Source: a virus. Taken from it: 64,000 nt of DNA. Numbering within the stretch: position 1 is the stretch's first letter; each line of letters begins with the position of its first letter. Shown piece by piece: positions 1 through 64,000 of this stretch. The notes under the pieces were generated by a model. That model was not told the origin of the DNA, did no database searches, and saw nothing but the letters and a program-made list of their open reading frames with translations. The translations under genes and the position numbers were made by a program. The DNA lies in the IMG/VR virus record IMGVR_UViG_3300047174_000111, positions 1 through 64,000 of that record; one strand, 5' to 3'.

Positions 1-311
1 ACGGCTGGGCCGGCGACCATACCGTCGCGGCGATCGGCGCGGCCGACGCGCAGGCGCTGGCGCTTCGTCTTTCTCCGGACGCGGCGCGGAAGGTGCAGGC
101 CCATCTCGGCATCGACGTCGACGGCCTAGTCGGCTCGCGCACCATGGCCGCCATCATGGCGCGCAACGACCGCAGCTTCGTCGTCGCCGCGGCGCAGGCC
201 GACGCCCAGCTCGCCGCCTACAAGGCGATGCGGAAATGGTCGGTGTACGGGAACGGCTGGACCAGCCGGCTCTGGTCGCGCCTGGACGCCGCTCTGGACA
301 TGGCCGCGTAG
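1..311 (+). CDS. Endolysin, C-terminal part (peptidoglycan-binding, GH108-type tail); 5' end outside window
   Basis: GIDVDGLVGSRT peptidoglycan-binding motif and the WSVYGNGWTSRL tail typical of GH108 lysozymes. Confidence 0.7.
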   Translation, partial: GWAGDHTVAAIGAADAQALALRLSPDAARKVQAHLGIDVDGLVGSRTMAAIMARNDRSFVVAAAQADAQLAAYKAMRKWSVYGNGWTSRLWSRLDAALDMAA

Positions 312-363
312 CCGCGGCAACCAACCGGGAAGAGACGGGCCACCTCATCACCGGAGCGAGCCC

Positions 364-873
364 GTGTCCCCCGATCCAACCCCTTTGCTGCACGTCCAGT
401 CGTTCCTCGACTGGGCCGTCGCGTTCCTCGCCGCAGTCCTCGTGCCCACAGTGCCGACGGTCGTGGCGTTCGGCGTGTCGTGGCTGCGCGCCCACACCAA
501 GCTCAAGATCTCGGCTGCGCAGCAGGCCAAGCTCGACAGCGTCCTCGACACTGGCGTCGGCATGCTGACGGTCGCGCTGCGCAACGGGATCATGACGGTG
601 CCCGAGATCCACGTCGCCAACCCGACCATTCTGTCCGTGGCCAACTATGTTCTCGATCACGCCGCCGACGAAGCTGCCGCCGTCGGCCTGACCAACGAGG
701 GCGTGGCCCACACGCTGATCGGCCTGCTCGGACGCGCGCTGGACGCTGATCCCTCGACGCCCAGCTCGATCCCCTACGGGCCCGCCGCGCCGCCGATCGT
801 CTTCACGAGCGCGGATGCCGCGGCGGCCGTGAGCGTCGCGAGCGCTGCCGCCTCCATCCCTCCGGCCCACTGA
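364..873 (+). CDS. Putative holin / membrane protein
   Basis: N-terminal transmembrane segment; directly follows the endolysin. Confidence 0.5.
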   Translation: MSPDPTPLLHVQSFLDWAVAFLAAVLVPTVPTVVAFGVSWLRAHTKLKISAAQQAKLDSVLDTGVGMLTVALRNGIMTVPEIHVANPTILSVANYVLDHAADEAAAVGLTNEGVAHTLIGLLGRALDADPSTPSSIPYGPAAPPIVFTSADAAAAVSVASAAASIPPAH

Positions 874-924
874 ACCCGGCGCAATCTCCGCCGTTTCCTC
901 TCAACACACCAGGAGCACATCGCC

Positions 925-1581
925 ATGGGTCACGCCCGCACCCCGCGTGTCGCCGATTGCGTCGTCTACCGCATGGGAAGCCGCGAATACGACGCGTTGC
1001 CGCGGGGCAGCAGCGAGGCCCGCGTCCATGCCGCCATCATCACGCGGGTCTACACGCCGGAGTGCGTGAACCTGCACGTCTTCTTCGACGCGGCCGACAA
1101 TTTCGTCAGGACGTCGGTGAGTCACGAACCCGAGCTGGCCGAGGGCGTCGAGAACACCTCGGGCAACAGCCATTGGCTCTGGCCCGACGAGGTCGAGACG
1201 GACATGCTGCCCAACCCGCAGCCGCAGATCGTCGAGCCGTATGATCCGACGAAGCCGCCGACCACGACGACGGCGATCCAGCGCGAGACCGGCGGCCCGT
1301 ACCTGCCGGCGCACAACGCGAGCCTGACCGACGCCCCGACCCAGGCGATGGGCGGACCGGCGCCATCGCCGCTGCAAACGCCGCCCACCGCGGCGCTGCC
1401 GTCGCCGAACACGCCGCCCGAGACGTCGCAGACGCCGTTCGTGGCGCCGCAGTCCGCCTCGGGCACATCGACGCCGACCGCGTCACAGGCGAGCCCTGCC
1501 GCGAACGAAGCGCCGGCCAATCCGACCGTGCCGACCGCATCCCCAGCGCCCCCGCCGCCCGGCGCGACGATCACGAGCTGA
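925..1581 (+). CDS. Hypothetical protein with Pro/Thr-rich C-terminal tail
   Basis: AGGAG RBS upstream; followed by a terminator. Confidence 0.65.
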   Translation: MGHARTPRVADCVVYRMGSREYDALPRGSSEARVHAAIITRVYTPECVNLHVFFDAADNFVRTSVSHEPELAEGVENTSGNSHWLWPDEVETDMLPNPQPQIVEPYDPTKPPTTTTAIQRETGGPYLPAHNASLTDAPTQAMGGPAPSPLQTPPTAALPSPNTPPETSQTPFVAPQSASGTSTPTASQASPAANEAPANPTVPTASPAPPPPGATITS

Positions 1582-1598
1582 TCGCTCGACGAAAAGCG

Positions 1599-1632
1599 AA
1601 ACCCCCGCCTGGAGCGATCCAGGCGGGGGTTT
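1599..1632 (+). terminator. Intrinsic terminator hairpin
   Basis: AAACCCCCGCCTGGA / TCCAGGCGGGGGTTT inverted repeat after the stop codon. Confidence 0.75.
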
Positions 1633-1878
1633 GTAATTAAGGGGCCTTGTGGAGGCGCACTATGCCGATCAGATTTTTTCGTGCAACGAAAAATTCCTCT
1701 TGCGGCGCGGCGCGGCAAAGGCGTAACGCTTGGCTCAGCCATGACACCCTGTTCCTCATATCGCGTCCGCGAAGCCAGCATCCGGTCGTTCGGGCAAAAC
1801 CCGGCACAGGATAACGGTACGTGCGTGGAGGGACGGCTCTAGTCGGGAACACCACATCCTGACGGTGGCGAAAGCCAG

Positions 1879-1910
1879 AGCCTCCCGGGTCACCCCGCGG
1901 AGGCTTTTTT
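1879..1910 (+). terminator. Intrinsic terminator upstream of the tRNA array
   Basis: AGCCTCC...GGAGGCT stem followed by a T-run. Confidence 0.65.
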
Positions 1911-1991
1911 ATTGGTCTGTCGACATGGCAATCCCGCGGAAGCCCGGGGTCTAGAGCCGCACGTCGCGGCCAGGTAGCACTAGATTTCTGT

Positions 1992-2063
1992 GGGGGCGTG
2001 ACGCGGCCGTCTGGCTGGTTCTGCAAACCGGTTCTCCGAGTTCGACTCTCGGCGCCTCCACCA
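1992..2063 (+). tRNA. tRNA-Ala(TGC)
   Basis: G3-U70 pair, A73, CCA end, canonical T-arm; C at position 33. Confidence 0.75.
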
Positions 2064-2065
2064 AT

Positions 2066-2140
2066 GCGGTCATAGCTCAGTGGGTTGAGCAGCTCGTTGC
2101 CAACGAGCAGGTGAGGGTTCGATTCCCTCTGGCCGCTCCA
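2066..2140 (+). tRNA. tRNA-Gly(GCC)
   Basis: Cloverleaf, loop TTGCCAA, CCA end. Confidence 0.9.
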
Positions 2141-2147
2141 ATTTCGT

Positions 2148-2239
2148 GGTCGTCGGCTCTGGTGAGCAGCGGGGCTTTATAAGCCCTGGAGAGCGGCCGG
2201 ACAGGCTGCAACGGCAGGGCTCGAAACCCTGGACGACTA
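2148..2239 (+). tRNA. tRNA-Ile(TAT) with long variable region
   Basis: GGTCGTC/GACGACT acceptor, GGGGC-TTTATAA-GCCCT anticodon arm, about 27-nt variable region. Confidence 0.7.
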
Positions 2240-2244
2240 TCGAT

Positions 2245-2316
2245 AGCGGGGAGGATGGGATCCCACTTGGTCTCATAAGCCGAGGGCAGACGGTTCGACT
2301 CCGTCCCCCGCTACCA
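2245..2316 (+). tRNA. tRNA-Met(CAT), initiator-like
   Basis: AGCGGGG/CCCCGCT acceptor, loop CTCATAA, CCA end. Confidence 0.8.
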
Positions 2317-2317
2317 T

Positions 2318-2393
2318 GCCGAGCTGGTGAAGGTGGTCCTCACGCCTGTTTGAAGAACAGGAGAATGCGGTTCGATCCCGCGGCTCGGCACCA
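2318..2393 (+). tRNA. tRNA-Phe(GAA)
   Basis: CCTGT-TTGAAGA-ACAGG anticodon arm, CCA end. Confidence 0.9.
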
Positions 2394-2400
2394 TCGCTTT

Positions 2401-2475
2401 GCGGCGCTCGTAATCTGGGGATTGCCTCGGCCTTCCAAGCCGATGAGACGGGTTCGATTCCCGTGCGCCGCTCCA
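2401..2475 (+). tRNA. tRNA-Gly(TCC)
   Basis: Loop CTTCCAA, U73, CCA end. Confidence 0.9.
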
Positions 2476-2476
2476 A

Positions 2477-2553
2477 TCCCTACGACTCTGATTGGCACAG
2501 GGGCCGCGCTGTTAACGCGGATGCTCCGGGTTCGAATCCTGGGTAGGGAGCCA
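2477..2553 (+). tRNA. tRNA-Asn(GTT)
   Basis: Loop CTGTTAA, G73, CCA end. Confidence 0.9.
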
Positions 2554-2561
2554 ATCGCTTT

Positions 2562-2635
2562 GGGAGAGAAGTGTTACGGTAGCATCTGGGTCTCCAAAAC
2601 CTCCGGCGCAGGTTCGACTCCTGCCTCTCCTGCCA
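2562..2635 (+). tRNA. tRNA-Trp(CCA)
   Basis: Loop CTCCAAA, G73, CCA end; anticodon stem partly mismatched. Confidence 0.8.
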
Positions 2636-2636
2636 T

Positions 2637-2712
2637 CCACCGCGAGCCAGACGGCAGAGGCGTTCCGCTGCAAACGGAAATACACGGCGTTCAATTCGTC
2701 GGCGGTGGTCCA
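2637..2712 (+). tRNA. tRNA-Cys(GCA)
   Basis: TTCCG-CTGCAAA-CGGAA anticodon arm, U73, CCA end. Confidence 0.85.
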
Positions 2713-2713
2713 T

Positions 2714-2788
2714 GGTGGCCGTGTTGTAGTGGGCTGCATGGCTCTCTGTGAAGGAGAAGGTGAGGGTTCGATCCCCTCCGGCCACCCA
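2714..2788 (+). tRNA. tRNA-His(GTG)
   Basis: G-1:C73 extra pair, loop CTGTGAA. Confidence 0.8.
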
Positions 2789-2792
2789 TCAT

Positions 2793-2867
2793 GCCGGCTT
2801 AGCACAGCGGAAGTGCAGCGGTTTTGTGAACCGAAGGTCGGGAGTTCGAATCTCTCAGCCGGCACCA
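2793..2867 (+). tRNA. tRNA-Thr(TGT)
   Basis: GCCGGCT/AGCCGGC acceptor, loop TTTGTGA (G37), CCA end. Confidence 0.8.
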
Positions 2868-2871
2868 TTGC

Positions 2872-2945
2872 TCCCCATTCTTCCAACGGCAGGAAACGGC
2901 GCTCTGAACGCCGCAATCGTGGTTCAAGTCCACGGTGGGGATCCA
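2872..2945 (+). tRNA. tRNA-Gln(CTG)
   Basis: CGGCG-CTCTGAA-CGCCG anticodon arm, CCA end. Confidence 0.9.
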
Positions 2946-2952
2946 GTTTCGA

Positions 2953-3035
2953 TCCGGGCTCGCCTAACGTTTCCAGGTGGGGACACGAGTCTTTGAAGCT
3001 CGCGGCAGGAGGTTCGATACCTTGGCCCGGAACCA
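2953..3035 (+). tRNA. tRNA-Gln(TTG)
   Basis: Loop CTTTGAA, CCA end; enlarged D region. Confidence 0.75.
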
Positions 3036-3040
3036 GATAA

Positions 3041-3112
3041 CGCCCGTTCGTCTAGCGGCCTGGACGCTCGGTTCTCAACCGAGAGGTGCGGGGTCGGCAC
3101 CCGCACGGGCGA
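3041..3112 (+). tRNA. tRNA-Glu(CTC)
   Basis: CTCGG-TTCTCAA-CCGAG anticodon arm; atypical T-loop GTCGGCA. Confidence 0.8.
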
Positions 3113-3121
3113 TGCCGCCTT

Positions 3122-3210
3122 GGATGGTCACCCCGGCAGGCGCCGGGCGCCCGTTGGAAGCGGGATGGCGCCCCTCGGGGCGTGGGCTTCGAGTGCTCGG
3201 CCATCCGCCA
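3122..3210 (+). tRNA. tRNA-Ser(GGA)
   Basis: Long variable arm, loop TTGGAAG, G73, CCA end. Confidence 0.8.
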
Positions 3211-3214
3211 GTTT

Positions 3215-3302
3215 GGAGAGTGAACCGGCCAGGGCGCCGGCGCCGTTTTGAAAACGGATGGCACCGCGAGGTGTGGGCATCGTGCGCACCCGCTCTCCGC
3301 CA
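3215..3302 (+). tRNA. tRNA-Ser(TGA)
   Basis: Long variable arm, loop TTTGAAA, G73, CCA end. Confidence 0.8.
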
Positions 3303-3305
3303 GAT

Positions 3306-3391
3306 GGAAGGTCAACCGGGACGGCTCCCGGCGCTCGTTCGAAGCGAGATGGCACCCTTGCGGGTGTGGCGATCGACACGCCGGCCTTCCG
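3306..3391 (+). tRNA. tRNA-Ser(CGA)
   Basis: Long variable arm, loop TTCGAAG, G73. Confidence 0.8.
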
Positions 3392-3392
3392 C

Positions 3393-3620
3393 CGCGAGAG
3401 CGTTGCTCCGCCATGGGGCAGGCCGGCAAAGCCAGGATATGGTTCTCCTGATAGGGGACTGCGGCCTGGACGCTCGCGATCTGCCAGCACTAGCTCCCGC
3501 GCCGGTTCGCAGCCGCGGACGTGGGCGCGAAGACCCTTCCGGGCGGCGGGGTGACTTCGTGCTGGTGGAACGAGCCGGGCGCACGAGGCTGCGAGACGTG
3601 CGCCCGGCGAGTCGCCCATG
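3393..3620 (+). ncRNA. Unidentified structured RNA with kissing-loop/pseudoknot potential
   Basis: Several 7-12 bp helices; loop 3586-3596 is complementary to 3506-3514. Confidence 0.45.
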
Positions 3621-3772
3621 ACGACGCAGTTACGTAGCTACGCAGTGCTGTTATGATGTAACCACGTCATGCAGTCATGATAGCATGATTGCATTCGATC
3701 ACTCAGTTCGCCCGAAAGGGCCACGATGCCCACGTCCCCCAGGTCCGGTAGAGTTGGGGACTCAAGCCCGCC

Positions 3773-3823
3773 ACTTCCGTTGCGAAGTCGCCTGATGAGC
3801 GCAAGCGAAACCGCAAGGTCGCG
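3773..3823 (+). ncRNA. Type I hammerhead ribozyme (minimal)
   Basis: CGC-CTGATGA-GC(GCAA)GC-GAAA-CC(GCAA)GG-TC-GCG; predicted cleavage after C3820. Confidence 0.75.
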
Positions 3824-3870
3824 TAGATCCTCCCAAGGCGGGTTGGTTGGAGGAGCAGGCCGGACCACAC

Positions 3871-3958
3871 GGAGTGCGCAACCGGGCAGGCGCCTGGCGC
3901 GGCCTGCTAAGCCGATGGCCCCTCACGGGGTAGGGTTCGACTCCCTGCCGCTCCGCCA
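3871..3958 (+). tRNA. tRNA-Ser(GCT)
   Basis: Long variable arm, loop CTGCTAA, G73, CCA end. Confidence 0.8.
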
Positions 3959-3962
3959 GATT

Positions 3963-4036
3963 GCCCCGATAGCACAACGGTAGTGCAGCGCGTTGGTATC
4001 GCGCAGACCCCGGATCAACACCGGGTCGGGGCTCCA
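3963..4036 (+). tRNA. tRNA-Thr(GGT)
   Basis: Loop TTGGTAT, CCA end; atypical T-loop. Confidence 0.85.
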
Positions 4037-4040
4037 GAAT

Positions 4041-4126
4041 GGGTGGCGAAAGCCGGCGGGTCCGGCAGGTGCGCTGTAAACGCATCGACTTCGGTCGAGA
4101 GGTTCAACTCCTTCCGCCGCCCACCA
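4041..4126 (+). tRNA. tRNA-Tyr(GTA)
   Basis: Loop CTGTAAA, variable arm CGAC-TTCG-GTCG, CCA end. Confidence 0.8.
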
Positions 4127-4130
4127 CATC

Positions 4131-4206
4131 CCTGGCATAGCTCAACGGCTCAGAGCACGCGGCTGATAACCGCGAGATGATGGTTCGACCCCATCTGCCA
4201 GGACCA
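4131..4206 (+). tRNA. tRNA-Ile(GAT)
   Basis: CGCGG-CTGATAA-CCGCG anticodon arm, CCA end. Confidence 0.9.
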
Positions 4207-4210
4207 TCAT

Positions 4211-4290
4211 GGACGCGTAGCCGGCTGGTGCTGGCGCCGGATTTTTAACCCGGGTCACTTGGACGGGTTCGATCCCCTCCGCGTCCTCCA
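4211..4290 (+). tRNA. tRNA-Lys(TTT)
   Basis: Loop TTTTTAA, GGACGCG/CGCGTCC acceptor, CCA end. Confidence 0.75.
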
Positions 4291-4293
4291 TCT

Positions 4294-4369
4294 GCACGCG
4301 TAGCAATCCAGCGATTGCACCTGCCTGTCGAGCAGGATCAGGCGGGGGCGGCACCCGTCGCGTGCGCCA
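4294..4369 (+). tRNA. tRNA-Asp(GTC)
   Basis: CCTGC-CTGTCGA-GCAGG anticodon arm, G73, CCA end. Confidence 0.85.
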
Positions 4370-4454
4370 CGTTCCCGCTCCACGGCCTCGGCCGCGCCGG
4401 GCTTGCAAGACCTGTCGCAAGGCAGGCCGGTTCCCATCGGGGACCGCGAGATTT

Positions 4455-4522
4455 GCCCTCGCCGATGGACGGCGCCTGGTTTCCTAAACCGGGGTGCGGC
4501 GGTTCGATCCCGCCCGAGGGCA
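4455..4522 (+). tRNA. tRNA-Arg(CCT)
   Basis: Loop TTCCTAA, canonical T-arm, short D region. Confidence 0.75.
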
Positions 4523-4526
4523 TTAT

Positions 4527-4598
4527 CAGTGCGTGGGTCAAAGGCTGACCGCCAGTTTTGGGTACTGGATCATGCAGGTTCGAGTCCTGCCGCACTGA
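4527..4598 (+). tRNA. tRNA-Pro(TGG)
   Basis: CCAGT-TTTGGGT-ACTGG anticodon arm, C1-G72, A73. Confidence 0.85.
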
Positions 4599-4657
4599 GG
4601 GCGACGAGTGTGCCGCGCGCACGGCTGTCCTACAAACAGCAAGACGGGGGTTAAAAG
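4599..4657 (+). pseudogene. tRNA-Val(TAC), truncated at the T-arm by IS607
   Basis: GCTGT-CCTACAA-ACAGC anticodon arm, then GGGGGTT running into the IS left end. Confidence 0.6.
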
Positions 4658-4712
4658 CTGTTCCATAAAATATACCCTTTCATGCCCATAAGGGACGTTT
4701 TATACTATTCCT

Positions 4713-5297
4713 ATGAAGCTGTCGGTATGGGCAAAAGCGAACGGACTGACCTACAAGACCGCGTGGCGCATGTGGCGCGCTGGGGCGTTGCCGGTTCCTG
4801 CGGAACAGCTTGCGACCGGCACAGTGCTTGTCCACCCGCCGCAAGCGCCCGCCATAACGACCGTGGCGCTCTACGCTCGCGTGTCCAGTGCCGATCAAAA
4901 AGGTGATCTCGAACGCCAGCTTGGACGATTGGCCGAGTATGCTTCGCGGGAGCAGATGACCGTCGTGCGCTCGGTGTCTGAGATTGGTTCCGGCCTGAAT
5001 GGACACCGCGTCAAGGTAATGCGCCTGTTGGCTGATCCGTCTGTCCATACGGTTGTCGTGGAACACCGCGACAGGCTCGCCCGGTTCGGTTCCGAATACA
5101 TCGAAGCTGCGATGTCGGCCTCCGGTCGCAAGGTTGTCGTGGTGGATCAGACCGAGATGAAGGATGATCTGGTGCAGGACATGGTTGATGTCCTCACGTC
5201 GTTCTGCGCACGTCTTTACGGTCGCCGCGCCGCCAAGAACCGGGCGGCGAAAGCCCTCGCTGCGGCTGGCTCGGCGACCGAGGACGACGCAGCATGA
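4713..5297 (+). CDS. tnpA: IS607 serine recombinase transposase
   Basis: N-terminal HTH; YARVSS and EHRDRLARFG motifs. Confidence 0.95.
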   Translation: MKLSVWAKANGLTYKTAWRMWRAGALPVPAEQLATGTVLVHPPQAPAITTVALYARVSSADQKGDLERQLGRLAEYASREQMTVVRSVSEIGSGLNGHRVKVMRLLADPSVHTVVVEHRDRLARFGSEYIEAAMSASGRKVVVVDQTEMKDDLVQDMVDVLTSFCARLYGRRAAKNRAAKALAAAGSATEDDAA

Positions 5298-6517
5298 TCC
5301 TCTCCCATAAGATCGCACTCGATCCGGCACCGGAGCAGGCGGTCTATTTTGCCCGCGCGGCTGGCACGGCTCGGTTTGCATGGAATTGGGCGCTCGGCCG
5401 ATGGCAAGAAGAGTATGCGCTGTGGAAGGAATACCAGTGCGGCCCGAAGCCATCAGAAGCCTCCCTGCGACGCGAGTTGAACGCGCTGAAAGAAGACGCC
5501 TTTCCGTGGATGCTGGAGGTGACGAAGAACGCGCCGCAGCAGGCCATCAAGAACCTTGGCGCGGCCTTTAAGAACTTCTTTGATGGCCGCGCCAAATATC
5601 CCCGCTTCAAGAAAAAAGGAGTATCCCACGACAGTTTTCGGGCTGATCCCGGCCCGGACAAGCTGCATCCGAACGCTGTTGAGGTGGACGGCAAGCGTAT
5701 CAAACTTCCGGTCATCGGTTGGGTGAAGATGCGCGAAGCTGTCCGCTTCGACGGCAGGATCAAGTCCGCTATCGTGTCGCGCACGGCGGATCGCTGGTTC
5801 GTCAGCCTGAGCGTCGAAGTCAATCACACGCCGCCTGTTCGTGAAACCCAAACGGCAGGCGGCGTTGATTTGGGCGTGAAAGCTCTCGCGACACTGAGCA
5901 ACGGGACTACCATCGAAGGCCCCAAGGCGCTGCGCCGGAACCTCAAGACGCTGCGCAGACGCAGCCGTGCCCATAGTCGCAAGGTCAAAGGCTCGGCCAA
6001 CCGGCGCAAATCGGCGGCGAGGCTGGCACGGCTGCACGCACGGATTGCCAACGTCCGGCAAGACGCGCTGCACAAGGCCACCACGCGGATCGTGGAGCAG
6101 TTTGATGTGATCGGCATCGAAGACCTGAACGTGCGCGGCATGATGGCAAACGGCAAACTCTCGCGTGCCGTCGCCGATGTCGGCATGTTCGAGTTTCGTA
6201 GGCAGATCGAATACAAGGCCGCGATGCAAGGCGCTCGTATCGTCGTGGCGAACCAGTGGTATCCGTCCAGCAAAACCTGTTCCGACTGCGGCCACATCCA
6301 TACCGGCTTGACGCTTTCGGATCGGGAATGGACGTGCGGCGGCTGCGGCGTGGTTCATGACCGGGACCACAACGCCGCCATCAACCTCGCGAATATGGCC
6401 GCCAGTTCGGCGGCTACAGCCTGTGGAGCGGGACGCTCTGGCCTTGATCTCGCGATCAAGGCGAAACTGCCCGCCGTGAAGCAGGAACCTATGCATGGAA
6501 TATTTGTCTATGTTTAG
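5294..6517 (+). CDS. tnpB: TnpB RNA-guided endonuclease
   Basis: GVDLG, IEDLNV, SSKTCSDCG zinc finger, DRDHNAAIN. Confidence 0.95.
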   Translation: MILSHKIALDPAPEQAVYFARAAGTARFAWNWALGRWQEEYALWKEYQCGPKPSEASLRRELNALKEDAFPWMLEVTKNAPQQAIKNLGAAFKNFFDGRAKYPRFKKKGVSHDSFRADPGPDKLHPNAVEVDGKRIKLPVIGWVKMREAVRFDGRIKSAIVSRTADRWFVSLSVEVNHTPPVRETQTAGGVDLGVKALATLSNGTTIEGPKALRRNLKTLRRRSRAHSRKVKGSANRRKSAARLARLHARIANVRQDALHKATTRIVEQFDVIGIEDLNVRGMMANGKLSRAVADVGMFEFRRQIEYKAAMQGARIVVANQWYPSSKTCSDCGHIHTGLTLSDREWTCGGCGVVHDRDHNAAINLANMAASSAATACGAGRSGLDLAIKAKLPAVKQEPMHGIFVYV

Positions 6518-6547
6518 GAGAACGGCACCAACTGCTATGAGGCTCCC

Positions 6548-7135
6548 ATGTCCAGTGCTACCGCCCTTCGCACCCTCGTGCTGAACGCTGATTTCCGCCC
6601 GCTGGCCACATGGCCGCTGAGCCTCGTGCCGGCGCGCGACGGGATCACCGCAGTGCTCAGCGACACGGCAGCGGTGCTGGAGGAATGGGACGCGGTGTTC
6701 CGCTCGCCCTCGATCGAGGTGCGCGTGCCGAAGGTGATCGCGCTGCGCCAATATGCCCCGATCGACGCGGCGCCGAAGTTCTGCCGACGTTCGATCCTGC
6801 TGCGCGACCGCTACCGCTGCCAGTACTGCGGCGAGGCCTTCCCGGGGCAGGAGCTGACGTTCGACCATGTCATCCCTCGGGCGGCCGGCGGCACGACGAC
6901 CTGGGAGAACATCCTGAGCTGCTGCGTGAGGTGCAACGCGGCGAAGCGGGACCGGCCCGCCAATTACAGCGGGCGCAAGGGCCGCGCAGGGTCGAACGGG
7001 GCGATGCGGCCGCTCAAGGCGCCGCGCCAGCCCACGACCGCGGAGCTGCTGAGGGCCGGCCTGGAATTCCTCGATGCGGAGACGCGAGCCGACTACGGCA
7101 GCTGGCTGTACTGGAACGCCGAGCTGAAGGCTTAG
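6548..7135 (+). CDS. HNH endonuclease
   Basis: RDRYRCQYCG...LTFDHVIPR...CCVRCNAAK. Confidence 0.9.
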   Translation: MSSATALRTLVLNADFRPLATWPLSLVPARDGITAVLSDTAAVLEEWDAVFRSPSIEVRVPKVIALRQYAPIDAAPKFCRRSILLRDRYRCQYCGEAFPGQELTFDHVIPRAAGGTTTWENILSCCVRCNAAKRDRPANYSGRKGRAGSNGAMRPLKAPRQPTTAELLRAGLEFLDAETRADYGSWLYWNAELKA

Positions 7136-7507
7136 CGGCCGCTCCGAAGGCGTCGTCTCAGCGTGTGCCCGAGCAGGTAGAGGCGAAACCGCTCAGGCAG
7201 CTCCCACTGGCGGGCGAACCATTGCCACGCGGCGTCGCGTATTGCGCTGGGAGGGAAATGCTCGGCATCTCTGAGGGTCGGTGCCGTCATTGGCTCTTTC
7301 ACCGCGATGCCTTCCGATGTTTCGGGTGATCCGCGATCTGAAATTCCAGCCGCTCCAGCGCGCGACGGATCGCGCCTGCCTTGTCGCACCATCCGGCGCC
7401 ATAGGCGGCCCCGATGGTGTTGGCGATGTCCGTCATGGCCTCCGACATGTCGCGGAGCTTGTCGCAGACCTGGTCGTGCTTTTCGCTGGTGAGCGGGACG
7501 AGGCGTT

Positions 7508-8347
7508 TCACGGGACTGAGGGCTCAGCTGGCGCAGAAGGCGGCGTGCCGGTGGGCAGCATGCAGTCCAGGATCTGCTGAAACACATGGGCGCCAAGGCC
7601 GGCGGGAACGGATATCTCGACCTTGTGCGCATAAGGCGACATGATCCAATAACCGCTCCCGCTCGAACCGCTGAACACTGTCATGGATGGCTGCAACCAA
7701 CTCGACATCGAGGACATGCTTGTCGGCTGCATAACGTCCTGACCGAACGTGACAATGTCGTTTTCCGCCGATCTTGCGATTCCTTCGACCGTGACCGGAA
7801 GGCTGCGGTCGTCGTGATCGTATGATCGCACCGATGCGGTGTCGCTCTCAGGCAGATCGGCGGCGCCTTCGATTGTGACGATGTCGTGCCAGCCCTTTTC
7901 GTCTCGGTCCTGTCCTCGGGCGGTGCCAAAGGTTGCTTTGCCGTTGAGGTCTGGCGCATGTCCATTCGCCAGGCTGATCGGCGAATTTAGGTTGAGATTG
8001 ATCGCCTCGATGATTTTCCCGCCGCCGCGAGTCTCGGCGAACACGGACAGGAAATCTCCATAGCGCTCACACCTGAAATGGAAGGCGTCCACGTCCTTCT
8101 GGTGATCCGCCTGGAATTTCGCGAGACGGCCGGCCTGCTGCCTCACCACGAGCGGGACGAGTGCGCGCGCGTGCTCGGTGAGTTTGTCACGCCGCTGCTG
8201 TTCATCGGCCGCAGGCGTCGACACCGCACCCTGCGGTGGCAAATTGACAGGCTGGGCTGGCGCAGGCTGGCTTGGCCACCAGGCCGCGTCGGCCGCGCCG
8301 GCGGCGAACAACAGCGCGCCGCCCAGCGCAAAGATACGACCGTTCAT
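7508..8347 (-). CDS. Hypothetical secreted protein
   Basis: AGGAG RBS; signal-peptide-like N-terminus (MNGRIFALGGALLFAAGAADA). Confidence 0.65.
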   Translation of the reverse strand: MNGRIFALGGALLFAAGAADAAWWPSQPAPAQPVNLPPQGAVSTPAADEQQRRDKLTEHARALVPLVVRQQAGRLAKFQADHQKDVDAFHFRCERYGDFLSVFAETRGGGKIIEAINLNLNSPISLANGHAPDLNGKATFGTARGQDRDEKGWHDIVTIEGAADLPESDTASVRSYDHDDRSLPVTVEGIARSAENDIVTFGQDVMQPTSMSSMSSWLQPSMTVFSGSSGSGYWIMSPYAHKVEISVPAGLGAHVFQQILDCMLPTGTPPSAPAEPSVP

Positions 8348-9513
8348 GTCTTGTCTCCTTCTTGAGAGATTGGAGGTGAGGGCAGCGGCCTCCAATGCGT
8401 GACGTAGCGGTCAGACAGGTCTGGTTCGCTGTGGTCCCAGTTCATCCAGTCGTAGCCAATCTTCCATGATGCGATCTGGACTTCGCCATGCCACACGACC
8501 AGCAGTCGGCGCCCATCCTTCGGCGCGGTTGCGATCGGCTCACCTTCTTCAGTTCGCTGTCTGGGTCGTGCGTGTCGCGTTTCTTCCCGGCGCATCGGGG
8601 GCAGTAGGTGCGCGAAGACTGAAAAGGCCGGGTCAGCCAGCCATGGCGCATCGCGCGCTTCGCCAGCCCCTCAGGATCAAGTGGCTTGCCCGACGTGACT
8701 GTCATGTCGATCGACGACGGACAGGCGCGGCAGGTGAACCTCGCTACCGTGCGCTTGAAGCTGCCGTCTATGATCGTCGTGACCTGGAACCCCAGGTCGG
8801 TCTGCTTCATCAGACCAGATCCGGATCGTGCATCGGATGCGGCGGTGCGATGGCTGGGGCGAACCAATCCCAGCCGCGGCGGCACATTTCCTCCGGCTTG
8901 ACGGGATCGCGCTCGCCGACACAGATCCAATGCCCGTTCATCCATTGGGCCGCGCTCGGGCGGCAGCTCCGCTCGTGGCAGAGCCAGTGGTAGGCGTGCT
9001 TCTGCCAAGCCTTGGGCGGCTCGGTGCGCGGCTCGCGCGTCTTGTCCGTAGGGGGACGCCGCCTCGATCTCGATCCTGCCGCCGACTACATGCGGCGCGA
9101 CAACGAAGCGAAACCAAAGGTCGATTCGGCCGTTGTAGAGGATTGCCCCGACCGGGACATAGATGACCCGGGAGAACCGCCAGCCAGTGACGGCGCTGAG
9201 CGGCCGGATAATCTCGCAAGAGGGGTATCGCTCCATCCACGGAGTGGGATCGACACTCTCGTCCAAGATCACGCCGATTCGCTCGTCCAATTTCAAACCT
9301 CCTCGATGGCGCTGGGCATGTCGCGCCAGCTGATCCGTGACCGCGCGCCGCAGACCTCTCGTGCCAGTCGTACGCCGAGGCTCGACGCCGTAAGCGAGGC
9401 ATTGGCCATTCGCGCGAGGCGGTCCAGCTGCTCGGCGCGCTCGCGATCGCCGGTGCGCTGTGCCTGCGTCGCCGCGGCGGCCAGGGCGCGGTAATCCGCC
9501 TCGGTGACATGGA

Positions 9514-9927
9514 TCACCGGCACGCGGACTGCTCCGAACCCAGCGCGGCCCGCGTCGCCAGCATTCGAAGGCGCGTGCCGATCACCCTTGCGCTGGTCCG
9601 GTGGCCGAACCGCTCGGTGATCACCGACGCGATCTCGTGCCGCGGGAGGCGCTCGTTGTGCAGCGACAAGATCAGGTGGTCCTCGGACGGCGTGAAAAAG
9701 GACACCGGCTGACCCTTGCGCAGGTACGGCGCCCGGCCGCCGCGGTCGCCGACGGCGCGCAGATCGTGCGTCACCATGTAGCAATAGATCGTCGATGGAT
9801 GGCGCTGGAGGCGCATCGCGATCTGGCCGCACGTCCGCCGGCTCGCGCTCAGCTTGGCGATCAAATCGCGCTCCTCGGGTGTGAGGCGTCCGCTCTTGGT
9901 GGCGTAGCTGGGACGGCTCGAGCGCAT
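9514..9927 (-). CDS. Protein with tandem HTH-like repeats
   Basis: Two repeats, LTPEERDLI..IAMRLQR and FTPSEDHLI..IASVI. Confidence 0.5.
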   Translation of the reverse strand: MRSSRPSYATKSGRLTPEERDLIAKLSASRRTCGQIAMRLQRHPSTIYCYMVTHDLRAVGDRGGRAPYLRKGQPVSFFTPSEDHLILSLHNERLPRHEIASVITERFGHRTSARVIGTRLRMLATRAALGSEQSACR

Positions 9928-10197
9928 TTATTCACCTTCCTTCGGTGGCGGCTCAACATAGAGCGCAACGGGCACCTGCCAGCCGATGACGCGCAGCACG
10001 ATCTGGCCGCCCGCGTTCAGCATCTCCAGCTCCTGCGGTGTCGGTTCCCAGGCGCTCTCGCAGCACAGGCCGCCGTCCGCGTAGGGAAGAACGCGGATCG
10101 GCAGCGCGCCGCAGTCACCATGCACCTCGGGACGCCAGCCAACCGGTGCGCCGGGAGCAACGTTCCAGCCGGCGATTGCCTTCTTGATCATTCCCAA
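9928..10197 (-). CDS. Conserved phage hypothetical protein
   Basis: CGALPIR...SAWEPTPQELEMLNAGG motif. Confidence 0.55.
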   Translation of the reverse strand: MGMIKKAIAGWNVAPGAPVGWRPEVHGDCGALPIRVLPYADGGLCCESAWEPTPQELEMLNAGGQIVLRVIGWQVPVALYVEPPPKEGE

Positions 10198-10792
10198 CTT
10201 CCTTCTTCGTCAAGAAGGGTTCTGCACTCCGACGGCAAGCCCTGGCACCCGCAGATAGACGCCAACAAGCATTCGTCGCCGCTGTTGTGATAACCCTCAT
10301 GGTGTCCGCACGGGCACATGCGCGGGCCCTTCGGATAGCACCACGACGGCACGTACGGACCATCGTCTGGTGGGCCGTTGTAGCTGTCGCTGACGGGTCC
10401 GGGGGTCATTCCTCGCGCTCCTCTTTTACCTGCGCGCTGGCAACAAGCGCCCGCATTCGGTCGCCCATCCCCGCCAAGTGCTTGCGCATGTCGCGCGCGG
10501 GCAACTCGGCGATGCTGTCGATTTCGTGCGACAGGCGGAGGATAATGGCGCGGAGGTGGAACAGGGCGGATGCGGGGTCGGGCGGTGGTTTGGGGGTGCT
10601 CATGCCCTACGCTCCTGCTTCGCGGCCCGCGCGGCCTTGGCTTCCTCCTGCGACGGCGCCGGCAATCCCCGCCACCGGATCGCGCAATCCGCATGCTGCG
10701 TGCGCCACTTTCCGGTCGCCGTCGTGTGGCGCTCAAAATGGCCTTCGCCGGCCGCGACGGGTTCGCCGCAGCGGTAGCAGGTGCCGGGGTAT

Positions 10793-11347
10793 TTATTGCG
10801 CATCTTGCACGCCCTGATTAAGCGCCGCGTCGATTTTCGCGAGCGCCGTTTCATACTCCGTCAGCCACTCGTTATCATCGGGCTCGGCCGTCGAGCGAAC
10901 ACCCCCTACCGTCATGCTGTCAAAGCACACGTCGTAACAGTCCTTGAACACAACACGGACACCGGCGAGCACCCCACGCAACCGCTCATTCTCCTCCCGC
11001 AACCGCCAAGCTGGGAGAAAACACGCGGCATCGGTCTCGTCCTCGTCGGGTTCGTCTTCGACTTGCGTCTCGGCCTCGATAAGCGCTGGCGCTGGCCTCG
11101 CATAGACCCGCGGCCGCAGCATCTCGGCGCCCTTACGAGCGGTCTCTTCGTCGCACGGCCTGATCCCGAAGATCGCCGACCCTGCATAGTAGAGCACCTC
11201 GAAGCTGTCCGGCTCCGCGCCGGGAATCTCGATCTGCAGCATCGTCGCGCCGAACCGCTGCACCTCGCTGATCCGGCCGTAATGGGTGCGGTGACCCATG
11301 ATCTCGACGCGGCCCCACTGGTCCGAGGTCCCAGGTATGTCGGTCAT
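10793..11347 (-). CDS. Phage hypothetical protein
   Basis: GGAG RBS; VEIMGHR...G.ISEV.RFG motif common in phages. Confidence 0.6.
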   Translation of the reverse strand: MTDIPGTSDQWGRVEIMGHRTHYGRISEVQRFGATMLQIEIPGAEPDSFEVLYYAGSAIFGIRPCDEETARKGAEMLRPRVYARPAPALIEAETQVEDEPDEDETDAACFLPAWRLREENERLRGVLAGVRVVFKDCYDVCFDSMTVGGVRSTAEPDDNEWLTEYETALAKIDAALNQGVQDAQ

Positions 11348-12189
11348 TTTGTGACGCTCCTAATCGCTTAGGTCTTCCCCGATGCCCTCGTCGGTGGGAT
11401 TCGCGTCGAGTTCGGCGATGAGGCGGCCGGCGATCTCGATGGCCACGCGGAGGGTGTGCGCCTCCATCATGATCTGCGACGCCGTCATCTCCGAGATCTT
11501 GACGGACGGCATCAGCCGATCTTGAGCGGCGGCGAGCTGCGCGCGAAGACTGCCAGGTATCTGTTCGACCGCCGTTTGCAGCAGTTTCGCCTGCTGGGTG
11601 GCGGCGTCGGCATCGTTCAGAAGCTTGACGGCGATGGCGAGCGCCGAGGTCGCATACATCCCGTGTTGCATCAGATCGGAAACCGTCATTTCGGAGAAAC
11701 GCGGCGGTTTCATTTGGGCGAGAATTGCTTCCAGCCTCGCCCTGGGCTCCGTCGGGAGCGGATACAATGCGCCGGCATTTTCAGTCTCTGTCTCGCTCAT
11801 TCGTCCAATCTCCTCGGTCCGTCGGGCGGCCACATTCAAATGTGTTATTGCGTCGTGCGCAAGATAAGAATGACATTCAGTGCACATCACAGGCGGAGCG
11901 CGCCATGGCGGCGAACGACAACCACGGCCCGGTCAAGATCGAAGAGATAAGTTGCGAGTGCTGCGGCGCGCCGCTGGCCGACCGTGAGGGCGCGATCTTC
12001 GCTCTGCCCGGTGACGGGACGATCCAGGCTTGGTGCTCGCCCGGCTGCGCGGCGCAGCAGGGCAAGTGGCCATGGTCGAGTGCCGACCTAGTCACGCGCG
12101 CCTCGTGGCCGACGTCGTGACGCTCTACGTCGGGCGGTGGCGCGAACGGCCGCCGGATCGGCGCGGCCGGCGCCGCGCGGACCGTTGCA

Positions 12190-12477
12190 TCACGCTTTCG
12201 GGCCACACGTCATAGCCGGAGACGTTGGTGCAGCGTCCCCTGACACGCCGACGGCTGGTGCGGCGAGTCCTGAGTCCCGATCGGCCTGCGCGTCCAATGC
12301 GAGGCGATCCCAGGTGGCGCGACCCGCCTTGCGGCCCCGGCGGCGCGGGGGCGGCCATAGGCCATCCCGAACCTCCTCGTCGAAGGTCGTCTCGGAGACG
12401 CCGAGATAGCGCGCCGCCTCTTCCCGGCTCAGGTAGCGCAGCCAACCCGGGATCCATGTCGCGTCGGAACGCGTCAT
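12190..12477 (-). CDS. Excisionase/AlpA-like HTH protein
   Basis: LSREEAARYLGVSETTFD..V..G.WP. Confidence 0.7.
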   Translation of the reverse strand: MTRSDATWIPGWLRYLSREEAARYLGVSETTFDEEVRDGLWPPPRRRGRKAGRATWDRLALDAQADRDSGLAAPAVGVSGDAAPTSPAMTCGPKA

Positions 12478-12755
12478 CTCGGCCTGCTCAGCTCCTGATG
12501 ACACAGCTCCTGGGCACGCACGAGCTGTCCGCCGCTGAGCAGCGTGACGCGGCAATCCCGCGGCGCGATGCCGAGCTGGCCGGCGAGCGGGCCGAGCGTC
12601 CCGCTCCTGCATCCGACCCACGCATCACACGGGACGCAGATCCAGATCGCGTCGAACCGCTTGGTGGTATGGGCGCCAGGCTCCGGCTGATAGACCGCAG
12701 GGCGCCTGCAATACGGGCAGATCGGTCCGGTCGGCTCGGCAGGCATGTGGTTCAT
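12474..12755 (-). CDS. Zinc-finger protein (DUF3268-like)
   Basis: CPYC...IWIC.PCDAWVGC. Confidence 0.6.
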   Translation of the reverse strand: MNHMPAEPTGPICPYCRRPAVYQPEPGAHTTKRFDAIWICVPCDAWVGCRSGTLGPLAGQLGIAPRDCRVTLLSGGQLVRAQELCHQELSRPR

Positions 12756-13324
12756 CGGGTGTAGGGCTGCGGTGTGAGGTTGCCGGGCAGGTAGAGCGGA
12801 TGGCCCGGGATGCCGTCCTTGGTCAGCCGCAGAAAGGTCAAGGTCGCGCCGGCGCCGCGCAGCAGCTGTAAGATGCGCGTCGCCCGAGGCCGCAGCGGCT
12901 TCGGCGGAAGGCCGAACGCCAGCACCACGATTTTGGCGTAGCTCGCCATGTGCAGCATCGCCCTGTCGTTCTCGGGACCGACAGGGTCGGCGGCATCGAG
13001 GAGCTGCCTCGGATCGGTGGCCCGGTAGGCATGGACGTTGCCGATTAGCTGACCGCCATAGCCCCATCGGCGCGCGTAGGCGCCGGTCTTGATAAGCGTT
13101 GGGTCGGCATGGCCGATCGTCGCCACAGAGGGGTTCATCATGACGAACATCACGAACGGCCGGCTGCGATCCCAGATCTCGGCCAGTTCGTAGCGATACA
13201 GGCCGCAATCCGACATGATGGCCGAGATCTCAGAACCCTTCGGCCAGGGCGGCTTCGCCTTGCCGCCCGGATCGTGCGTCGCCTTTTCGAGCGCCAGAGT
13301 CGCTTGCGGGGCAGTCACAGCCAT
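12752..13324 (-). CDS. DUF1643-like protein
   Basis: SDCGLYRY, MMNPS.A...DPT, AYRATDP, PGHPLY motifs. Confidence 0.8.
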   Translation of the reverse strand: MAVTAPQATLALEKATHDPGGKAKPPWPKGSEISAIMSDCGLYRYELAEIWDRSRPFVMFVMMNPSVATIGHADPTLIKTGAYARRWGYGGQLIGNVHAYRATDPRQLLDAADPVGPENDRAMLHMASYAKIVVLAFGLPPKPLRPRATRILQLLRGAGATLTFLRLTKDGIPGHPLYLPGNLTPQPYTR

Positions 13325-14673
13325 ACCCCGAGGATGTGCGTTTCGTCGGCCGCGTTTCGTTCGATCCACGTCAGGCCCGGCGGAAGATGGCTTTCGGCCT
13401 CCTCCCTCGTGTCCGCGACGATTTGGAACAGAAGACCGCATTGGCCGTACATCGAATGCGGACGGATCACATATTTTTTCGGGAAGTCGCTGGGGTTTTC
13501 GTATAAGGTCCACAGCAGGATGTCGCCGAGCGCGCGCTGCCATCTGCAACGAGACGGCCTCGGCCCGATCCAGCGCGTTGGCCGCTTTCAAGGCCGCATC
13601 CATTTCCGGCGTCGGTTCTATCATGCGCCATGCACCGGTTCGTCGTTTGGAGCACGGGACCGCATCCCGTCGAGGCGGCGGCTCATCGACATGCTCATGC
13701 CCGTCGAGAAGCGCTGAAACAGCGCTACGGCGTCGCCGGACGACGGCGCGTTATCGACGATCACGTCGAGAAGCGTCTCGGACAGCGCACTGAGCGTGAC
13801 GAGCACGCTCTGACCGTCGACGCACTCTCGGAACGCGGCGCGAAGCTTATAAAACGCCTCCCGGTCCTCGTGTGCCTGGTCGGCCAGCGCCTGCTCGTGG
13901 CTTTGGCTCATAGATGCCTCCTTTTGGTGCGGGGCTTTGGGTCGGGTGATGCGGGTATGGCACGACCCTCCAGCTGCTTGTTGACCGCGACGACGAGGCT
14001 GGCCGAGCGCAGCGCCTGCCTCGCCAGTTCGGCGCGCGCCTTGGCCTGCTGGATCGAAATCTTGCCGCCGCGAAGCAGGATGAGGAAGATCGATCTTGAT
14101 CCGTATCCGTTCTCGGCCGTTCTGTGCGCCGGGACCGATCATGAATCCTCGGTCCCATACCCGATCTCGACAATGGTGCGCTTGCAGCCGTGATCGGTGA
14201 TCAGGCGGCGCACGATGTGTTGCGCCTGGTAATCTTCGATCGCACGAACCAGCCTGGGGCTGCAGTAGGCGTTCACCACCGCGTAGGCGAGCATGCGCTC
14301 CGCGCGCATCCTCTGCGCTTCGACCAGCTTGCACCCTCCGTAACCGCTGCGATCGAAATCGTTAACCGATGCGATGACGTGGCCATTTTCGTCGGTGAAA
14401 ATGGCCACGACGCCCTGAACCTTGCTCACGGCTGGCGTATCCACCGCGTCGTGAGCGAGGCGTCCGCGTGACGCGTCATCTCGCAGACGTACGTCGGAGT
14501 AATATCGCCGGGCTTTATTTCATCAAAAGCAGGGTGCAGCGCCATATATTCTATGCATCGCGGAAAATACAAAGACTCGGCTCGCACGACGATACAATCG
14601 CGCAGTATAGTCCTTACCAACTCCGGATCATCATAGACGAGCGAGTGATCAATCCGAAACCTGCCACAACGTA

Positions 14674-15156
14674 TCATGCCCGCTCTTCCTTCCATGTCCA
14701 GAACCCCTGCGCGCCGCCGGCCGGAACGAATGGCTGCAGCACCTCGATGTCGCTGAGCGGCCAGCCCCAGTTGCTGTGCTCGTCGCGCTCGCTGTCGTTG
14801 AGGTAATCGATGCCCAGCTGCGCGGCGAGTTCGGCGCCCTTGATTGGCTGGCCGAGAACCGCGGTGCAGAGCACGGAGGACAGCGGCAACGATTTCGGCG
14901 CCTGGATGAACTGCTCGACCAGCGGCAGCGCGATCTCGCGCACCAGCCCTGTCTCGCGCCAAAAGGGCGACTGCAGCTTGTAGATCAGTTCCTGCAGCTC
15001 CCCGCGCTTCACAGCCCTGGCGCCGGCGTGAATGGCGATGCGCCGCCCGCGCATGCTGCGTGGCGCCGCCCACTTGCGAAACTCGTAGGGTTTGGCCGCC
15101 GCGGCGATCAGCGACGCCCAGGGCTGCCAGATCGTGATGGCAGGGATCGCGGTCAT
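14674..15156 (-). CDS. ASCH-domain protein
   Basis: ITIWQPWASLI...K.YEFRKW...IAIHA, GAQGFW. Confidence 0.8.
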   Translation of the reverse strand: MTAIPAITIWQPWASLIAAAAKPYEFRKWAAPRSMRGRRIAIHAGARAVKRGELQELIYKLQSPFWRETGLVREIALPLVEQFIQAPKSLPLSSVLCTAVLGQPIKGAELAAQLGIDYLNDSERDEHSNWGWPLSDIEVLQPFVPAGGAQGFWTWKEERA

Positions 15157-15412
15157 CCAGCGATGACCCGATCAAGCGCGGCAAGGATGTCGTCGTATTT
15201 CTTCATCAGGCCGGCTTCGCCCGGACCGCTTAAATCCAATTTTCCCCCGAGCGAGACGCTGTCGACCAGAACGTCACGCGCCTCTGCGATCTGATTGCGC
15301 GCCAGAAAAATTGCGGCACGGAAACTGGCCATCTTGGCCTGCGCCATTGCCAGCAGTTCGGTCGATATCTCAAGATCGATGCGCAGCCGCTCGATTTCAT
15401 CGGCCGGCTGCG

Positions 15413-16096
15413 TCACGGCTGCACCTGAGGCAAATGCTTGACTGCGCTCAGGGTCGACTGCGCCAGCTCCGCCATGGCTTCCGGACCTTCCTGTTCGGCG
15501 ATCCGCTGTAACTCCAACACACCAGTGCTCATGCTGTGCATCGCCTCGGCGCGGGTCGCTGTCCGACCCTCGCGATACCAGAGCACCTCGGTCGGCTCCT
15601 GCATGCGAAACAGCATTCCGTCTGGGCCTCCCGTGCGGGGCGCGCGCGCAATGACGAACCCTCGGGTCACATAGAGCACGGCCACGCCGGGATTACGGTC
15701 GATGGGTATTCCGGCAGGCTGGACGATTGAAGACGGCAGGCCGGTTTCGCGACGCGCCATGTGCGGGCGCGTCAGGAACGGGCAGGCACGGGCCGCGTAT
15801 TCGGCGCACTCACGGTGCGACGGCGGCTCCGAGCTGATCCGGTTGACCACACACATCGGCCCGACGACGAAGGCCTGGTATCGGCCGCGCTCCTCGCCGC
15901 AGATCCAGCAACGCGACCTGCGGATCGCCTCGGTCACCGCGCCGTGGCGGATCACCCGGAAATCGGGCACGCCTTCGATCCAAGCGACGAACCACGGGAC
16001 CGGATAGCCTCTCGCGCTGAGCGGGAGCCGCGCGATGCGGGGCGGCCTAGTGATGTGCCGGATGCTCGCATGAAGGCCAGGGTTTTGCTCACTCAT
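15413..16096 (-). CDS. Conserved phage hypothetical protein (Cys/His motifs)
   Basis: RGYPVPWFV, CWICGE, EPPSHRECAEYA..ACPFL. Confidence 0.65.
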   Translation of the reverse strand: MSEQNPGLHASIRHITRPPRIARLPLSARGYPVPWFVAWIEGVPDFRVIRHGAVTEAIRRSRCWICGEERGRYQAFVVGPMCVVNRISSEPPSHRECAEYAARACPFLTRPHMARRETGLPSSIVQPAGIPIDRNPGVAVLYVTRGFVIARAPRTGGPDGMLFRMQEPTEVLWYREGRTATRAEAMHSMSTGVLELQRIAEQEGPEAMAELAQSTLSAVKHLPQVQP

Positions 16097-16793
16097 CGAG
16101 GCATGCCCAGGTCATGATCAACCAACCGACGGAGACCACGACGGGTGAAGCGAGAAATATGACGCCCGCGACCCACAAAAGCCTGTCGCGGCCGGTCAAT
16201 GCGCTCAGCACGATCATCCAGGTCGCGACGGCGCCGGTCGCCCAGAAGCAGAACGCGGCTCCCAATGCGTGGTCAAAAAGCATGCACGGTCCGGTCATCA
16301 CTGCGTCCCGATCGGCGCGAAGCACCTGACGATGGGATAATCCTCGTCGAGCACCCATACCATTGTCAGGGCGGCCGGCGTGACACGCGTGGTCTCCGCG
16401 GCTTCAGGAATGGGAAGCCACTCGCCATCAGCGTAACCATTGGAGACGGTGCCGGCATGCCACGCCGTCTTGTTGAACAGGAGCCACCACTGTCCGTCGT
16501 GCCATTGAAGCTGCGACATCGGAACGGGTCGTCCATCCGCCGTAGAACAGCAGATCTCGTCCCTCTGGTTGCGCATTCTCAGAATCTGCTGGTCGAGTCC
16601 TGCCATGACCAAGGCGTCGGGACTCCCTGCCGGCGGCGGCGCAGCGGACGCGGGCGAATGCAGGAAGCCGATCATCATGAGAGCAGCGGCGATGCGGGCG
16701 GCGTGGATCATCTGAACTACCATGCAAATAATCGGGAAGGGCATCGCTTGCCGCCCGTCCCGGGCCAGTCTCAGCCGGCCGGCGTTGTCCAGA

Positions 16794-17771
16794 TCAGCGG
16801 GTCGCTGGCGCTTCCGCGGAGAAGAGCGGCGTCGACGTCGCGAGCAATATCGCGGTGCACTGGTCGCGGAACGCGTTCTCGAACGCGATCTGCAGCTGGA
16901 AGACCTGGAAGAACCACTTGATTTGAGATTCGATCTTCCGATAGCGAAGACGGACCAGCAGCTTGAACCATTCGCCGCCGTCGAAGATCGGCATGGCCAG
17001 CACGAAGCCGGTCGGCACCGTCAGCTCCGTCTTCTCCATGGTGTGTTCTTGCTGGTAGCTGATCTGGACCTCGCCGGTGTTGATGTTCACCGCGTTCACG
17101 ATCCGCTCATCGCTCTTCAGCGAGAGGCCGCGCGAGACGGTCAGCATCTCGTTCGGTCCGGCCAGCCGCAGTCCGAGCAGGGTCACGGCGGACAGCATCT
17201 GCGTGTCAGACGACGGATCGATGACGGCAGGATCGACGATGTCCGTGGCGTTGTCTTCCAGGAACCGGGCGAAGTCGCCCTGGGACATCGGCTTCCCGTC
17301 CTGTTCGGTCCACGTCTTGTACTGGCGGCTCTTGGGGAATGCGAACGAGGCTCGGAATCTGCCCCAGCGCGGCGAGATAGCGCTGGTCATCTTCGGCAAG
17401 GCGTCCGCGGTGAAATCCTCATCGACGTGGAGCGGGTCGTGGTAGTCGAACACCGCCGTCATTTTCATCGTGGCCGGATCGGCGAAGATCACGGTGCGAT
17501 CGCCCTCCTTGTAGCGGTTCACGAAGGCGACGAACGAAGCGACGGTCTTCGTGACGACCTCGCCTGTCCGCGCCACGGGCGTCGGCCGCGTCGCGATGAG
17601 CTTGTCGGTCAGGTCGGTCAGAATGACGTCTTTGCCGTGCGCCACCAGGAGGCGCTCGCCGAGTTCGAGATCCAGAGGCGCGTCGACCTTGATGATGTTC
17701 GGCGTGTTCGCCTTGTCGGCGAGCACGACGATGTCGTGGATCGAAGGATCCTTGATTGTATCGCTGGGCAT
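16794..17771 (-). CDS. DUF2303 (YfdQ-like) protein
   Basis: SFVAFVNRY, AVFDYH, MSQ.DFA.FLEDN, RLRYR. Confidence 0.8.
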   Translation of the reverse strand: MPSDTIKDPSIHDIVVLADKANTPNIIKVDAPLDLELGERLLVAHGKDVILTDLTDKLIATRPTPVARTGEVVTKTVASFVAFVNRYKEGDRTVIFADPATMKMTAVFDYHDPLHVDEDFTADALPKMTSAISPRWGRFRASFAFPKSRQYKTWTEQDGKPMSQGDFARFLEDNATDIVDPAVIDPSSDTQMLSAVTLLGLRLAGPNEMLTVSRGLSLKSDERIVNAVNINTGEVQISYQQEHTMEKTELTVPTGFVLAMPIFDGGEWFKLLVRLRYRKIESQIKWFFQVFQLQIAFENAFRDQCTAILLATSTPLFSAEAPATR

Positions 17772-18175
17772 TAGCGTTTGTCCTCATTGACGGAACGGAA
17801 AACAGGCGTGTCGACCTCGACGCTGCGGAGCGGCAACAGGTGCTGGCGCGGATCCATTGGCGTAAGGTATTTGCCAGCCGCTACATGCAACAGGCTCGCT
17901 CGCCGGCGCGGCGGTGGGAGCTTGGTTTTCAGGTTGCCGTTGATCTCCACGACCCCATTGATGGCCTTGAACACGATCGTCAGCGTCATGGTGGCCTTCA
18001 TCGGCTGCTCGCGCTGCAGCGCCTCGTTGGCCAGCATGACGATCTCCTCCAGCGTGTTGGAGGCATCGATGTTGAGCTGCCCTTCCTCCAGTCCCGCGAC
18101 GAGGTTCGTGAAGGTGCGCAGGTAGGACCGCTCGATGGCGGCCGACACAGGCGCTTCGGATGAAGCAATGTTCAA
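17771..18175 (-). CDS. DUF2303 partner protein
   Basis: Adjacent to DUF2303; TLTI.F...KLP...DPRQ motif. Confidence 0.6.
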   Translation of the reverse strand: MNIASSEAPVSAAIERSYLRTFTNLVAGLEEGQLNIDASNTLEEIVMLANEALQREQPMKATMTLTIVFKAINGVVEINGNLKTKLPPPRRRASLLHVAAGKYLTPMDPRQHLLPLRSVEVDTPVFRSVNEDKR

Positions 18176-18218
18176 GGCGGACTCTCCGGTGTGGGGTTAA
18201 GCGACGAAAGGTTCTGCT

Positions 18219-18713
18219 TCAGAACGGTATTGCGTCATCTAGGTCGCTGGCGTTGCTGGCGCTTGGCTCCCAGCCTGCGGGGTGCTTTGCCGCGGCGTGA
18301 CTGCGAGCTGGCGCCGCGGTTTCGCGCGTCGTGGGCTCGCGGCCTCCTGCGTCGCGATCGGTCCGGTCGCCCAGCAGCAGAACCGTCGATTTGAATGGGC
18401 CGACCACCACTTCCGTCGAGTAGCGCTCAATGCCCTGCTGGTCGGTCCATTTCCGGGTCTGCAGCGTTCCCTCGACCAGCAGATGGGACCCCTTGCGCAC
18501 GTATTTTTCGACCACGCCGGCGAGAACGGAGTTGAACACGACGACCCGGTGCCACTCGGTTCGTTCCTTGCGCTCCCCGGAGGCACGGTCGTTCCAGCTC
18601 TCGCTCGTCGCGAGGGAGAAGTTCGCAATCGTGTCGCCGGACTGCGTGTTTCGTATCTCGGGATCCCGGCCGACGTGGCCGATCAGGATGACCCGGTTCA
18701 TGCATCCGCTCAT
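18219..18713 (-). CDS. ssb: Single-stranded DNA-binding protein
   Basis: NRVILIGHVGRDPE, TEWHRVV, LQTRKW, C-terminal DDAIPF. Confidence 0.97.
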   Translation of the reverse strand: MSGCMNRVILIGHVGRDPEIRNTQSGDTIANFSLATSESWNDRASGERKERTEWHRVVVFNSVLAGVVEKYVRKGSHLLVEGTLQTRKWTDQQGIERYSTEVVVGPFKSTVLLLGDRTDRDAGGREPTTRETAAPARSHAAAKHPAGWEPSASNASDLDDAIPF

Positions 18714-19116
18714 CGATAGCTGCTCCGCTCAACGCGCTGGTTTGCTTCCATCGTCTGGACCGACCGCGCGAAGCTCTTCACGGCCTCCCATTGCGCCCTG
18801 GCCCGCGCGGCGAGGCGCTCCGCTTCGACCGTGGCGCGAACGTGCTCCGCATAGGTGTCGGAGCATTCCGCGACCTGCTGCGCCTGGATTCGGCTCAGGT
18901 CCGGATCACGCCCCTGCGCCTCGATCGTCAGCTTGGCGAGCAACGGCTTGAGCGTGGCGCGGAGCAGCTCAGCCGCCGCGTTGCGGTCAGCGAATTCCTC
19001 GCCAATCGTGCGCGTCTGATGCGCCAGGATGTCCGCGTCGAACCGGCCCGCGCGGTCGCGGCCGAACCGCTTTTCGTGCGGCTGAGCATCCATCTCCGCC
19101 TGGCTCAGCTGCCCCG

Positions 19117-20802
19117 TCACAGCGTGGCCCGCTGCGCGATGGCCAGCTCGCGGCACCGGGCGTTGATGCGATCCAGTACTCGGACCTGCGACGATGGCGG
19201 GAAGGTGGAGAACGTCGCCCGGTTCGCCTCGATCCAGGCGTCGAGCGCGCGGTTGCCGCTGACGTGCCGCGCCAGCGACGCGGATGCGTTCGCAAGCCAG
19301 GGTGCGATCTGGACGTGGCCCCCCTCGTTGCGCATCGGCTGCACATAGAGGACCGCATCTGTGGCAGGCTCAGGCTCGGCCTGGAGCACGGCAGCCTTTG
19401 GCTCAGGCGTCTCGGGCGAGGGCGGATCATCAGGCGCTTGGCGCTGCTCCAGCATCTTCTCGCACCGCGGATCGTGCCACGCGTCGGCGACGGCGTCGGC
19501 ATTGTGGTGCGTGATGTTGCGCCGCGCCTCCTCGGGCGCGTGGGCGAGCATGTCGAGGTAGTCGCGGGTGAAAGCTGCCGGGTCCGTGTAAAGGTCCGAC
19601 GCGATCTCGCCGTGCTCGTCCAGGAGATGATGGGCGAAAGACGGCGCGGGGTCGGCGGCCGGCGGTGCAGCCAGCTTGCTCTCGATCGCCGCCACGTCGT
19701 CGGCCAGCTCGTCGGACCTGGGCCGACGGCCCGTTTCAGTCTCAACCGCCGGCGTCGGCGGCTTCGGCGCCAGCTTCTCGATGCGGGCCTTCTGGGCGTC
19801 GATATGCCGCACCAGGCGCTTGTGCGTCTCGGGAAACCGTGCCGCCATGCCGGCCATCGCCGGCGCCCAGCTGCCGGCCAGCTTGTCTTCGAAGACGCTC
19901 CACTGCACCGGGTTCACGGCGACGAACGCCGACCAGTAGATCGCCGCCACGTCGGACGCGATGACGCGCTTGATCGCGCCCCTGATCTGGCCTTCCAGCC
20001 ACTTCCAGGCGGTCTCGTCGCCGCGGAGCCGCTCCAGCTCCGGGAGGAGACGGTGGACGTAATCGAGCGTGTAGTCGATGTCGGACGCCGACTCCTCAGG
20101 CTGAGGAGCGCAGCTCCTGGCGATCGTACGCAGAATGGGTTGGAGGGAGTAGCCCACGGCCGGCACGCCACCGGCCTGCTGACGGGGCGCTTCGTCAGGA
20201 GCATTCGCGTCGCGCACCGCGACCTGTTGATGGTTGCCGTCATCATCCTCGTCGGCGGCGATGTTCCAGAACGAACAGGTCGAGTAGCGCCGGATATACG
20301 TGCTGTTCGATGCGATGACCTTTGGATCAAAGGATTTCACCAGAGGCAGATCGAATTCGATCCACTGCCCGCTGAGCGTGTGGTGGATGTGCGTGACCTG
20401 CACCGTGCCGCCGTTGCGCGCCACGATCGGCTGCGTGTACGCGACACCCTCGGCCGCGAGGTGAGGCCGCATCATGTCGTTCACCACGTCGAGCGTCGCG
20501 TAGCGATAGCTGTAGCCGGCCCTGCCGTCCTTCGCCGGGACGGTGACTTTCTTGTTCCTGCGCGGCGAGACCAGCTTTCCCTGGATGCGTGCGATCGCTC
20601 CGTAGATTTCGTCCGTCTCCGGGCTGGTGCGTGTCGCGCTCGCGTTGTTCATCGCGTGCACGAGCTGGTTGCGCTGCGTCTCCAGGTCCTGCGGCGTCAT
20701 GATCTCGCCGCGCCTGGCCAGCGGCGCGACTTCGGCCTCGGTGCGCGAGACCAGTTCCTGGTCTTCGCGCGGATCACGGAGGTCCGTCGACATCTCGTTC
20801 AT
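19117..20802 (-). CDS. ERF-family single-strand annealing protein with long C-terminal extension
   Basis: YSYRYATLD, GQWIE, TYIRRYS...IAADEDDDGN. Confidence 0.85.
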   Translation of the reverse strand: MNEMSTDLRDPREDQELVSRTEAEVAPLARRGEIMTPQDLETQRNQLVHAMNNASATRTSPETDEIYGAIARIQGKLVSPRRNKKVTVPAKDGRAGYSYRYATLDVVNDMMRPHLAAEGVAYTQPIVARNGGTVQVTHIHHTLSGQWIEFDLPLVKSFDPKVIASNSTYIRRYSTCSFWNIAADEDDDGNHQQVAVRDANAPDEAPRQQAGGVPAVGYSLQPILRTIARSCAPQPEESASDIDYTLDYVHRLLPELERLRGDETAWKWLEGQIRGAIKRVIASDVAAIYWSAFVAVNPVQWSVFEDKLAGSWAPAMAGMAARFPETHKRLVRHIDAQKARIEKLAPKPPTPAVETETGRRPRSDELADDVAAIESKLAAPPAADPAPSFAHHLLDEHGEIASDLYTDPAAFTRDYLDMLAHAPEEARRNITHHNADAVADAWHDPRCEKMLEQRQAPDDPPSPETPEPKAAVLQAEPEPATDAVLYVQPMRNEGGHVQIAPWLANASASLARHVSGNRALDAWIEANRATFSTFPPSSQVRVLDRINARCRELAIAQRATL

Positions 20803-21611
20803 CAGCGTGTCCTCGCGACTGCGTCGGCCCAGATCTTGATCCCCGGTATGTCGCGAACCGGTTTGTCTTTGCGACGGATCGCGAGGCGCACCTTCTCTTC
20901 GTCGAGCTTGAGCCACTCACGGGGCACGAGGGCGATATCCTCGACCTGGAATGTCCATATCTGCCCGAGCGAACTCGTGGTGCCGTATGTGCTGGCGACG
21001 CGGCCCAGCGCGGACGGCGCGGCGTTCGCGGCGATCTCGGCCTGCTGGGCGACGTCGTCGGCGGCGGTAGCATCGCGCAGCGTCGCGCCGGCCCTGGCCA
21101 GGGCCTGTTGCGCAATCGCGTCGGCCCGCTCGCGCGCCAGCCGCTGCTCTTCGTCGAGACGCGCCTTTTCCGCATCGGCTTTCGCCTGCAGATAGGCCGC
21201 CTGCAGCCTGTTGAGCGGCGAGCGGGTTTCGCAGGCCTCGCGCAGCGGCTTCACGATGCCCGTGAGGAAGAATGCATTCACGACCCGCGTCGCGCTCAGA
21301 AATGGCTCGCCGATCGCCTCGCGCGCCTTGTCAACGGCACTGGCGGTCTCGCTCAGCATCTTCAGCAAAGCGCTGACGTTGCCGGCGACCTCATCGTCGG
21401 GGATGCCGGTCTTGCCGTGCTTCTCCAGCACGTTTTTGACGGATGCGAGCAGCGCATCCCGCCGGCTCGTCTTGTCCGCGTGCTCCATGGTGTACTGGTC
21501 GCGCAGGACCGCCGGATCGAGCATGTCCTTGAGCGTCACCGTGACCTCGGTCAGCTCAGGGCCGCCGTTGTGGCCCATGCCGTACGCCCGTGACGCCGTG
21601 ATTTTGTTCAT
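20802..21611 (-). CDS. Coiled-coil recombination-associated protein
   Basis: C-terminal W.F.V.D...VPRE...IPGI; lies upstream of ERF. Confidence 0.6.
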   Translation of the reverse strand: MNKITASRAYGMGHNGGPELTEVTVTLKDMLDPAVLRDQYTMEHADKTSRRDALLASVKNVLEKHGKTGIPDDEVAGNVSALLKMLSETASAVDKAREAIGEPFLSATRVVNAFFLTGIVKPLREACETRSPLNRLQAAYLQAKADAEKARLDEEQRLARERADAIAQQALARAGATLRDATAADDVAQQAEIAANAAPSALGRVASTYGTTSSLGQIWTFQVEDIALVPREWLKLDEEKVRLAIRRKDKPVRDIPGIKIWADAVARTR

Positions 21612-21618
21612 GGAGACC

Positions 21619-21942
21619 TCAGAAGACCGGTGGCGTGGCCGTGGCGAGGCTGATGCGCTCGTTCGGGCGACCCGCGGGATGGCCCGGGATGTCGCGCAGC
21701 GCCAGGCGGCGCTCGTACTCGTCGCGGGTGATCCGGTCGCCGAGCCAGAGCCGGCTGACCCAAGGTGCTTCCAGCGGATCGGTTGCCGGCGGGTATGCCT
21801 TGCCGTTGACCACGGCGTGCCACTTGCCGCCTTCGACGACGATCCGCCCCGGCACGAACGGGCCGCCGGATACGAGCTTGATCAGGAAGCACCCCGGCTC
21901 GGGGCGGTCCACGAGGCGTGGCGCCTGGGTGCGGTTAGCCAT
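21619..21942 (-). CDS. Phage hypothetical protein
   Basis: PEPG.F..KLV.GGP.VP.RI motif. Confidence 0.55.
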   Translation of the reverse strand: MANRTQAPRLVDRPEPGCFLIKLVSGGPFVPGRIVVEGGKWHAVVNGKAYPPATDPLEAPWVSRLWLGDRITRDEYERRLALRDIPGHPAGRPNERISLATATPPVF

Positions 21943-22033
21943 GGGAAGGGCGGTCCGAGCCGCTAATGTGGAGCGTCGCTCCGGTCGTACGTGCCATGTC
22001 GCCTCCGGGTTCCATCGAATGGCGCGACCGTGA

Positions 22034-22047
22034 CACATCAAAATGTG
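22034..22047. promoter_or_regulatory. CACAT-N4-ATGTG putative operator next to a minus-strand TTGACG
   Basis: Same palindrome at 11831, 32632, 38195 and 57850. Confidence 0.55.
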
Positions 22048-22096
22048 CTCCGTCAACGCCAATCGGCACACGGAAGACACATTGTGCGCCCGAACG

Positions 22097-22133
22097 CAAA
22101 AACCCCCGCCGACACGAGGTCGGCGGGGGTTTG
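22097..22133 (-). terminator. Terminator closing the hammerhead gene array
   Basis: CCCCCGCCGAC/GTCGGCGGGGG stem with a T-run on the minus strand. Confidence 0.8.
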
Positions 22134-22135
22134 CT

Positions 22136-22492
22136 TTAAGCCGAGCGGCGCGCGCAGGTGTTCCGCTGCTGTTGGGCGCGATCGTAGGCATCTCGGAAGG
22201 GCTTGCAGTGCTCGCACCAGAGATAGGCCCCGACGCGGCCTTCAGCCTCGTGCTCGCGATGTTGGGCCGCCGAGTAGGCCGCTAGGTAGGCGGCGTCGTA
22301 GCGGCGCCAGCGGGCCCAGACGTGGGCTTCCAGCCGAATCGCCTCCTGGTTGCCCCAGTTGTGGACGAGGCCGCTGTCACCATTGGTTGCGGCGTGGGCG
22401 GCACAGGTCAGTGCGCGCCTCGCGCCCATTGCGTGACGGAACGCTCGACACATGCGCTCGTAGAGTTGAGTGCAGGTCAGCTGCTTGGGCAT
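22136..22492 (-). CDS. Hypothetical protein (array gene)
   Basis: GGAG RBS inside HHR1; ends at the terminator. Confidence 0.7.
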   Translation of the reverse strand: MPKQLTCTQLYERMCRAFRHAMGARRALTCAAHAATNGDSGLVHNWGNQEAIRLEAHVWARWRRYDAAYLAAYSAAQHREHEAEGRVGAYLWCEHCKPFRDAYDRAQQQRNTCARRSA

Positions 22493-22497
22493 TAGGT

Positions 22498-22553
22498 GCT
22501 CCTTGTCAGGCCGGCGATGATGCCGGCGACCCGGCGAGGCCGGGTTTCGGAGC
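22498..22553 (-). ncRNA. Hammerhead-like HHR1 (core CUGACAA)
   Basis: GCTCC-GAAA-CCCGG/CCGGG-TC-GCCGGC/GCCGGC-CTGACAA-GGAGC; the 5-bp stem II covers the SD. Confidence 0.7.
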
Positions 22554-22555
22554 GG

Positions 22556-22993
22556 TCAGGCGGCGCCGCGCCGCAGCCACGCATCGAACAGGTGGAAAAG
22601 CGGTTGCGGTAGCTCGCCGCGATACCAGGCGGTGTCGAAACACCAGCTGCCGCCCGGCCATTTGACTTGCGCGATCTCGCGATCGTAGGCGAGGCCGCCC
22701 AGACGTGCGCGCGGGCGGATGCGATGCTCGTAGGCCTCGAAGAACCTGAAGCGTTCGGGCAAGCACTTGCCGTCGCGCTCACTGAAGGCATTCGCGATGC
22801 GCGAGAGCACCGCCTCCGAGGCGTTGGTGATCGACGGCCCCTGATTATCGCGCAGATCGATAATCAGCACCCATGTGACGCCGTCGACGGTGGTGTCGGC
22901 GACGCCGAACGTGGTGGGAAGGCCCGCCGGAGGCATGGCCGTGAGGCGATTGACCTGGATAGCAGGTGGTTCCGTCGTAAGGGTTTGGGTCAT
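22556..22993 (-). CDS. Hypothetical protein (array gene)
   Basis: Bounded by HHR2 and HHR1; IIDL...PSITNA.E.V motif. Confidence 0.7.
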   Translation of the reverse strand: MTQTLTTEPPAIQVNRLTAMPPAGLPTTFGVADTTVDGVTWVLIIDLRDNQGPSITNASEAVLSRIANAFSERDGKCLPERFRFFEAYEHRIRPRARLGGLAYDREIAQVKWPGGSWCFDTAWYRGELPQPLFHLFDAWLRRGAA

Positions 22994-22997
22994 TGGT

Positions 22998-23049
22998 GGC
23001 TCCTCAGGCCGGCGTGACGCCGGCGACCCGGCCGAAACCGGGTTTCGCC
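22998..23049 (-). ncRNA. Type II hammerhead HHR2 (canonical CUGAGGA)
   Basis: GGC-GAAA-CCCGG/CCGGG-TC-GCCGGC/GCCGGC-CTGAGGA-GCC. Confidence 0.85.
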
Positions 23050-23051
23050 TC

Positions 23052-23252
23052 TCAGCGATCGACGACGCGGATCAGCAGGAAGGCCTCGCCGTTCTGGGCA
23101 TCGCCCTGGACCTCGTCGAGGGCAAGCGAAAGCCCTTCGGGGCCCTCGTCATCGATGTTGTCAATCAGCGATCGCATCTGATCGCGCGTCATGTCGAAGC
23201 CGCGCCAGTTCTCCGGCTCCTTGCGGGGCCAGGAGGTGTCGTTGTCGTCCAT
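23052..23252 (-). CDS. Small acidic hypothetical protein (array gene)
   Basis: ATG after the GGAG of HHR3. Confidence 0.65.
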   Translation of the reverse strand: MDDNDTSWPRKEPENWRGFDMTRDQMRSLIDNIDDEGPEGLSLALDEVQGDAQNGEAFLLIRVVDR

Positions 23253-23260
23253 GGTGATCT

Positions 23261-23307
23261 CCTTGTCAGGCGGCAAATCGCCGCGACCCAGCGAGGCCGG
23301 GTTTCGA
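23261..23307 (-). ncRNA. Hammerhead-like HHR3 (core CUGACAA)
   Basis: C-GAAA-CCCGG/CTGGG-TC-GCGGC/GCCGC-CTGACAA-G. Confidence 0.65.
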
Positions 23308-23310
23308 TAA

Positions 23311-23700
23311 TCAGCCCCAGCGCGCGTCGGCCAGGATCTCCGTGGTCTTCGCCACGATCTCATGAGCGTTCGGCCATTGCCAGACCTTGGCCAGCGCGAT
23401 GGACTGCCAGACGTTCGGCAGGCTCCCATGTCCTTTCGGAAACAGCGCTTCAATGTGGATGTAAATCCCTTCATTGGAGCCCTCCACCGCAAAACATGCG
23501 ATCCAGCGCGCATCTGACGGCCACGGCATGCTGTCATATCGGTTTTGGTTTACCGAGTTGATGTAGCTCAAGTCGGAGAATTCGCTTTCTCCGAATTCGA
23601 TCTTCATATCCTTGAGCCGCGCGTTGATCTGCTGGATCACTTCGCGGCATGTCAGCCCATCGACCTTGATTCGGCCGACGGTGATGGTGCTTCCATTCAT
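23311..23700 (-). CDS. Hypothetical protein (array gene)
   Basis: Bounded by HHR4 and HHR3; GSNEGIYIHI motif. Confidence 0.7.
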   Translation of the reverse strand: MNGSTITVGRIKVDGLTCREVIQQINARLKDMKIEFGESEFSDLSYINSVNQNRYDSMPWPSDARWIACFAVEGSNEGIYIHIEALFPKGHGSLPNVWQSIALAKVWQWPNAHEIVAKTTEILADARWG

Positions 23701-23708
23701 GATGGTAA

Positions 23709-23754
23709 CTCCTCAGCCCGGCGGAATGCCGGGGACCCGCAGGGGCGGGTTTCT
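23709..23754 (-). ncRNA. Hammerhead HHR4 (CUGAGGA; A precedes GAAA)
   Basis: A-GAAA-CCCGC/GCGGG-TC-CCCGGC/GCCGGG-CTGAGGA-G. Confidence 0.75.
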
Positions 23755-23760
23755 CTGTTG

Positions 23761-24003
23761 TCAGGCCGCTTTGTCGGCGCCCTCATGGATGAAGTAGCGG
23801 TCGCCATCGCGGCGGACCTTGCCAGCACGCTCCAACCCACTCATCAGGCTGGTGAACTGGCTGTAGCTGCAGCCGTGCTGCATCAGCGCGGCGTAGAGCG
23901 GGCCACCCGGACAGCCCGTTGGGCCGGCCGCCTTCACGGCATCGAGGGTGGCATCCACGACTAACCCAAGTGCTTCGCGCTGCTGCGCTGTCATCTGAGG
24001 CAT
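23761..24003 (-). CDS. Small winged-helix-like hypothetical protein (array gene)
   Basis: AAGGAG RBS; bounded by HHR5 and HHR4. Confidence 0.7.
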   Translation of the reverse strand: MPQMTAQQREALGLVVDATLDAVKAAGPTGCPGGPLYAALMQHGCSYSQFTSLMSGLERAGKVRRDGDRYFIHEGADKAA

Positions 24004-24017
24004 CGTATCACTCCTTC

Positions 24018-24065
24018 ATCGTCAGCGCCGGCGATATTGCCGGCAGACCCGCGTTGCGGGTTTCG
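24018..24065 (-). ncRNA. Hammerhead HHR5 (CUGACGA)
   Basis: C-GAAA-CCCGC/GCGGG-TC-TGCCGGC/GCCGGCG-CTGACGA-T. Confidence 0.75.
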
Positions 24066-24067
24066 TG

Positions 24068-24610
24068 TCACGCGGCCTCCTCTGTGGCAGCCTCCAGTTC
24101 GACCCGTTCGACTGGCACGCGGGCGAACGGGGTGTTCGCCAGCATCCATTGGCGCAGGCTCTTGAGCAGCGCGCCCTGGCTCGACGCATCCGCCGGCTCG
24201 ACGACGCGGCCGCGGTATTCAATTGCGGTCAGGGCGTCGCGCGCGGTCCGGCGATACAACTCGCTGCCGTGGAGATAGACCTCGGGGATAGGGGCCTCGA
24301 GACCCATGTTCCATCGGAGCTGACCCAGGTAATGCGGCATGCGGCTGAGCATGCGTGCTCGCGCTGCATCGAGCTTGCGCTCGTACGTCACGATCGGCGT
24401 GCCGGTGTGGATGAAGCCATGAAGGGCCGAAAGCACCACAACCCAGGGAATGCGGTGCTGCATCGGGTCGTTGGGCTTGTCGAGCTTGTCCTGGCATTTT
24501 CGGTAGGTGCGCCATGACGGCCCGTCGTAGACTTCGAAGGCCGGCTTCGGCGTGACGACGTGCCGCTTGGTCTGTGAGCACGCCATGATCAACGCTCGTT
24601 CGATTGGCAT
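24068..24610 (-). CDS. DUF6884/YaaA-like protein (array gene)
   Basis: IMACSQTK...A.EVYDGP...VLSALHGFI...YERKL. Confidence 0.6.
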   Translation of the reverse strand: MPIERALIMACSQTKRHVVTPKPAFEVYDGPSWRTYRKCQDKLDKPNDPMQHRIPWVVVLSALHGFIHTGTPIVTYERKLDAARARMLSRMPHYLGQLRWNMGLEAPIPEVYLHGSELYRRTARDALTAIEYRGRVVEPADASSQGALLKSLRQWMLANTPFARVPVERVELEAATEEAA

Positions 24611-24620
24611 AGGGTTTCTC

Positions 24621-24664
24621 CTCTTCAGGGCCCCGGATTGGGGCGACCCGCAGGGCGGGTTTCG
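24621..24664 (-). ncRNA. Hammerhead HHR6 (CUGAAGA)
   Basis: C-GAAA-CCCGC/GCGGG-TC-GCCCC/GGGGC-C-CTGAAGA-G. Confidence 0.75.
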
Positions 24665-24665
24665 C

Positions 24666-25520
24666 TCAGTCGGCCGCGTCCTGGAGCGCATCGACGGGTA
24701 CGTCCAGTGGGACATACTCGGCGAGCGCGCCGGCCGCATCCGCATTGTGCGCCGTGAGAAGCGCGATCCGGTTACCGAAGTCCATCCGTTGCCAGGCGGG
24801 CTTCGCCTTTTCGCGCGCCTCCCGCTGGCGCAGCTTCCAGTTCCAGCCGCCCAGGATATGGGCGGGCGTGTACCACACCTCGTCGAACTCATTACGGAGA
24901 GTGTCGCCGCGGTAGATCATGCAGGGGATGTGCATGAGCGAAGCCTGGACGTAGGTCATGTGGACGCAGCGACGGTCGATGTCGGCAGCGGTGACGTGCA
25001 GCGTCTGCTGGTAATTGACATCGCGATCCGACAGCGCATCGGCCATGGCGACAATCATGCCGCCGGGGCCGCAACAGGGTTCGCAGGCGGTGACGAAGCC
25101 ATGCTGCTCGATGACCTCTTTCATCGCATCGGCATAGACCATCGTCGCCATCATCTTCGACACGCTGTAGGGCGTGAAGAACTGGCCGTGCCAGTCGCCT
25201 CGCAGCTCAAGGCCTGTCCATATCGCCCCCATTACATCGCGGGGGTGCGCATCGAGCACCGTCGTGACGTCTCCGAGCAGTGTGGCGATCACCGCCAGCT
25301 CCTCGGCCTTGTAGCCCTTGGCAATTTCGAGGTAGCGTTTCTCGCGCTTCTCGCGCTGCTGCAGGTCGACCGCGTTGCTGATGGCGATGGCGGCCATCTC
25401 GACGAAATCGCCGAAGACGGTCTCGGGGCGGTGACTGTCCAGGCTCTTGATGTTCGAGACGATAGAATTGATCCGCGCCTCCGGCGTGAGCAGGATTGGC
25501 GCTTTTTTCTTGGCGGACAT
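24666..25520 (-). CDS. N6-adenine DNA methyltransferase-like protein (array gene)
   Basis: GQFFTPY, EPCCGPGGM, ADID, GDTL motifs. Confidence 0.8.
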   Translation of the reverse strand: MSAKKKAPILLTPEARINSIVSNIKSLDSHRPETVFGDFVEMAAIAISNAVDLQQREKREKRYLEIAKGYKAEELAVIATLLGDVTTVLDAHPRDVMGAIWTGLELRGDWHGQFFTPYSVSKMMATMVYADAMKEVIEQHGFVTACEPCCGPGGMIVAMADALSDRDVNYQQTLHVTAADIDRRCVHMTYVQASLMHIPCMIYRGDTLRNEFDEVWYTPAHILGGWNWKLRQREAREKAKPAWQRMDFGNRIALLTAHNADAAGALAEYVPLDVPVDALQDAAD

Positions 25521-25527
25521 AGGTTTG

Positions 25528-25573
25528 CTCCTCAGGCACGCGGGATGCGTGCGACCCGGCAAGCCGGGTTTCG
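25528..25573 (-). ncRNA. Hammerhead HHR7 (CUGAGGA)
   Basis: C-GAAA-CCCGG/CCGGG-TC-GCACGC/GCGTGC-CTGAGGA-G. Confidence 0.8.
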
Positions 25574-25577
25574 GAGG

Positions 25578-26144
25578 TCACTCGATCAACTTGATCCACG
25601 AGGTGTAGTCGGGCGACATGATCATCGTGACGAAGGCTTCAGTGCCTGGAATGCCCTGCCGCGCGTTGTACCGGGTGGGCTGCTCGAGGCCGTAGAAGTT
25701 CTTCAGGGCCTTCTTGCTCCACAGGCAGTAGCCTTCCTCGATCAGTTCATGGGCGCGCCGGCCGATCGAGCCGGGCGCGAACCAGCATTCGCCGGTGTTG
25801 ATCTGGCGCTGCCAGAAGGCGATGAGCTGCTTCGCGTTGGCCGGCAGGACGTCGTTGATCTCGTCGGTCAGCGCTTGGGCGGTGTCGAGTTCCAGTGCAG
25901 CGAGGACGGTGACGCGCTCGCCGAACGGCATGTTGCGCCAAACGGCGCCGGTCGTCAGGAACGAGTGCTCGAAGTAGGCCTCGCGCTGCTCCTGCGTGGC
26001 CGCGTGGGACGCGACGACATGGGGCTTGCGCGTGCCGTCGGGCAGCTTCTCGACGATCATGACGTTCGAGACGCACTCCTCGACCAGACTGGATGCGGCG
26101 AGCTTTGACTGCTCGTCGTCGCCCAGCATGACGATATGGTTCAT
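25578..26144 (-). CDS. Hypothetical protein (array gene)
   Basis: WQRQINTG..W...GSIGR.A.ELIEEGYC; bounded by hammerheads. Confidence 0.7.
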   Translation of the reverse strand: MNHIVMLGDDEQSKLAASSLVEECVSNVMIVEKLPDGTRKPHVVASHAATQEQREAYFEHSFLTTGAVWRNMPFGERVTVLAALELDTAQALTDEINDVLPANAKQLIAFWQRQINTGECWFAPGSIGRRAHELIEEGYCLWSKKALKNFYGLEQPTRYNARQGIPGTEAFVTMIMSPDYTSWIKLIE

Positions 26145-26149
26145 GGGAT

Positions 26150-26209
26150 ACTCCTCAGGCCGGCGGAATGCCGGCGACCGGCCCGGCCATAGGCCTGGGC
26201 AGGTTTCGT
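26150..26209 (-). ncRNA. Hammerhead HHR8 (CUGAGGA)
   Basis: AC-GAAA-CC..long stem III..GG-TC-GCCGGC/GCCGGC-CTGAGGA-GT. Confidence 0.8.
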
Positions 26210-26802
26210 CACGCCGCGAGGCGCAAAGGCTCCTCGGCGCGGGCCGCGACTGCTTGCTCAACAGCTGCGTCCTTTTTCCGCCCGGTTTTCTTGTCGTAGT
26301 CGGCTTTCCAGACGACTGGGTCGGCGTGCTCCGGGTTGACCTTGATCGAGGCCCGCCAGACAGCCCAGACGTCGCGGTCGCGCAGCTCAGGCACAACAGT
26401 GCAGGTCTCCAGCTTCATTTCGAAGCTGCTGATCTCCACGCCATGCGGGATGATGCCGCCCGGCCAGAACTCGGCATGAGGGATGAACTGGTCACGCGGC
26501 ATCCGGATCGTGGTGCCGCGCTCGCTTTTGTAGCTGGCCTGATCCTTCTTCAGCCGCCCCCACCGTCCCGCGTCGCATACCTGTCGGAACATGTAGCGCG
26601 GGCCGTGCCGATTCATCGCGTTGGCTTTCGCGGCGGCGAGCAGCTTGCTGAACAGCTCGCCGCGCGCCATGCGCCGAGGCTTGGCAAACGGTGGCTCGCC
26701 GAGGCTGAGGCCGGCCCTTTCCCGTAACACCGGAGGGCAGTATGGCATCATGTCGGCTATGAGCTGCGCGACCTTCTGGGTCTGCGTCAGTGCTTTGGGC
26801 AT
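26209..26802 (-). CDS. Basic hypothetical protein (array gene)
   Basis: ATG after the GAGGAG of HHR9. Confidence 0.7.
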   Translation of the reverse strand: MPKALTQTQKVAQLIADMMPYCPPVLRERAGLSLGEPPFAKPRRMARGELFSKLLAAAKANAMNRHGPRYMFRQVCDAGRWGRLKKDQASYKSERGTTIRMPRDQFIPHAEFWPGGIIPHGVEISSFEMKLETCTVVPELRDRDVWAVWRASIKVNPEHADPVVWKADYDKKTGRKKDAAVEQAVAARAEEPLRLAA

Positions 26803-26809
26803 GGTCTTG

Positions 26810-26862
26810 CTCCTCAGGACCGCGGGATGCGGTCGACCGCCCCTGGCGATGGGGCGGTTTCG
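26810..26862 (-). ncRNA. Hammerhead HHR9 (CUGAGGA)
   Basis: C-GAAA-CCGCCCC/GGGGCGG-TC-GACCGC/GCGGTC-CTGAGGA-G. Confidence 0.8.
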
Positions 26863-27068
26863 GAGCGGAGGCGTCATTCCTCCTTGGGCTGTTGCACCAG
26901 ATCGGAATCGCGATCGACGGCGGCTTGTTCTTCAGCGGTCAGCCTGCCAGCGAGCCGGTCGATCCCATCGTCACGATCGTCGTCGTCAAGCCATTCGATG
27001 ATGTCTTGCGCGCTTGGCACGATTTCTTCCGGACTGAAAGTGCGAAACTTTCTGCGCCGAGGGATGCC

Positions 27069-27284
27069 TCAGCTTCCAATTTCGATATTCAACTGCTCGG
27101 CGTCTTCCAGCGCGAGCACAATGCCTTCTGGATGTTCGTAGCGCGCGCTGAGATCGGAACCGACAGGATAGACGGAAGCGTCTAGGCGCGTGGCTGCATC
27201 TACGTCCTCAACGTGTAGGATCAGAATGTCTCCGTTTTCATTCCTTCTCCCGAAGAATGAGCCGTATTTGTCGCTGTAGGCCAT
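27069..27284 (-). CDS. Small hypothetical protein (array gene)
   Basis: AAGGAG RBS from HHR10. Confidence 0.7.
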   Translation of the reverse strand: MAYSDKYGSFFGRRNENGDILILHVEDVDAATRLDASVYPVGSDLSARYEHPEGIVLALEDAEQLNIEIGS

Positions 27285-27292
27285 TATTTTCT

Positions 27293-27337
27293 CCTTTTCA
27301 GGCCACAGGATTGCGGCGACCCCTCGCGGGGTTTCGG
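27293..27337 (-). ncRNA. Hammerhead-like HHR10 (core CUGAAAA)
   Basis: CC-GAAA-CCCC/GGGG-TC-GCCGCA/TGTGGC-CTGAAAA-GG. Confidence 0.65.
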
Positions 27338-27348
27338 GTCAGTCAACG

Positions 27349-27600
27349 TCAGGCCGCGACGGGCGCGTCCTTCGATGCCGCAGGCCACGGCAGGCTCTCG
27401 GCGACGCCGGCGAGATGGTAGATCTCCATCGGTGTCACTCCAGGCGGCGCTTCCAGGCGACAGGCGTTGCGCGCAAAATGCACGGTGGCTTGGGGGGAGC
27501 CTGTAATGGCGTTTTCCGCCAGTCTCTTGAGGTGTGGAAACTTGGTCACGTAGGCGCCAAGGACATGGGCCGGGATAGGACCAGGTGTTTGAGATGGCAT
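27349..27600 (-). CDS. Small hypothetical protein (array gene)
   Basis: Bounded by HHR11 and HHR10. Confidence 0.65.
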   Translation of the reverse strand: MPSQTPGPIPAHVLGAYVTKFPHLKRLAENAITGSPQATVHFARNACRLEAPPGVTPMEIYHLAGVAESLPWPAASKDAPVAA

Positions 27601-27608
27601 ATTTCTCT

Positions 27609-27653
27609 CCTTTTCAGGCAGCTCGATTGCTGCGACCCCTTTTGGGGTTTCGG
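27609..27653 (-). ncRNA. Hammerhead-like HHR11 (core CUGAAAA)
   Basis: CC-GAAA-CCCC/GGGG-TC-GCAGC/GCTGC-CTGAAAA-GG. Confidence 0.65.
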
Positions 27654-27654
27654 C

Positions 27655-27897
27655 TCAGTCGAAAGTGGGCTGCAGTCCTGCCCAAGCTTGGCATGCTCGA
27701 TCTCTCCAATCCGCAACCATGTGACGGCCGGCCGGCGAACTTTCGGGATCGTCTATGACGATCCCGTTAGATTGGCAGAACGAAATGAGAGCTGATTTCG
27801 AGTTCGAATTATACCAGTTTAGGGCCGCTTCATACGCATCGAAGCTCGGGAACCGGAAGAAAGCACCCGTCTCATCGTGCTGATATTCGTATGTCAT
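27655..27897 (-). CDS. Small hypothetical protein (array gene)
   Basis: Bounded by HHR12 and HHR11. Confidence 0.7.
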   Translation of the reverse strand: MTYEYQHDETGAFFRFPSFDAYEAALNWYNSNSKSALISFCQSNGIVIDDPESSPAGRHMVADWRDRACQAWAGLQPTFD

Positions 27898-27907
27898 AAG
27901 CGTCTCT

Positions 27908-27958
27908 CCTTTTCAAAACCTGCTCATCTGCAGGCGACCCGGCCAAGCCGGGTTTCGG
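27908..27958 (-). ncRNA. Hammerhead HHR12 (U3-A8 covariant core UUGAAAA)
   Basis: CC-GAAA-CCCGGC/GCCGGG-TC-GCCTGC/GCAGGT-T-TTGAAAA-GG. Confidence 0.7.
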
Positions 27959-27959
27959 G

Positions 27960-28211
27960 TCAGTCGATTGGAACGAGCGGTCGCCCCGTCCGGGGCGCAC
28001 GGTCGTCCGCCTCGTCGAGGCGGGTGACAACCATTGTATTGTGTCGGCCCTGCTTGTCAACGGCCGTCATCACGGCAGGCTCGCCGGTCAGCAACATGTT
28101 GACGAAGCTGACCCAGCTGCGGGTCGTGTTGGCCGTCCGTCCCAGGCTGTGGGCCGTCATCTCGATCGGCCGCTGGCCCGGACAGGTAACCTTGAACTTT
28201 TGCGGGTTCAT
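27960..28211 (-). CDS. Small hypothetical protein (array gene)
   Basis: ATG after the GAGGAG of HHR13. Confidence 0.65.
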   Translation of the reverse strand: MNPQKFKVTCPGQRPIEMTAHSLGRTANTTRSWVSFVNMLLTGEPAVMTAVDKQGRHNTMVVTRLDEADDRAPRTGRPLVPID

Positions 28212-28220
28212 TGTAGTCTG

Positions 28221-28273
28221 CTCCTCAGGCACCGGGATTGGTGCGACCACCCGGGCAGACCCAGGCGGTTTCG
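28221..28273 (-). ncRNA. Hammerhead HHR13 (CUGAGGA)
   Basis: C-GAAA-CCGCCTGGG/CCCGGGTGG-TC-GCACC/GGTGC-CTGAGGA-G. Confidence 0.8.
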
Positions 28274-28738
28274 TCACGCCGCGATGCGTTCAAGGACGGG
28301 CAGCGGCATCAGGCTGGGCAGCTCGATTGACAGGGCCAGCGCGCAGTCGGCGCCGGCGTCGTTCAGGATCGAGAGCCGCCGACCGAAGTCAAACATCTCC
28401 CAGCGCGGCTCGGCTTGGTCCTCCAGCTCGGCGCGGTACGTGTCCTCGTCGAGGATGCATCGCGTCGCCTGTTCGCACAGCTCCAGGGCCATCTGCGCAG
28501 CCACGGCCATGCCGGGGAAGCAGATCAACGCCGCCTCGCAGTCGCGTGGGTCGAGGTCGATCAGCTTCGCGGCATGGCGTCCGAAGATGCTGCAGACCCG
28601 CAGCGTGATGGCTGCGGCCTGGGCCCGGTCGAGCGGGCACGATGTGTCGAACGTCGATACGGAGAGCCAGTCCTGTTGGCGGTCTGTCGCATAGACGCGC
28701 CAGGGGAAATCCCTGACGTGTCCCATGGCGCATTGCAT
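28274..28738 (-). CDS. Hypothetical protein (array gene)
   Basis: Bounded by HHR14 and HHR13. Confidence 0.7.
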   Translation of the reverse strand: MQCAMGHVRDFPWRVYATDRQQDWLSVSTFDTSCPLDRAQAAAITLRVCSIFGRHAAKLIDLDPRDCEAALICFPGMAVAAQMALELCEQATRCILDEDTYRAELEDQAEPRWEMFDFGRRLSILNDAGADCALALSIELPSLMPLPVLERIAA

Positions 28739-28747
28739 GGATATCTC

Positions 28748-28793
28748 CTCTTCAGATCCGCATCAGTGCGGATGACCCGCTAGGCGGGTTTCG
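28748..28793 (-). ncRNA. Hammerhead HHR14 (CUGAAGA)
   Basis: C-GAAA-CCCGC/GCGGG-TC-ATCCGCA/TGCGGAT-CTGAAGA-G. Confidence 0.8.
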
Positions 28794-29342
28794 TCAGAAG
28801 CTCTCGTGCAGGATCATGTACGTCAGGTCGGCCAGGTCGTCTTGGCAGGTGCCGGTGATGGGAAGATCGTCGTCGAGTGCCAGCGCGGGATCCGCGTCGA
28901 CGTGCTCGGCCAGCGCGACCCGTTCGCCGAATGGCAACGAGCGCCACTTGCGGCGCGCGAAGGTCCTCGCGGCGCGGTCCTGTTCCGGACCGGCGATGCA
29001 TTCACCGCCGCCGCAATTGCAGGATTCGAACGTCTCGTTCATGGCCTCGATCAGCGCGCGGAACTGCCATTGCAGCCCGGGCCGGACGACGAGAACCCGG
29101 GTGCCGGCCGCGTCGCGGACGATCATGTAGCCGTCCGGGTTCGGCTCAGCCTCCCGCATACAGACGATCCAGGCACCGATGCCGCGGGTGTCCTGTCCAT
29201 CGCTAAACAGGTGAAGCACGATGATCCAGTCGGGCGGCGGCTTCGGCGTGAGATAGTCGCCGTTCCCGATCGGGCGAGGCAGCGGCAGCATGCCGTCGAT
29301 CTCGTCGTCAGGGACGGCTTCGTCGCATGTCAGATACGACAT
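28794..29342 (-). CDS. Hypothetical protein (array gene)
   Basis: Bounded by HHR15 and HHR14. Confidence 0.7.
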   Translation of the reverse strand: MSYLTCDEAVPDDEIDGMLPLPRPIGNGDYLTPKPPPDWIIVLHLFSDGQDTRGIGAWIVCMREAEPNPDGYMIVRDAAGTRVLVVRPGLQWQFRALIEAMNETFESCNCGGGECIAGPEQDRAARTFARRKWRSLPFGERVALAEHVDADPALALDDDLPITGTCQDDLADLTYMILHESF

Positions 29343-29348
29343 GGGGTG

Positions 29349-29398
29349 TCTCCTCGGGCAGCGTGATTGCTGCGACCCGCTCCTCAGGCGGGTTTCGA
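29349..29398 (-). ncRNA. Hammerhead-like HHR15 (core CCGAGGA)
   Basis: TC-GAAA-CCCGC/GCGGG-TC-GCAGC/GCTGC-CCGAGGA-GA. Confidence 0.65.
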
Positions 29399-29403
29399 TT
29401 GGG

Positions 29404-29535
29404 TCAGATGATGGACAGCACAGCCAGCAGGGTCAGCACGCCGCAGAACTCGCTGACGGCGGGGATGAGCATGATGGCGAGGCAGATGCCGGCTGCGGAC
29501 ACGACCAGCGCGGCCGCAGCGGCGATCCAGCGCAT
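29404..29535 (-). CDS. 43-aa hydrophobic membrane peptide (array gene)
   Basis: MRWIAAAAALVVSAAGICLAIMLIP...; ATG overlaps the upstream stop. Confidence 0.55.
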   Translation of the reverse strand: MRWIAAAAALVVSAAGICLAIMLIPAVSEFCGVLTLLAVLSII

Positions 29536-29726
29536 CAGCGCGTCTGGGCCGAGCCGTCCAGGGTCTTCAGCTTGACTCTCCCCTTGCGGGCCTCGATCTC
29601 GGCCAGCTCGGGCGACATCTCGATCGGGATGCCACCGTCGTAATACCAGCAGCGCGCGTGACCGGCCGTGAAGCGACGCATCACGGTGATGATCGGGGCG
29701 CGCTGCGGGCGCGGGCGGGCTTTCAT
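29535..29726 (-). CDS. Small basic protein (array gene)
   Basis: ATG after the GAGGAG of HHR16. Confidence 0.6.
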   Translation of the reverse strand: MKARPRPQRAPIITVMRRFTAGHARCWYYDGGIPIEMSPELAEIEARKGRVKLKTLDGSAQTR

Positions 29727-29732
29727 CTCAGT

Positions 29733-29799
29733 TCTCCTCTTCTGGCCGGCGGAATGGCCGGCGACCCGATCGGCGCGCGGCCGGGCGGGTTTCGGAAGA
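29733..29799 (-). ncRNA. Hammerhead-like HHR16 (core CAGAAGA)
   Basis: TCTTCC-GAAA-CCCG..CGGG-TC-GCCGGC/GCCGGC-CAGAAGA-GGAGA. Confidence 0.6.
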
Positions 29800-29821
29800 T
29801 CAGGATTCTGTCGTCGTGATT

Positions 29822-30103
29822 CTACAACAACGGCGAAACCCGGAAGCATCTCACCAGTCTTGTGTAATTCATCGGTGCTGGATTACCGTCGAGCGTGAAC
29901 CAGCACAGTCGGTATTCGTGAACCACGATTGGTGGCCAATGCTCGTTCGGCAGGCTGAGGGTTTTCCGAAAGCCCGGCGACAACTTAAAGACCAGCCAAA
30001 TAAACGGTTCGTTCTTACCTTGCATAAAGGCCACAAGGTAAATTCCAGCGCGATGCAATGGATTTTCGCGTTCAGCTTGCGTCCATTCGGCTTCGCTCAT
30101 CAT
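29822..30103 (-). CDS. Hypothetical protein, start uncertain (array gene)
   Basis: ORF between HHR17 and HHR16; the RBS-linked ATG at 30129 is out of frame. Confidence 0.4.
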   Translation of the reverse strand: MMSEAEWTQAERENPLHRAGIYLVAFMQGKNEPFIWLVFKLSPGFRKTLSLPNEHWPPIVVHEYRLCWFTLDGNPAPMNYTRLVRCFRVSPLL

Positions 30104-30137
30104 CGACAGGATGTCTCTTCGTTACACATATGGTGTT

Positions 30138-30187
30138 TCTCCTCATGCGGCGCAATGCCGCGACCCTGCCCGTAGGCAGGGTTTCGA
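30138..30187 (-). ncRNA. Hammerhead-like HHR17 (core AUGAGGA)
   Basis: TC-GAAA-CCCTGCC/GGCAGGG-TC-GCGGC/GCCGC-ATGAGGA-GA. Confidence 0.65.
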
Positions 30188-30424
30188 TCAGTCGAGATCT
30201 ATTGGCCGTCCTTTGAATGTCCGGTTGGCGCATTCCATCGCGGCCATAATGGGATCGGCCTCACGGCCGTCCTGCTCACTGCCGTCTGGGCATTTCAGTG
30301 TCCAGCGGCCATCGGGATAGACCTTCTCGACGAAGCCATAGCGCTTGCGAGCCGCCACGGTCTGGCCGACGGCCCAGCCGGCGTCTTTCAACGCCCTCTG
30401 GGTGCCCGGCTTGAACTCGCTCAT
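30188..30424 (-). CDS. Small hypothetical protein (array gene)
   Basis: ATGA overlap with the upstream gene. Confidence 0.6.
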   Translation of the reverse strand: MSEFKPGTQRALKDAGWAVGQTVAARKRYGFVEKVYPDGRWTLKCPDGSEQDGREADPIMAAMECANRTFKGRPIDLD

Positions 30425-30732
30425 GCCTCGGCGTCCATCTCCTCGTCGATCTCGTCCTGGTCCTGCTTGGCGCATTCGACCCACGACCAGGTCTGCACGA
30501 AGAACCCGTCTTCGCCTTCGCTGACAGCGGCGCCGGCATCATCGATCTCCAGCTCTTCGCTGGTCTCGACCATGGCGATTTGCCAGGGCTTGGCGAGCGA
30601 TGCGCGCCATTTCTCGATAATGGCGGCGGCCTGCTCGGCATAGGGGCTGGCGGCGTCGTTGGCGATTTGAGCGAGAAGGTTCACCGCGTCGGCGGCGGGT
30701 GCGAACGTGATGTCGAATGGTTCGATTGGCAT
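30421..30732 (-). CDS. Acidic hypothetical protein (array gene)
   Basis: ELEIDD..AVSEGEDGFFVQTWSWV; RBS from HHR18. Confidence 0.7.
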   Translation of the reverse strand: MPIEPFDITFAPAADAVNLLAQIANDAASPYAEQAAAIIEKWRASLAKPWQIAMVETSEELEIDDAGAAVSEGEDGFFVQTWSWVECAKQDQDEIDEEMDAEA

Positions 30733-30740
30733 TTGGTGTT

Positions 30741-30788
30741 CTCCTCATGCAGCGGGATGCTGCGACCCTGCGCGGAGGCAGGGTTTCG
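30741..30788 (-). ncRNA. Hammerhead-like HHR18 (core AUGAGGA)
   Basis: C-GAAA-CCCTGC/GCAGGG-TC-GCAGC/GCTGC-ATGAGGA-G. Confidence 0.65.
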
Positions 30789-31283
30789 TCAAGGTTGCCA
30801 CTTGCGATCGGCCGTATCCAGCGGCCCCCAGGTCGGCTCGTTGGTCTGGTATGCTAGCGTTTCATAAACGCTTGCGAACAGCCGTCGGAAGTTATCGCTC
30901 CCGCCTCTTGCGAACTCCTGGAGGGAGTGGCGCCGTCCCGCCATACGCAGGACCACGTGGTCGTCTTCAAAATCAATCTGAACGACCGTCAAGCTGGAAC
31001 GCACCCACTGATGGCGGCCGGCGCCGTCAGTAGTGTATCCGCAGCAGGCTTTCGCCTCAGCCGGAAGGACAGCGGCAACCGCGCGCCGGACGCCAGCAGT
31101 GGCGACAAGCACCTTTCCTGGCCACCACCATGGGATCAGGTCGATCCCCTCTGGGGCAAGGCTCATGTCGAACGGCACGTGGCCGATCGACGTCCCATAG
31201 TAACCCTCATGGGCTTCCGCCCACTCGGCCACTTCGTCGCGGGCGGCGGCGATATTGCTGGCCTTGGCAACATAAAGCATCAA
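30789..31283 (-). CDS. Hypothetical protein (array gene)
   Basis: Bounded by HHR19 and HHR18. Confidence 0.65.
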   Translation of the reverse strand: MMLYVAKASNIAAARDEVAEWAEAHEGYYGTSIGHVPFDMSLAPEGIDLIPWWWPGKVLVATAGVRRAVAAVLPAEAKACCGYTTDGAGRHQWVRSSLTVVQIDFEDDHVVLRMAGRRHSLQEFARGGSDNFRRLFASVYETLAYQTNEPTWGPLDTADRKWQP

Positions 31284-31288
31284 TTTTT

Positions 31289-31342
31289 CTCCTCATGCAG
31301 CGAAATGCTGCGACCCGCAGCCCCGAAAGGCTGCAGGTTTCG
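31289..31342 (-). ncRNA. Hammerhead-like HHR19 (core AUGAGGA)
   Basis: C-GAAA-CCTGCAGCC/GGCTGCGGG-TC-GCAGC/GCTGC-ATGAGGA-G. Confidence 0.65.
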
Positions 31343-31353
31343 TCACGTTCGAC

Positions 31354-32553
31354 TCAGATCTGGTTGCGGGTCGCGCGCGACATGAGCTTCGTCGCGACCT
31401 TTTCGATCTCCAGTCGGCGATCGGTGTTGGGCACGGTTCGAGCGACTGCAGTGATCCCGTTCACCATGTCCCAGATGCTCTCCGGTTCACGGCCTTCTTC
31501 GCGTTCGTGGGTTTCGAAGATGGTGTCGACCATCTTCATCGAGAAATCGAGCCCGACGAGCAGCTTCTTGCGCTCGTCCTTGTCAGCGCCGGCCTTGGTC
31601 TCCTTGCAGACCTTGATCCCTGCGAGCAGGGCGGTCGGCTCGGAGCGGGCGTAGCGCTCCAGGGCGGGCTGGGCCTCGCGTTCGAAACGCAGCGAACCGT
31701 GCTTCGAATGGACGATGCTCAGCTTCTCGAAGTTCTCCACGCCCCACATCGTTCTGTTTTGGCAAACGCCGCGCAGAACGAAGGTGGCAATGCCCAAAGC
31801 ACGAGTCCCCACTTCGGAGTTGAAGGCATAGAACCCACGGAACACGAGATCGGGATCGCCATTGGCGAGCTTGCCGATCTCGAGTGGCCGCGTGTCGTCG
31901 ACCAGGAACATGAAGACGTCCCGGTCGGACGCGTAAAGCGTCGTGGACTGCTTGGTGACATCGACGTAGGGGTTGTAGGTCATCGCCCTCCAGTCGATGC
32001 ATCCGGGGATCTTCCAGTGGGTATCGCCCGTCCCGTTCCCGGCGATGCGCTGGACGGCCGCGACCAGTTCCGCATCATAGATGCGGCCATAATCGGGGCC
32101 GGTGACAGCACGCAGCGAGAATTCCTCGCTTTCGCCGAACATCTTCATCGGCATCTCGGTCCCGCGTCTGACGAGACCGTGCTGCAGATTGATCGCGGCG
32201 AGCGGAGCCGGCAGGTCGCGCAGATAGGATGCCGGAGCCTTGACCAGCGAACACATCTGGCCGAACGAGTGGTGGGTCGGCGTCAGCGTGCGGCCTTCCG
32301 GCGTGATCACCCGCAGCATGTCGGGATCGTCGCGTCGTGCGTCGATCTTGAGGTCCGACATCGACACGAGTTCCTCGAACGAGGTATCGCGACGCTTGCC
32401 CACGGCCTCGGCCAGGGCGTTCAGCGATGTGTATCGCTGATCGTCCGGGCGCGAGAACCATTGCTTGGACAGGTCGCCACGAGCCTCGCCGCGGCTCACG
32501 TCGATGCTGCGGGTGCCCACCGTGCCGGGCGCGGCTGGCGTGATCATGTTCAT
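31354..32553 (-). CDS. DUF932-like protein (array gene)
   Basis: IDVSRGE...WFSRPDDQRY, LRAVTGPDYGRIYD, LYASDRDVF, NSEVG...VCQNR. Confidence 0.75.
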   Translation of the reverse strand: MNMITPAAPGTVGTRSIDVSRGEARGDLSKQWFSRPDDQRYTSLNALAEAVGKRRDTSFEELVSMSDLKIDARRDDPDMLRVITPEGRTLTPTHHSFGQMCSLVKAPASYLRDLPAPLAAINLQHGLVRRGTEMPMKMFGESEEFSLRAVTGPDYGRIYDAELVAAVQRIAGNGTGDTHWKIPGCIDWRAMTYNPYVDVTKQSTTLYASDRDVFMFLVDDTRPLEIGKLANGDPDLVFRGFYAFNSEVGTRALGIATFVLRGVCQNRTMWGVENFEKLSIVHSKHGSLRFEREAQPALERYARSEPTALLAGIKVCKETKAGADKDERKKLLVGLDFSMKMVDTIFETHEREEGREPESIWDMVNGITAVARTVPNTDRRLEIEKVATKLMSRATRNQI

Positions 32554-32563
32554 GGGAACATCT

Positions 32564-32624
32564 CTCTCTTCAAGCCGGCAAAATCGCCGGCGACCCGCAT
32601 CCTCCTCTGTATGCGGGTTTCGAA
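32564..32624 (-). ncRNA. Hammerhead HHR20 (core UUGAAGA)
   Basis: TTC-GAAA-CCCGCAT/ATGCGGG-TC-GCCGGC/GCCGGC-TTGAAGA-GAG. Confidence 0.7.
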
Positions 32625-32653
32625 CCGGAGTCACATAAAAATGTGACTCCGGT
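32624..32653. promoter_or_regulatory. 13-bp inverted repeat containing CACAT-N4-ATGTG
   Basis: ACCGGAGTCACAT-AAAA-ATGTGACTCCGGT. Confidence 0.6.
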
Positions 32654-32664
32654 GTGTTTCTGGG

Positions 32665-33120
32665 TCAGGCCGCGAGCTGCTCGCGCGGCTGCGGCATGAT
32701 CTTGCGTGCTTTCATGACGCGGAACGTGACCGGGAAGCTGATCTCGACCCGGTCCGGGTTCAGGACAAGGGCCGGATCGATCTCCCCGGCCGCGACAGGC
32801 GGCACACCGGGCTGGGTCGAGAGCGCGATGTGCAGCAGCACACCATCGGGCCGGTGCGTGCGGTGGCCGATCTTGACCACCAACGCCTCGTGCAGCCTCA
32901 GATTGTTCTGGTGCAGCCCGACCACGTCGCAGGTCAGCATTTCGGCCTGATCCTGCCCCGCTTCCCGCCCAGGATAAACGGCCTCGTCCTCGGCACAGTC
33001 GTAGACCCACAGAATCTGCCTGCAGTAGACAAATCCGAGTGTCGGCCGATAAATCCGGAGAAGGTTTCCCCGGATGTGGTCGTTTATCTCGGCCGCGATC
33101 ATGTATTTGTTTGAACTCAT
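32665..33120 (-). CDS. First gene of the array; possible degenerate 2H-phosphoesterase-fold protein
   Basis: EALVVKIG...RPDG..LHIALS resembles, from recall, a 2H family with EALVV.I.G...RPDG..YHITWS. Confidence 0.45.
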   Translation of the reverse strand: MSSNKYMIAAEINDHIRGNLLRIYRPTLGFVYCRQILWVYDCAEDEAVYPGREAGQDQAEMLTCDVVGLHQNNLRLHEALVVKIGHRTHRPDGVLLHIALSTQPGVPPVAAGEIDPALVLNPDRVEISFPVTFRVMKARKIMPQPREQLAA

Positions 33121-33446
33121 GAACCTCTCCATTTTCTAGGATTAGGGCATAATGCCCCTTTAACTATATAGTTACTTGAGTGGCACAATTCAATACGTCA
33201 AAGCGCATTCGTATGGCGTCGATGGGTTGTAATCGACTCACCTAGGCCTTTTCGATGTTGCGTGGATTGTGGTGTTCAGGCTCAGATGGGTGGCCCGGAG
33301 GGAGTAGGATCCCTCCGGGCCGTCTGCGGCGTTTCCGGGGCCGGCGCCGCAGTATGCACCGAGCCGAATGGGCCCAAGATAGCGGAGAACCGTGTCTTGG
33401 CACAACATCATTATGTCGTGAGTGGGGTAAAAACCCCAACAGAACC

Positions 33447-34502
33447 GTGAGCGGCAAGGAGTCGGCGCCAAGTCTCGCGTCTCTGCCCTGGATGAAGTGG
33501 CGCTGGGACTTTGCGTCTGGGCCCGTGTTTCGCGGTCTGAGCCGAGCCGCCAAGGGGCTGTACATCGATTTGATCGGCCTGATGCGCACCGGGGACTCCT
33601 ATGGAAGGCTGATCTTCAACGGACGGCCGCCTTCGGCCGTCTGGCTGCAGCGCAACCTGGGTGATCCTGCCGAGACACTGCGCGCGCTGACCAAGGAGCT
33701 GATCGACGCCGGGATGCTCGCCCGCGAGACAGACACGAACATCCTCTACTCGCCGCAGATGGTGAACGAAGAGGCCGCGTACACGAAGGGCCGAGCCGAC
33801 GGCGCCTTGGGGGGAAACCCGGCATTGAAAAACCCCCCGAAGCGGCGCCAAAGATCACGAAAAGTGGCACGAAAGGCGCCAGCCAGTGGCCAGGCCCAGG
33901 CACCTCTTATGGCCGAAAAACCCATAACAAATCAATTGGTTGAGGGGGGGTTAACCACTGGGTTAACCCTAGATCTAGATCTAGATAGAGATTCAGAGAA
34001 GAAGGGATCTCCTTCGGAGATCCTTGTCCGTCAGGCGTCGCAAGACGACGCCCGCCGGACGTGTGAGGATCCGCGTTTCGATGCTGACCCCGGGACGGAC
34101 GTGACGACGGCTGCGAACGTCGTGGCGCTTCCTTCCCGTGCCTCGGAGCAGATCGACCGGGCCGTGGCGATGTGGAACGACCTGGCCGAACGAATCGACC
34201 TGCGAAAGTGCCGCATCGTCAGCGCGCCACGCCGAAGGCAGCTTCTGCTGCGCCTCAAGGAGGCCGGCGGTATCAACGGGTGGGCCCACGCTCTTCAACA
34301 GGTCGAGGCGAGCGAGTTCCTCCGCGGCGGCGGCTCAAGTGGATGGCGCGCCGACTTCGACTTCATGCTCCAGGCCAAATCCTTCGCCAAAGTCATGGAG
34401 GGGTCCTATGCGCGAATGCATAGCGACCAGAAAGAAAGCAAATACCATTTCCTCACGGAAATGCTGGCCGATGAAGTCGAATATCAAGGAAAACATGGAT
34501 GA
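33447..34502 (+). CDS. Phage replication initiator (replisome organizer)
   Basis: N-terminal LSRAAKGLYIDLI; C-terminal SEFLRG...WRADFDFML; start uncertain. Confidence 0.75.
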   Translation: MSGKESAPSLASLPWMKWRWDFASGPVFRGLSRAAKGLYIDLIGLMRTGDSYGRLIFNGRPPSAVWLQRNLGDPAETLRALTKELIDAGMLARETDTNILYSPQMVNEEAAYTKGRADGALGGNPALKNPPKRRQRSRKVARKAPASGQAQAPLMAEKPITNQLVEGGLTTGLTLDLDLDRDSEKKGSPSEILVRQASQDDARRTCEDPRFDADPGTDVTTAANVVALPSRASEQIDRAVAMWNDLAERIDLRKCRIVSAPRRRQLLLRLKEAGGINGWAHALQQVEASEFLRGGGSSGWRADFDFMLQAKSFAKVMEGSYARMHSDQKESKYHFLTEMLADEVEYQGKHG

Positions 34503-35299
34503 ATGATTTGTCGAATGTAGGCCGTGGTACGCTGCCCGCTCCTCTGTCACCGAATATGTCCGAAAAACTTAATCGGATACTGGCGACATATTATAACGAG
34601 GCTGCAGTTGTTTTTGTGGTGGAGGAGACTGTTCGCGCCGAGGCGCGCGGCCTGATCGCGCTCTACGACAGCGCGCTCAACGAGCCCGCCACGCTCGACG
34701 TCGTGCGTCGCTGGTTGGCGCGGATCACCGCTGCCGTGAAGTTCATGCCCGACAAGGAGGGCATGACACACCGCGCCCTGGCGATCGCCCAGGTCTGTGA
34801 GGGCCGTGTCCCGCTCTGCGCGTTCAACACCGAAACGCAGACCGCGGCCATGGCGAGGTTCAAGGACTTCCCCTCGGCGGCCGAGGTGCTGGAGCTGCTT
34901 TCGGACGCCACTGCCGTCCTGCGCCTGCGCCGGCGCGCGCTGGAGGGTGTGTCGCAGGGCAAGAGCTGCATGTTTCAGCCCGCAGCCGTGCCGGAGCCGC
35001 CAGCGATGACGCCGGAGCAGCGGGCCGCTGCCAGCGAGCTGATGCGCGCGCTCTTTGGGAACATGGGCGTCGGCCTCGAGATCTCGCCGGGCGGATCGGC
35101 TTCGCCATCTCCCCGCGTCGATCCGGGCCGGCAACGCAACCCGCCGATCGGCGCCGAGCTGCGCCCCGAGCATCTCATCACCGTCTGGGCCGCGCATGAG
35201 CACAGCCCGAATCCCGAGATCCGTGCCGTGGCGAAAGTCAGGCTGGCGGCTCTGCGCGCCAAGCTCCCGGCGGGAAGTGGTGCGGGGGATGACACGTAA
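34499..35299 (+). CDS. Putative helicase loader / replication partner
   Basis: Overlaps the initiator; FPSAAEV motif. Confidence 0.5.
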   Translation: MNDLSNVGRGTLPAPLSPNMSEKLNRILATYYNEAAVVFVVEETVRAEARGLIALYDSALNEPATLDVVRRWLARITAAVKFMPDKEGMTHRALAIAQVCEGRVPLCAFNTETQTAAMARFKDFPSAAEVLELLSDATAVLRLRRRALEGVSQGKSCMFQPAAVPEPPAMTPEQRAAASELMRALFGNMGVGLEISPGGSASPSPRVDPGRQRNPPIGAELRPEHLITVWAAHEHSPNPEIRAVAKVRLAALRAKLPAGSGAGDDT

Positions 35300-35534
35300 C
35301 CGCATCCAGCGGAGCAGGGGCGGTGTGGATGGCGCCTGCAACGGCAAGCACCGGTTCGACCGAGCCGCGGACGCTCTGGCCGTCGTGCGGCGCGGTCGCG
35401 CGTCACACAGGCGCTACATCTGCTACCTCTGTCAGCACTGCGGTGGCTATCACCTCAGCCAGCCCGGCGGTCGCCTAAAGCGTCTGGAGGCGTCCCGCCA
35501 CAAGCCCGACTGGCTGGCTCAGCTGGAGGATTGA
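35289..35534 (+). CDS. Small zinc-finger protein
   Basis: CNGKHRF...Y.CQHCGGYHLS. Confidence 0.6.
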   Translation: MTRNRIQRSRGGVDGACNGKHRFDRAADALAVVRRGRASHRRYICYLCQHCGGYHLSQPGGRLKRLEASRHKPDWLAQLED

Positions 35535-36043
35535 AACGCAGCCGGCGCCCGTGGCGCGGCGATGCCGGGTCCCCACGGCCGGAAGCGCAACCGGATGCCG
35601 CGGGCCTCGAGCAGGTCGGCATATTCCTCCTGGCTCGAGAAGACGTGGTGATGGTGCTGGAGGTGGCGCACCGCCGCGCCAAAGCGCAGCTGCTGCGGCG
35701 ACTGCCGCCCGGCCCTGCGCCGCTTCTGGCCCAGCAGGAGTGGCGCGCCGATCTCGGCCGGCCGCTTCAGCTCGATCAGGTCGGTGCACGGCCCCGCGGT
35801 GAGCAGGATCAGGTCGACCGCACCGGGCAGAACGCCCAGGCCGTAGGGACGAAGCCGGTCGGCTTCGGGGAGCTGTTCGCGATCCTCGGCCGAGATGCCG
35901 ACCAAACGGGCCGCCGTGACGCGATCGCGCTTTTCGCCGTTCGGGACGGCGAACAGGATCGCGCTGGCCGCATCGATCACCGCCACTGCATGGAAGTCAA
36001 CGATGCTCGATTGGAGCTGGTCCTCGATCCGGGATCGGGGCAT
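35519..36043 (-). CDS. VRR-NUC-like nuclease
   Basis: E..LQ, FAVPNG, GV.PG.VDL, IELK, QSPQQ. Confidence 0.75.
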   Translation of the reverse strand: MPRSRIEDQLQSSIVDFHAVAVIDAASAILFAVPNGEKRDRVTAARLVGISAEDREQLPEADRLRPYGLGVLPGAVDLILLTAGPCTDLIELKRPAEIGAPLLLGQKRRRAGRQSPQQLRFGAAVRHLQHHHHVFSSQEEYADLLEARGIRLRFRPWGPGIAAPRAPAAFQSSS

Positions 36044-36055
36044 CAGGGCGATGCG

Positions 36056-36292
36056 TCATGTAACAGCACAGTTGGATGTGGCATTTTGGTGGTTCGTGGA
36101 AGGATGGGTGACGCCGAGTGCCGTCTGGAGCGCTCTGATTGTTCGCGCTCCAGGCCGAAACGCCGGTCTCCCAAATTTGGCGAGCGTGTTCGGGTGCAGC
36201 CCGGCGCGACGCGCCAGTTCCGCGCGCGACATGCCGCTGCGCCGCCACCGCTTATGGAGAGTGAGGATCAAATCATCGAGCGTCTCGGTCAT
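36056..36292 (-). CDS. XRE/Cro-like HTH regulator
   Basis: GMSRAELARRAGLHPNTL. Confidence 0.75.
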   Translation of the reverse strand: MTETLDDLILTLHKRWRRSGMSRAELARRAGLHPNTLAKFGRPAFRPGARTIRALQTALGVTHPSTNHQNATSNCAVT

Positions 36293-36493
36293 GACACACC
36301 ATCGCCACATCCTGGTGTGGTCAGCAAGCACATAAGGCGCACAGGATCTGAAATCCAGATCGACCCATCCCGACTACCAGTCGCCCACGCAGATCCCGTG
36401 GCCCTGGAACCGCAAGCCCTGGAAGGCCGGAGAGGCGCGACACACCATTCGCGGCATCGTGACTCACGCCATCGTGCCGCAGCGCTGAAACGC

Positions 36494-36530
36494 GAAAAGC
36501 CCCAGCGACCGCGAGGGGCGCTGGGGCTTG
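36494..36530 (-). terminator. Intrinsic terminator
   Basis: AAGCCCCAGCG/CGCTGGGGCTT stem, T-run on the minus strand. Confidence 0.65.
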
Positions 36531-36537
36531 TCGTGTG

Positions 36538-36927
36538 TCAGTCGGCGATCTGCCGGGTCGGGGATGCCGGGTTGTGGCAGCCGTAGGCCGCGTCGATGTC
36601 GGCCGGCGTCATCTCGGTGACGACGGCGCGCGGCTCGGTCGTGAGCCGAAGCGCACCGAGCCATTCGGCGGCATCGCACACGGCGGGGATCGCGACGCGG
36701 GCTGCGTAATAGACGCCCACCGCGAGCCCGGCGCCGAGCGCCAGGCCGCCGAGGACCGCGACCGCCGGGGTCACGGTGATGCCGGCGACGACCAGCGCAT
36801 CTGCGGCGAGGAATTCGCCCAGCGCGGAGCTGGCTACGAATCCACCGGCGGCAGCCGCACTGCTGCGCGTGAACTGCGAAACGCTTTCGATGGCGTTGTA
36901 CGGCAGATCGTTGAGCATGTTGGACAT
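36538..36927 (-). CDS. Membrane protein, paralog A
   Basis: AAGGAG RBS; Gly/Ala-rich transmembrane hairpin. Confidence 0.7.
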   Translation of the reverse strand: MSNMLNDLPYNAIESVSQFTRSSAAAAGGFVASSALGEFLAADALVVAGITVTPAVAVLGGLALGAGLAVGVYYAARVAIPAVCDAAEWLGALRLTTEPRAVVTEMTPADIDAAYGCHNPASPTRQIAD

Positions 36928-37003
36928 GGGGTAACTCCTTGGTGATGAAAGTGATGTTGGTGCCGATTGATCAACGGTTCGGCGCCGTTCGGGGAGCGTG
37001 TTG

Positions 37004-37066
37004 CTCGTCAGGCCTGGGATTTCACCAAGCGACCGGCCGGCCCCTTTCGAGGCGCAGCAGGTTTCG
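37004..37066 (-). ncRNA. Hammerhead HHR21 (CUGACGA)
   Basis: C-GAAA-CC..GG-TC-GCTTGG/CCAGGC-CTGACGA-G. Confidence 0.7.
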
Positions 37067-37067
37067 A

Positions 37068-37457
37068 TCAGGCCGCGACCAGGTCGCGCTCGGCGAGGTC
37101 CAGCGCCTCGCAGGAGGTTGGCCGGAATTCGTGGCGACGCGGTGTGGCTATGATCTTGATATCGTCAGGCGCTCTCTGCTCGACGGGCGCCGTGAGGACT
37201 TCGACGGCTTCAGGGTCCGATCCGCCGAACTGGCGGCAGACCCAGCCATAGGCATCGCTGACCGGGTCAGCAGCCTGTTCGACTCCGTACGCGATGCCAG
37301 CGCCCGCGAGGGCGACGGTACCGACGACGACCCCGCCGAGGATGAGGACGGGGGCCAGCTCGGTGACCAAAGCGGCCGCACCGAGCGCCGTGCTCGCTGC
37401 GGTTACCACGGAGAACGCGCCGAAGGCGAACTTGGCGGCATTTTCGGAAACGGACAT
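37068..37457 (-). CDS. Membrane protein, paralog B
   Basis: GGGAG RBS; similar to 36538-36927. Confidence 0.7.
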   Translation of the reverse strand: MSVSENAAKFAFGAFSVVTAASTALGAAALVTELAPVLILGGVVVGTVALAGAGIAYGVEQAADPVSDAYGWVCRQFGGSDPEAVEVLTAPVEQRAPDDIKIIATPRRHEFRPTSCEALDLAERDLVAA

Positions 37458-37468
37458 TGGGGTGTCTC

Positions 37469-37519
37469 CCTTTTCAAGCATGCGTTGATGCATGCGACCG
37501 CGGAGTGATGCGGTTTCGG
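37469..37519 (-). ncRNA. Hammerhead HHR22 (U3-A8 covariant core UUGAAAA)
   Basis: CC-GAAA-CCGC/GCGG-TC-GCATGC/GCATGC-TTGAAAA-GG. Confidence 0.75.
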
Positions 37520-38249
37520 CAAGGCGATTGCGCGGCCACCGGTCCCCGGTCGGAATTGCCGGCATGGTGGAGCCGATCCGACAGCTGGTAATTCCCCAGT
37601 GTGGTAGGCAAGTCATGGGACGCCGAGGCGCAATCGGTAGGCACTTCGTTGGGCCAGCTGCATGGGCGCTGTCGCCGCAGCTACATTTCGGCAAGGCTAG
37701 ACAAAGCGTAGGCACGTCGATCACACGGCCGCCGGTCCAGGGGCGGCATGAGCGGCTTTGGCGAGGCTCGCCGCAGGCTCTCATGAATTGTGGCCTCGAA
37801 GCGTCGCGGGACGCCGCGGTGTGATCGTGAGGCAATCCGGCGATTGACAGGCGCCGCGGACCTAAACATCCCGGTCGGGTATGGTTTGTCGGGCATCGAT
37901 CCGTCGATCGTATCACTAAGATAGTATCTCGTGTCACGTATTCAAGTGTTTTCGCAATGAAAACATCAATAAATACTTGGTTTTGTGTGGTTTTATTGTC
38001 CTGGACCTCTCCAGCGGCACGCCCCTGTCGCGGAACATCGGTTCGCGGTTGGGCCATGAGGCAATGGGGCGGGCGGGTGGAACGTCGCGCCGAGGCTCGC
38101 TGACAGCCCCTGTCGGGGTTCGCCCGGGCGCGTCCGTGGCAGGACACGGGTCGATCACGCGATGTGCGAACCGTGTGGTTGACGGTTGCATGAACACATC
38201 GCAATGTGCTTACAATACATGGGAGCGATTGAACCATTTTCAAGGCAGA

Positions 38250-39218
38250 ATGATGACCCACGTCAAGCCTGCGTCCGAACGGCTCGATCTCTTCGTCGAG
38301 TCCCGCAGCCATCGGCTCGGGGTCTCCGAACTAAGCGACGGGCGGTACTACGTCTCGCTGCTCAGCGACCACGAGAGCGCCGCCACGTCCAGTTTCACGC
38401 GGGAGGAACTCCTCAACTTCGCTTTGTCCCTGATGCGCGGGTTGCATGGGGTTTTTGCAGCGCTGATCCCGGCGCAGCCTGCCGCTGCGGGCCGAGTCGG
38501 CAGAAGCGACGGCGTCCAAGACGTGAGGGACGCATACCTCGCGCCTGCGGCGGAGCCGGTCGCGGCGCCGTCGCTGGATCCTGCGACGAAGGAAGGATCG
38601 GTCGGTCCCAGCTCGGGCCAGGCGGACCCGCTGACGGCGCTGGAGCTGCGCGTCAAGCTGCTGGAGGCCGGCAGGGACGAGATGGACCGGCAGGTGCACC
38701 GGATGAAGATGTTCGGCGACGAGCATCGCACCAAGCTGATCAGCGCGCTGGATCACCGCTGTCATTTGGTCGAAAAACAGCTTGGCGACAGCATCGACCA
38801 GCTCAAAGCGCGGGTCGTCGAGAACGAGGCCGCATTCGAGGGCCGCTTGAATGAACTTCGTTCACATTCGACCGATCTCTATGCACGCATGGGACTCATA
38901 GATCCAAACACCAACGTGCGGCTCAAGTTGCAAATCGACACTCTGGCGAAAGAATTCGGCGCCCGTATTGAAACGTTGCAGCAGCATCAACACTCGCTGA
39001 GGGAGGCGGTCAACATGCAGGCCGCGTACGATCCTCATGACGTGGATGAGAAGATCTCCGACGCCGACCGTCGGCTTACTAAGGTCATCCTGTTGCTGGA
39101 GAAACGTGTGGAGGCTCTTGAAGCGCCCCGGCGAAATCGGCCAATGACGCCGGCCGAGTATTTTGAGGCGCGGCGCGACGCGGCGGATGCCGTGATCAGC
39201 GCGAAGGCGCCACGCTGA
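38250..39218 (+). CDS. Coiled-coil hypothetical protein
   Basis: Long heptad-rich ORF after a promoter-like AT-rich region. Confidence 0.65.
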   Translation: MMTHVKPASERLDLFVESRSHRLGVSELSDGRYYVSLLSDHESAATSSFTREELLNFALSLMRGLHGVFAALIPAQPAAAGRVGRSDGVQDVRDAYLAPAAEPVAAPSLDPATKEGSVGPSSGQADPLTALELRVKLLEAGRDEMDRQVHRMKMFGDEHRTKLISALDHRCHLVEKQLGDSIDQLKARVVENEAAFEGRLNELRSHSTDLYARMGLIDPNTNVRLKLQIDTLAKEFGARIETLQQHQHSLREAVNMQAAYDPHDVDEKISDADRRLTKVILLLEKRVEALEAPRRNRPMTPAEYFEARRDAADAVISAKAPR

Positions 39219-40076
39219 TGGACCAAGCCGAGCCGATCCCGCTCAAGGTGCCACGCGACGCCCAGATCGTGGCAAGGATGCTGCGCCAGCACTGCGCCCA
39301 CGGCGATAACATCAAGCTGCGCGCCGACCTCGCGATGTTCATCGCCGACCACATCGACTCGACCAGCCGCTGGATGCCGCGGCAAACCGTGATGTTATGG
39401 GTCGAGCTCATGCTTGTGCTGACGGCGCTGTTGGCACTCCTCGCTGTGGTCGGTGTCGGCAGCTGGATGGAGCTGCCCATCGTGTTGTGGCCGACCGTCG
39501 GTCCCTCGATCTTCCTCTACCGGACGCGCATCCGCCGCCTGCCTTGGTGACGGACGCGACGACACTGAATCATCGCTCGAAAATCCAAAGGAAATGACAT
39601 GACCCCGACCTGGATCCTGTTGCTCGTGCTCTATGTGCAGCAACCCTCAACAGTCCGTATCCCAACCGACCCTATCAGCGGCGGCGCGGAATTCAGCATC
39701 CACGAAGGGACAGAAGGCCCCGCCCTCAATCTTAAAGCGACGCATTCGCCGATGCCGACCAAGATGACAGCCGTCGAGGCCGACAGCATCTGGAACCAGG
39801 CGACAGCTGTCCAGATCACTTTTCCGACGAAAGAAGGCTGCGACGCGGCGGCGAAAACCGCCGAAGCCCTCGGCAAAGGCGTCTGCCTCGAGATCAAATA
39901 GGGCAGGGATGTCGACCGCCGACGCGGCGCCGCAAGGAGCGATGGCGATCCTGCTCTATGCGGCGCTGTTCCTCGTGCTGCGTGCGATCTCCGCCCGCCG
40001 CCGCAACCGCGCCGTCACAGCTCGCGCGACCACCAGATGATAGCGCCCACCGCATGTCAAAAACTGGTCACCGACC

Positions 40077-40430
40077 ATGAGCGCCATGCTTCTACCCAAA
40101 CCGACGCGTCACCGGTCTGAGGCGCATCGCAGCTACGTGGCTTCCCTTCCGTGCTGCGTCTGCACCATAACGCCACAAGCGTCGGTGCCCGGTGAAGCGC
40201 TGAGCCAATGCGCGCACCTGGCGTTCGCCCAACCGCGCGCCCGCGGCCTGCGCGTCTCTGATGCATTCACAGTACCGATGTGCCCAAGCCACCATGCCGC
40301 TTTCGACGGATCGGGCAGCCAGCACTCCTGGTGGCGCGCGAGGGGGATCGACCCATTCGCCATCGCTGACCGCCTGTGGCGCGCCAGCATCGAGGCCGGC
40401 CGGGTCAAGGCCGAACGAGCCGCCGCATGA
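40077..40430 (+). CDS. DUF968/Ref-like zinc-binding HNH-type protein
   Basis: H..YVASLPCCVC...AHL...SDAFTVPMCPSHH. Confidence 0.7.
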   Translation: MSAMLLPKPTRHRSEAHRSYVASLPCCVCTITPQASVPGEALSQCAHLAFAQPRARGLRVSDAFTVPMCPSHHAAFDGSGSQHSWWRARGIDPFAIADRLWRASIEAGRVKAERAAA

Positions 40431-41425
40431 TCCCAACGCCGCCGCCCAAGAAGCCCCGCCTCGCGCGCCGCGCTTCGCCTGCGCCGCCGCCCGCGACCGC
40501 CAAGCCGACGAAGGCAACGCGCGTCGCCGCGCCGGCCGAGGCGAAGGTCCATGAGGGCGAGATCATCCCGCCCGACCAGAACGAGCAGCGCCTCGGGATC
40601 GACTGGAACGTCGTGCGGCAGGATTACGAGCGCACCTCGATCTCGATCCGCGAACTGGCGGCCCGGCACGGCCTGAAATCCGACAACAGCATCCGCCGCC
40701 GGATCGTGGCCGAGGGCTGGCGCCGTGACATCGAGGAGATAACCGCAGAGCTGGTTTCGGCCGGTGTGGCGCTCCCGAGCCACGTCACCGCGCACAATGC
40801 GGCCCGCGGCGCGCACAAGCATGCGCACCAAAATTCGCGTCGCAAATCAGGCGCTTCCGCGGCGCGCACCGCTGATGATGCACCGCGCACGTCGGCGCGC
40901 ACATCGCAATCGGATCGCACCGAGCGCCCGGCGCGGGGCGATCGAGTGCGCAGCACTGCCGACGAGGACGACCGCGGACTTCGGACCGCAAAGGGTCTGG
41001 CCGACATTCACCAGCGCTCGATCCGAAACCAGCTCGACGCCGCCGAGACGGCCCGGAACGCCGCGGTTCACATCCTGGATGGGATCGCCCGCTGCCTCAC
41101 AGCGCCGGCCGGCAGCCAGGAGCTAGGCGAGGCGCGCGGTCGGCTGATGATGCTCTCGCCGGACAAGGACACGATGAGCACTCTGTCGGTCTCCGCCATC
41201 AAGCTGCTGGAGGGCGCGGTGATCATCGAGCGCCGGGCGCTTGGCATGGACCGATCGCTTGGCCCGGGCGCGAACAACCCGCTCGGCACGGCGCAGGGCC
41301 AAGCCATCACTGAGGTCATGAAGCGCCTGCCCGCCGACATGCTGCTCAGGCTGCGCGGCGTGGCGCAGGACATCTCGCGCTTGCCAGCGCAGCCTGAGCA
41401 TCCAGCGACACCGGAGGACGCATGA
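40427..41425 (+). CDS. Probable terminase small subunit
   Basis: DW..VR.DY...SIRELAARHG HTH; ERRALGM; upstream of TerL. Confidence 0.55.
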   Translation: MIPTPPPKKPRLARRASPAPPPATAKPTKATRVAAPAEAKVHEGEIIPPDQNEQRLGIDWNVVRQDYERTSISIRELAARHGLKSDNSIRRRIVAEGWRRDIEEITAELVSAGVALPSHVTAHNAARGAHKHAHQNSRRKSGASAARTADDAPRTSARTSQSDRTERPARGDRVRSTADEDDRGLRTAKGLADIHQRSIRNQLDAAETARNAAVHILDGIARCLTAPAGSQELGEARGRLMMLSPDKDTMSTLSVSAIKLLEGAVIIERRALGMDRSLGPGANNPLGTAQGQAITEVMKRLPADMLLRLRGVAQDISRLPAQPEHPATPEDA

Positions 41426-41453
41426 TGCGTAGGAACACGCGGGAACCGCGCAC

Positions 41454-41702
41454 GTGAGCGCGCTGGGCGACGAGCTGCGGGAGCACCGCAAGCGTCTCGG
41501 GATCAGCCAGCGGGTCGCGGCGCAGCTGCTTGGCGTGGCGCCGCAGACGATCTGCTACGCCGAGACGGGCAAGCGCGAGCCGTACGCGCTGAACGCGCTG
41601 GTCGGCTATCTGCGGCTGCTCACCCAAGCACCGCCGCGTATCAGGGATGTCGAGATGGGCCGCGTCGTGCCGGCCGCAGACGATTGGGAGGCAACATCGT
41701 GA
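41454..41702 (+). CDS. XRE HTH protein
   Basis: RKRLGISQRVAAQLLGVAPQTICYAETG. Confidence 0.7.
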   Translation: MSALGDELREHRKRLGISQRVAAQLLGVAPQTICYAETGKREPYALNALVGYLRLLTQAPPRIRDVEMGRVVPAADDWEATS

Positions 41703-42064
41703 TCCCTACCACTGACAAGGACCTGGAATTGGTCTTCAACGTCATCGCGACGGCGTGCCCGGTCGGACAGCATTTCTGCACGTCCACGCGGGCCGCATAT
41801 CTCGGGTGCGGCTGCCTACGCACGGCCGAACGTGTTCTGAAAGCGCAGCAGGCCGCACGCGAGCAAGCCGCGGCTCTGCGCCGCCTCGTGGAGATCGGCG
41901 CATGAGCCCGATCAACATCGTCCTGCTGGCTGGCGTGGTCTACCTGCTGTTCGTCGTCGGAATGGTGGACTGGTGCGAGTCCGCGCATCGGCGCCGCGAG
42001 CGCGTCACGTATCAGCGCAGCCGTGTCGTGGCCATGCTGCAGGACCTGCTGGCGGGCGACTGAC

Positions 42065-43717
42065 GTGTCCGACGACGGCTTTGCCGATCAGGACCTCATG
42101 TCGTGGATGGCCAACGCGCCGCTGACGGCGATGGCCGAGATCGACCGCGAGTTGGTCGAGCGCGGTGGACTGCGCAGCTTCATCGAGCTGGGCTGGGGCA
42201 CTGTCGAAGGCGAAAGCACCTACCGGCCGAACTGGCACATCGACGCGATATGCGAGCACTTCGAGGCCGTCAGTCGAGGCGAAATCCGGCGCCTGATGGT
42301 TCTCATCCCGCCGCGCCACATGAAGTCCCTGTCTGCCGCAGTTTTCTGGCCCGCCTACGACTGGATCGCCAATCCTCAGCGACGCTGGGTCTTCGCTTCC
42401 TACGCATTCGATTTGTCGAGGCGCGACAGCGTGAAATGCCGTCGCGTCATTCAGAGCCAATGGTATCGCGATCGGTGGGGCGATCGGTTCAAACTGGCAC
42501 ACGATCAGAACCGCCAGGACCGCTTCGACAACGATAAAGGTGGCTACCGCCTCTCCATCAGCGTCGACGGAAAGGTGACCGGCGAAGGTGGAAATATTAT
42601 CGTAATAGACGACGCACTCAATGCCAAGGACGCAAACAGCGAAGCGGCTCGAATGAACGTTCAGCGCTGGTGGGACGAGTCCATGCCGACGCGCCTGAAT
42701 GATCCTATCACAGGCGCATTTGTAATCGTACAGCAGCGCCTTCATGCGAATGATCTCGTCGGTCATATACGTAAGAAGAACGACCCTCGCTGGGTCAGCC
42801 TTTGCCTTCCGGCCGAATATGAGCCGGATCATCCACAGCGCTGGTTCCGAGACCCGCGCAAGGAAGCCGGCGAGCTGCTTTGGCCGTCGCGAGTGCCACG
42901 CCAAGAAATCGACGAACTCAAAGCGTCGCTAGGAGAATACGCCTCAGCGGGTCAGCTTCAGCAAAGGCCTGTGCCGCGTGAGGGCGGACTGTTCAAACGA
43001 CACTGGTTCCACGTCGAAGCGTTCGCCCCGCCCGACTGCACATGGTCCAGCGCATGGGACTTTGCCGCTACAGCGGCCAAGGTCACCAAGCCTGACCCAG
43101 ACTGGACATCGAACGCGCTGGTCGGCAAGTCTCGGACCACGAACAAGTTCTACGTCAAGCGGATCAGACGCTTCCGCGAAGACCCGGGCGAGGTGCGCCG
43201 CCGCGTTCTGGCCACGGCGCAGGAAGACGGCCGGCAGGTCAAGGTGACGATCCCGCAGGACCCCGGCCAGGCCGGCAAGGATCAGGCGATCCAGTACGTC
43301 GGGCTGTTGGCCGGGTTCGAGGTGCTCGCCGAGGCGCAGACCGGCGACAAGATGTCGCGCGCCATGGGGTTCGCCGCCCAGGCCTCGGTCGGCAACGTGA
43401 TCCTGATCGACGACGCGCATCTGCCGCCCGAGCAGAAATGGCATGCCGACTTCCTGGCCGAGATCACGTCCTTCCCGACCGGCGCGCATGACGACCAGGT
43501 CGATAGCGTGGCATCCGCCTACAACCGCCTCACCGACAGCACGTCGGGCATCATCGACTTCTACCGCGACCAGGTCGAGCAAGCAGCGGCCAAAAAGCCC
43601 GCGCCCGGCGCGCCGGCCCCGCCGCAGCCGCCGGTGCGTGTCGTGGAGGAGACAACGACCGATCTGGCACAGGCGCTGCGCGTCCTGCAGAAGAAAATGC
43701 AGAACCCCGGCACCTGA
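42065..43717 (+). CDS. terL: Terminase large subunit
   Basis: IPPRHMKS Walker A, IIVIDD Walker B, QQRLH, FPTGAHDDQVDS nuclease motif. Confidence 0.95.
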   Translation: MSDDGFADQDLMSWMANAPLTAMAEIDRELVERGGLRSFIELGWGTVEGESTYRPNWHIDAICEHFEAVSRGEIRRLMVLIPPRHMKSLSAAVFWPAYDWIANPQRRWVFASYAFDLSRRDSVKCRRVIQSQWYRDRWGDRFKLAHDQNRQDRFDNDKGGYRLSISVDGKVTGEGGNIIVIDDALNAKDANSEAARMNVQRWWDESMPTRLNDPITGAFVIVQQRLHANDLVGHIRKKNDPRWVSLCLPAEYEPDHPQRWFRDPRKEAGELLWPSRVPRQEIDELKASLGEYASAGQLQQRPVPREGGLFKRHWFHVEAFAPPDCTWSSAWDFAATAAKVTKPDPDWTSNALVGKSRTTNKFYVKRIRRFREDPGEVRRRVLATAQEDGRQVKVTIPQDPGQAGKDQAIQYVGLLAGFEVLAEAQTGDKMSRAMGFAAQASVGNVILIDDAHLPPEQKWHADFLAEITSFPTGAHDDQVDSVASAYNRLTDSTSGIIDFYRDQVEQAAAKKPAPGAPAPPQPPVRVVEETTTDLAQALRVLQKKMQNPGT

Positions 43718-43882
43718 CATTCACGCCTGAACCACAAGAATATAGCTCTGGTTTAAGTCTCTGATTTTGCTGTGTATTGGGACCGAATTGCCTTGCGGCA
43801 CACCAGGATGTGACGGTAATGGACCGAAGCATGGGTGCGGCCATGCCCGGCGCGACCCATCGATCAGCCAAGGGGGCATCGC

Positions 43883-44629
43883 ATGGAGCATCGCATCAGC
43901 CCACCGAACTTGGCCGCCGCCACAGTCGTCGCGCGGCGTCCCGGCGCGGCGCAGCTCTCCTGGATCAGGATTTGGCCTGTCGCACATCGGCCGCCTTTTG
44001 CGCGTCGTCAGCGCATCGTGCGCGACGTCGTCGCGCCGATCGGCCAGCTCCTGCTCCGTCTGCCCGACCCCACCGTTCTCACGCCGCTCGTGGCGGACAT
44101 CGAGCGCATCCTGGATCGCCTCGCATCGTCCGGCGCGCCCATGCCGAACAACCCTGTCCTGGGCGAGCTGGCGGGCCGCGGCCGGTCGAGCGCGAGCCGA
44201 GCGCTGGAGCGGCTGTTCAAGATGCGCAGGATCCGGATCGAGTCACGCCCCGGGCAGCGCCGGATCGTGCTGCGCGACGGCCGTGCAACGGGCTGGGGCG
44301 ACGCGAGGCCGGGCCATGCGCCCTACTGCTCGAACCGCAAGGGCGAGACGCCGCGGCCCCCGCAGCGCGCGCCGAACAGCCCGCCCATGCCGCCCGCGGT
44401 GCGCGCCGCGCCTGTCGTGGCCGGGCCCGCCCCGACGTGCCAATGGCCGATGTGGGCCCACGGCGTCGCGCCGAACGACACATACTGTGGCCAGCCCAGC
44501 ATGGCGGGACGGAGCTGGTGCCCCCTTCACCACCGCGCCTGCTTTGGTGACGACAGGTGGAGCGAGCCGCGAATTCCCCAGACGCGATACGCGCACCCGG
44601 TGGATCGCACGTACGCGGACAGGATGTGA
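43883..44629 (+). CDS. Protein with GcrA-like C-terminal domain
   Basis: CQWPMW...YCG...SWCPLHH. Confidence 0.6.
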   Translation: MEHRISPPNLAAATVVARRPGAAQLSWIRIWPVAHRPPFARRQRIVRDVVAPIGQLLLRLPDPTVLTPLVADIERILDRLASSGAPMPNNPVLGELAGRGRSSASRALERLFKMRRIRIESRPGQRRIVLRDGRATGWGDARPGHAPYCSNRKGETPRPPQRAPNSPPMPPAVRAAPVVAGPAPTCQWPMWAHGVAPNDTYCGQPSMAGRSWCPLHHRACFGDDRWSEPRIPQTRYAHPVDRTYADRM

Positions 44630-45078
44630 TGTTCCAGACGCCGTTCCATGGCTGGGCGACACAAGCTCCGTCGTCCCACAACTCATCGTCGCCAGCCCCC
44701 GTCTCGCAGCGGGCCGGATCGACGTTCGGCGCCTTCGAACAGCTGCCGCCTGCGGTGCGGGATTATCTGCACGAACACACGTCAGATGTCTGTCCGATCA
44801 AGACCTTGGAGCAATGGCGCGACGTCCAAAGAGCAATTCGTATCGTTCGTGACAGTGGCTCGAAGATCGATGAAGACGATGTGATCCGTCAGTTTATTGC
44901 GAAGCTGCGGGAAGCGGAGGAAAATGAAATCGTCATGCTGGCGCATCGCGAGAGCGCGAGATGGAAGGCGGGGTATCCGCACATCGAGGCGCGTGCGACG
45001 ATCCAGCGCTACGGAACACGAGCTTCAAGCAAAACCCGCAGAACACTCGGGACGCCAGCGCGGTCTCGTGCTCGATAG
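44629..45078 (+). CDS. Hypothetical protein
   Basis: AFEQLPPAVRDYL motif; coupled to the upstream gene. Confidence 0.5.
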   Translation: MFQTPFHGWATQAPSSHNSSSPAPVSQRAGSTFGAFEQLPPAVRDYLHEHTSDVCPIKTLEQWRDVQRAIRIVRDSGSKIDEDDVIRQFIAKLREAEENEIVMLAHRESARWKAGYPHIEARATIQRYGTRASSKTRRTLGTPARSRAR

Positions 45079-45238
45079 GTTATTGCGTAAAAGCAAACGC
45101 CTTTCTATAAGTCGACGTGCCAAGTCACGGCAGCTTCCGGCGGCCGGATAGGCTGCGAAGGGGACCAAACAGAGGTAGCGCGGCGGGGTATCGACGCCCG
45201 AGGGATGCCCCGCCACATGCTGCCGCAGGTCCGCGCCC

Positions 45239-48040
45239 ATGGCGCCTAAAATCACGCCGGGCGCAAGGGTGACCGCGTTCACGCAGGAAATGATCTCGCG
45301 CGTCGCGGGCACGCTCAACTTTTTCAGCACCCAGGCCGCGCCCGGCGCCGCGACGGTGATCCGTCCGCCGACGGCCGAGCCGTGGTTTGGTCCCGGTCGG
45401 CCGATGCTCCCGGCCGCGCCGGCCCAGGACGTCAAGGGGCGGGCGTTCGACTACCCGAACCAGTACAACATCCAGATCCAGCCGCGCGCCTACGAGGGCA
45501 TTTCCTTTGGGATGCTCAAGCGGCTCGCCGACGCCTCGGACATGGTCAGGCTCGCGATCGAAACCCGCAAGGACCAGTTCTCGGCGCTGGAGTGGTCGAT
45601 CCAGCCCAAGATGGCGCAGGGCCAGGAGCTGCGATCAGCGCCGGACGCGCGCTGCGCCATGATCGAGGCCGCGCTCCAATATCCCGATCGGCGCCTGCCC
45701 TGGCACGCCTGGCAGCGCAAGATCATCGAGGAGCAGCTCGTCACCGACGCGGTGTCGATCTATGTGCGCCCCGACATGGGCGGCCGGCCATACAGCTTCG
45801 AGGTGCTGGACGGCGAGACGATCGCGCCGAAGCTCGATCTGTCGGGCCGCGAGCCTGAGGCGCCCGCGCCGGCCTACCAGCAGCGGCTCAAGGGCATGCC
45901 TGCGGTTGACTACAGCTCCGACGAGCTGATCTATGCGCCGCGCAATCCAAGAAACGGTCGCGTCTACGGATGCTCTCCTGTAGAACAGATCATCATGACG
46001 GTAAATATTGCGATCCGTCGTGAAGTATCAAAGCTCCAATTCTACTGCTATTCTGATGATACAGAGGTGCTTACGAAGCGCGGATGGCTTCGCTTCGCCG
46101 AGACGACTTCCGACGACCAGTTCGCAACCCGTCAGATCAACACGGCCGTATTCGAGTGGCAAAAGCCTTACGACACTTTCTACAAGCATTATACTGGAGA
46201 ACTGATCCACTTCACCGGTCGATCGCTCGACCTGCTCGTGACGCCTCACCACAGGATGCTCGTGAACGTCTTTCCCGGAGCCATGGGCCGCAAGCCCAAG
46301 GGAGAGCACGTCATCACCGCAGAGGAGCTTGAGCGCTATGGCACGCCCAACGTCGGCCTACCGCAAACATCGGTGTGGGCAGGCGAAGAGCTGGGCGACC
46401 AAACGTTCACCGACGCCAACCCGCACTCCTGGGACATCACGCTCACCGGCGATCAGTATTGCGCCTTCATGGGCATGTATCTGGCCGAGGGCAATCTCAG
46501 GAAGCGATCGATTGCCATTTCCCAGCCGCCCGACACGCGCGGCGCGCACGAGAAGTACGGCGCGCTCCTGAAAGAAATCTTCGGCAGCGTCAGCTACTGC
46601 GGCCACCAGTTCGAGGTGGGACGCAAGGCGCTGGTCGAGCACCTTCGCCAGTTCGGCAAGGCTGGCGAAAAGTTCATCCCTGAGACGATCAAGGGCGCGA
46701 CGCCACGTCAGCTGAAGATTTTCTTCGAGCACTATATGCTGGGTGACGGAACGGCGTTCGGCGATCGAGGCGGCATCCAGCAGGCGTTCACGGTGAGCCG
46801 GCGGCTCTCGGACGATCTGACTGAGATCGGTCAGAAACTGGGCTATGCGCCGGCGGTGTTCACCCGCAAAGCTGGGAAGGGAATGGTGGGAGACCGCGAG
46901 GTCAACCAGCGCGTCGGCTACATGATCACGTTTGGGCGCCGCAAAGCGACCAAGGGCTGGACGGCGAAACGCGTGAACTACGACGCTCCGGTCGCATGCG
47001 TCTGCGTCCCGAACAAGTTCCTGTACGTGCGCCGCAACGGCAAAGCGGTTTGGTCCGGGAACACGGAGGGCACTGTTCCGGAAGCACTCGCGAGTGTCCC
47101 GAAGGAGTGGGGACCGGACAAGATCAAGGAATTCCAGGACATCTGGGACACGATGCTTGCCGATCAGGCCACGAAGCGGCGACTGAAGTTCGTGCCGGGC
47201 GACATGACGTTCCAGCCGACCCGCGCGGATTCGTCGCTGCAGGACCCATACGACGAGTGGCTCGCCCGCGTCATCATGTTCGCGTTCAGCTTGCCGGCTT
47301 TGCCCTTTGTAAAGATGCAAAATCGCGCGACCGCTGATACCGCTTACGAAACGGCTTTGGAGGAAGGTCTCCAGCCCATGATGACCTGGTTCAAGACCAG
47401 CATCATGGACCGGATCATCCAGCGGAATTACGGGTTCACTGACGTGGAATTCGTCTGGAAGGACGTCGACGACGTCGATCCGGGCGAGCAGCAGACCCGA
47501 GACCTGTCAATGATCCAGGTCGGGGTGAAAAGCATCGACGAGGTGCGCGCCGGCATGGGACTGCAGCCGATCGGCATGACGCACGCCATCTGGGGCATCG
47601 GCCCGGCCGGCATCATGTTCGTCTCCGACCTCGTCCAGGCGCGGGACCAGGGGCTGCTGCAGATCCAGCCGCCGGCGCCGCCGCCCATGATGGCGGCCGG
47701 TGATCCGAACGACCCGATGGACGGAGGACCGGGCTTCGTGGACGGCGGTAGCCCGGCGCCGGGATCGAACGCGGCGCCGATGCTTGCGCTGCCCGCACCG
47801 CGCCGCGCGCTGCCCGCGCCTGGGCAGCCCGGCGTGGCGGACGCGCTGGCCGGAGTGCCGCCGAAGCTGCTCGCTGCCGTTGGTCTGGGGCCGGCCGGAC
47901 CGGCGGGTCGCAGCGTCGATGTGACATCTGGCGAGGAGACGGCCAGCGACCCGCTGGCGCGGCATGCAGCCAACCCCACGGTGCTGCGCACACTGCGCGC
48001 CGCGGAACGCACCCAACAGAACAGGAGACCAAGCCGATGA
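45239..48040 (+). CDS. Portal protein containing a LAGLIDADG intein
   Basis: YGCSPVEQI, EG.VP, DEWLAR...F, NRATA, DEVRA..GL portal motifs split by the intein. Confidence 0.9.
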   Translation: MAPKITPGARVTAFTQEMISRVAGTLNFFSTQAAPGAATVIRPPTAEPWFGPGRPMLPAAPAQDVKGRAFDYPNQYNIQIQPRAYEGISFGMLKRLADASDMVRLAIETRKDQFSALEWSIQPKMAQGQELRSAPDARCAMIEAALQYPDRRLPWHAWQRKIIEEQLVTDAVSIYVRPDMGGRPYSFEVLDGETIAPKLDLSGREPEAPAPAYQQRLKGMPAVDYSSDELIYAPRNPRNGRVYGCSPVEQIIMTVNIAIRREVSKLQFYCYSDDTEVLTKRGWLRFAETTSDDQFATRQINTAVFEWQKPYDTFYKHYTGELIHFTGRSLDLLVTPHHRMLVNVFPGAMGRKPKGEHVITAEELERYGTPNVGLPQTSVWAGEELGDQTFTDANPHSWDITLTGDQYCAFMGMYLAEGNLRKRSIAISQPPDTRGAHEKYGALLKEIFGSVSYCGHQFEVGRKALVEHLRQFGKAGEKFIPETIKGATPRQLKIFFEHYMLGDGTAFGDRGGIQQAFTVSRRLSDDLTEIGQKLGYAPAVFTRKAGKGMVGDREVNQRVGYMITFGRRKATKGWTAKRVNYDAPVACVCVPNKFLYVRRNGKAVWSGNTEGTVPEALASVPKEWGPDKIKEFQDIWDTMLADQATKRRLKFVPGDMTFQPTRADSSLQDPYDEWLARVIMFAFSLPALPFVKMQNRATADTAYETALEEGLQPMMTWFKTSIMDRIIQRNYGFTDVEFVWKDVDDVDPGEQQTRDLSMIQVGVKSIDEVRAGMGLQPIGMTHAIWGIGPAGIMFVSDLVQARDQGLLQIQPPAPPPMMAAGDPNDPMDGGPGFVDGGSPAPGSNAAPMLALPAPRRALPAPGQPGVADALAGVPPKLLAAVGLGPAGPAGRSVDVTSGEETASDPLARHAANPTVLRTLRAAERTQQNRRPSR
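46046..47062 (+). mobile_element. Intein with homing endonuclease domain
   Basis: Begins CYSDDTEVLTKRGW, block B VTPHH, GMYLAEG and YMLGDG motifs, ends VRRNGKAVWSGN followed by Thr+1. Confidence 0.9.
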
Positions 48041-48927
48041 ACTACACGACCGAGTTGCCGCTGTGGGAACTTCACGGTCTGCCGTTCAAAACGGAGGAAG
48101 GGCAAACGATCGGGTTTGTCAGGTCCATCGATGCCGAGGCCGGCACGGTGACGGTGGAGCTGAACGACGAAGGCGGGGAGCTGGTCATCTCGGCGGGCGG
48201 CGTTCTCGACAACGGCCATTTCGACGGCATCAGGATGCGCGAGCCTCTGCGGCCCAGGGCGCTGGACAAAGGCGTCGGCGTCGACACGCTTGATGCGATC
48301 GACCAAGCGCGGGCGAAGTTTGGGATTCCGCCGCTCGCGCGCCTCCGGGCTTACAGTGTGGCGTCTGGCGGCACGATCGAACCCGGCGCTCCGGTCCACG
48401 AGCCATCTTTTGAGCAAACGCTGCCGCGGCGGCTTGTCGAGGATATCGTCGACCGCACCACGGACAAGGCGCCGGTAACGTTTGACACCGACATGGCGCC
48501 GATCACTGACATGATACGCCGTCCGACGATCGGCGTGAGCTGGTCGGAACCGCCGGCCGCGGTCAAGCGCGCGATCGCCACTCTGAAGGGCGACCTGCGC
48601 ATGCCGCGACCCGGCGCGCTGCGGCCGGTGCCGAAAATGCCGGACGAACCTGTCCAGGCGCTGGTGCTGATGAGCCGCGACAACCCGCATGGCTGGAAGC
48701 TGGAGGAGCTGCTCGACCAGCTGGAGGTCGAACTCAAGGCGAAGAACGAGAAGCTGGTCGGCGACGACAGCGACACGGCGATCCGGGTGCTGGCGAACAA
48801 TCGCCGCATCATCACCCTGCTGCACCAATGCGCGCTGATGCAGCGCGACAGCATCGATGCGCTCGATCGGCTCGCGCCGGACCAGGGGCCGCTGGGCAGA
48901 CCCAGGATCGGCGACGGTGCAACGTGA
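48037..48927 (+). CDS. Hypothetical protein
   Basis: AGGAG RBS; C-terminal LMSRDNPHGWKLEELL domain. Confidence 0.6.
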   Translation: MNYTTELPLWELHGLPFKTEEGQTIGFVRSIDAEAGTVTVELNDEGGELVISAGGVLDNGHFDGIRMREPLRPRALDKGVGVDTLDAIDQARAKFGIPPLARLRAYSVASGGTIEPGAPVHEPSFEQTLPRRLVEDIVDRTTDKAPVTFDTDMAPITDMIRRPTIGVSWSEPPAAVKRAIATLKGDLRMPRPGALRPVPKMPDEPVQALVLMSRDNPHGWKLEELLDQLEVELKAKNEKLVGDDSDTAIRVLANNRRIITLLHQCALMQRDSIDALDRLAPDQGPLGRPRIGDGAT

Positions 48928-49579
48928 AATGAACCCGTGTCAGCACGTCTACATGCGCTCGATGGATCAGATGCACCTTTTCCGCTGCGTCAAATGCGGC
49001 CACGTCATGCCGCGGGACGAACTGCGTGGACGAACGATCGAGGTGCTGCGCGATCTGATCAGCACCCAGGAAAACATGGAGGATCGCCCTGACGCACGCG
49101 GCCTATCCCCACTGCTGGTCAGAGCGCGTGCGCTGCTCCAGGAGATTGGCGGGTGAGCCATAACATCTGGACGTGCGGGTGCGCCGACTGCGCGCCGCGC
49201 TTGAGCGACGCCATGAAGAACCTGCAGGCCTCCGTCTGCGCCTCCATCTGGGCGGCTGAGGAGGGCGCCATCATGGGTGACGACATCGCCGAAGACGGCT
49301 TGACCTACCAAGCGCTGGTCGCCAAGGCTCCGTACAACATGGCTGATCTCGTGAAGTCGGCGAAAGAGCTGAGCGCGTTGATCAAGGATATGTACGATCC
49401 CATGGCCCTCTCCAATTTCGAGCTGCCGCTCCTGCCGACGATGGGCTTCAAGCCCGCAAGAGACGTGCCTGTCCCGCTCGACGCGTGCCGCCGCACGGCC
49501 GTCATCATCAAAACGCCGTCGCCACCGGTGACCGGCAACCGGCACGCCCGGCGCGCGGCGCTCAGTCGGAAGAACCGAC

Positions 49580-50851
49580 ATGCTTGAGCTGCTGAAGTTC
49601 GACGCCGCGAAGCACCCGCGCGACGACGCGGGCCGGTTCAGCGGCACGGCATCGGTGGCCGACGGCAAGCCGGCGCCCGTGGTGATCCGCGCCGACGGTC
49701 CGCGTTCGCTGACCCGGGGCGAGGCTTGGCAGCGCACCGGCGCCAAGATCGCGGAGCTTCCGGCGAGTTACACCGGCTCCCGCGACCGCGAGTTGCCGGT
49801 CGGCTCGTTCACGACCCACAAGCTGGTTCACCAGATCCCGCACGACATGGACCTGCGCGAGGACGCAGGCCTGCGCAGCCGGTTGTTCGGCATCGTGAAG
49901 CAGGAGCGCGAGGGCGCTGTGGCGAAGGGGCGGGAGCGCGGCCTGATCCCTGACGGCACCGAACCGCGGGCGATCACGCGGGCCTACAACCACGGCGCCA
50001 TGCTGGCGCTGCACGACCACGGCGCGGTCGACTACGACTTCAAGATGGACGACGACCTGAAAGCGCAGATGAAGCCGATGGAGGACTTCATCCGCTACGC
50101 CCGCCGGCGCGTGAAGTCGAAGGTGCTCGGGCAGGAAAAGGGAAGCTGGAAGCCCTACCGCGCGGCGTTCGGCAAGCCGTTCAAGAACGCTAAGTTCAAC
50201 AAGGAAACAGGCGAGCAGCGCCTCCGCGTCCGTCCGAACGACGTGCTGATCAAGGCCGTGCCGTCGCCACCGGTGGGGCAGTCGCCCGGCGCGACAGGTC
50301 CGCTCCAGGCCGGCCAGGTCTCGCGCTGGGACAGGATGCGCGTCACGCTGGCGCGCAGCGAGAACGCCGGCAACAGGTCGTTCAAGCCCCTCACGATGCA
50401 GCAGCGCCTGGAGCGCAAGCACGCCGCGGTCGATGAGCGGCTCAAGCTCCAGCAGGGCGGCATGCGGCTCAACCAGGGGATGCTTGGCTCGCTCAAGGGG
50501 CTCAACATCAGCAAGCGCCCCGGGCTGCAGTCGGCCCTATCTACGGGCCCGAAGATCGATCTCGGCGCGCTGTCCCGCCCCGCAGCTCCGGCGGTTCCGG
50601 ACATGACCAAGCTGGCCCCGTCGCACAAGGTCGCGCCGGCGGCGCACGACATGATGCCGGACCACCTCAAGCACATCACGGCGCCGACCAGGCGCATCGC
50701 CGCGCCGCGGCCCGTCGCTGCCATGATGCCCACGGTCAACGCCATCCTCAGCTCCAGCGCCCGCCAGCACGATCCGCGTCCCAACCGTTTCCGCAACACC
50801 CAGGCGGTCGCCGACCACAAGGCGCCGATCGGCCACATCGGCCACGGGTGA
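49580..50851 (+). CDS. Head-associated protein with HPR..G.F motif
   Basis: N-terminal KFDAAKHPRDDAGRF. Confidence 0.6.
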   Translation: MLELLKFDAAKHPRDDAGRFSGTASVADGKPAPVVIRADGPRSLTRGEAWQRTGAKIAELPASYTGSRDRELPVGSFTTHKLVHQIPHDMDLREDAGLRSRLFGIVKQEREGAVAKGRERGLIPDGTEPRAITRAYNHGAMLALHDHGAVDYDFKMDDDLKAQMKPMEDFIRYARRRVKSKVLGQEKGSWKPYRAAFGKPFKNAKFNKETGEQRLRVRPNDVLIKAVPSPPVGQSPGATGPLQAGQVSRWDRMRVTLARSENAGNRSFKPLTMQQRLERKHAAVDERLKLQQGGMRLNQGMLGSLKGLNISKRPGLQSALSTGPKIDLGALSRPAAPAVPDMTKLAPSHKVAPAAHDMMPDHLKHITAPTRRIAAPRPVAAMMPTVNAILSSSARQHDPRPNRFRNTQAVADHKAPIGHIGHG

Positions 50852-50857
50852 TCGCCG

Positions 50858-53008
50858 GTGACCGAACTAGCCAAGCACGTGCCGGGCGCGCCTCTCACCG
50901 ATGCGGAGCGGCAGCAGCGGCGCGACGCGGCGCGGGCGCGGTGGGCTGCCGTCGGTGCCGGCGCTGCTGGGGCGGCGGGTGCCGCAGCGGCGCATTTCGG
51001 CACCAAGGCCGTACGTGCCTACGTACTTGGACGCATCAGGACGGCCCATGGCCCGGTCCGGGCCGAAAATGCGCGCCACGCCACCGTGACCCGCGCTCTG
51101 GCCGCGCACGAGAAGGCCGCGCTATCGGCGATCCGCAAGTGGCCCGTCCCGCCGGCGCGCGCCATGCTCCGGCACGACGTCCACACCAGACTGCGTCAGA
51201 TGCGTCAGATGCCGTCCGAAGTGATGGGCGTCGATCCGGAGACCGGCGAGGATATTCACGGACCGGTCGACCAGGAGGCGGCCGAGCGCATCGCGGGCGA
51301 GATCGAGCAGCGTCGCGCCCGCCTCGCGCAGCTGGCCGACGCCAAGCCGCCGAAGCGTCAGCCCCGCAAGGCCACGATCGCCAAAGTGCCGCGCGCCCAT
51401 ACCAGGGAGATCACCGTCAAGGATCGCGAGAGCGATGAGGCGCGCGCGGCCCGGCTCCGCAACCTCGATGCGCGGCACGAAGGCCTGCTCGATCAGTTCG
51501 AGCGCAACGGCGCCACGCCGGACGAGCTGGAGGAACTGCGGGGTAAGCTGGCGGCGAAGCGCGCGCTGATCGCTGCCAAGCCTGTTCGCGTGCGCGGCGC
51601 GAAGAAGACGATACCCGTTGGGTTCGAGCGTACTTCGGATGCCGCGAAGGTCAAGCGCAGGGCCACGACGGCGCGAAGGCAGGGCACGCCGGATGACAAG
51701 GCCCTGAAGCAGCTCCGCGACGAACTGCGAGACCGGGTGGCCGGCGAGATGCACCCGCGCAAGTGGTCCGAGCTGTCGCGCCACCTGACCGCGCTGGGAC
51801 CGGCGCAAGACAGCTTCCGCGCCACGGCTGCGCCACTTGCCCGCTGGGCTCTCCCGACCCGCACGACACGCCGCGGCCTGATCGGGCTCGGCCTCGGGCT
51901 GAGCGCGCTGGGCGGCTACTATGCGGGCCGCGAGCTGGGCAAGTCGGCCGACCGTCTCCTGGCCGCCCCGGCTGAGCTGCTGGCGAAGGCAGCGCCCGAT
52001 GGTACGACCGATGCGACCGACGCCGCTGACACGATCGCCGCGGCCGGCCTCGCGGCGCAGGAAACGATGGCTGAGCGTCTCGCCGAGACCTTCCGGCACT
52101 GGAAGGACGACGTGACGCCGACGCTCCTCGACGACGAGCCACTCAGCCTGCTCGACGCGTTTCAGACCGGAGCGGCGAACGCCTACGCGCCGATCGGCGA
52201 CGCGATGCGCGCCGGGGCGGCTGCAACGGTGCCGGTCACCCAGGAGAGCGACGGCGGCCGCCAGCGCACGCTGGTGTTCAATTTGGGGCAGGTCCGCAAC
52301 CCGCTGGTCGAGGCCTACATCGACCAATACCGCAAATCCAAGATCGCCGAGCTGACGGCGGAGCAGCAGGAGGCGGTGACCAACCATCTGATCGACGCTG
52401 CGCGGACCGGCGCGTCTCCAGACGAAATGGCGCGCCGCATCCGCCAGACTGTCGGCCTGACGTCCAACCAGTCCGCCCAGGTCCTCGCCTACCGGCGCGA
52501 GCTGGAGCAGCTCCAGGGCAACGCGCTGAACCGCAAGCTGCGCGACCAGCGCTATGACCGCACCGTCCTCAAGGCCATGACATCCGGCAATTCGCTCACC
52601 ACGGCGCAGATCGACGCCATGGTGGATGCCTACCACCGGCGCTATCTCGCCTACCGGGCCATGACGATCGCGCGCACCGAGGGCGTGGGCGCGGCGAACA
52701 ACGGGCACATGGCGGCGCTGCAGCAGACGCTCGACGCCAACCCGGACATGGAGGTGGTGAAGCGCTGGATCGCCAAGCTGGACGAGAAGACGCGGCCGGA
52801 TCACCGGGTGCTGAATGGGCAGATCGTGGTGGGCTTCATGACCTCGTTCAAATGCCCAAGCGGTGACGTGATCCGATGGCCGGGCGATCAGCAGGCGCCG
52901 GCCAGAGCGGTGATAAATTGCAGATGCACCATCGCAACGATGCTTGTGCCCAAAAAGAGCGCGGCGCAGTTTGTCGCCGACGATCCTACGAAAGGCGGCG
53001 CGACGTGA
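50858..53008 (+). CDS. Head morphogenesis (MuF/SPP1 gp7-like) protein with long N-terminal extension
   Basis: RAMTIARTE, KRW....DEKTRPDH, INCRC. Confidence 0.85.
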   Translation: MTELAKHVPGAPLTDAERQQRRDAARARWAAVGAGAAGAAGAAAAHFGTKAVRAYVLGRIRTAHGPVRAENARHATVTRALAAHEKAALSAIRKWPVPPARAMLRHDVHTRLRQMRQMPSEVMGVDPETGEDIHGPVDQEAAERIAGEIEQRRARLAQLADAKPPKRQPRKATIAKVPRAHTREITVKDRESDEARAARLRNLDARHEGLLDQFERNGATPDELEELRGKLAAKRALIAAKPVRVRGAKKTIPVGFERTSDAAKVKRRATTARRQGTPDDKALKQLRDELRDRVAGEMHPRKWSELSRHLTALGPAQDSFRATAAPLARWALPTRTTRRGLIGLGLGLSALGGYYAGRELGKSADRLLAAPAELLAKAAPDGTTDATDAADTIAAAGLAAQETMAERLAETFRHWKDDVTPTLLDDEPLSLLDAFQTGAANAYAPIGDAMRAGAAATVPVTQESDGGRQRTLVFNLGQVRNPLVEAYIDQYRKSKIAELTAEQQEAVTNHLIDAARTGASPDEMARRIRQTVGLTSNQSAQVLAYRRELEQLQGNALNRKLRDQRYDRTVLKAMTSGNSLTTAQIDAMVDAYHRRYLAYRAMTIARTEGVGAANNGHMAALQQTLDANPDMEVVKRWIAKLDEKTRPDHRVLNGQIVVGFMTSFKCPSGDVIRWPGDQQAPARAVINCRCTIATMLVPKKSAAQFVADDPTKGGAT

Positions 53009-53421
53009 GCCTAGCCGTGCCGAGGTAGGCGGAACAGATGGACCGCGATCTTTGGCGGGGGCGCCGCTGATGGACGCGACGGGTTTTGTGAGCGCATGAT
53101 GATCGAGCGAATCGGCGACACGGACGTGGTGCACGGGTTGGATGGAACCATCTGTCCCGCCCCAACCCCAAGGCGCTTCATCAGGTCAGTGCTCGAACGT
53201 CTCGATGCTGACATGGAGGCCGAGTATCGGCACCTCACCGAGCGCGGAATGCCAGCGGGCGAAGCGATGGCGGAAGTACAGCTGCGGTTCGCGTGGTCAC
53301 GCCAGCGTCTCGCCAGTGGTCTGGCCGACGAGATGGCACGATTGCCTGTTCCGCCGCTTGTTCTGACCCGGGAGCAGGCAGAGGAGTGGGGACTGCCAAT
53401 CAAGCCGAAAGGAGACGCTAC

Positions 53422-53874
53422 ATGAACGACGCCGAGCGCCGCTTCTGCCACGATCTGGCCAAGGCCGTGACCAGCTCGGGCACCTACACCTACCAGGGCG
53501 AGGCGACGGCCGGCGGGATCGGCTCGATCTTCCGCGGCTCCTCGCCGTCGCCCTGGGGGCTGCGCGCCGCGTCCCGCCTCAGTGGGCTGCGATCCAAGCA
53601 TGTCGCGGGCTCGGCGCAGTCCCAGTCTCTGCTGGTCGGCCAGGCGGTGCGGGCGATCCAGCGCGGCAAACGCACCTCGGGTCACGCGATCCGCCAGCTC
53701 GCCGCCAGCACGGCGCGCCGCGCGCCCGTGGTGTCCACGGCGGCGCCCGGGCAGGCGCTGAAGGGCTCTGGGGGGTCAGGCTATACCGGGGCGCCGGCGA
53801 CGCAGCTGGGCCAGCAGCAGACCCAGGGGAACTACATCAAGCCGCCGACGCCGCCCCAGCCTCCAACGCCGTAG
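53422..53874 (+). CDS. Low-complexity hypothetical protein
   Basis: AGGAG RBS; DLAKA near the N-terminus. Confidence 0.5.
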   Translation: MNDAERRFCHDLAKAVTSSGTYTYQGEATAGGIGSIFRGSSPSPWGLRAASRLSGLRSKHVAGSAQSQSLLVGQAVRAIQRGKRTSGHAIRQLAASTARRAPVVSTAAPGQALKGSGGSGYTGAPATQLGQQQTQGNYIKPPTPPQPPTP

Positions 53875-53882
53875 AGGTTGGA

Positions 53883-54386
53883 CTACGCGGCTCCAGGGCC
53901 GGGCGGTATGGGCATCCAGTGCGTCAGGTCGTGCACACGGAAGGTGCTATCGGCCTCGGCACAACGCTGCCGAAAATGTCCGCAGTCGTCATCATCTGAC
54001 CACTGCACCCAGGCAAGCCGCGTCTCGCCGTCCCAGGCGTCGAACCACGAGCCGTCCTTGGGCGCGGTCGCGATCGGCCGCCAGCACCGCGCACCATACC
54101 GATCGAGGACCATTTCCAGCGCCTCCTCGGGCCGCTGGTCAACTGGAACCAGGACGTCACGGAACGTTGGCGGCTCGTTGCCATGACACCATGTCTTCCG
54201 GACGTACGTCTCCGTCGTGATCGAAGCTTTGACGTAGCACCAAGCCGGTTGGCCGGTCACGAGCGCAGCTGTCTCATACGTCGTGAAATAATGCGTGACT
54301 AAGCGGCGATCACGACGGATCGGCAGCGTCTCGCCGTCTTTGTGACCGCCGATGCACAGCAGGTGTTCAACCTCGTCAGTGGCCAT
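53883..54386 (-). CDS. DUF551-like protein
   Basis: WRPIATAPKDG...THWMPIP. Confidence 0.65.
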   Translation of the reverse strand: MATDEVEHLLCIGGHKDGETLPIRRDRRLVTHYFTTYETAALVTGQPAWCYVKASITTETYVRKTWCHGNEPPTFRDVLVPVDQRPEEALEMVLDRYGARCWRPIATAPKDGSWFDAWDGETRLAWVQWSDDDDCGHFRQRCAEADSTFRVHDLTHWMPIPPGPGAA

Positions 54387-54632
54387 CGATCGCCATCCTG
54401 ATCTGTCTGTAATGCTCGGGCGCGCAGTAGATGACACCGTTTTCCCGATCATAGATCGGGTCCGCCGGCTTTGTCTTGGGGACGGCCATCACGATCCAAG
54501 GGTCGATCGGCAGCCAGCGAGACAGCCACAGGATAAGCGGGTGCCCCGGGATGCGCTTCTCGGTGAAGCCGTCCAGCACGCGCGGCAGCAGATCGGTGAC
54601 GCGGACCTGGATGCCGCCGAAGGGCTCGCGCG

Positions 54633-55031
54633 TCATGTTGCGACCTTCGCCGGCGGCTTCACGTCCTGCTTCAGCTCGCCGCACAACCCGATCTTCGGGA
54701 CGTGGTGGGCGCAGATTCCGTCCTGTCCTGGCTCATACACGACGCAGGGCGAATACGGCCGGCGGTCATAGATCCCGCATCGCCCGTCGGGCTGCAGCTC
54801 GGTGCAACGGAAGTTCCAGACCCATCCTTGTCGGGGGTCGTGTATCATGCCGATCGGAACAAACGGTAGGCCGTAGGCAATCCGGCCACCGAGCACAGCC
54901 TCTTCGTAGGGATAGTCGTCAAGCAGCGTGGTCACGCTTTCAGCGGTGGGCCAATCGAGAACGTTCAAAGTGCTGAGCGTGAAACCGCGGCAGCACCGGC
55001 CAGGATCGCGGCATGTGTCGCACGCGCTCAT
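54633..55031 (-). CDS. YkgJ-like Cys-cluster protein
   Basis: CDTC...CC...C.......CGIYDRRP..PC. Confidence 0.65.
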   Translation of the reverse strand: MSACDTCRDPGRCCRGFTLSTLNVLDWPTAESVTTLLDDYPYEEAVLGGRIAYGLPFVPIGMIHDPRQGWVWNFRCTELQPDGRCGIYDRRPYSPCVVYEPGQDGICAHHVPKIGLCGELKQDVKPPAKVAT

Positions 55032-55557
55032 GTGCCGATCTCGCAAAGCTTGCGCTTTTCGATCTCCGCCTTTTCCAATTCCTCAAGGGCATGCCGAACC
55101 TCGACAGCGACTTGGGCGCAAAATCTCAAGTCGCGGACCCCTGTGGATGACGTTGGCGCGAAATGTTTTTGCAACACCGTGAATACGGTAGCCTCTACCC
55201 TCATCGCGTGACGGTCGCTGGCCGAGAATTCCCTTTTACCCCATCCGGCGGGGCGCAGGGTGTTGGCGGTAAGATCGATCATGGCTTGGCTCGCATCACG
55301 AACTCGCCACATGCAGGCGTCGTGGCGGAAACATCTGGCCGCGTGACGTAAGGCGTGTAGAGGACTGGTTGTTGATTATCACTAGGCCACAGCACCATTT
55401 GCGGCGGGTACCTGTAGCACTGGCCAGCAAGTTTATATTTGCATTCGCCGCATGTATTATTGCTCATGTCGATTTCTTCTCCAGGGTGCGCTCGAAAGGC
55501 CGAAGCATGTCAGCATACAGCTCCAGACGCGCTGCTGGAACGGGCGTTCATCAGGCC

Positions 55558-56052
55558 TCACTCGCATCCTTTCCCAACGGTTTCGCCGTTCGGCCCAGCC
55601 GTGAAATCGCGCCAGTGCCGCCAGCCTTGAGGGCAGTGAAACCCCCAGGCGCGGATCTTCGGGCCGGTGACGAACAGCGTGACGACCGGCTCGTAACCAG
55701 ACCTAGCGTCGGCGTCAGGGCCGCCCAGCAAGAGCTGAATGCGATGCGCGGCCCACGGCGACCGGAACACGAGCGCTCCCTCGTCCCGGAAATGAATCAT
55801 GTCCGGCGTGTGCTCGAAGTACGAGCCCTTCAGGATCCATGAAAGGCACGCCCAGGGATGGTCGTGCAAAGCCCTGTCGTCGTCGGACCTGAGGAATTTG
55901 TGCAGATAGATGTTGCACAACCACCTGCACCTGAAGACATGCCAGCGCTCCAGATACGGACTACCGTCATGACCGATCACGACGTCCGGGGGACGCGCAT
56001 CCAGGACTTGCAGGGCGCGTCGCGTCAGCCGGTCCCGCAGAAACGCCCTCAT
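55558..56052 (-). CDS. Cupin-like phage protein
   Basis: YLHKFLRSDDDRALHDHPW, H, TLFVTGP..R.WGF. Confidence 0.7.
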   Translation of the reverse strand: MRAFLRDRLTRRALQVLDARPPDVVIGHDGSPYLERWHVFRCRWLCNIYLHKFLRSDDDRALHDHPWACLSWILKGSYFEHTPDMIHFRDEGALVFRSPWAAHRIQLLLGGPDADARSGYEPVVTLFVTGPKIRAWGFHCPQGWRHWRDFTAGPNGETVGKGCE

Positions 56053-56054
56053 TC

Positions 56055-57282
56055 GTCCCTCCGCGAGAAACCCCGGCCTTCAGGCCGGGGAGGGATAGCG
56101 GTTCGCGCGACAGCGCGAAGACCTTGACGGCGCATCGAATGCCTTCCATACTTGACGGCATGAAGCTCGTAGCTGCCGTGAAGATGATGCCAACGACCGA
56201 GCAGGCCGCGTGCCTGACGGCGACGCTGGCGCGCTGCAACGAGGCGTGCTCGTGGCTGGCCGGTATCGGTTTCGACACGAAGACATTCCGGCAATACGAC
56301 CTGCACAAAGCTACCTATGCGGAACTGCGCACCCGCTTCGGATTGACCGCGCAAGCCGCCGTGCGATCCATCTCCAAGGTCGCGGACGCCTTCAAGGTCA
56401 ACCGCGATGTCGCGCCTGTCTTTCGAGCCGATGCGGCACAGCCCTACGACGACCGCATTATCCGTTTCGTTAAGGATGGCAGCGCGGTCAGCCTGTGGAC
56501 GCTGGAAGGCCGCATGGTGGTTCCCATCGTGATGGGCGAACACCAGAAGCGGCTGATGGTATTCCGCAAGGGCGAAGTTGACCTGTGCCTCGTGCGCGGG
56601 AAATGGATGCTCGCCGCGACATGCGACATTCCCGAGACCGACGAGTTCAAGGCCGAAGACTGGCTGGGCGTCGATCTTGGCATCGTCTCGCTGGCCGTGG
56701 ATAGCGACGGCGCGACCTACAGCGGGGCCGAAGTGGAGCGTGTCCGCCGCCGCCAGCAAAAGCGCCGGAGCGGGTTGCAGAAGTGCGGCACCAAGGCCGC
56801 CAAGCGGCGGCTCCGCAAGCTGGCGGGAAAACAAGCGAGGTTTCAGAAGCACACCAACCACTGCATCGCTAAGGCTGTCGTGATGGACGCTGAACGCACT
56901 GGACGCGGGATTGCCCTCGAAGACCTCAAGGGTATCCGTAGCCGGGTTACGGCTCGCAGCAACCAACGCGCACGATTGGGGAATTGGGGTTTCGCACAGC
57001 TTGGCGCATTCGTCTCCTACAAGGCGAAGCGCGCTGGCGTCCCCGTGGTCTTTGTCGATCCGCGCAATACATCCCGGCAGTGCCGGGAATGTGGATGCAT
57101 CGACAAGAAGAACCGAACCAATCAAGCCAACTTCTCCTGTGTTTCGTGTGGGCACCAAGCGCCCGCCGATCTCAACGCGGCCCGGAATATTCGGGCCAAG
57201 GCTTCTGTAACCAAGCCCTGTGTTCTGGCCGCCTAATAAGCAGCACGGAAAAGCCCCTCCCTTCAGGGAGGGGATCGGTTAC
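56055..57282 (+). mobile_element. IS200/IS605-type solo-TnpB element
   Basis: Subterminal hairpins CCCCGGCCTTCAGGCCGGGG and CCCCTCCCTTCAGGGAGGGG flank tnpB; no tnpA; ends approximate. Confidence 0.8.
56160..57236 (+). CDS. tnpB: TnpB RNA-guided endonuclease
   Basis: GVDLG, IALEDL, TSRQCRECG, ADLNAARNI. Confidence 0.95.
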   Translation: MKLVAAVKMMPTTEQAACLTATLARCNEACSWLAGIGFDTKTFRQYDLHKATYAELRTRFGLTAQAAVRSISKVADAFKVNRDVAPVFRADAAQPYDDRIIRFVKDGSAVSLWTLEGRMVVPIVMGEHQKRLMVFRKGEVDLCLVRGKWMLAATCDIPETDEFKAEDWLGVDLGIVSLAVDSDGATYSGAEVERVRRRQQKRRSGLQKCGTKAAKRRLRKLAGKQARFQKHTNHCIAKAVVMDAERTGRGIALEDLKGIRSRVTARSNQRARLGNWGFAQLGAFVSYKAKRAGVPVVFVDPRNTSRQCRECGCIDKKNRTNQANFSCVSCGHQAPADLNAARNIRAKASVTKPCVLAA

Positions 57283-57488
57283 TGTCGCGCTGCCTTCTTG
57301 AGGCGGGCAATGACACCCTTCCGGATCCCGATTTTCTGATATGACGCAGGAATGCGCGTCACGGCGCCGGTCTCGGCGTGGCGGAGCTGCATGTGGCCCT
57401 GGCTGTTTCGCCCGGTGGGCCTCCAGCCGTGCTCTCGTGCGATGGCGAGCACCTCGCGCTCGTCCCGGTTCGCGCAGCTTCCGCTCAT
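57279..57488 (-). CDS. HicA-like small protein
   Basis: GW......GHMQLRH...G..T.IP. Confidence 0.5.
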   Translation of the reverse strand: MSGSCANRDEREVLAIAREHGWRPTGRNSQGHMQLRHAETGAVTRIPASYQKIGIRKGVIARLKKAARQ

Positions 57489-58075
57489 GCGTCGCGGAGC
57501 CTTTCGGGGAGCCGCCATCGAGGTGGTCCCTTCGAGACTAGGTTCACCGCGTGGTACCCGCAGGGATGAGGCGTCAGCGTGATCTGACCTCCGCACCACT
57601 CGCACTGGACGTGCTGGCGCTCGGCGGTCGGATCGAACGGCGTGTTCCCGCAGCAGAAGCCGCACATCATGGTTGCGATCTTGTCGCGTTCATACTGCTT
57701 CTGCGCCGCGCCATATCGCTCCAGATAGGCCATGGTGCGTTGCATGACGGAGGCGCGCCTCGGCGGCGGGGTAAACGGCGGGTCGATCACATCAAAACCT
57801 CATCGATGACTGCGGTGGCCCTGAAATAACATCTGGACCACAGCAGCGCCACATCATAATGTGTCGACGCGGCGCACGTCGGATGGCTGCCAGGGCGGTC
57901 GGTGCGGACTGATCCTGGCCACGCGTCGGCAGGCGTGGCCGCAATACTGGGCTGTTTCCTCCCAACCTTGGCCGGCCCGGTTATGTGACACCCGGGCCGG
58001 CCTTTTTTGTTGCGCCGCTCGATGCGGGGACCAAGACGCGGTTGAGCCGCTCCAAGACCCTGGAGCGCGCCCCGC

Positions 58076-59149
58076 ATGACAGACGCCGAGCTCGAAGAAT
58101 TCCTGCGCGCGCGTTTGGCCTCGCCACAGGATCACATGACCGCGGCGCACATCATTGGCGACCTGGTCAAGCTCGCGCCGCTGTTCGCCGATGCTGAAAC
58201 GCTGCCCGGCGCGAAGGCGACGCTGGAGCGCTGGCAGGCCGAGGGCGGTGAGCTGCGCAAGGGCATCGCAACGGCGTGGCTGGCGCGGGCGCGCGGCGCG
58301 CTGGAGGCCGGCGCGGAAAAGGCCGGGGAGCTGGGCGCGAAGGCCGGAGCGGCGATCGAGCCGCATTCCCCGGCCGGGCGGGACATGCGCGACTACGCCG
58401 GCGGCCTGAAAGGACGTCCGACCACATCGGCCGGCAAGAAGATGGAGGCGGACGCGGCCGACTACGGTCGCCGGACCGCCGATGCAGCGTCTCGGCTTCG
58501 GGCCGCCCTTCGTCCGCACGAGGAGGCGCAGCACCAAGCTGATCTGCATGCGGGACGTACGGGCCGCAGTCACGCGACCGACGTCCGCCAGGGCCGGGCG
58601 GCCCGCGCGGACGACGAGTGGGTCAACGCCGGCGCGCGCCACTCGCGCCAGCGATCGATCGCGGCGCATCAGGATGCGTACGCCCGGATGGGCCGCACCG
58701 CGGCGAAGTTCGGGTTCAAGGCCGGCCTCGCCGTGGCAGGCGCGGGCACTGCGGCCGGCGCGGCGGCGGGGGCTCACGCCATGCTGTCCGATGCCCAGCG
58801 CAAGGAGCGCGTCTCGGCCGCCAAGGCGCGCTGGTCGCATCAGGAGAGCATGAACAAGGCGGCGGCCCGTGATGATCTCGCGAAGCTCAATCTCGTCAGC
58901 GCGGCCCGCAATGTCGTGCGCGGCGCGCGTCTCGGGATGAAGGCCTACCGCGCGGTCGACACGCTGAAGGCCGCAGCCTCGGGTGTGGGTTCAGCCAGCG
59001 ACATCGCCCGCGCCACGAGGCCGATGGACCGGCGCGCTTTCATCCAGGGCGCGGCCACTTCGGCACTGAAATCGGCTGCGAAATCCTCATCGCTCGCGAA
59101 GCATCCGATCGCGCGCGTAGCGATAAAGGCAAGCGAGGCAATGTCATGA
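58076..59149 (+). CDS. Ala-rich basic head-associated protein
   Basis: Directly upstream of the protease; shares the L.DA.R..R..AA.ARW motif with the MuF protein. Confidence 0.6.
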   Translation: MTDAELEEFLRARLASPQDHMTAAHIIGDLVKLAPLFADAETLPGAKATLERWQAEGGELRKGIATAWLARARGALEAGAEKAGELGAKAGAAIEPHSPAGRDMRDYAGGLKGRPTTSAGKKMEADAADYGRRTADAASRLRAALRPHEEAQHQADLHAGRTGRSHATDVRQGRAARADDEWVNAGARHSRQRSIAAHQDAYARMGRTAAKFGFKAGLAVAGAGTAAGAAAGAHAMLSDAQRKERVSAAKARWSHQESMNKAAARDDLAKLNLVSAARNVVRGARLGMKAYRAVDTLKAAASGVGSASDIARATRPMDRRAFIQGAATSALKSAAKSSSLAKHPIARVAIKASEAMS

Positions 59150-60702
59150 CCCTCTTGAACGCCGCGGCCGCGCCGCGCACGCTGGTCATTCCGTTGACCA
59201 AGATCGACGTCGAGAAGCGCCTCGTCTACGGCGTGGCGGCGGCCGAAATCCGCGACCAGGCCGGCGAGGTGATGGATTACGCCTCCGCCAAGCCCGCCTT
59301 CGCGAGCTGGTCCAAGTCGTTCGAGGACGCCACCGGCGGCCTGTCAAAGGGCAACCTGCGGGAGATGCACAATCCCAAGATGGTCGCCGGCCGGCTCGAC
59401 CAGCTCGGGTTCGACGATGACGGCAAGCGCATCGAGGTCTGCGCCAAGGTCACCGATGACCAGGCTTGGAAGAAGTGCCTGGACGGCTGCTACACCGGAT
59501 TCTCGGTTGGTGGCGGCTACGGCCCAAAGTGGACCGACGACGCCGGCAACAAGCGCTACACGCCGATCGTCCGCGAGTTGTCGCTTGTGGACAATCCCTG
59601 CATCCCGACGGCGCGGTTCGCCGAGCTGGTCAAGGCGCACGGCGTGGTGGAGCAGCTGGAGCTGCGCGGCTCGCCCCTCACCACGTTCGCCACGGCGTGG
59701 GCCGCGCGGCCGCGCACCTTCGCGGAGCAATGGGACGGAAGGCTGCGGAGCTTCGGCGATCTGCACAAGGCATGGGACGAGAGCAAGCATCCGCGCGACC
59801 ATGGCAAATTCGCGAGTGAAGGAGGTTCAAGCGATCGCGACGACGACTATGAGGCGCGACGCTGGCGCGCGGGCATTATCGGCGGCGTTCTCGGGACAGT
59901 TGCGCTGCCTGTACCTTTCCTCGGCACCTATGCTGGCTATAGGCTTGGGCGTGCACTTGTCAGCCGCGGGCCGGCCGCAGGCCACACCCAGCAAGACTTC
60001 GACGATATCGCCCAGCTGGAGGAAATTTCGCGCCAAGAGGATGCTGCCACGGCGCGACGCTACATGCAGGGGCAGACAGCCCGCGAGCCACGTCCCCAGC
60101 AACACAATCCTGGCGGTCAAGCCAGATATCGCGAGCGTCCGCTTCCGCCCAACTCCAGGGCCCAGAACGCAACCCGGCTCAGCGGCAAACAACTTGCCGT
60201 GCCGGTGACGAGAGCGCACCCAGTGCAGACGCAGGCCAGCATGCCGGGTCGGCGACTTCCGCCGAACGACGAGGGCCACGAAGACGGCGCTCCGTTCCGT
60301 GCCTCGACCGGCGCGCGCGGTCCGATGGCGGCGCAGATGCCTCGAACGCAGCAGCACGACACGGGGCAATCCGCCTCGAATCCTGCGCGTCCGCTGCCGC
60401 GCAACGATCTTGGGAAGAACTGGGCCGGATGGCTGGGCGCACAGGCTGTGTCAACTGTCGTGCCGGGCACGACAACGCTCGGGGTTTACCGGAGCTTCGG
60501 GGGTGGAAAGGGACGCAATCCCTCTCGGCGTATCAAACAGCCGAAGGCGCCGGCAGCTCAAACCGATACCTCAGCCCCTCCTGCAGACACAAGCGGCGGC
60601 ACCGACCAGCAGCGCGCGGGCTACCAGAGGTTCCAGCAGACGCAGCGTTCTGTTCGGAGCGCCTTCGGTATGCGCACGAAGGGGTGGGGCGCGCCATCGT
60701 GA
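59146..60702 (+). CDS. Prohead protease with long C-terminal extension
   Basis: KID.EKRLVYG, LREMH, YTGFSVGG, ELSLVDNP. Confidence 0.85.
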   Translation: MTLLNAAAAPRTLVIPLTKIDVEKRLVYGVAAAEIRDQAGEVMDYASAKPAFASWSKSFEDATGGLSKGNLREMHNPKMVAGRLDQLGFDDDGKRIEVCAKVTDDQAWKKCLDGCYTGFSVGGGYGPKWTDDAGNKRYTPIVRELSLVDNPCIPTARFAELVKAHGVVEQLELRGSPLTTFATAWAARPRTFAEQWDGRLRSFGDLHKAWDESKHPRDHGKFASEGGSSDRDDDYEARRWRAGIIGGVLGTVALPVPFLGTYAGYRLGRALVSRGPAAGHTQQDFDDIAQLEEISRQEDAATARRYMQGQTAREPRPQQHNPGGQARYRERPLPPNSRAQNATRLSGKQLAVPVTRAHPVQTQASMPGRRLPPNDEGHEDGAPFRASTGARGPMAAQMPRTQQHDTGQSASNPARPLPRNDLGKNWAGWLGAQAVSTVVPGTTTLGVYRSFGGGKGRNPSRRIKQPKAPAAQTDTSAPPADTSGGTDQQRAGYQRFQQTQRSVRSAFGMRTKGWGAPS

Positions 60703-60725
60703 CCATGTTCGGGGTCATCATCTGA

Positions 60726-63700
60726 ATGCCGCGTCCTCACTTCGACGCCACGCTGATCGGTGAGCTGCGCAACCGCGTGGTCGCGCACAACCAGCGCACG
60801 CCCTCCGCACTGGCCAAGCTCGGCCATGTGAAGCGCATCTACGAGAAGGCCTACAGCGGCCCGACGCCGCACGAGCGCGCGCTGGCCAAAGTCGATGCCC
60901 ACCTGAATGACCTGGCCAAGGCCGGAGAGTTCGACGATGCAGAGCATCCGCGCGGCGCCCACGGTCGCTTCTCTCGCACCGCTGCGGCCAAGCCGGGCGT
61001 CTCCATCCCGCTGCCGGCGACGCAGGATGAGCATCAGAAACTCCAGCAGACGAACGCAGGCTATCGCGCGCTGACCACGGATCTGCTCCCGACGCGCCAC
61101 AACGAGATCATCGGCGGCGTCGTCCGCGATGTCGGTTCCGCGGCGGCTGGAGGCCTTCTCGTTGCCGGCCTGCTGCGCGGTCGTCCCGGCGGCGCAGTGC
61201 GGCGCGGCGCGCGCTGGATCGGCGGCATGGCAGGGAAATATGGCCTCGGTATTCCCGTCTCTCTGACAGCGCATGGGCTGACAGCCGGCGCGGGCGTCAC
61301 GCGCGCCGCGATCGCACGCGGTCGGGGCAGGCCTGCACCACCTGATCCGAGCCACGACCTGGCGGCACGGATCAGCGAATGGTTCGGCGCTCATGGTCAG
61401 CGGATCGGTGCCGCAACGGCCGACCTCAGCATGGGCGCCGCTTCAGCTGCGGCGCGGGCCGCGGTTCACGTCGCCGGCTCGACAGCGCGAACTCCCGGAC
61501 AAGCGCGCCTCCGCCGCGTCGGCGCCGCGGCTGCGCTGGCAGCGGTTCCAGCGCTGGCGATCCGAAGCAAGATCGAGGACACGCAATTGGACCCCGCCGT
61601 CATCGGCCGCAACATCGACGCCTACTCGTATCGCTCGGTCCAGAAACTGGCCGGGGACCCAAACGCCGAGGATCTGCTCAAGGCGAGCTTCCTGCGATAT
61701 CCCTATGTCGGCGGCGTGGCGCGCGCGGTCCGCACCGGCGCCGCTGCGGTGGGCGGAGCCGCGGCCGGCGCACTGGCAGGCTTTGGGATTCACGCCGCGA
61801 CGGGTGCCGGCGATCACGCGCGGGGCAACCCCAACCACGACGCGCGCGGCAGGTTCACGTCGCGTGACGCCGCCGTCTCGGGGGGCGCGCTTCTGGGCGG
61901 CGCTGCGGCCGGGCTGGGCGTCTATGCGGCGCTGCGAAGCCACAACACCGCCCAGCTAAGCCGCGCTCTGGCGAGGAGCAGCACCAAGCTGGCCCGCAAG
62001 CTGGCGGCGGTTCGGTCGGAAACCGGCATCGGCTCAGTGCCGAAAATGATCGCGGAACGGGACGCGCGTGTTCGCGAGATGATGGACGAGGAGCCCTTTG
62101 CTTCTCGGCTCAAGGACGCGGGTGCCAGCCTGCAGGAGCCGTCGGGAGAGTTCCGGGTGGTCAATGCCAAGGCGTACACCCGGGCGAAGGTAAACGACCA
62201 CCTTGCCTCCAAGCTGAGCCAGATCGACGAGTTTGCAATCCCCAATGAGGTGAGCGGCGCGTCGAAGTCGATGCGCGACCTGCGCGCCAAGGCTCGGACC
62301 CACGTCGATCCGGACATTGTCGCAAAACAGAAGGTCCTCGAATTCGTCGCTTCGGCCACGCCGAAGGAATTCCACGACGCGCTGGCGACCGTGCCGGACG
62401 AAAAGGTGCGCCAGGAGATCGGCTCGATCTTCGATAAGCGTCAGGAATGGATCAACGCCGTCGATGACCAAATCGCCGCCCATCATGAAGCCATTGCGCA
62501 AGCCGAAGCCGAAGTCAAAAAAACGAGCCAGAGAGCGGCGGACGCGCAGGTCGCAGCAGACAAAGCGAGCGCCGCTCACGAAGCCGCCGAAGGAAAAGCC
62601 AAAGCAGCGGCCAAGAAGCGCTTCGACGCCGCCGATAAGGCTTTCGACGACGCCGACGAGGCTCACCAAACCGCCATCAGCCGTCTGGACGATCTGAAGA
62701 AGCAGCCGACCGGCGTGAGGTTGCCCAAGGAGCTGGGCGGCGCCGCCGTCCCGAAGCCGTCCCGCGAAGCGACGGAGCGGAGCCGATCGTCGATCATTGA
62801 GGCCGTACGGAGCGACGCCCGGAAGAAGGCCGACAAGGAGATCGCTGATGCGCGCGATGCGCAGGAGCGCGACATCGTTCATCGGCACAGCCGCGCGGTG
62901 GCCGCGCATACACACATGACGCACTCCTCCGGCGCCGCGGTACCCGACCAGGCCGCGGCCGAGGCGCGCGCCGTCGCGGCAGCCTCGGTCGCGCATGAGC
63001 AGGCCCGCGACGCGCTGAACACGGCGCACCGCAACCTGATCGAGACGCAGCAGCGTCACGACGCCCACGTCTCGATCACGCCGCTGCCGAGCCAGCGCAA
63101 GGACCACACCGCCGCGACGAAGGCCCTCAAGGCGCAGATCAAGCAGCACCAGGCCGATCTGAAAGCCGCCCATGCCGCGGTCAGCACGACAAGCGCGGAT
63201 GTGACCGGCGCTGTGCAGGCGATGGAGCGCCAGATGCGCGTCGCCGCGGCGTCGACGGGCGGACCACGCCTGCCCCGCCAGATGATCGGCGATCTGAGGC
63301 TTGAAGTGATGCGCGCGGCGCGCGCCGCAGCCTCGCCGGTGGATGCTTTCATCCGGTCACCCTCAGCGGCGGCCTTGAAGCAGTTCGCCTCGTCGGCGAT
63401 CGGCCTCGCCGGCGCAACCGCCGCTGCGACCGGGGAAGGCATCAAGGAGACCGCGAAGAAAGCATTCCTGACAGAGGACGGGTCAGCGCTGCATCCCGGC
63501 AAGGCGATCGCCTCTATCGGCGTGGCCACGGCCGCGACCGACGCGATCCTGGACCACGGCGCGCATATCCGCCGGGCCCTGTTCGGCTCCGACGAGGAGA
63601 AAGAGTCGGCCAAGCCGCTCAAGGCCCCCAAGGGGTTCCGGACCGAACACAAGGTGCATCCCATCACCGGCGCGGGCTATATCGCGGTCCACGCGCCCGA

Positions 63701-64000
63701 CCCCGACAACAAGGGCGAGCGTCTGGTGGTTTACGGCGAGCACTACAAGAACGATGGGTCGACGACACCTCTCCGCGCCGGTTCGACGCTATCGGATGTG
63801 CGTCGCGCGGTTGCCGATTATGAACAGAAATACCAGCAGCAGCGCCCGCAGAACCAGAACGCGCCCAGCAGCAGCACGATCGGGGGCGCGACGAGCGGCC
63901 CGCGCGAGCTGCGTGATGCGCAGAACCTGGAGCCGAACCGCAAGGCCCTGATCGACAAGACCGTGGCCGCGCTCAAGGGCACGCAGGGCGGCCTGCAGAC
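60726..64000 (+). CDS. Large Ala-rich virion/cargo protein (over 1090 aa, runs off the window)
   Basis: ATG at 60726; absent from the ORF track, consistent with no stop before the window end; contains FDDAEHPRGAHGRF and NPNHDARGRFT. Confidence 0.7.
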   Translation, partial: MPRPHFDATLIGELRNRVVAHNQRTPSALAKLGHVKRIYEKAYSGPTPHERALAKVDAHLNDLAKAGEFDDAEHPRGAHGRFSRTAAAKPGVSIPLPATQDEHQKLQQTNAGYRALTTDLLPTRHNEIIGGVVRDVGSAAAGGLLVAGLLRGRPGGAVRRGARWIGGMAGKYGLGIPVSLTAHGLTAGAGVTRAAIARGRGRPAPPDPSHDLAARISEWFGAHGQRIGAATADLSMGAASAAARAAVHVAGSTARTPGQARLRRVGAAAALAAVPALAIRSKIEDTQLDPAVIGRNIDAYSYRSVQKLAGDPNAEDLLKASFLRYPYVGGVARAVRTGAAAVGGAAAGALAGFGIHAATGAGDHARGNPNHDARGRFTSRDAAVSGGALLGGAAAGLGVYAALRSHNTAQLSRALARSSTKLARKLAAVRSETGIGSVPKMIAERDARVREMMDEEPFASRLKDAGASLQEPSGEFRVVNAKAYTRAKVNDHLASKLSQIDEFAIPNEVSGASKSMRDLRAKARTHVDPDIVAKQKVLEFVASATPKEFHDALATVPDEKVRQEIGSIFDKRQEWINAVDDQIAAHHEAIAQAEAEVKKTSQRAADAQVAADKASAAHEAAEGKAKAAAKKRFDAADKAFDDADEAHQTAISRLDDLKKQPTGVRLPKELGGAAVPKPSREATERSRSSIIEAVRSDARKKADKEIADARDAQERDIVHRHSRAVAAHTHMTHSSGAAVPDQAAAEARAVAAASVAHEQARDALNTAHRNLIETQQRHDAHVSITPLPSQRKDHTAATKALKAQIKQHQADLKAAHAAVSTTSADVTGAVQAMERQMRVAAASTGGPRLPRQMIGDLRLEVMRAARAAASPVDAFIRSPSAAALKQFASSAIGLAGATAAATGEGIKETAKKAFLTEDGSALHPGKAIASIGVATAATDAILDHGAHIRRALFGSDEEKESAKPLKAPKGFRTEHKVHPITGAGYIAVHAPDPDNKGERLVVYGEHYKNDGSTTPLRAGSTLSDVRRAVADYEQKYQQQRPQNQNAPSSSTIGGATSGPRELRDAQNLEPNRKALIDKTVAALKGTQGGLQ

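Follow-up and report, generated by a model that had tools for sequence, protein, structure and literature searches.

Hammerhead-type motifs punctuating a leftward small-gene operon of an uncultivated tailed phage

Layout of the array and its genomic setting

The window, a stretch of 64,000 nucleotides, belongs to the genome (96.6 kb) of an uncultivated tailed phage, whose host is probably alphaproteobacterial. Terminase and portal genes are found on the other arm of the genome, and a block of leftward early small genes lies upstream of recombination genes (exonuclease, ERF and DUF2303). Almost every gene in this operon is preceded by a hammerhead-type motif. Twenty such units (HHR1 to HHR20) occupy 10.1 kb at 22.5–32.6 kb, all where a sequence-only reading had placed them, with G12 of their GAAAC at 22548, 23046, 23305, 23753, 24064, 24663, 25572, 26207, 26861 and 27335 (HHR1 to HHR10) and at 27651, 27956, 28272, 28792, 29396, 29793, 30185, 30787, 31341 and 32621 (HHR11 to HHR20). 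Two extra copies, beyond the range of that reading, lie at 37.0–37.5 kb (G12 at 37065 and 37517), which brings the total to 22, all on the minus strand.

The order of elements is that of a type II hammerhead, i.e., stop codon, C-GAAA, stem III hairpin, GUC, stem I hairpin, CUGANGA-like box and start codon. Each unit is 43–63 nt long and spans the gap between two genes. The box is 7–15 nt from the start codon in 20 of the 22 copies, while the upstream stop codon ends 1–13 nt ahead of G12 in 18 of the 21 copies preceded by a called gene, a regularity that supports a role in punctuation. A loose motif (GAAACC...GGTC...HNGANRA) matched 32 times, at 22 distinct sites that lie without exception on the minus strand, compared with an expectation of 0.15 derived from 100 shuffles. 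With our own covariance model, 21 copies scored 41–70 bits and one scored 23 bits, and no further credible copies were found in the 96.6-kb genome, the other matches being weak and on the plus strand (E values of 0.008 and 0.37). The presence of all 22 copies on one strand between genes, far above chance and with none elsewhere, supports their identification as hammerheads. A search with the Rfam Hammerhead_II model (RF02276), which had been proposed as a check, reported 10 copies at E<10 (11 counting a genome-wide run), and a single one (22991–23050, 37.9 bits) passed the gathering score of 37 bits.

The earlier proposal that the operon is punctuated gene by gene is borne out, but its single transcript of about 11 kb is an assumption. 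Promoter and terminator scans of the operon gave chance-level results, with nothing significant at 33130–33250. This AT-rich divergent intergenic region is a candidate promoter on the minus strand, in which TTGAAT-17-TATATA-like hexamers can be seen by eye, below the scan threshold. A weak terminator-like hairpin (22104–22119, minus strand), with a 6-bp stem and a T run, follows the last ribozyme-preceded gene, and a near-consensus sigma-70 site is located within the array at 28060–28033.

Conserved core, covarying stems and variant boxes

As claimed for the first 20 units, GAAAC and GUC are invariant, which also holds for all 22 copies, as it does for G5, A6 and A9. The consensus leaves position N7 free, and it varies (G in 10, A in eight, C in four, never U). 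Stems I and III, said to differ between copies while always pairing, are 94% paired and show strong covariation. Among 15 modelled pairs, 11 display double, compensatory changes, a number reached by none of 500 shuffles, and the signal collapses in slid-partner controls. Although pairwise identity among copies is 50–78%, stems I and III remain paired, and minimum-energy folds recover both hairpins in nearly all units. The type II order, the matches to RF02276, the invariant core and the compensatory stems together argue for hammerheads or sequences derived from them.

The same data bear on whether the units could be DNA-level repeats, such as integron attC-like cassette boundaries or sequences marking the borders of phage mosaicism, with an incidental RNA fold. 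Consistent with this, unrelated orphan genes lie between the units, neighboring units resemble each other slightly more than distant ones do (p=0.004), and in two other viral contigs a hammerhead stands immediately before a distant homologue of the array's N6-methylase-like gene, as if the two moved as a pair. However, the compensatory changes preserve RNA pairing rather than DNA sequence, all copies share a strand and keep a constant register relative to stop and start codons, inspection by eye showed no inverse core or core sites of the attC type in the units, and 50–78% identity makes a poor substrate for homologous exchange. We therefore regard a DNA-level role of the repeats as very improbable. 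A search for close relatives, for orthologous comparison of the units, found none.

The C3–A9 box is canonical in 10 of the 22 copies, and strict rules are passed by six (G12 at 23046, 25572, 26207, 26861, 28272 and 28792), which are precisely those previously listed as canonical (HHR2, 7, 8, 9, 13 and 14). Cut sites given below are predicted, after C17 of GUC. HHR2 (23000–23047, cut after 23025; CUGAGGA) has a 3-bp stem II and is the sole copy above the Rfam gathering score. Stem II is reduced to 1 bp in HHR7 (25528–25573, cut after 25553), which precedes an N6-methylase-like gene, in HHR9 (26810–26862, cut after 26835; 34.9 bits with Rfam) and in HHR13 (28221–28273, cut after 28245), where stem III has 10 bp. 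HHR8 (26151–26208, cut after 26176) has a long, imperfect stem III and a 2-bp stem II, while HHR14 (28748–28793, cut after 28774; CUGAAGA; 28.7 bits with Rfam) has AUCCGCA/UGCGGAU as stem I. A canonical box is also seen in HHR4 (23709–23754, cut after 23734; CUGAGGA) and HHR5 (24018–24065, cut after 24046; CUGACGA), the two copies with 10.1/11.1 mismatches (A11.1/G10.1 and C11.1/U10.1, respectively); in HHR5, stem I is closed by U-G and the Shine–Dalgarno (SD) sequence is placed 8 nt further downstream. In HHR6 (24621–24664, cut after 24645; CUGAAGA), one additional C lies between stem I and C3. The first extra copy (37004–37066, cut after 37031; CUGACGA), with a long, imperfect stem III, scores 19.4 bits with Rfam and 23.4 bits with our model, and gene 36927–36538 starts 77 nt downstream of it.

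The other 12 boxes deviate, in keeping with the earlier description of the heptamer as merely CUGANGA-like. G8A is found in four units. HHR1 (22502–22549; CUGACAA; 27.9 bits with Rfam) forms the array's best stem II, a 5-bp GCUCC/GGAGC helix that takes in the SD, and precedes gene 22492–22136; its cut, predicted after C 22528, agrees with the position between 22528 and 22527 proposed earlier. In HHR3 (23262–23306, cut after 23285; CUGACAA) the 3' strand of stem II is the SD GGAG, and HHR10 (27294–27336, cut after 27318) and HHR11 (27610–27652, cut after 27634) are both 43 nt long with CUGAAAA. U4 is replaced by C in HHR15 (29350–29397, cut after 29374; CCGAGGA) and by A in HHR16 (29737–29794, cut after 29763; CAGAAGA), where stem II has 4 bp. 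C3A (AUGAGGA) is shared by HHR17 (30139–30186, cut after 30162), downstream of which a 9-codon mini-ORF overlaps the start of gene 30103–29822, HHR18 (30741–30788, cut after 30764) and HHR19 (31289–31342, cut after 31312), which has an 11-bp stem III. HHR20 (32566–32622, cut after 32592; UUGAAGA), the first unit of the array, precedes a DUF932 gene and has C3U, resulting in a U3–G8 wobble. These changes are uncompensated in 10 copies, and all six promoter-proximal copies have a change at C3 or U4. The last two copies show U3–A8 covariation (UUGAAAA): HHR12 (27909–27957, cut after 27936), with an extra U after stem I, and the second extra copy (37470–37518, cut after 37496; 50.9 bits with our model), which precedes a membrane-protein-like gene (37457–37068).

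Mutational work cited by Perreault et al. (2011, PLoS Comput Biol, PMC3088659) indicates that core positions such as C3, U4 and G8 are nearly essential, while U3–A8 is a natural, active variant (PMC3088659). Changes like those in about half of our copies would be expected to slow or stop cutting. The type II identity put forward by the sequence-only reading stands as regards order, core and covarying stems, but the activity of all its 20 copies is supported only in part. That all 20–22 units are efficient ribozymes, turning one transcript of about 11 kb into about 21 mostly single-gene mRNAs, appears unlikely. In favor of it are the uniform layout at every junction, the cleavage of every ribozyme in published triple arrays, and the adequate biological activity of some natural core variants (U4C in a viroid, and U3–A8). 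It is difficult to reconcile with the 10 uncompensated boxes, the single-base insertions beside the core in two copies, the mismatches at 10.1/11.1 in two, a minimal stem II lacking a pseudoknot (see below), and the internal promoter-like site at 28060–28033, which speaks against a simple single transcript. Moreover, the box is canonical in all 104 other viral type II hammerheads that we sampled for box and N7 tallies, which makes the variants here atypical of working copies.

Conversely, the units might be hammerhead descendants that are now mainly non-catalytic, each ribosome-binding site being framed by two conserved hairpins that would stabilize message ends, insulate translation starts from upstream sequence or be recognized by an RNase or RNA-binding protein of host or phage. 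Relaxed selection at C3, U4 and G8 alongside retention of the hairpins, GAAAC and GUC, and the near absence of stem II, are compatible with this. So is a purine-rich box constrained by ribosome-binding-site needs, N7 being U in none of the 22 copies but in 63 of the 104 sampled elsewhere. Nevertheless, we consider it improbable since the invariant single-stranded bases are exactly those of the hammerhead core, among them positions that a simple spacer made of hairpins would not evidently need (G12, A13, A14, C17, G5, A6 and A9), since the U3–A8 covariation suggests selection on the catalytic fold, and since 10 copies keep a full canonical box despite their limited overall identity.

Stem II and the ribosome-binding site

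Stem II is essentially one G–C pair, G10.1–C11.1, in 20 of the 22 copies, and its overall length is 0–5 bp. Beyond that pair, cognate flanks form 1.77 bp versus 1.48 bp for mismatched flank pairs (p=0.055), and the duplex energies of cognate and non-cognate flanks are equal. A pseudoknot between loop I and the 3' tail is absent, the best helix scoring 3.09 versus 2.99 in shuffles (p=0.25). In two canonical copies, a core-destroying CUCC/GGAG helix is predicted to be more stable: in HHR7 an upstream CCUCC is able to pair with the core GGAG, and in HHR9 the minimum-energy fold contains a competing GCUCC/GGAGC helix.

In 19 of the 22 copies, the SD GGAG begins at core position N7 or at 10.1. It is either within the box (N7-G8-A9-G10.1, e.g., CUGAGGAG) or straight after it, where it is the 3' strand of stem II. 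A G at N7 was found in none of the 104 sampled hammerheads (U in 63, C in 32, A in nine). Our folding estimate revealed no systematic rise in ribosome-binding-site accessibility after the cut.

Engineered devices, among them ribozyme insulators such as RiboJ, also use self-cleaving motifs near the ribosome-binding site. In bacterial devices of this type (Felletti et al. 2016, PMC5052635, and a design cited there), hammerhead or twister motifs sequester the SD until cleavage. As in our array, the motif is directly upstream of, or overlaps, the ribosome-binding site; the cut exposes that site and leaves a defined 5'-OH end and a hairpin, as is proposed for the phage units. However, these devices are synthetic and single-copy, and hide the ribosome-binding site in strong helices, unlike the phage units. 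Since accessibility shows no systematic gain here, the analogy is a functional conjecture.

Stem II also bears on whether messages might be circularized, a 5' half-ribozyme (stem I and box) and a 3' half (GAAA, stem III and GUC) on one message forming a hammerhead chimera whose loop II would be the ORF and which would ligate the ends of the message. The only non-G at 10.1 (U, in the unit at 24064) and the only non-C at 11.1 (A, in the unit at 23753) occur in neighbors, ordered so that a chimera would have a U–A pair, and circular products were raised as a possibility by Perreault et al. (PMC3088659). Yet, pairing between the tail of one unit and the flank of the next is 1.42 bp versus 1.46 bp at random (19 neighbor pairs, p=0.58), the same authors detected no circular or spliced products when they looked for them, and the phage encodes no RtcB ligase, all of which makes circularization highly unlikely.

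Proposed processing and relation to known hammerhead arrays

Our preferred reading, which we judge probable from sequence and predicted structure, is that the array consists of type II hammerhead ribozymes or their descendants serving as intercistronic punctuation of the leftward early small-gene block. Units with an intact core would cut themselves after C17 during synthesis of the polycistronic RNA. The upstream message would then end with the stem III hairpin and a 2',3'-cyclic phosphate, 19–30 nt past G12, and would therefore keep its stop codon. On the downstream message, the 5'-OH would sit immediately at the stem I hairpin, and the ribosome-binding site behind it would have become single-stranded. 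Since the two halves of a cut type II hammerhead are joined by stem II alone, the products should part at once here, where stem II has 0–5 bp, making the cut irreversible and releasing the ribosome-binding site from the core. The 10 copies with a canonical box are likely cutters and two have the known compensatory U3–A8 pair, while the 10 with C3A, C3U, U4C, U4A or G8A probably cut slowly or not at all, in which case the operon would yield a mix of single- and multi-gene messages rather than 21 uniform ones. Against this account count the 12 deviant boxes, the single copy at the Rfam cut-off, the minimal stem II and missing pseudoknot, the competing helices in the units at 25572 and 26861, and the fact that a single transcript is an assumption.

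The sequence-only reading knew of no operon divided by ribozymes at such density, which overstates the novelty. Hammerheads in this layout have been known in phages since 2011, when Perreault et al. (PMC3088659) described clusters flanking single prophage genes that cleave in vitro and in Escherichia coli, and cleavage in cells of Desulfovibrio vulgaris is documented for three type II hammerheads that neighbor phage-like genes (PMC8782182). The 2011 arrays likewise have several same-strand, mostly type II hammerheads between small non-conserved phage genes, share natural core variants (including U3–A8) and a very short stem II, active examples with one or two base pairs being documented, and were likewise proposed to release single-gene or operon-length mRNAs from long phage transcripts (PMC3088659). 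However, the "tandem" arrangements tested there were on fragments of about 2 kb, one being called triple, compared to 20 units in 10.1 kb plus two here. Features beyond the published layout are the 22 copies, core substitutions in more than half of them, and a ribosome-binding site fused to the core or stem II. RF02276 shares with our units the order GAAA, stem III, GUH, stem I and CUGANGA, closed stems I and III and an open, short stem II. In contrast, its consensus has a loop I/3'-tail pseudoknot compensating for the short stem II, and the frequent G and missing U at N7 set our copies apart.

Other viral contigs carry arrays of matching density (about one unit per 420–540 bp), also on a single strand and between small genes: L086, a 33-kb fragment, has nine copies within 3.8 kb, L110 has seven and L054 has five. 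All their boxes are canonical, unlike here, and none reaches 20 copies; the present array is the largest found. By our parse, stem II consists of 2–4 contiguous pairs in most of the copies sampled elsewhere than in L086. L086 resembles our array in its 5-bp stem I with an AAUCGA-type loop and in lacking the pseudoknot; it also shares the A11.1/G10.1 mismatch of the unit at 23753. When one A is skipped, its stem II reaches 6–7 bp, with a stop codon and an SD-like GGG inside (flanks read by eye). Finally, a perfect 13-bp hairpin (32624–32653), which is not followed by a U-tract on the minus strand, lies between the first gene (33120–32665) and HHR20, adjoining the 5' strand of HHR20 stem II.

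Architecture and conservation of the hammerhead-type units

The viral record, a linear sequence of 96,571 bases estimated by CheckV to be 92% complete, carries 20 intergenic spacers with a common layout on its minus strand between 32.6 and 22.5 kb, and two more copies at 37.5 and 37.07 kb. These 20 units, which we name after the position of G12 in their GAAAC (from 22548, or HHR1, to 32621, or HHR20), precede 20 of about 25 ORFs within 10.1 kb, all on one strand. The units are 43 to 63 nt long and consist, in order, of the upstream stop codon, C11.1, G12-A13-A14, a stem III hairpin opened by the A15.1-U16.1 pair, C17, a stem I hairpin, a seven-base CUGANGA-type core strand (the box), G10.1, and the start codon of the next gene. 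The stop codon is TGA in 20 cases and TAG in one, ending 1 to 13 nt ahead of G12 in 18 of the 21 copies with a called upstream gene, while the start codon lies 7 to 15 nt past the box in 20 of 22 copies. All 22 copies show the type II permutation of the hammerhead (GAAA, stem III, GUH, stem I, CUGANGA, with the ends in stem II). The parsed cleavage site of HHR1 is predicted between 22528 and 22527, exactly where the sequence-only reading had placed it.

A loose motif (GAAACC ... GGTC ... HNGANRA) finds 22 distinct sites, on the minus strand only, versus 0.15 expected from shuffles. When a covariance model was made from the copies, 21 scored 41 to 70 bits and one 23 bits, and no additional credible copy was detected in the window or the rest of the genome. 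Searching with Infernal and Rfam, as had been proposed, gave a divided answer. At E<10, ten copies are picked up by the Hammerhead_II model (RF02276), and the genome-wide run adds one more, with alignments that span the full model (positions 1 to 66). Only the copy at 22991-23050 (37.9 bits) exceeds the gathering score of 37 bits, with ten further copies at 17.4 to 34.9 bits across the two runs and the remaining eleven reported by neither. At Rfam thresholds, no other ribozyme or RNA family was found in the rest of the genome. The hairpins do not read as intrinsic terminators: no unit was called as one, stem III being followed by GUC and stem I rather than by U residues, and terminator-like sites in the region occur at chance frequency (11 versus 11.2 expected).

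GAAAC and G-U-C are invariant in all 22 copies, which covers G12, A13, A14, the A15.1-U16.1 pair, and H17. Within the box, G5, A6, and A9 are present in 22 of 22 copies, U4 in 20, and C3 and G8 in 16 each, while N7, the free position of the consensus, is variable. Since the copies are merely 50 to 78% identical to each other, the invariance of GAAAC, GUC, G5, A6, and A9 points to selection and not to recent copying. Tandem gene duplication as the source of similar neighboring units was rejected, the flanked proteins not being paralogues. In the model-fitted alignment, 94% of the cells in stems I and III are paired. Both-sided changes affect 11 of the 15 modeled pairs (9 of the 10 variable pairs within stems I and III), the observed covariation values are reached by none of 500 shuffles, and pairing falls to 33 to 41% when partners are slid by one to three columns. 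This supports the earlier description of stems I and III as differing between copies while keeping their pairing. Most likely, the units truly belong to the type II hammerhead family or descend from it, and are used as intercistronic punctuation, a reading that we weighed against one in which they are cassette boundaries acting at the DNA level.

Core variants, stem II, and the ribosome-binding site

The full canonical box CUGANGA is found in 10 of the 22 copies. On the same minus strand, the others read AUGAGGA (C3A) in units 31341, 30787, and 30185, UUGAAGA (C3U) in 32621, CCGAGGA (U4C) in 29396, CAGAAGA (U4A) in 29793, CUGACAA or CUGAAAA (G8A) in 22548, 23305, 27335, and 27651, and UUGAAAA (U3-A8) in 27956 and 37517. 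Every one of the six promoter-proximal units has a C3 or U4 change. Defects of other kinds are seen among the canonical boxes: a 10.1/11.1 mismatch (23753 and 24064), an inserted C (24664 region), and the weak copy 37065. When these are removed, what is left is precisely the six copies that had been singled out as strictly canonical (23046, 25572, 26207, 26861, 28272, and 28792). The U3-A8 combination is a known natural and active covariation. Perreault et al. call other core changes strongly deleterious, apart from rare cases that are tolerated, U4C in a viroid being one (PMC3088659). At least the canonical subset probably self-cleaves and processes the transcript, whereas efficient self-cleavage and processing by all 20 units appears very unlikely. 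We also weighed the possibility that catalysis has been lost, the units persisting as paired-hairpin spacers or as sites for proteins or RNases.

In the likeliest mechanism, a copy whose core is intact should cut itself after C17 while the transcript is being made or shortly afterwards. The upstream product would have the stem III hairpin and a cyclic phosphate at its end and would keep its stop codon, so that no ribosome would be stranded. In the downstream product, a 5'-OH would sit on the stem I hairpin, and the box and the ribosome-binding site would come next in single-stranded form. Given how bacterial mRNA decays, both types of end would be expected to slow exonucleases and 5'-end-dependent RNase E. 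Because stem II would be the sole tether between the products in the type II topology, a very short stem II would allow their immediate release. Variant copies would probably cut slowly or never, so that monocistronic messages would occur alongside oligocistronic ones.

Stem II is indeed very short. G10.1 and C11.1 can pair in 20 of 22 copies, and stem II is essentially that one pair, its contiguous length spanning 0 to 5 bp and averaging 1.77, versus 1.48 for mismatched flanks (p=0.055). An extended or long-range stem II was rejected since duplex energies are equal for cognate and noncognate 5'/3' flanks of 12, 25, and 40 nt. Type II hammerheads can be active with one or two pairs in stem II, but the published one-pair example relies on a pseudoknot between loop I and the 3' tail (PMC3088659). 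The same pseudoknot was rejected for the array, where the best helix scores 3.09 versus 2.99 in shuffles (p=0.25). This pseudoknot, or another tertiary contact linking stem I to stem II, is common but not obligatory in type II hammerheads. Loop I of the copies shares a 5' A(A)UY motif and its hairpin hardly varies in length, possibly a sign of some other contact.

The two copies with a 10.1/11.1 mismatch bear on a further alternative, in which excised units would circularise via chimeric hammerheads. U10.1 of unit 24064 and A11.1 of unit 23753 belong to neighbors, a single striking coincidence that fits such a scheme. However, over all 19 neighbor pairs the chimeric stem II pairs no better than by chance, and the phage encodes no RtcB ligase.

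In 19 of 22 copies, the Shine-Dalgarno (SD) sequence GGAG begins either at N7 (CUGAGGAG, with G8, A9, and G10.1 inside it) or at 10.1 (CUGA-NNA-GGAG). Units 25572 and 26861 have an upstream CUCC able to pair with GGAG, which would disrupt the core, and minimum-energy folds favor that helix. Release of the ribosome-binding site driven by cleavage gains no support from simple thermodynamic folding: in most units, the predicted unpaired probability of the SD-AUG segment changes little when the cut is made. We regard it as unlikely, if less so than efficient cutting by every unit, that ribozymes gate translation in the array, with tuning built in, for some 20 early proteins made from one promoter. 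In such a system, the ribosome-binding site, being part of the core or stem II, would become fully available only after cleavage and release or would compete with ribozyme folding. Cutting rates would then differ among canonical, U3-A8, U3-G8, U4C/A, C3A, and G8A cores, and these rates would determine the proportions, timing, and stability of the proteins. If true, engineered ribozyme insulators and ribozyme switches that sequester the SD sequence would have a counterpart in nature.

Comparison with known hammerheads

We compared the array with a sample of 107 type II hammerheads, drawn from 80 other viral contigs; a box could be parsed in 104 of these hammerheads. All 104 boxes are canonical, with N7 being U in 63, C in 32, A in 9, and G in none. 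Many of these copies show loop-tail complementarity of the GUGGC/GCCAC type, and by our own parse stem II has two to four contiguous pairs in most copies outside one contig (L086). None of the 104 other viral copies shows the array's fusion of ribosome-binding site and core positions N7 to G10.1.

In the clusters described by Perreault et al. (2011), several same-strand hammerheads flank single genes or short blocks in a phage genome, which is also the arrangement in this 96.6-kb virus with terminase, portal, and ERF genes. These authors proposed processing into single-gene mRNAs, and their tandem arrays were cleaved in vitro, a triple arrangement from Agrobacterium also in Escherichia coli (PMC3088659). 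A 2019 review still describes the biological role of bacterial and phage hammerheads as elusive and largely unknown (PMC6765202). The sequence-only reading cited no precedent for an operon divided by ribozymes at this density, but other viral contigs do show it, one of them, a 33-kb fragment, having nine copies within 3.8 kb at its end. What is new is the scale (20+2 copies, the largest set that could be found), the fusion of ribosome-binding site and core, the near-loss of stem II and pseudoknot, and the many core variants.

The array leaves the picture of existing kinds of system unchanged. Its 22 sequence-diverse and very small units, in one genome (20 in one operon) and in the same context, form a graded natural series that begins with fully canonical cores and extends through six kinds of core substitution, with 0 to 5 bp in stem II. 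They offer a test set for asking how much of the consensus is needed inside cells and whether cleavage controls the stability and translation of each cistron, and the fusion of ribosome-binding site and core might be useful as a compact natural part for multigene expression.

Searches for orthologous arrays all came back negative. No unit accompanies the relatives of its DUF932 gene at 39 viral loci (≤51% identity) or the 47% relative of its methylase-like gene on a metagenome contig. An ERF anchor search found relatives at 36 to 37% only, and megablast against GenBank phages gave no match. The CUGAGGAG-type pattern occurs at 2 viral and 23 bacterial sites, all single and none in an array. On two other viral contigs, a type II hammerhead stands immediately before a distant homolog of the methylase-like gene (23 to 24% identity; L049:6444-7211 and L058:4476-5222), as if the two were traveling together in one cassette.

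Genomic setting

The flanked genes encode small orphans, except for a DUF932 protein (399 aa), an N6-methylase-like protein (284 aa), and a DUF6884 protein. Genes for an exonuclease, an ERF recombinase, and a DUF2303 protein follow downstream on the same strand without ribozyme units, and the rightward arm encodes terminase, portal, and a Mu F-like protein. With recombination genes downstream and terminase and portal on the rightward arm, early accessory block of a tailed phage is a fair description of the region. The host is likely an alphaproteobacterium, since the nearest terminases (35 to 40% identity) are from phages of Rhizobium, Roseobacter, Paracoccus, and Acetobacter.

A divergent AT-rich region at 33.13-33.25 kb could hold a promoter, and a weak terminator-like hairpin (22119-22104) follows the last gene; formal promoter and terminator scans, at chance level, give neither reading support. 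The scans also flag a sigma-70-like site, TTGACA-16-TACAAT (11/12 matches), at 28060-28033 on the minus strand, in gene 28211-27960 and about 77 nt upstream of unit 27956. With this near-consensus internal site, the array may not be a single transcription unit, and a single 11-kb transcript is an assumption. A perfect 13-bp hairpin (32624-32653) separates the operon's first gene from its first unit, abuts the stem II strand of that unit, and explains a weak "Cupriavidus-1 RNA" match. It is not a classic terminator for the operon because no U-tract comes next on the minus strand.

Unit 30185 is followed by a nine-codon mini-ORF (30100-30129, minus strand) whose stop overlaps (ATGA) the start of gene 30103-29822, and which could be a leader peptide, a means of translational coupling, or a damaged gene start. 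Four otherwise unrelated array proteins have in common a motif of about 35 residues (W-x2-M/L-x-F-G-x-R-x3-L ... A-D-x-A-x-A-L). It is encoded on the minus strand at 28857-28982, 28289-28429, 25818-25940, and 24681-24830, in genes 29342-28794, 28738-28274, 26144-25578, and 25520-24666, respectively. Pairwise BLASTP E values for these proteins are 8e-7 to 6e-3, and the motif, which matches no Pfam family, may be a shared docking or interaction module.

Each of the two outlying units precedes a gene for a transmembrane-looking protein of 129 residues (both genes within 36538-37457, minus strand). These proteins show weak similarity to each other (34% over 70 residues, E=0.014), and an endonuclease-like gene (36043-35519) comes after the two unit/gene pairs. 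About 11 tRNA genes are clustered at 2066-4598. For a candidate hammerhead core within this cluster (3742-3867, plus strand), an Rfam scan of 3500-4000 at E<=1 gave no hammerhead match of any type, and a long-arm tRNA-like match at 3871-3954 is below the Rfam cutoff. The tRNA cluster adjoins a TnpB/IS605 OrfB-type gene at 5294-6517 (407 aa; Pfam OrfB_IS605 and Cas12f1-like TNB).

Follow-up and report, generated by a model that had tools for sequence, protein, structure and literature searches.

Between the small genes of one early operon in this phage, almost all gaps consist of a miniature hammerhead motif, and the Shine-Dalgarno (SD) sequence of the following gene is made of nucleotides of the ribozyme core and of stem II. 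The window analyzed spans 64,000 nt (positions 1 to 64,000 of IMG/VR record IMGVR_UViG_3300047174_000111) of a 96.5-kb genome. The reading that we favor, at roughly even odds (about 0.5), is that the spacers are mRNA-processing cassettes with dual-use sequence, built from minimal type II hammerheads. Such cassettes would be set as punctuation along a long early or accessory transcript, each filling the entire gap from a stop codon to the following start. With a competent core, cleavage after GUC would divide the polycistronic RNA into mRNAs of one or two genes. Each of these would carry a 5'-OH and the stem I hairpin, directly followed by the SD, at the 5' end, and the stem III hairpin with a 2',3'-cyclic phosphate at the 3' end, a structure that may protect both ends. 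In fitting the cassette into ~55–70 nt, the lineage would have lost the usual 3' pseudoknot tail and the separate SD, and would have let the purine-rich catalytic strand supply the SD. Two solutions are seen: a G at N7, the sole free core position, turns A6-G7-G8-A9-G10.1 into AGGAG, or the 3' strand of stem II provides GGAG after A9.

Census and Conservation of the Hammerhead Spacers

Type II hammerhead-like spacers number 22 in the genome and all lie on the minus strand, 20 of them in a single operon (32.6 to 22.5 kb) and the other two near 37 kb. The array reaches position 32622, one copy past the range initially annotated. A dedicated covariance model, run over the whole 96.5-kb genome, found no hammerhead outside these copies, and the absence of extra matches is its informative part because it was built from the same 22 sequences. 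Rfam RF02276 matches 11 of the 22, with a single copy (H18, 37.9 bits) above the gathering score. Covariation is seen in stems I and III, where 89% of cells are paired versus 70% in shuffles, with none of 500 shuffles reaching the observed value. GAAA, A15.1-U16.1, the GUC cleavage site with C17, G5, A6, and A9 are invariant in every copy. These spacers are thus real hammerhead-like folds. The surrounding gene frames are backed by GC3 in 24 of 25 genes, and within a unit one gene runs into the next (ATGA, TGATG), with no plain spacer between them.

Shine-Dalgarno Sequences within the Ribozymes

A perfect AGGAG starts at A6 (N7=G) in 10 copies and at A9 in 8, that is, in 18 of 22, and AGGAG lies 6–9 nt 5' of the ATG in 19 copies. 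In the first class, with cores CUGAGGAG (six copies), AUGAGGAG (three), and CCGAGGAG (one), AGGAG corresponds to A6-G7-G8-A9-G10.1. In the second, comprising CUGAAAAGGAG, CUGAAGAGGAG, and CUGACAAGGAG (two copies each) and CAGAAGAGGAG and UUGAAAAGGAG (one each), it runs from A9 to 10.4 as the 3' strand of stem II. No alternative SD was seen at the AGGAG spacers, and by its sequence and placement AGGAG is probably an SD of the working type. The initial annotation had stated that the core supplies the SD shortly before the start codon, and this is what we find on the minus strand at the positions it named. Its second statement, that the SD elsewhere forms a strand of stem II, holds for the location, but usually only one or two of the SD bases are paired. 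As it also described, the upstream stop codon generally ends 0–12 nt before the CGAAA, measured here to C11.1 (18 of 19 junctions, the remaining one at 27 nt).

Individual copies (all minus strand) are given below as spacer, C17, SD, and ATG. The canonical core CUGAGGA is found in H7 (28209..28273; 28245; 28225-28221; 28211), H11 (26800..26862; 26835; 26814-26810; 26802; 34.9 bits), H12 (26142..26208; 26176; 26155-26151; 26144), H13 (25518..25573; 25553; 25532-25528; 25520), and H18 (22991..23047; 23025; 23004-23000; 22993), the last with a 3-bp stem II. In H11, an alternative pairing of the 5' flank GCUCC with GGAGC, core bases included, is possible, and the gene after H13 is N6-methylase-like. 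H16 (23698..23754; 23734; 23713-23709; 23700) also reads CUGAGGA, with an A at 11.1 that mismatches G10.1. The A3 variant AUGAGGA occurs in H1 (31278..31342; 31312; AGGAG 31293-31289, A6 to 10.1; 31280), where 11 nt separate the end of the upstream stop from C11.1, in H2 (30730..30788; 30764; 30745-30741; 30732), where the stop UGA abuts C11.1, and in H3 (30127..30186; 30162; 30143-30139; 30129), whose ATG opens only a 9-codon mini-ORF overlapping the ATG (30103) of a 93-aa ORF. H5 (29340..29397; 29374; 29354-29350; 29342) has CCGAGGA (U4C), and its loop III holds a second CUGAGGAG (29387-29380).

CUGAAGA is the core of H6 (28736..28793; 28774; 28749-28745, A9 to 10.4; 28738), a canonical copy whose upstream stop abuts C11.1, and of H14 (24608..24664; 24645; 24622-24618; 24610), which has one extra C after stem I. 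H4 (29724..29794; 29763; 29738-29734, A9 to 10.4; 29726) carries CAGAAGA (U4A) and a 4-bp stem II. UUGAAAA, with a compensated U3-A8 pair, is found in H8 (27895..27957; 27936; 27910-27906; 27897), which has an extra U after stem I, and CUGAAAA, in which G8A is uncompensated, in H9 (27598..27652; 27634; 27611-27607; 27600) and H10 (27282..27336; 27318; 27295-27291; 27284). CUGACAA (G8A) occurs in H17 (23250..23306; 23285; 23263-23259; 23252) and in H19 (22490..22549; 22528; 22503-22499; 22492), the last copy of the array. The SD of H19 is, as annotated, fully paired, by a 5-bp stem II (GCUCC/GGAGC, within 22549-22502).

Four copies depart from this scheme. H0 (32551..32622), the first spacer of the operon, has the core UUGAAGA (U3.G8 wobble), a GUC cut site at 32592, and a weak purine SD (AGAGAG, 32569-32564) before the ATG at 32553; a hairpin of 11–13 bp (32653-32624) lies directly upstream. 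H15 (24001..24065; 24046; 24015-24011; 24003) has the canonical core CUGACGA, a U at 10.1 mismatched with C11.1, and an SD that starts at 10.4. H20 (37455..37518; 37496; GGGAG 37470-37466, from 10.1; 37457), in a separate two-gene unit, has UUGAAAA with the U3-A8 pair. H21 (37004..37066), with the canonical core CUGACGA, serves as an internal control: no start codon adjoins it, N7 is C, and its gene has its own, separate SD (AAGGAG, 36939-35) ~66 nt downstream, with the ATG at 36927.

Comparison with Other Phages

Few phage hammerheads share this compact layout. Relative to 170 other phage type II hammerheads, a set seeded by a pattern fixing G1.1, C1.2, G2.2, C2.1, and G10.1, N7 is G in 10 of 22 copies versus none of 170 (Fisher p=4e-11), and the SD begins inside the ribozyme in 20 of 22 versus 12 of 170 (p=7e-17). 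From position 10.1 to the start codon, the median distance is 10 nt here and 25 nt elsewhere (Mann-Whitney p=2e-9), and the SD is downstream of the tail in 109 of 120 other hammerheads. The 22 spacers are, however, paralogues of one another rather than independent events.

The design nevertheless recurs in two other large phage records, G001 (27 copies) and the provirus G002 (12 copies), whose cargo genes are wholly different from each other and from those of the present phage, although the spacers are alike. In G001, the C3-G8 pair is absent from 22 of 26 copies, with A3 alone in 15; in G002, stem II has 3–6 bp in 10 of 12 copies and its 5' strand holds the upstream UGA. A further viral contig carries an array of ~10 copies with a related solution, in which the SD GAGG corresponds to G8-A9-G10.1-G10.2.

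Core Integrity and Pairing of Stem II

Ten of the 22 cores are canonical, two carry the compensated U3-A8 pair (H8, H20), and ten have uncompensated changes (C3A, U3.G8, U4A/C, or G8A), of a kind rated as low activity in mutational scans (PMC9901934). It may therefore be asked whether most copies cut negligibly, or no longer cut, the twin hairpins and the SD acting as passive punctuation, that is, as mRNA-stabilizing hairpins, as recognition sites for RNases or proteins, or as recombination joints of gene cassettes. The changes at C3, U4, or G8 in 10 of 22 copies and the loss of C3-G8 in G001 fit this view, as do the minimal stem II with no tertiary contact, the single core type shared by H8–H10, which flank lower-GC genes, and the association of like spacers with unrelated cargo, which would suit a cassette junction. 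However, the positions that only a ribozyme needs (G12, A13, A14, A15.1-U16.1, C17, and G5) are the same in all 22 copies, and the invariant core positions show 0 changes in 198 versus 14 in 66 at positions 3, 4, and 8 (p=1e-9). If the core were an ancestral scaffold, its 3' half might be maintained because it is the SD, but A6 is also invariant in the copies whose AGGAG starts at A9. The compensatory U3-A8 in two copies points to selection on the 3-8 pair, and ten cores are fully canonical. We thus consider passive punctuation unlikely.

Contiguous stem II has 0–2 bp in 18 of 22 copies and 3–5 bp in H19, H4, H18, and H0, and flank complementarity at stem II over the 22 copies is no better than in shuffled sequence. 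We sought a pseudoknot between loop I and the tail in this phage and detected none, whereas a published hammerhead whose stem II is a single base pair required its pseudoknot for speed (PMC3088659). The working stem II might instead form across each gene, the core strand of one copy (n) pairing with the GAAA strand of the following copy (n+1), so that excised units would bear a permuted hammerhead able to religate into circular mRNAs. The 10.1-11.1 G-C pair is broken in just two copies, which adjoin, and U10.1 of H15 with A11.1 of H16 would make a Watson-Crick pair. Yet the mean pairing of copy n with copy n+1 is 1.42 bp, versus 1.8 within a copy and 1.46 with any non-self copy, the odd copies of G001 and G002 display no such compensation, and spliced or circular products of clustered hammerheads were sought and not found by Perreault et al. 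(PMC3088659), which makes this scenario highly improbable.

Self-Cleavage and Translation

The initial annotation proposed that the folded ribozyme (stem II and core) hides the SD and that self-cleavage or a terminating ribosome turns on downstream translation. This interpretation is partly supported, but as a complete account we regard it as doubtful. The SD nucleotides are indeed core and stem II nucleotides, and it follows from the established structure of the hammerhead that G8, A9, and G10.1 cannot serve the core and 16S rRNA at once, so that folding and 30S binding are mutually exclusive. After cleavage, the 5' fragment would be kept by a very short stem II alone, which would leave the SD free, and, given the known ribosome footprint, a ribosome terminating 0–12 nt before C11.1 would unwind the 5' strand and GAAA. 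The longer stem II of H19, H4, H18, and H0 and the pairing of the SD strand with the UGA-containing strand in G002 show the geometry that was proposed, and synthetic devices of such logic function in Escherichia coli (PMC5367253). In secondary-structure calculations, opening the SD costs 3.00 kcal/mol in the precursor and 2.23 in the 3' product, 0.78 kcal/mol more before cleavage (Wilcoxon p=0.004).

Against tight masking, this effect is small (~0.8 kcal/mol) and was absent when the same calculation was made for G001 and G002; only one or two SD bases are paired in most copies, and no pseudoknot locks the fold. Moreover, nine of the ten changed cores keep a perfect AGGAG, the exception being the weak purine run of H0, although a requirement for cleavage would leave their genes silent; strict dependence of translation on cleavage is therefore unlikely. 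General rate constants also suggest that the 30S subunit binds faster (sub-second) than hammerhead chemistry proceeds (seconds to minutes). Under the processing-cassette reading, the same five nucleotides would serve ribozyme and ribosome, one at a time in each molecule, and, stem II being very weak, we infer a kinetic competition between folding and cutting on one side and 30S binding on the other rather than a tight off-to-on switch. In this competition, the interference of ribosomes with the ribozyme is probably no weaker than the masking of the SD by the ribozyme.

Relation to Known Systems

Clustered phage hammerheads have been known since 2011: in prophages, type II copies flank single genes (Perreault et al. 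2011, PMC3088659; Rfam RF02276). They cleave multi-gene transcripts in vitro, and a stem II of 1–2 bp is already on record (PMC3088659). The present array shares with them the type II topology (stem II is open, the other two stems are closed), the GUC site, the location between genes of phage accessory or anti-restriction-type operons with several copies per transcript, the short stem II and rare U3-A8 covariation already reported there, and the proposed processing of long transcripts into gene-length mRNAs. It differs by having 20 copies in one operon versus 2–3 in the tested clusters, by lacking a detectable pseudoknot between loop I and the 3' tail, by frequent N7=G and common A3.G8 and C3.A8 cores, and by an SD inside the core or stem II instead of downstream. 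Ribosome-binding sites are not mentioned by Perreault et al. (PMC3088659), and we found no paper describing an overlap of hammerhead core and SD, which appears to be new.

Where bacterial and phage operons couple translation by masking an SD, a stop likewise lies in or beside the strand that pairs with the SD, so that terminating ribosomes could unmask it, a likeness clearest in G002 and H19. Here, by contrast, stop and start are 60–80 nt apart with two stable hairpins between them, and the masking helices are mostly too short to matter. Engineered hammerheads that free an SD work in bacteria (PMC5367253), and these riboswitches and thermozymes follow the logic first proposed for the phage, with the ribozyme tying up the SD until cleavage frees it for the 30S subunit. 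In these devices, which were screened for switching, a type I or III ribozyme masks the SD within a long and stable stem I, whereas in the phage a type II ribozyme provides the SD from its catalytic strand or from stem II; this SD mostly pairs over 1–2 bp and has no evident ligand or signal input. Hammerheads that insulate a 5' end also work in bacteria (PMC6206723); as with RiboJ, the phage spacer would cut off upstream RNA and leave a 5'-OH and a hairpin directly before the ribosome-binding site, in a defined, stabilized, context-independent leader. The ribosome-binding site of RiboJ is a separate downstream part, whereas the phage merges the two, and the phage spacer would also leave a 3' hairpin on the upstream mRNA.

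Organization of the Hammerhead Array

The parent IMG/VR record of the window is 96.5 kb long, about 92% complete, and has a G+C content of about 64%. When the array is read on the minus strand, a hammerhead motif fills almost every intergenic gap. Twenty of the 22 copies of this motif (H0–H19, from 32622 down to 22490) belong to one operon, which starts with a gene of 151 aa at 33120 and extends past H19 into a gene for an ERF-type recombinase; the other two, H20 (37455..37518) and H21 (37004..37066), lie on either side of two 129-aa genes near 37 kb. The elements of a copy follow each other in the order upstream stop codon, 0–12 nt, C11.1, GAAA, stem III hairpin, GUC, stem I hairpin, seven-base core, Shine–Dalgarno (SD) sequence, 6–9 nt, and ATG. 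Third-position GC content (GC3) backs the gene frames in 24 of 25 genes. Genes located inside one hammerhead-bounded unit overlap (ATGA or TGATG), and ordinary spacers are essentially absent from the operon. A scan for promoters and terminators between 18.5 and 38 kb returned counts at or below the shuffled expectation and gave no sign that the array is made of many transcription units.

Several local features were also observed. A sigma-70-like sequence near consensus (TTGACA, 16 nt spacer, TACAAT; 11 of 12 matches) lies at 28033–28060 (minus), within the gene upstream of H8, and is a possible internal promoter. No other match of this kind was found in 19.5 kb, fewer than chance would give. 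The ATG that follows H3 (30100–30129, minus) opens only a mini-ORF of nine codons, which ends in an ATGA overlap with the start codon (30103) of a 93-aa ORF; this mini-ORF could encode a leader peptide with translational coupling or else reflect a frameshift or sequencing error. The genes after H8, H9, and H10 (27069–27897, minus) have a lower GC3 (0.57–0.69 vs. about 0.8) and their spacers have the core xUGAAAAGGAG in common, which suggests that these genes and the spacers upstream of them may have been acquired or duplicated jointly. A perfect hairpin of 11–13 bp at 32624–32653, between the stop codon of the leading gene and H0, abuts the 5′ strand of H0 stem II and might act as an attenuator or extend that stem coaxially. 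Finally, 11 tRNA genes are clustered at 2066–4598 (plus), one of which (2400–2472) barely exceeds the threshold of the selenocysteine-tRNA model.

Secondary Structure and Catalytic Core

The Rfam model of type II hammerheads, RF02276, matched 11 places in the window, all on the minus strand. Only the match at 22991–23050 (37.9 bits) is above the gathering threshold of 37 bits; those at 26800–26865 (34.9 bits) and at nine other places (17–29 bits) are below it, and the remaining copies are unreported. A covariance model built from the 22 copies recovered these same 22, which are its own training copies, and no other credible match in the whole genome. All copies display a type II topology, in the order 11.x-GAAA-stem III-C17-stem I-CUGANGA-10.x, in which stems I and III are present and loop-closed (22/22) and stem II is open-ended. 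Stems I and III, which were also predicted in minimum-free-energy folds, are strongly supported: 89% of their cells are paired vs. 70% in shuffles, none of the 500 shuffles equaled the observed value (in an alignment fitted to the model, which favors structure), and double (compensatory) changes are found in eight of their nine variable pairs.

GAAA (G12–A14), A15.1–U16.1, C17, G5, A6, and A9 are invariant in the 22 copies, whereas core positions 3, 4, and 8 depart from the consensus at 14 of 66 sites (Fisher P = 1e-9). Ten cores are fully canonical, two have the known compensatory U3-A8 pair (H8 and H20), and ten are uncompensated, with A3 (three copies), U3.G8 (one), U4A, U4C, or G8A (four). 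In a comprehensive mutational scan, every single change in the CUGA turn and at G8 resulted in low activity, with the exception of the C3G/G8C swap (PMC9901934). Stem II is minimal: 20 of 22 copies have G10.1-C11.1, 13 have a second pair, and 7 have a third; the contiguous helix extends over 0–5 bp (mean 1.8), and the search for longer or bulged pairing in its flanks gave complementarity and duplex energies no better than those of shuffled sequence. Loop I has a recurring A-A-U-C-C-like motif; no pseudoknot between this loop and the 3′ tail, the form often taken by the tertiary contact that aligns stems I and II, was found beyond the level of shuffled tails in any of the 22 copies. This does not exclude the spacers from the hammerhead class, since about 60% of known hammerheads lack a pseudoknot as well (PMC3088659). 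Natural type II hammerheads with a stem II of 1–2 bp are also documented, the tested one-base-pair case having relied on its pseudoknot (PMC3088659). Considering the core tally, the minimal stem II, and the lack of a detectable pseudoknot together, about half of the copies are likely to be catalytically competent, and the others may be. That the spacers are largely noncatalytic punctuation, whose 3′ half survives as an SD, seems unlikely, because the positions needed only by the ribozyme are perfectly conserved and U3-A8 pairs are present.

The only two copies that break G10.1-C11.1, H15 (10.1 = U, 24018) and H16 (11.1 = A, 23754), are neighbors, and their deviating residues would pair U-A across the intervening gene, in keeping with hammerheads that span and circularize genes through a stem II formed between copies n and n+1. 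The other copies give no support to such an arrangement, their own pairing averaging 1.8 bp vs. 1.42 bp for cross pairing, and we regard it as highly improbable. As side observations, loop III of H5 (29380–29387, minus) contains a second CUGAGGAG and that of H0 (32596–32603, minus) contains GAGGAGG, both of which are SD-like or core-like.

A Shine–Dalgarno Sequence within the Catalytic Strand

The initial annotation had proposed that the ribozyme core supplies the SD in many copies, that the SD forms a strand of stem II in others, and that it closely precedes the start codon, all of which was borne out. In ten copies, all with a G at N7, a perfect AGGAG runs from A6 (A6-G7-G8-A9-G10.1); in eight others it starts at A9 and is made of A9 and the stem II strand 10.1–10.4; the spacer from AGGAG to ATG is 6–9 nt throughout. 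H15 has AGGAG from 10.4 and H20 has GGGAG from 10.1, whereas H0 retains a weak purine run only. H21, which does not adjoin a start, has N7 = C, and the gene's own AAGGAG lies about 66 nt downstream, making this copy an internal control. Altogether, the AGGAG of 19 copies, with its 6–9 nt spacer, and the GGGAG of H20 have the properties of functional SDs, namely at least 4–5 nt complementary to the 16S 3′ end, a position 5–10 nt before the start of a real ORF, and no competing site.

Our preferred reading, to which we assign a probability of roughly one half, is that the spacers act as intergenic cassettes that process themselves and whose catalytic strand has a dual use. Cutting would leave each mRNA with a 5′-OH and a stem I hairpin leader directly before the SD, in analogy to the engineered insulator RiboJ (PMC6206723), and with a 3′ end formed by the stem III hairpin and a cyclic phosphate. 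Competition with ribosomes would then be a by-product, which may tune output.

It had also been proposed that the folded ribozyme hides the ribosome-binding site until cleavage or a terminating ribosome frees it. One part of this proposal stands by structural logic: given the established structure of hammerheads, G8, A9, and G10.1 cannot occupy the catalytic core while they are paired in an SD–anti-SD helix, so that ribozyme and SD functions exclude each other. Strong masking of the SD is thinly evidenced in this phage. Stable pairing of the SD in the uncut state, which defines an SD-masking element, was not observed as a general feature: in the majority of copies one or two bases of the SD are paired, and pairing covers the greater part of the SD solely in H19 (5 bp) and H4 (4 bp). 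In calculations limited to secondary structure, the SD costs a mean of 3.00 kcal/mol to open in the precursor vs. 2.23 kcal/mol in the 3′ product (P = 0.004); this difference, significant though small, is absent in two other viral records of like design, G001 (IMGVR_UViG_3300012974_000540) and G002 (IMGVR_UViG_3300037859_000002). Moreover, a perfect AGGAG is kept in nine of the ten copies with cores of the low-activity type, the tenth being H0 with its weak purine run, a pattern hard to square with cleavage-dependent translation. A switch gated by cleavage or termination seems unlikely. Because 30S binding should generally outpace hammerhead chemistry, ribosomes, instead of waiting for cleavage, may inhibit the ribozyme.

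The use of the same five nucleotides as catalytic strand and SD also fits a natural device in which output is set by a kinetic race. Folding and cutting would compete with 30S binding or upstream termination to determine the output of each gene and the fate of its mRNA, and the core alleles (A3.G8, C3.A8, U3.G8, U3-A8, and the U4 variants) would tune the rate, grading expression along the 20-gene operon. We consider this proposal speculative and rather improbable.

Comparison with Other Hammerheads

For comparison, IMG/VR was scanned with an N7-neutral pattern, and the covariance model then yielded 170 nonredundant type II hammerheads from 106 contigs. N7 is U in 111 of these, C in 50, A in 9, and never G, vs. 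G in 10 of 22 copies here (P = 4e-11). Their start codon is found at a median of 25 nt after 10.1 (interquartile range 21–32), vs. 10 nt (9–11) here (P = 2e-9), and of the 120 that have a recognizable SD, 109 have it on the 3′ side of the pseudoknot tail. Only 12 of the 170 have an embedded SD, obtained by another solution in which G8-A9-G10.1-G10.2 is GAGG; ten belong to a single array and the others to contigs L107 and L141. This array (L069, IMGVR_UViG_3300011423_000022, 800–4600) contains about ten hammerheads with canonical cores, GAGG as SD, and ATG 7–13 nt after 10.1. Its loop I, AAUCGA, is as in the window's phage, and its tail GGGUUC can pair with the 5′ flank GAACC or with GAAUC of loop I.

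Scanning for hammerheads with CUGAGGAG returned only ten viral contigs, and the real hammerheads among them keep a separate SD. In bacterial genomes, the N7 = G pattern gave at least 120 matches, about the number expected by chance, of which only two fold as hammerheads, one with a separate SD (locus L229) and one with an embedded SD (L267). Megablast of the array against GenBank phages gave no match. Furthermore, 39 viral loci with DUF932 homologs and two with methylase homologs lacked such hammerheads, save for one weak match, which indicates that the spacers are not carried along with these genes.

The clustering of hammerheads in phages, and the processing role presumed for them, were published in 2011 (PMC3088659). 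As a function for bacterial and phage hammerheads, reviews since then have offered only "perhaps mRNA processing" (PMC6765202). We found the SD overlap, the use of N7 = G, and the A3 cores neither in these two articles (PMC3088659, PMC6765202) nor through full-text literature searches, whose scope excluded Jimenez et al. (2011, J Biol Chem). The operon is a compact natural test bed, in which a single transcript holds 20 ribozyme spacers that form a ready-made series of core variants, and in which the SD overlap forces RNA catalysis and translation initiation to interact. Its main value is that point mutations can separate ribozyme from ribosome function: changes at G12, A14, or C17 can inactivate the ribozyme while leaving the SD intact, which allows reporter assays to tell the two functions apart cleanly. 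If expression is tuned by cleavage or by ribosome occupancy, these spacers would be the natural equivalent of synthetic parts that join a ribozyme to an RBS, and operon design could draw on them for very short self-processing cassettes of about 55 nt to place between genes. If not, they would still represent a distinct type II subfamily, compact, devoid of a pseudoknot and with an embedded SD, that is mostly missed by Rfam's model.

Related Arrays in Two Other Viral Records

A second-solution pattern search identified two large records of the same architecture, G001 (93 kb, 27 copies) and G002 (a 111-kb provirus, 12 copies). The SD begins within the ribozyme in 18 of the 26 parsed copies of G001, for which the start is 6–13 nt after 10.1, and in 11 of the 12 copies of G002, with starts 10–14 nt after 10.1. 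The cargo proteins of both are unrelated to those of the window's array; as judged from these sequences, it is the spacer design, not the cargo genes, that is conserved among the three records. In the 12 hammerheads of G002, the 5′ strand of stem II holds the upstream stop codon (cUGAUCC-GAAA) and pairs with the SD strand GGAUC, over 3–6 bp in 10 of the 12 copies and over 5–6 bp where this geometry is plainest. G002 is the clearest candidate for an SD masked by a stop-bearing strand, H19 being the clearest within the window's phage.

The cores of G001 are in majority AUGANGA (A3 with G8; 15 of 26), six others being U3.G8 and only four C3-G8; A3.G8 cores are also found in the window's phage and in G002. 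The A3.G8 core of G001 may be an undescribed natural variant or reflect mass inactivation; were the kinetic race to operate, it would be an undescribed working hammerhead variant. A3 is associated with N7 = G (14 of 21 vs. 7 of 39; P = 4e-4, the paralogs not being independent). Loss of C3 possibly frees G8 for the ribosome where G8 is in the middle of the SD, which would explain this association.

The 151-aa product of the leading gene (33120–32665, minus), which has no Pfam family, stands alone among the array proteins in having a detectable relative in G001 (L324:15396–15641); the two share 26.6% identity over 94 aa (E = 4e-4, small database). The gene of this relative directly follows the first hammerhead of G001. 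The protein may be functionally tied to hammerhead arrays.
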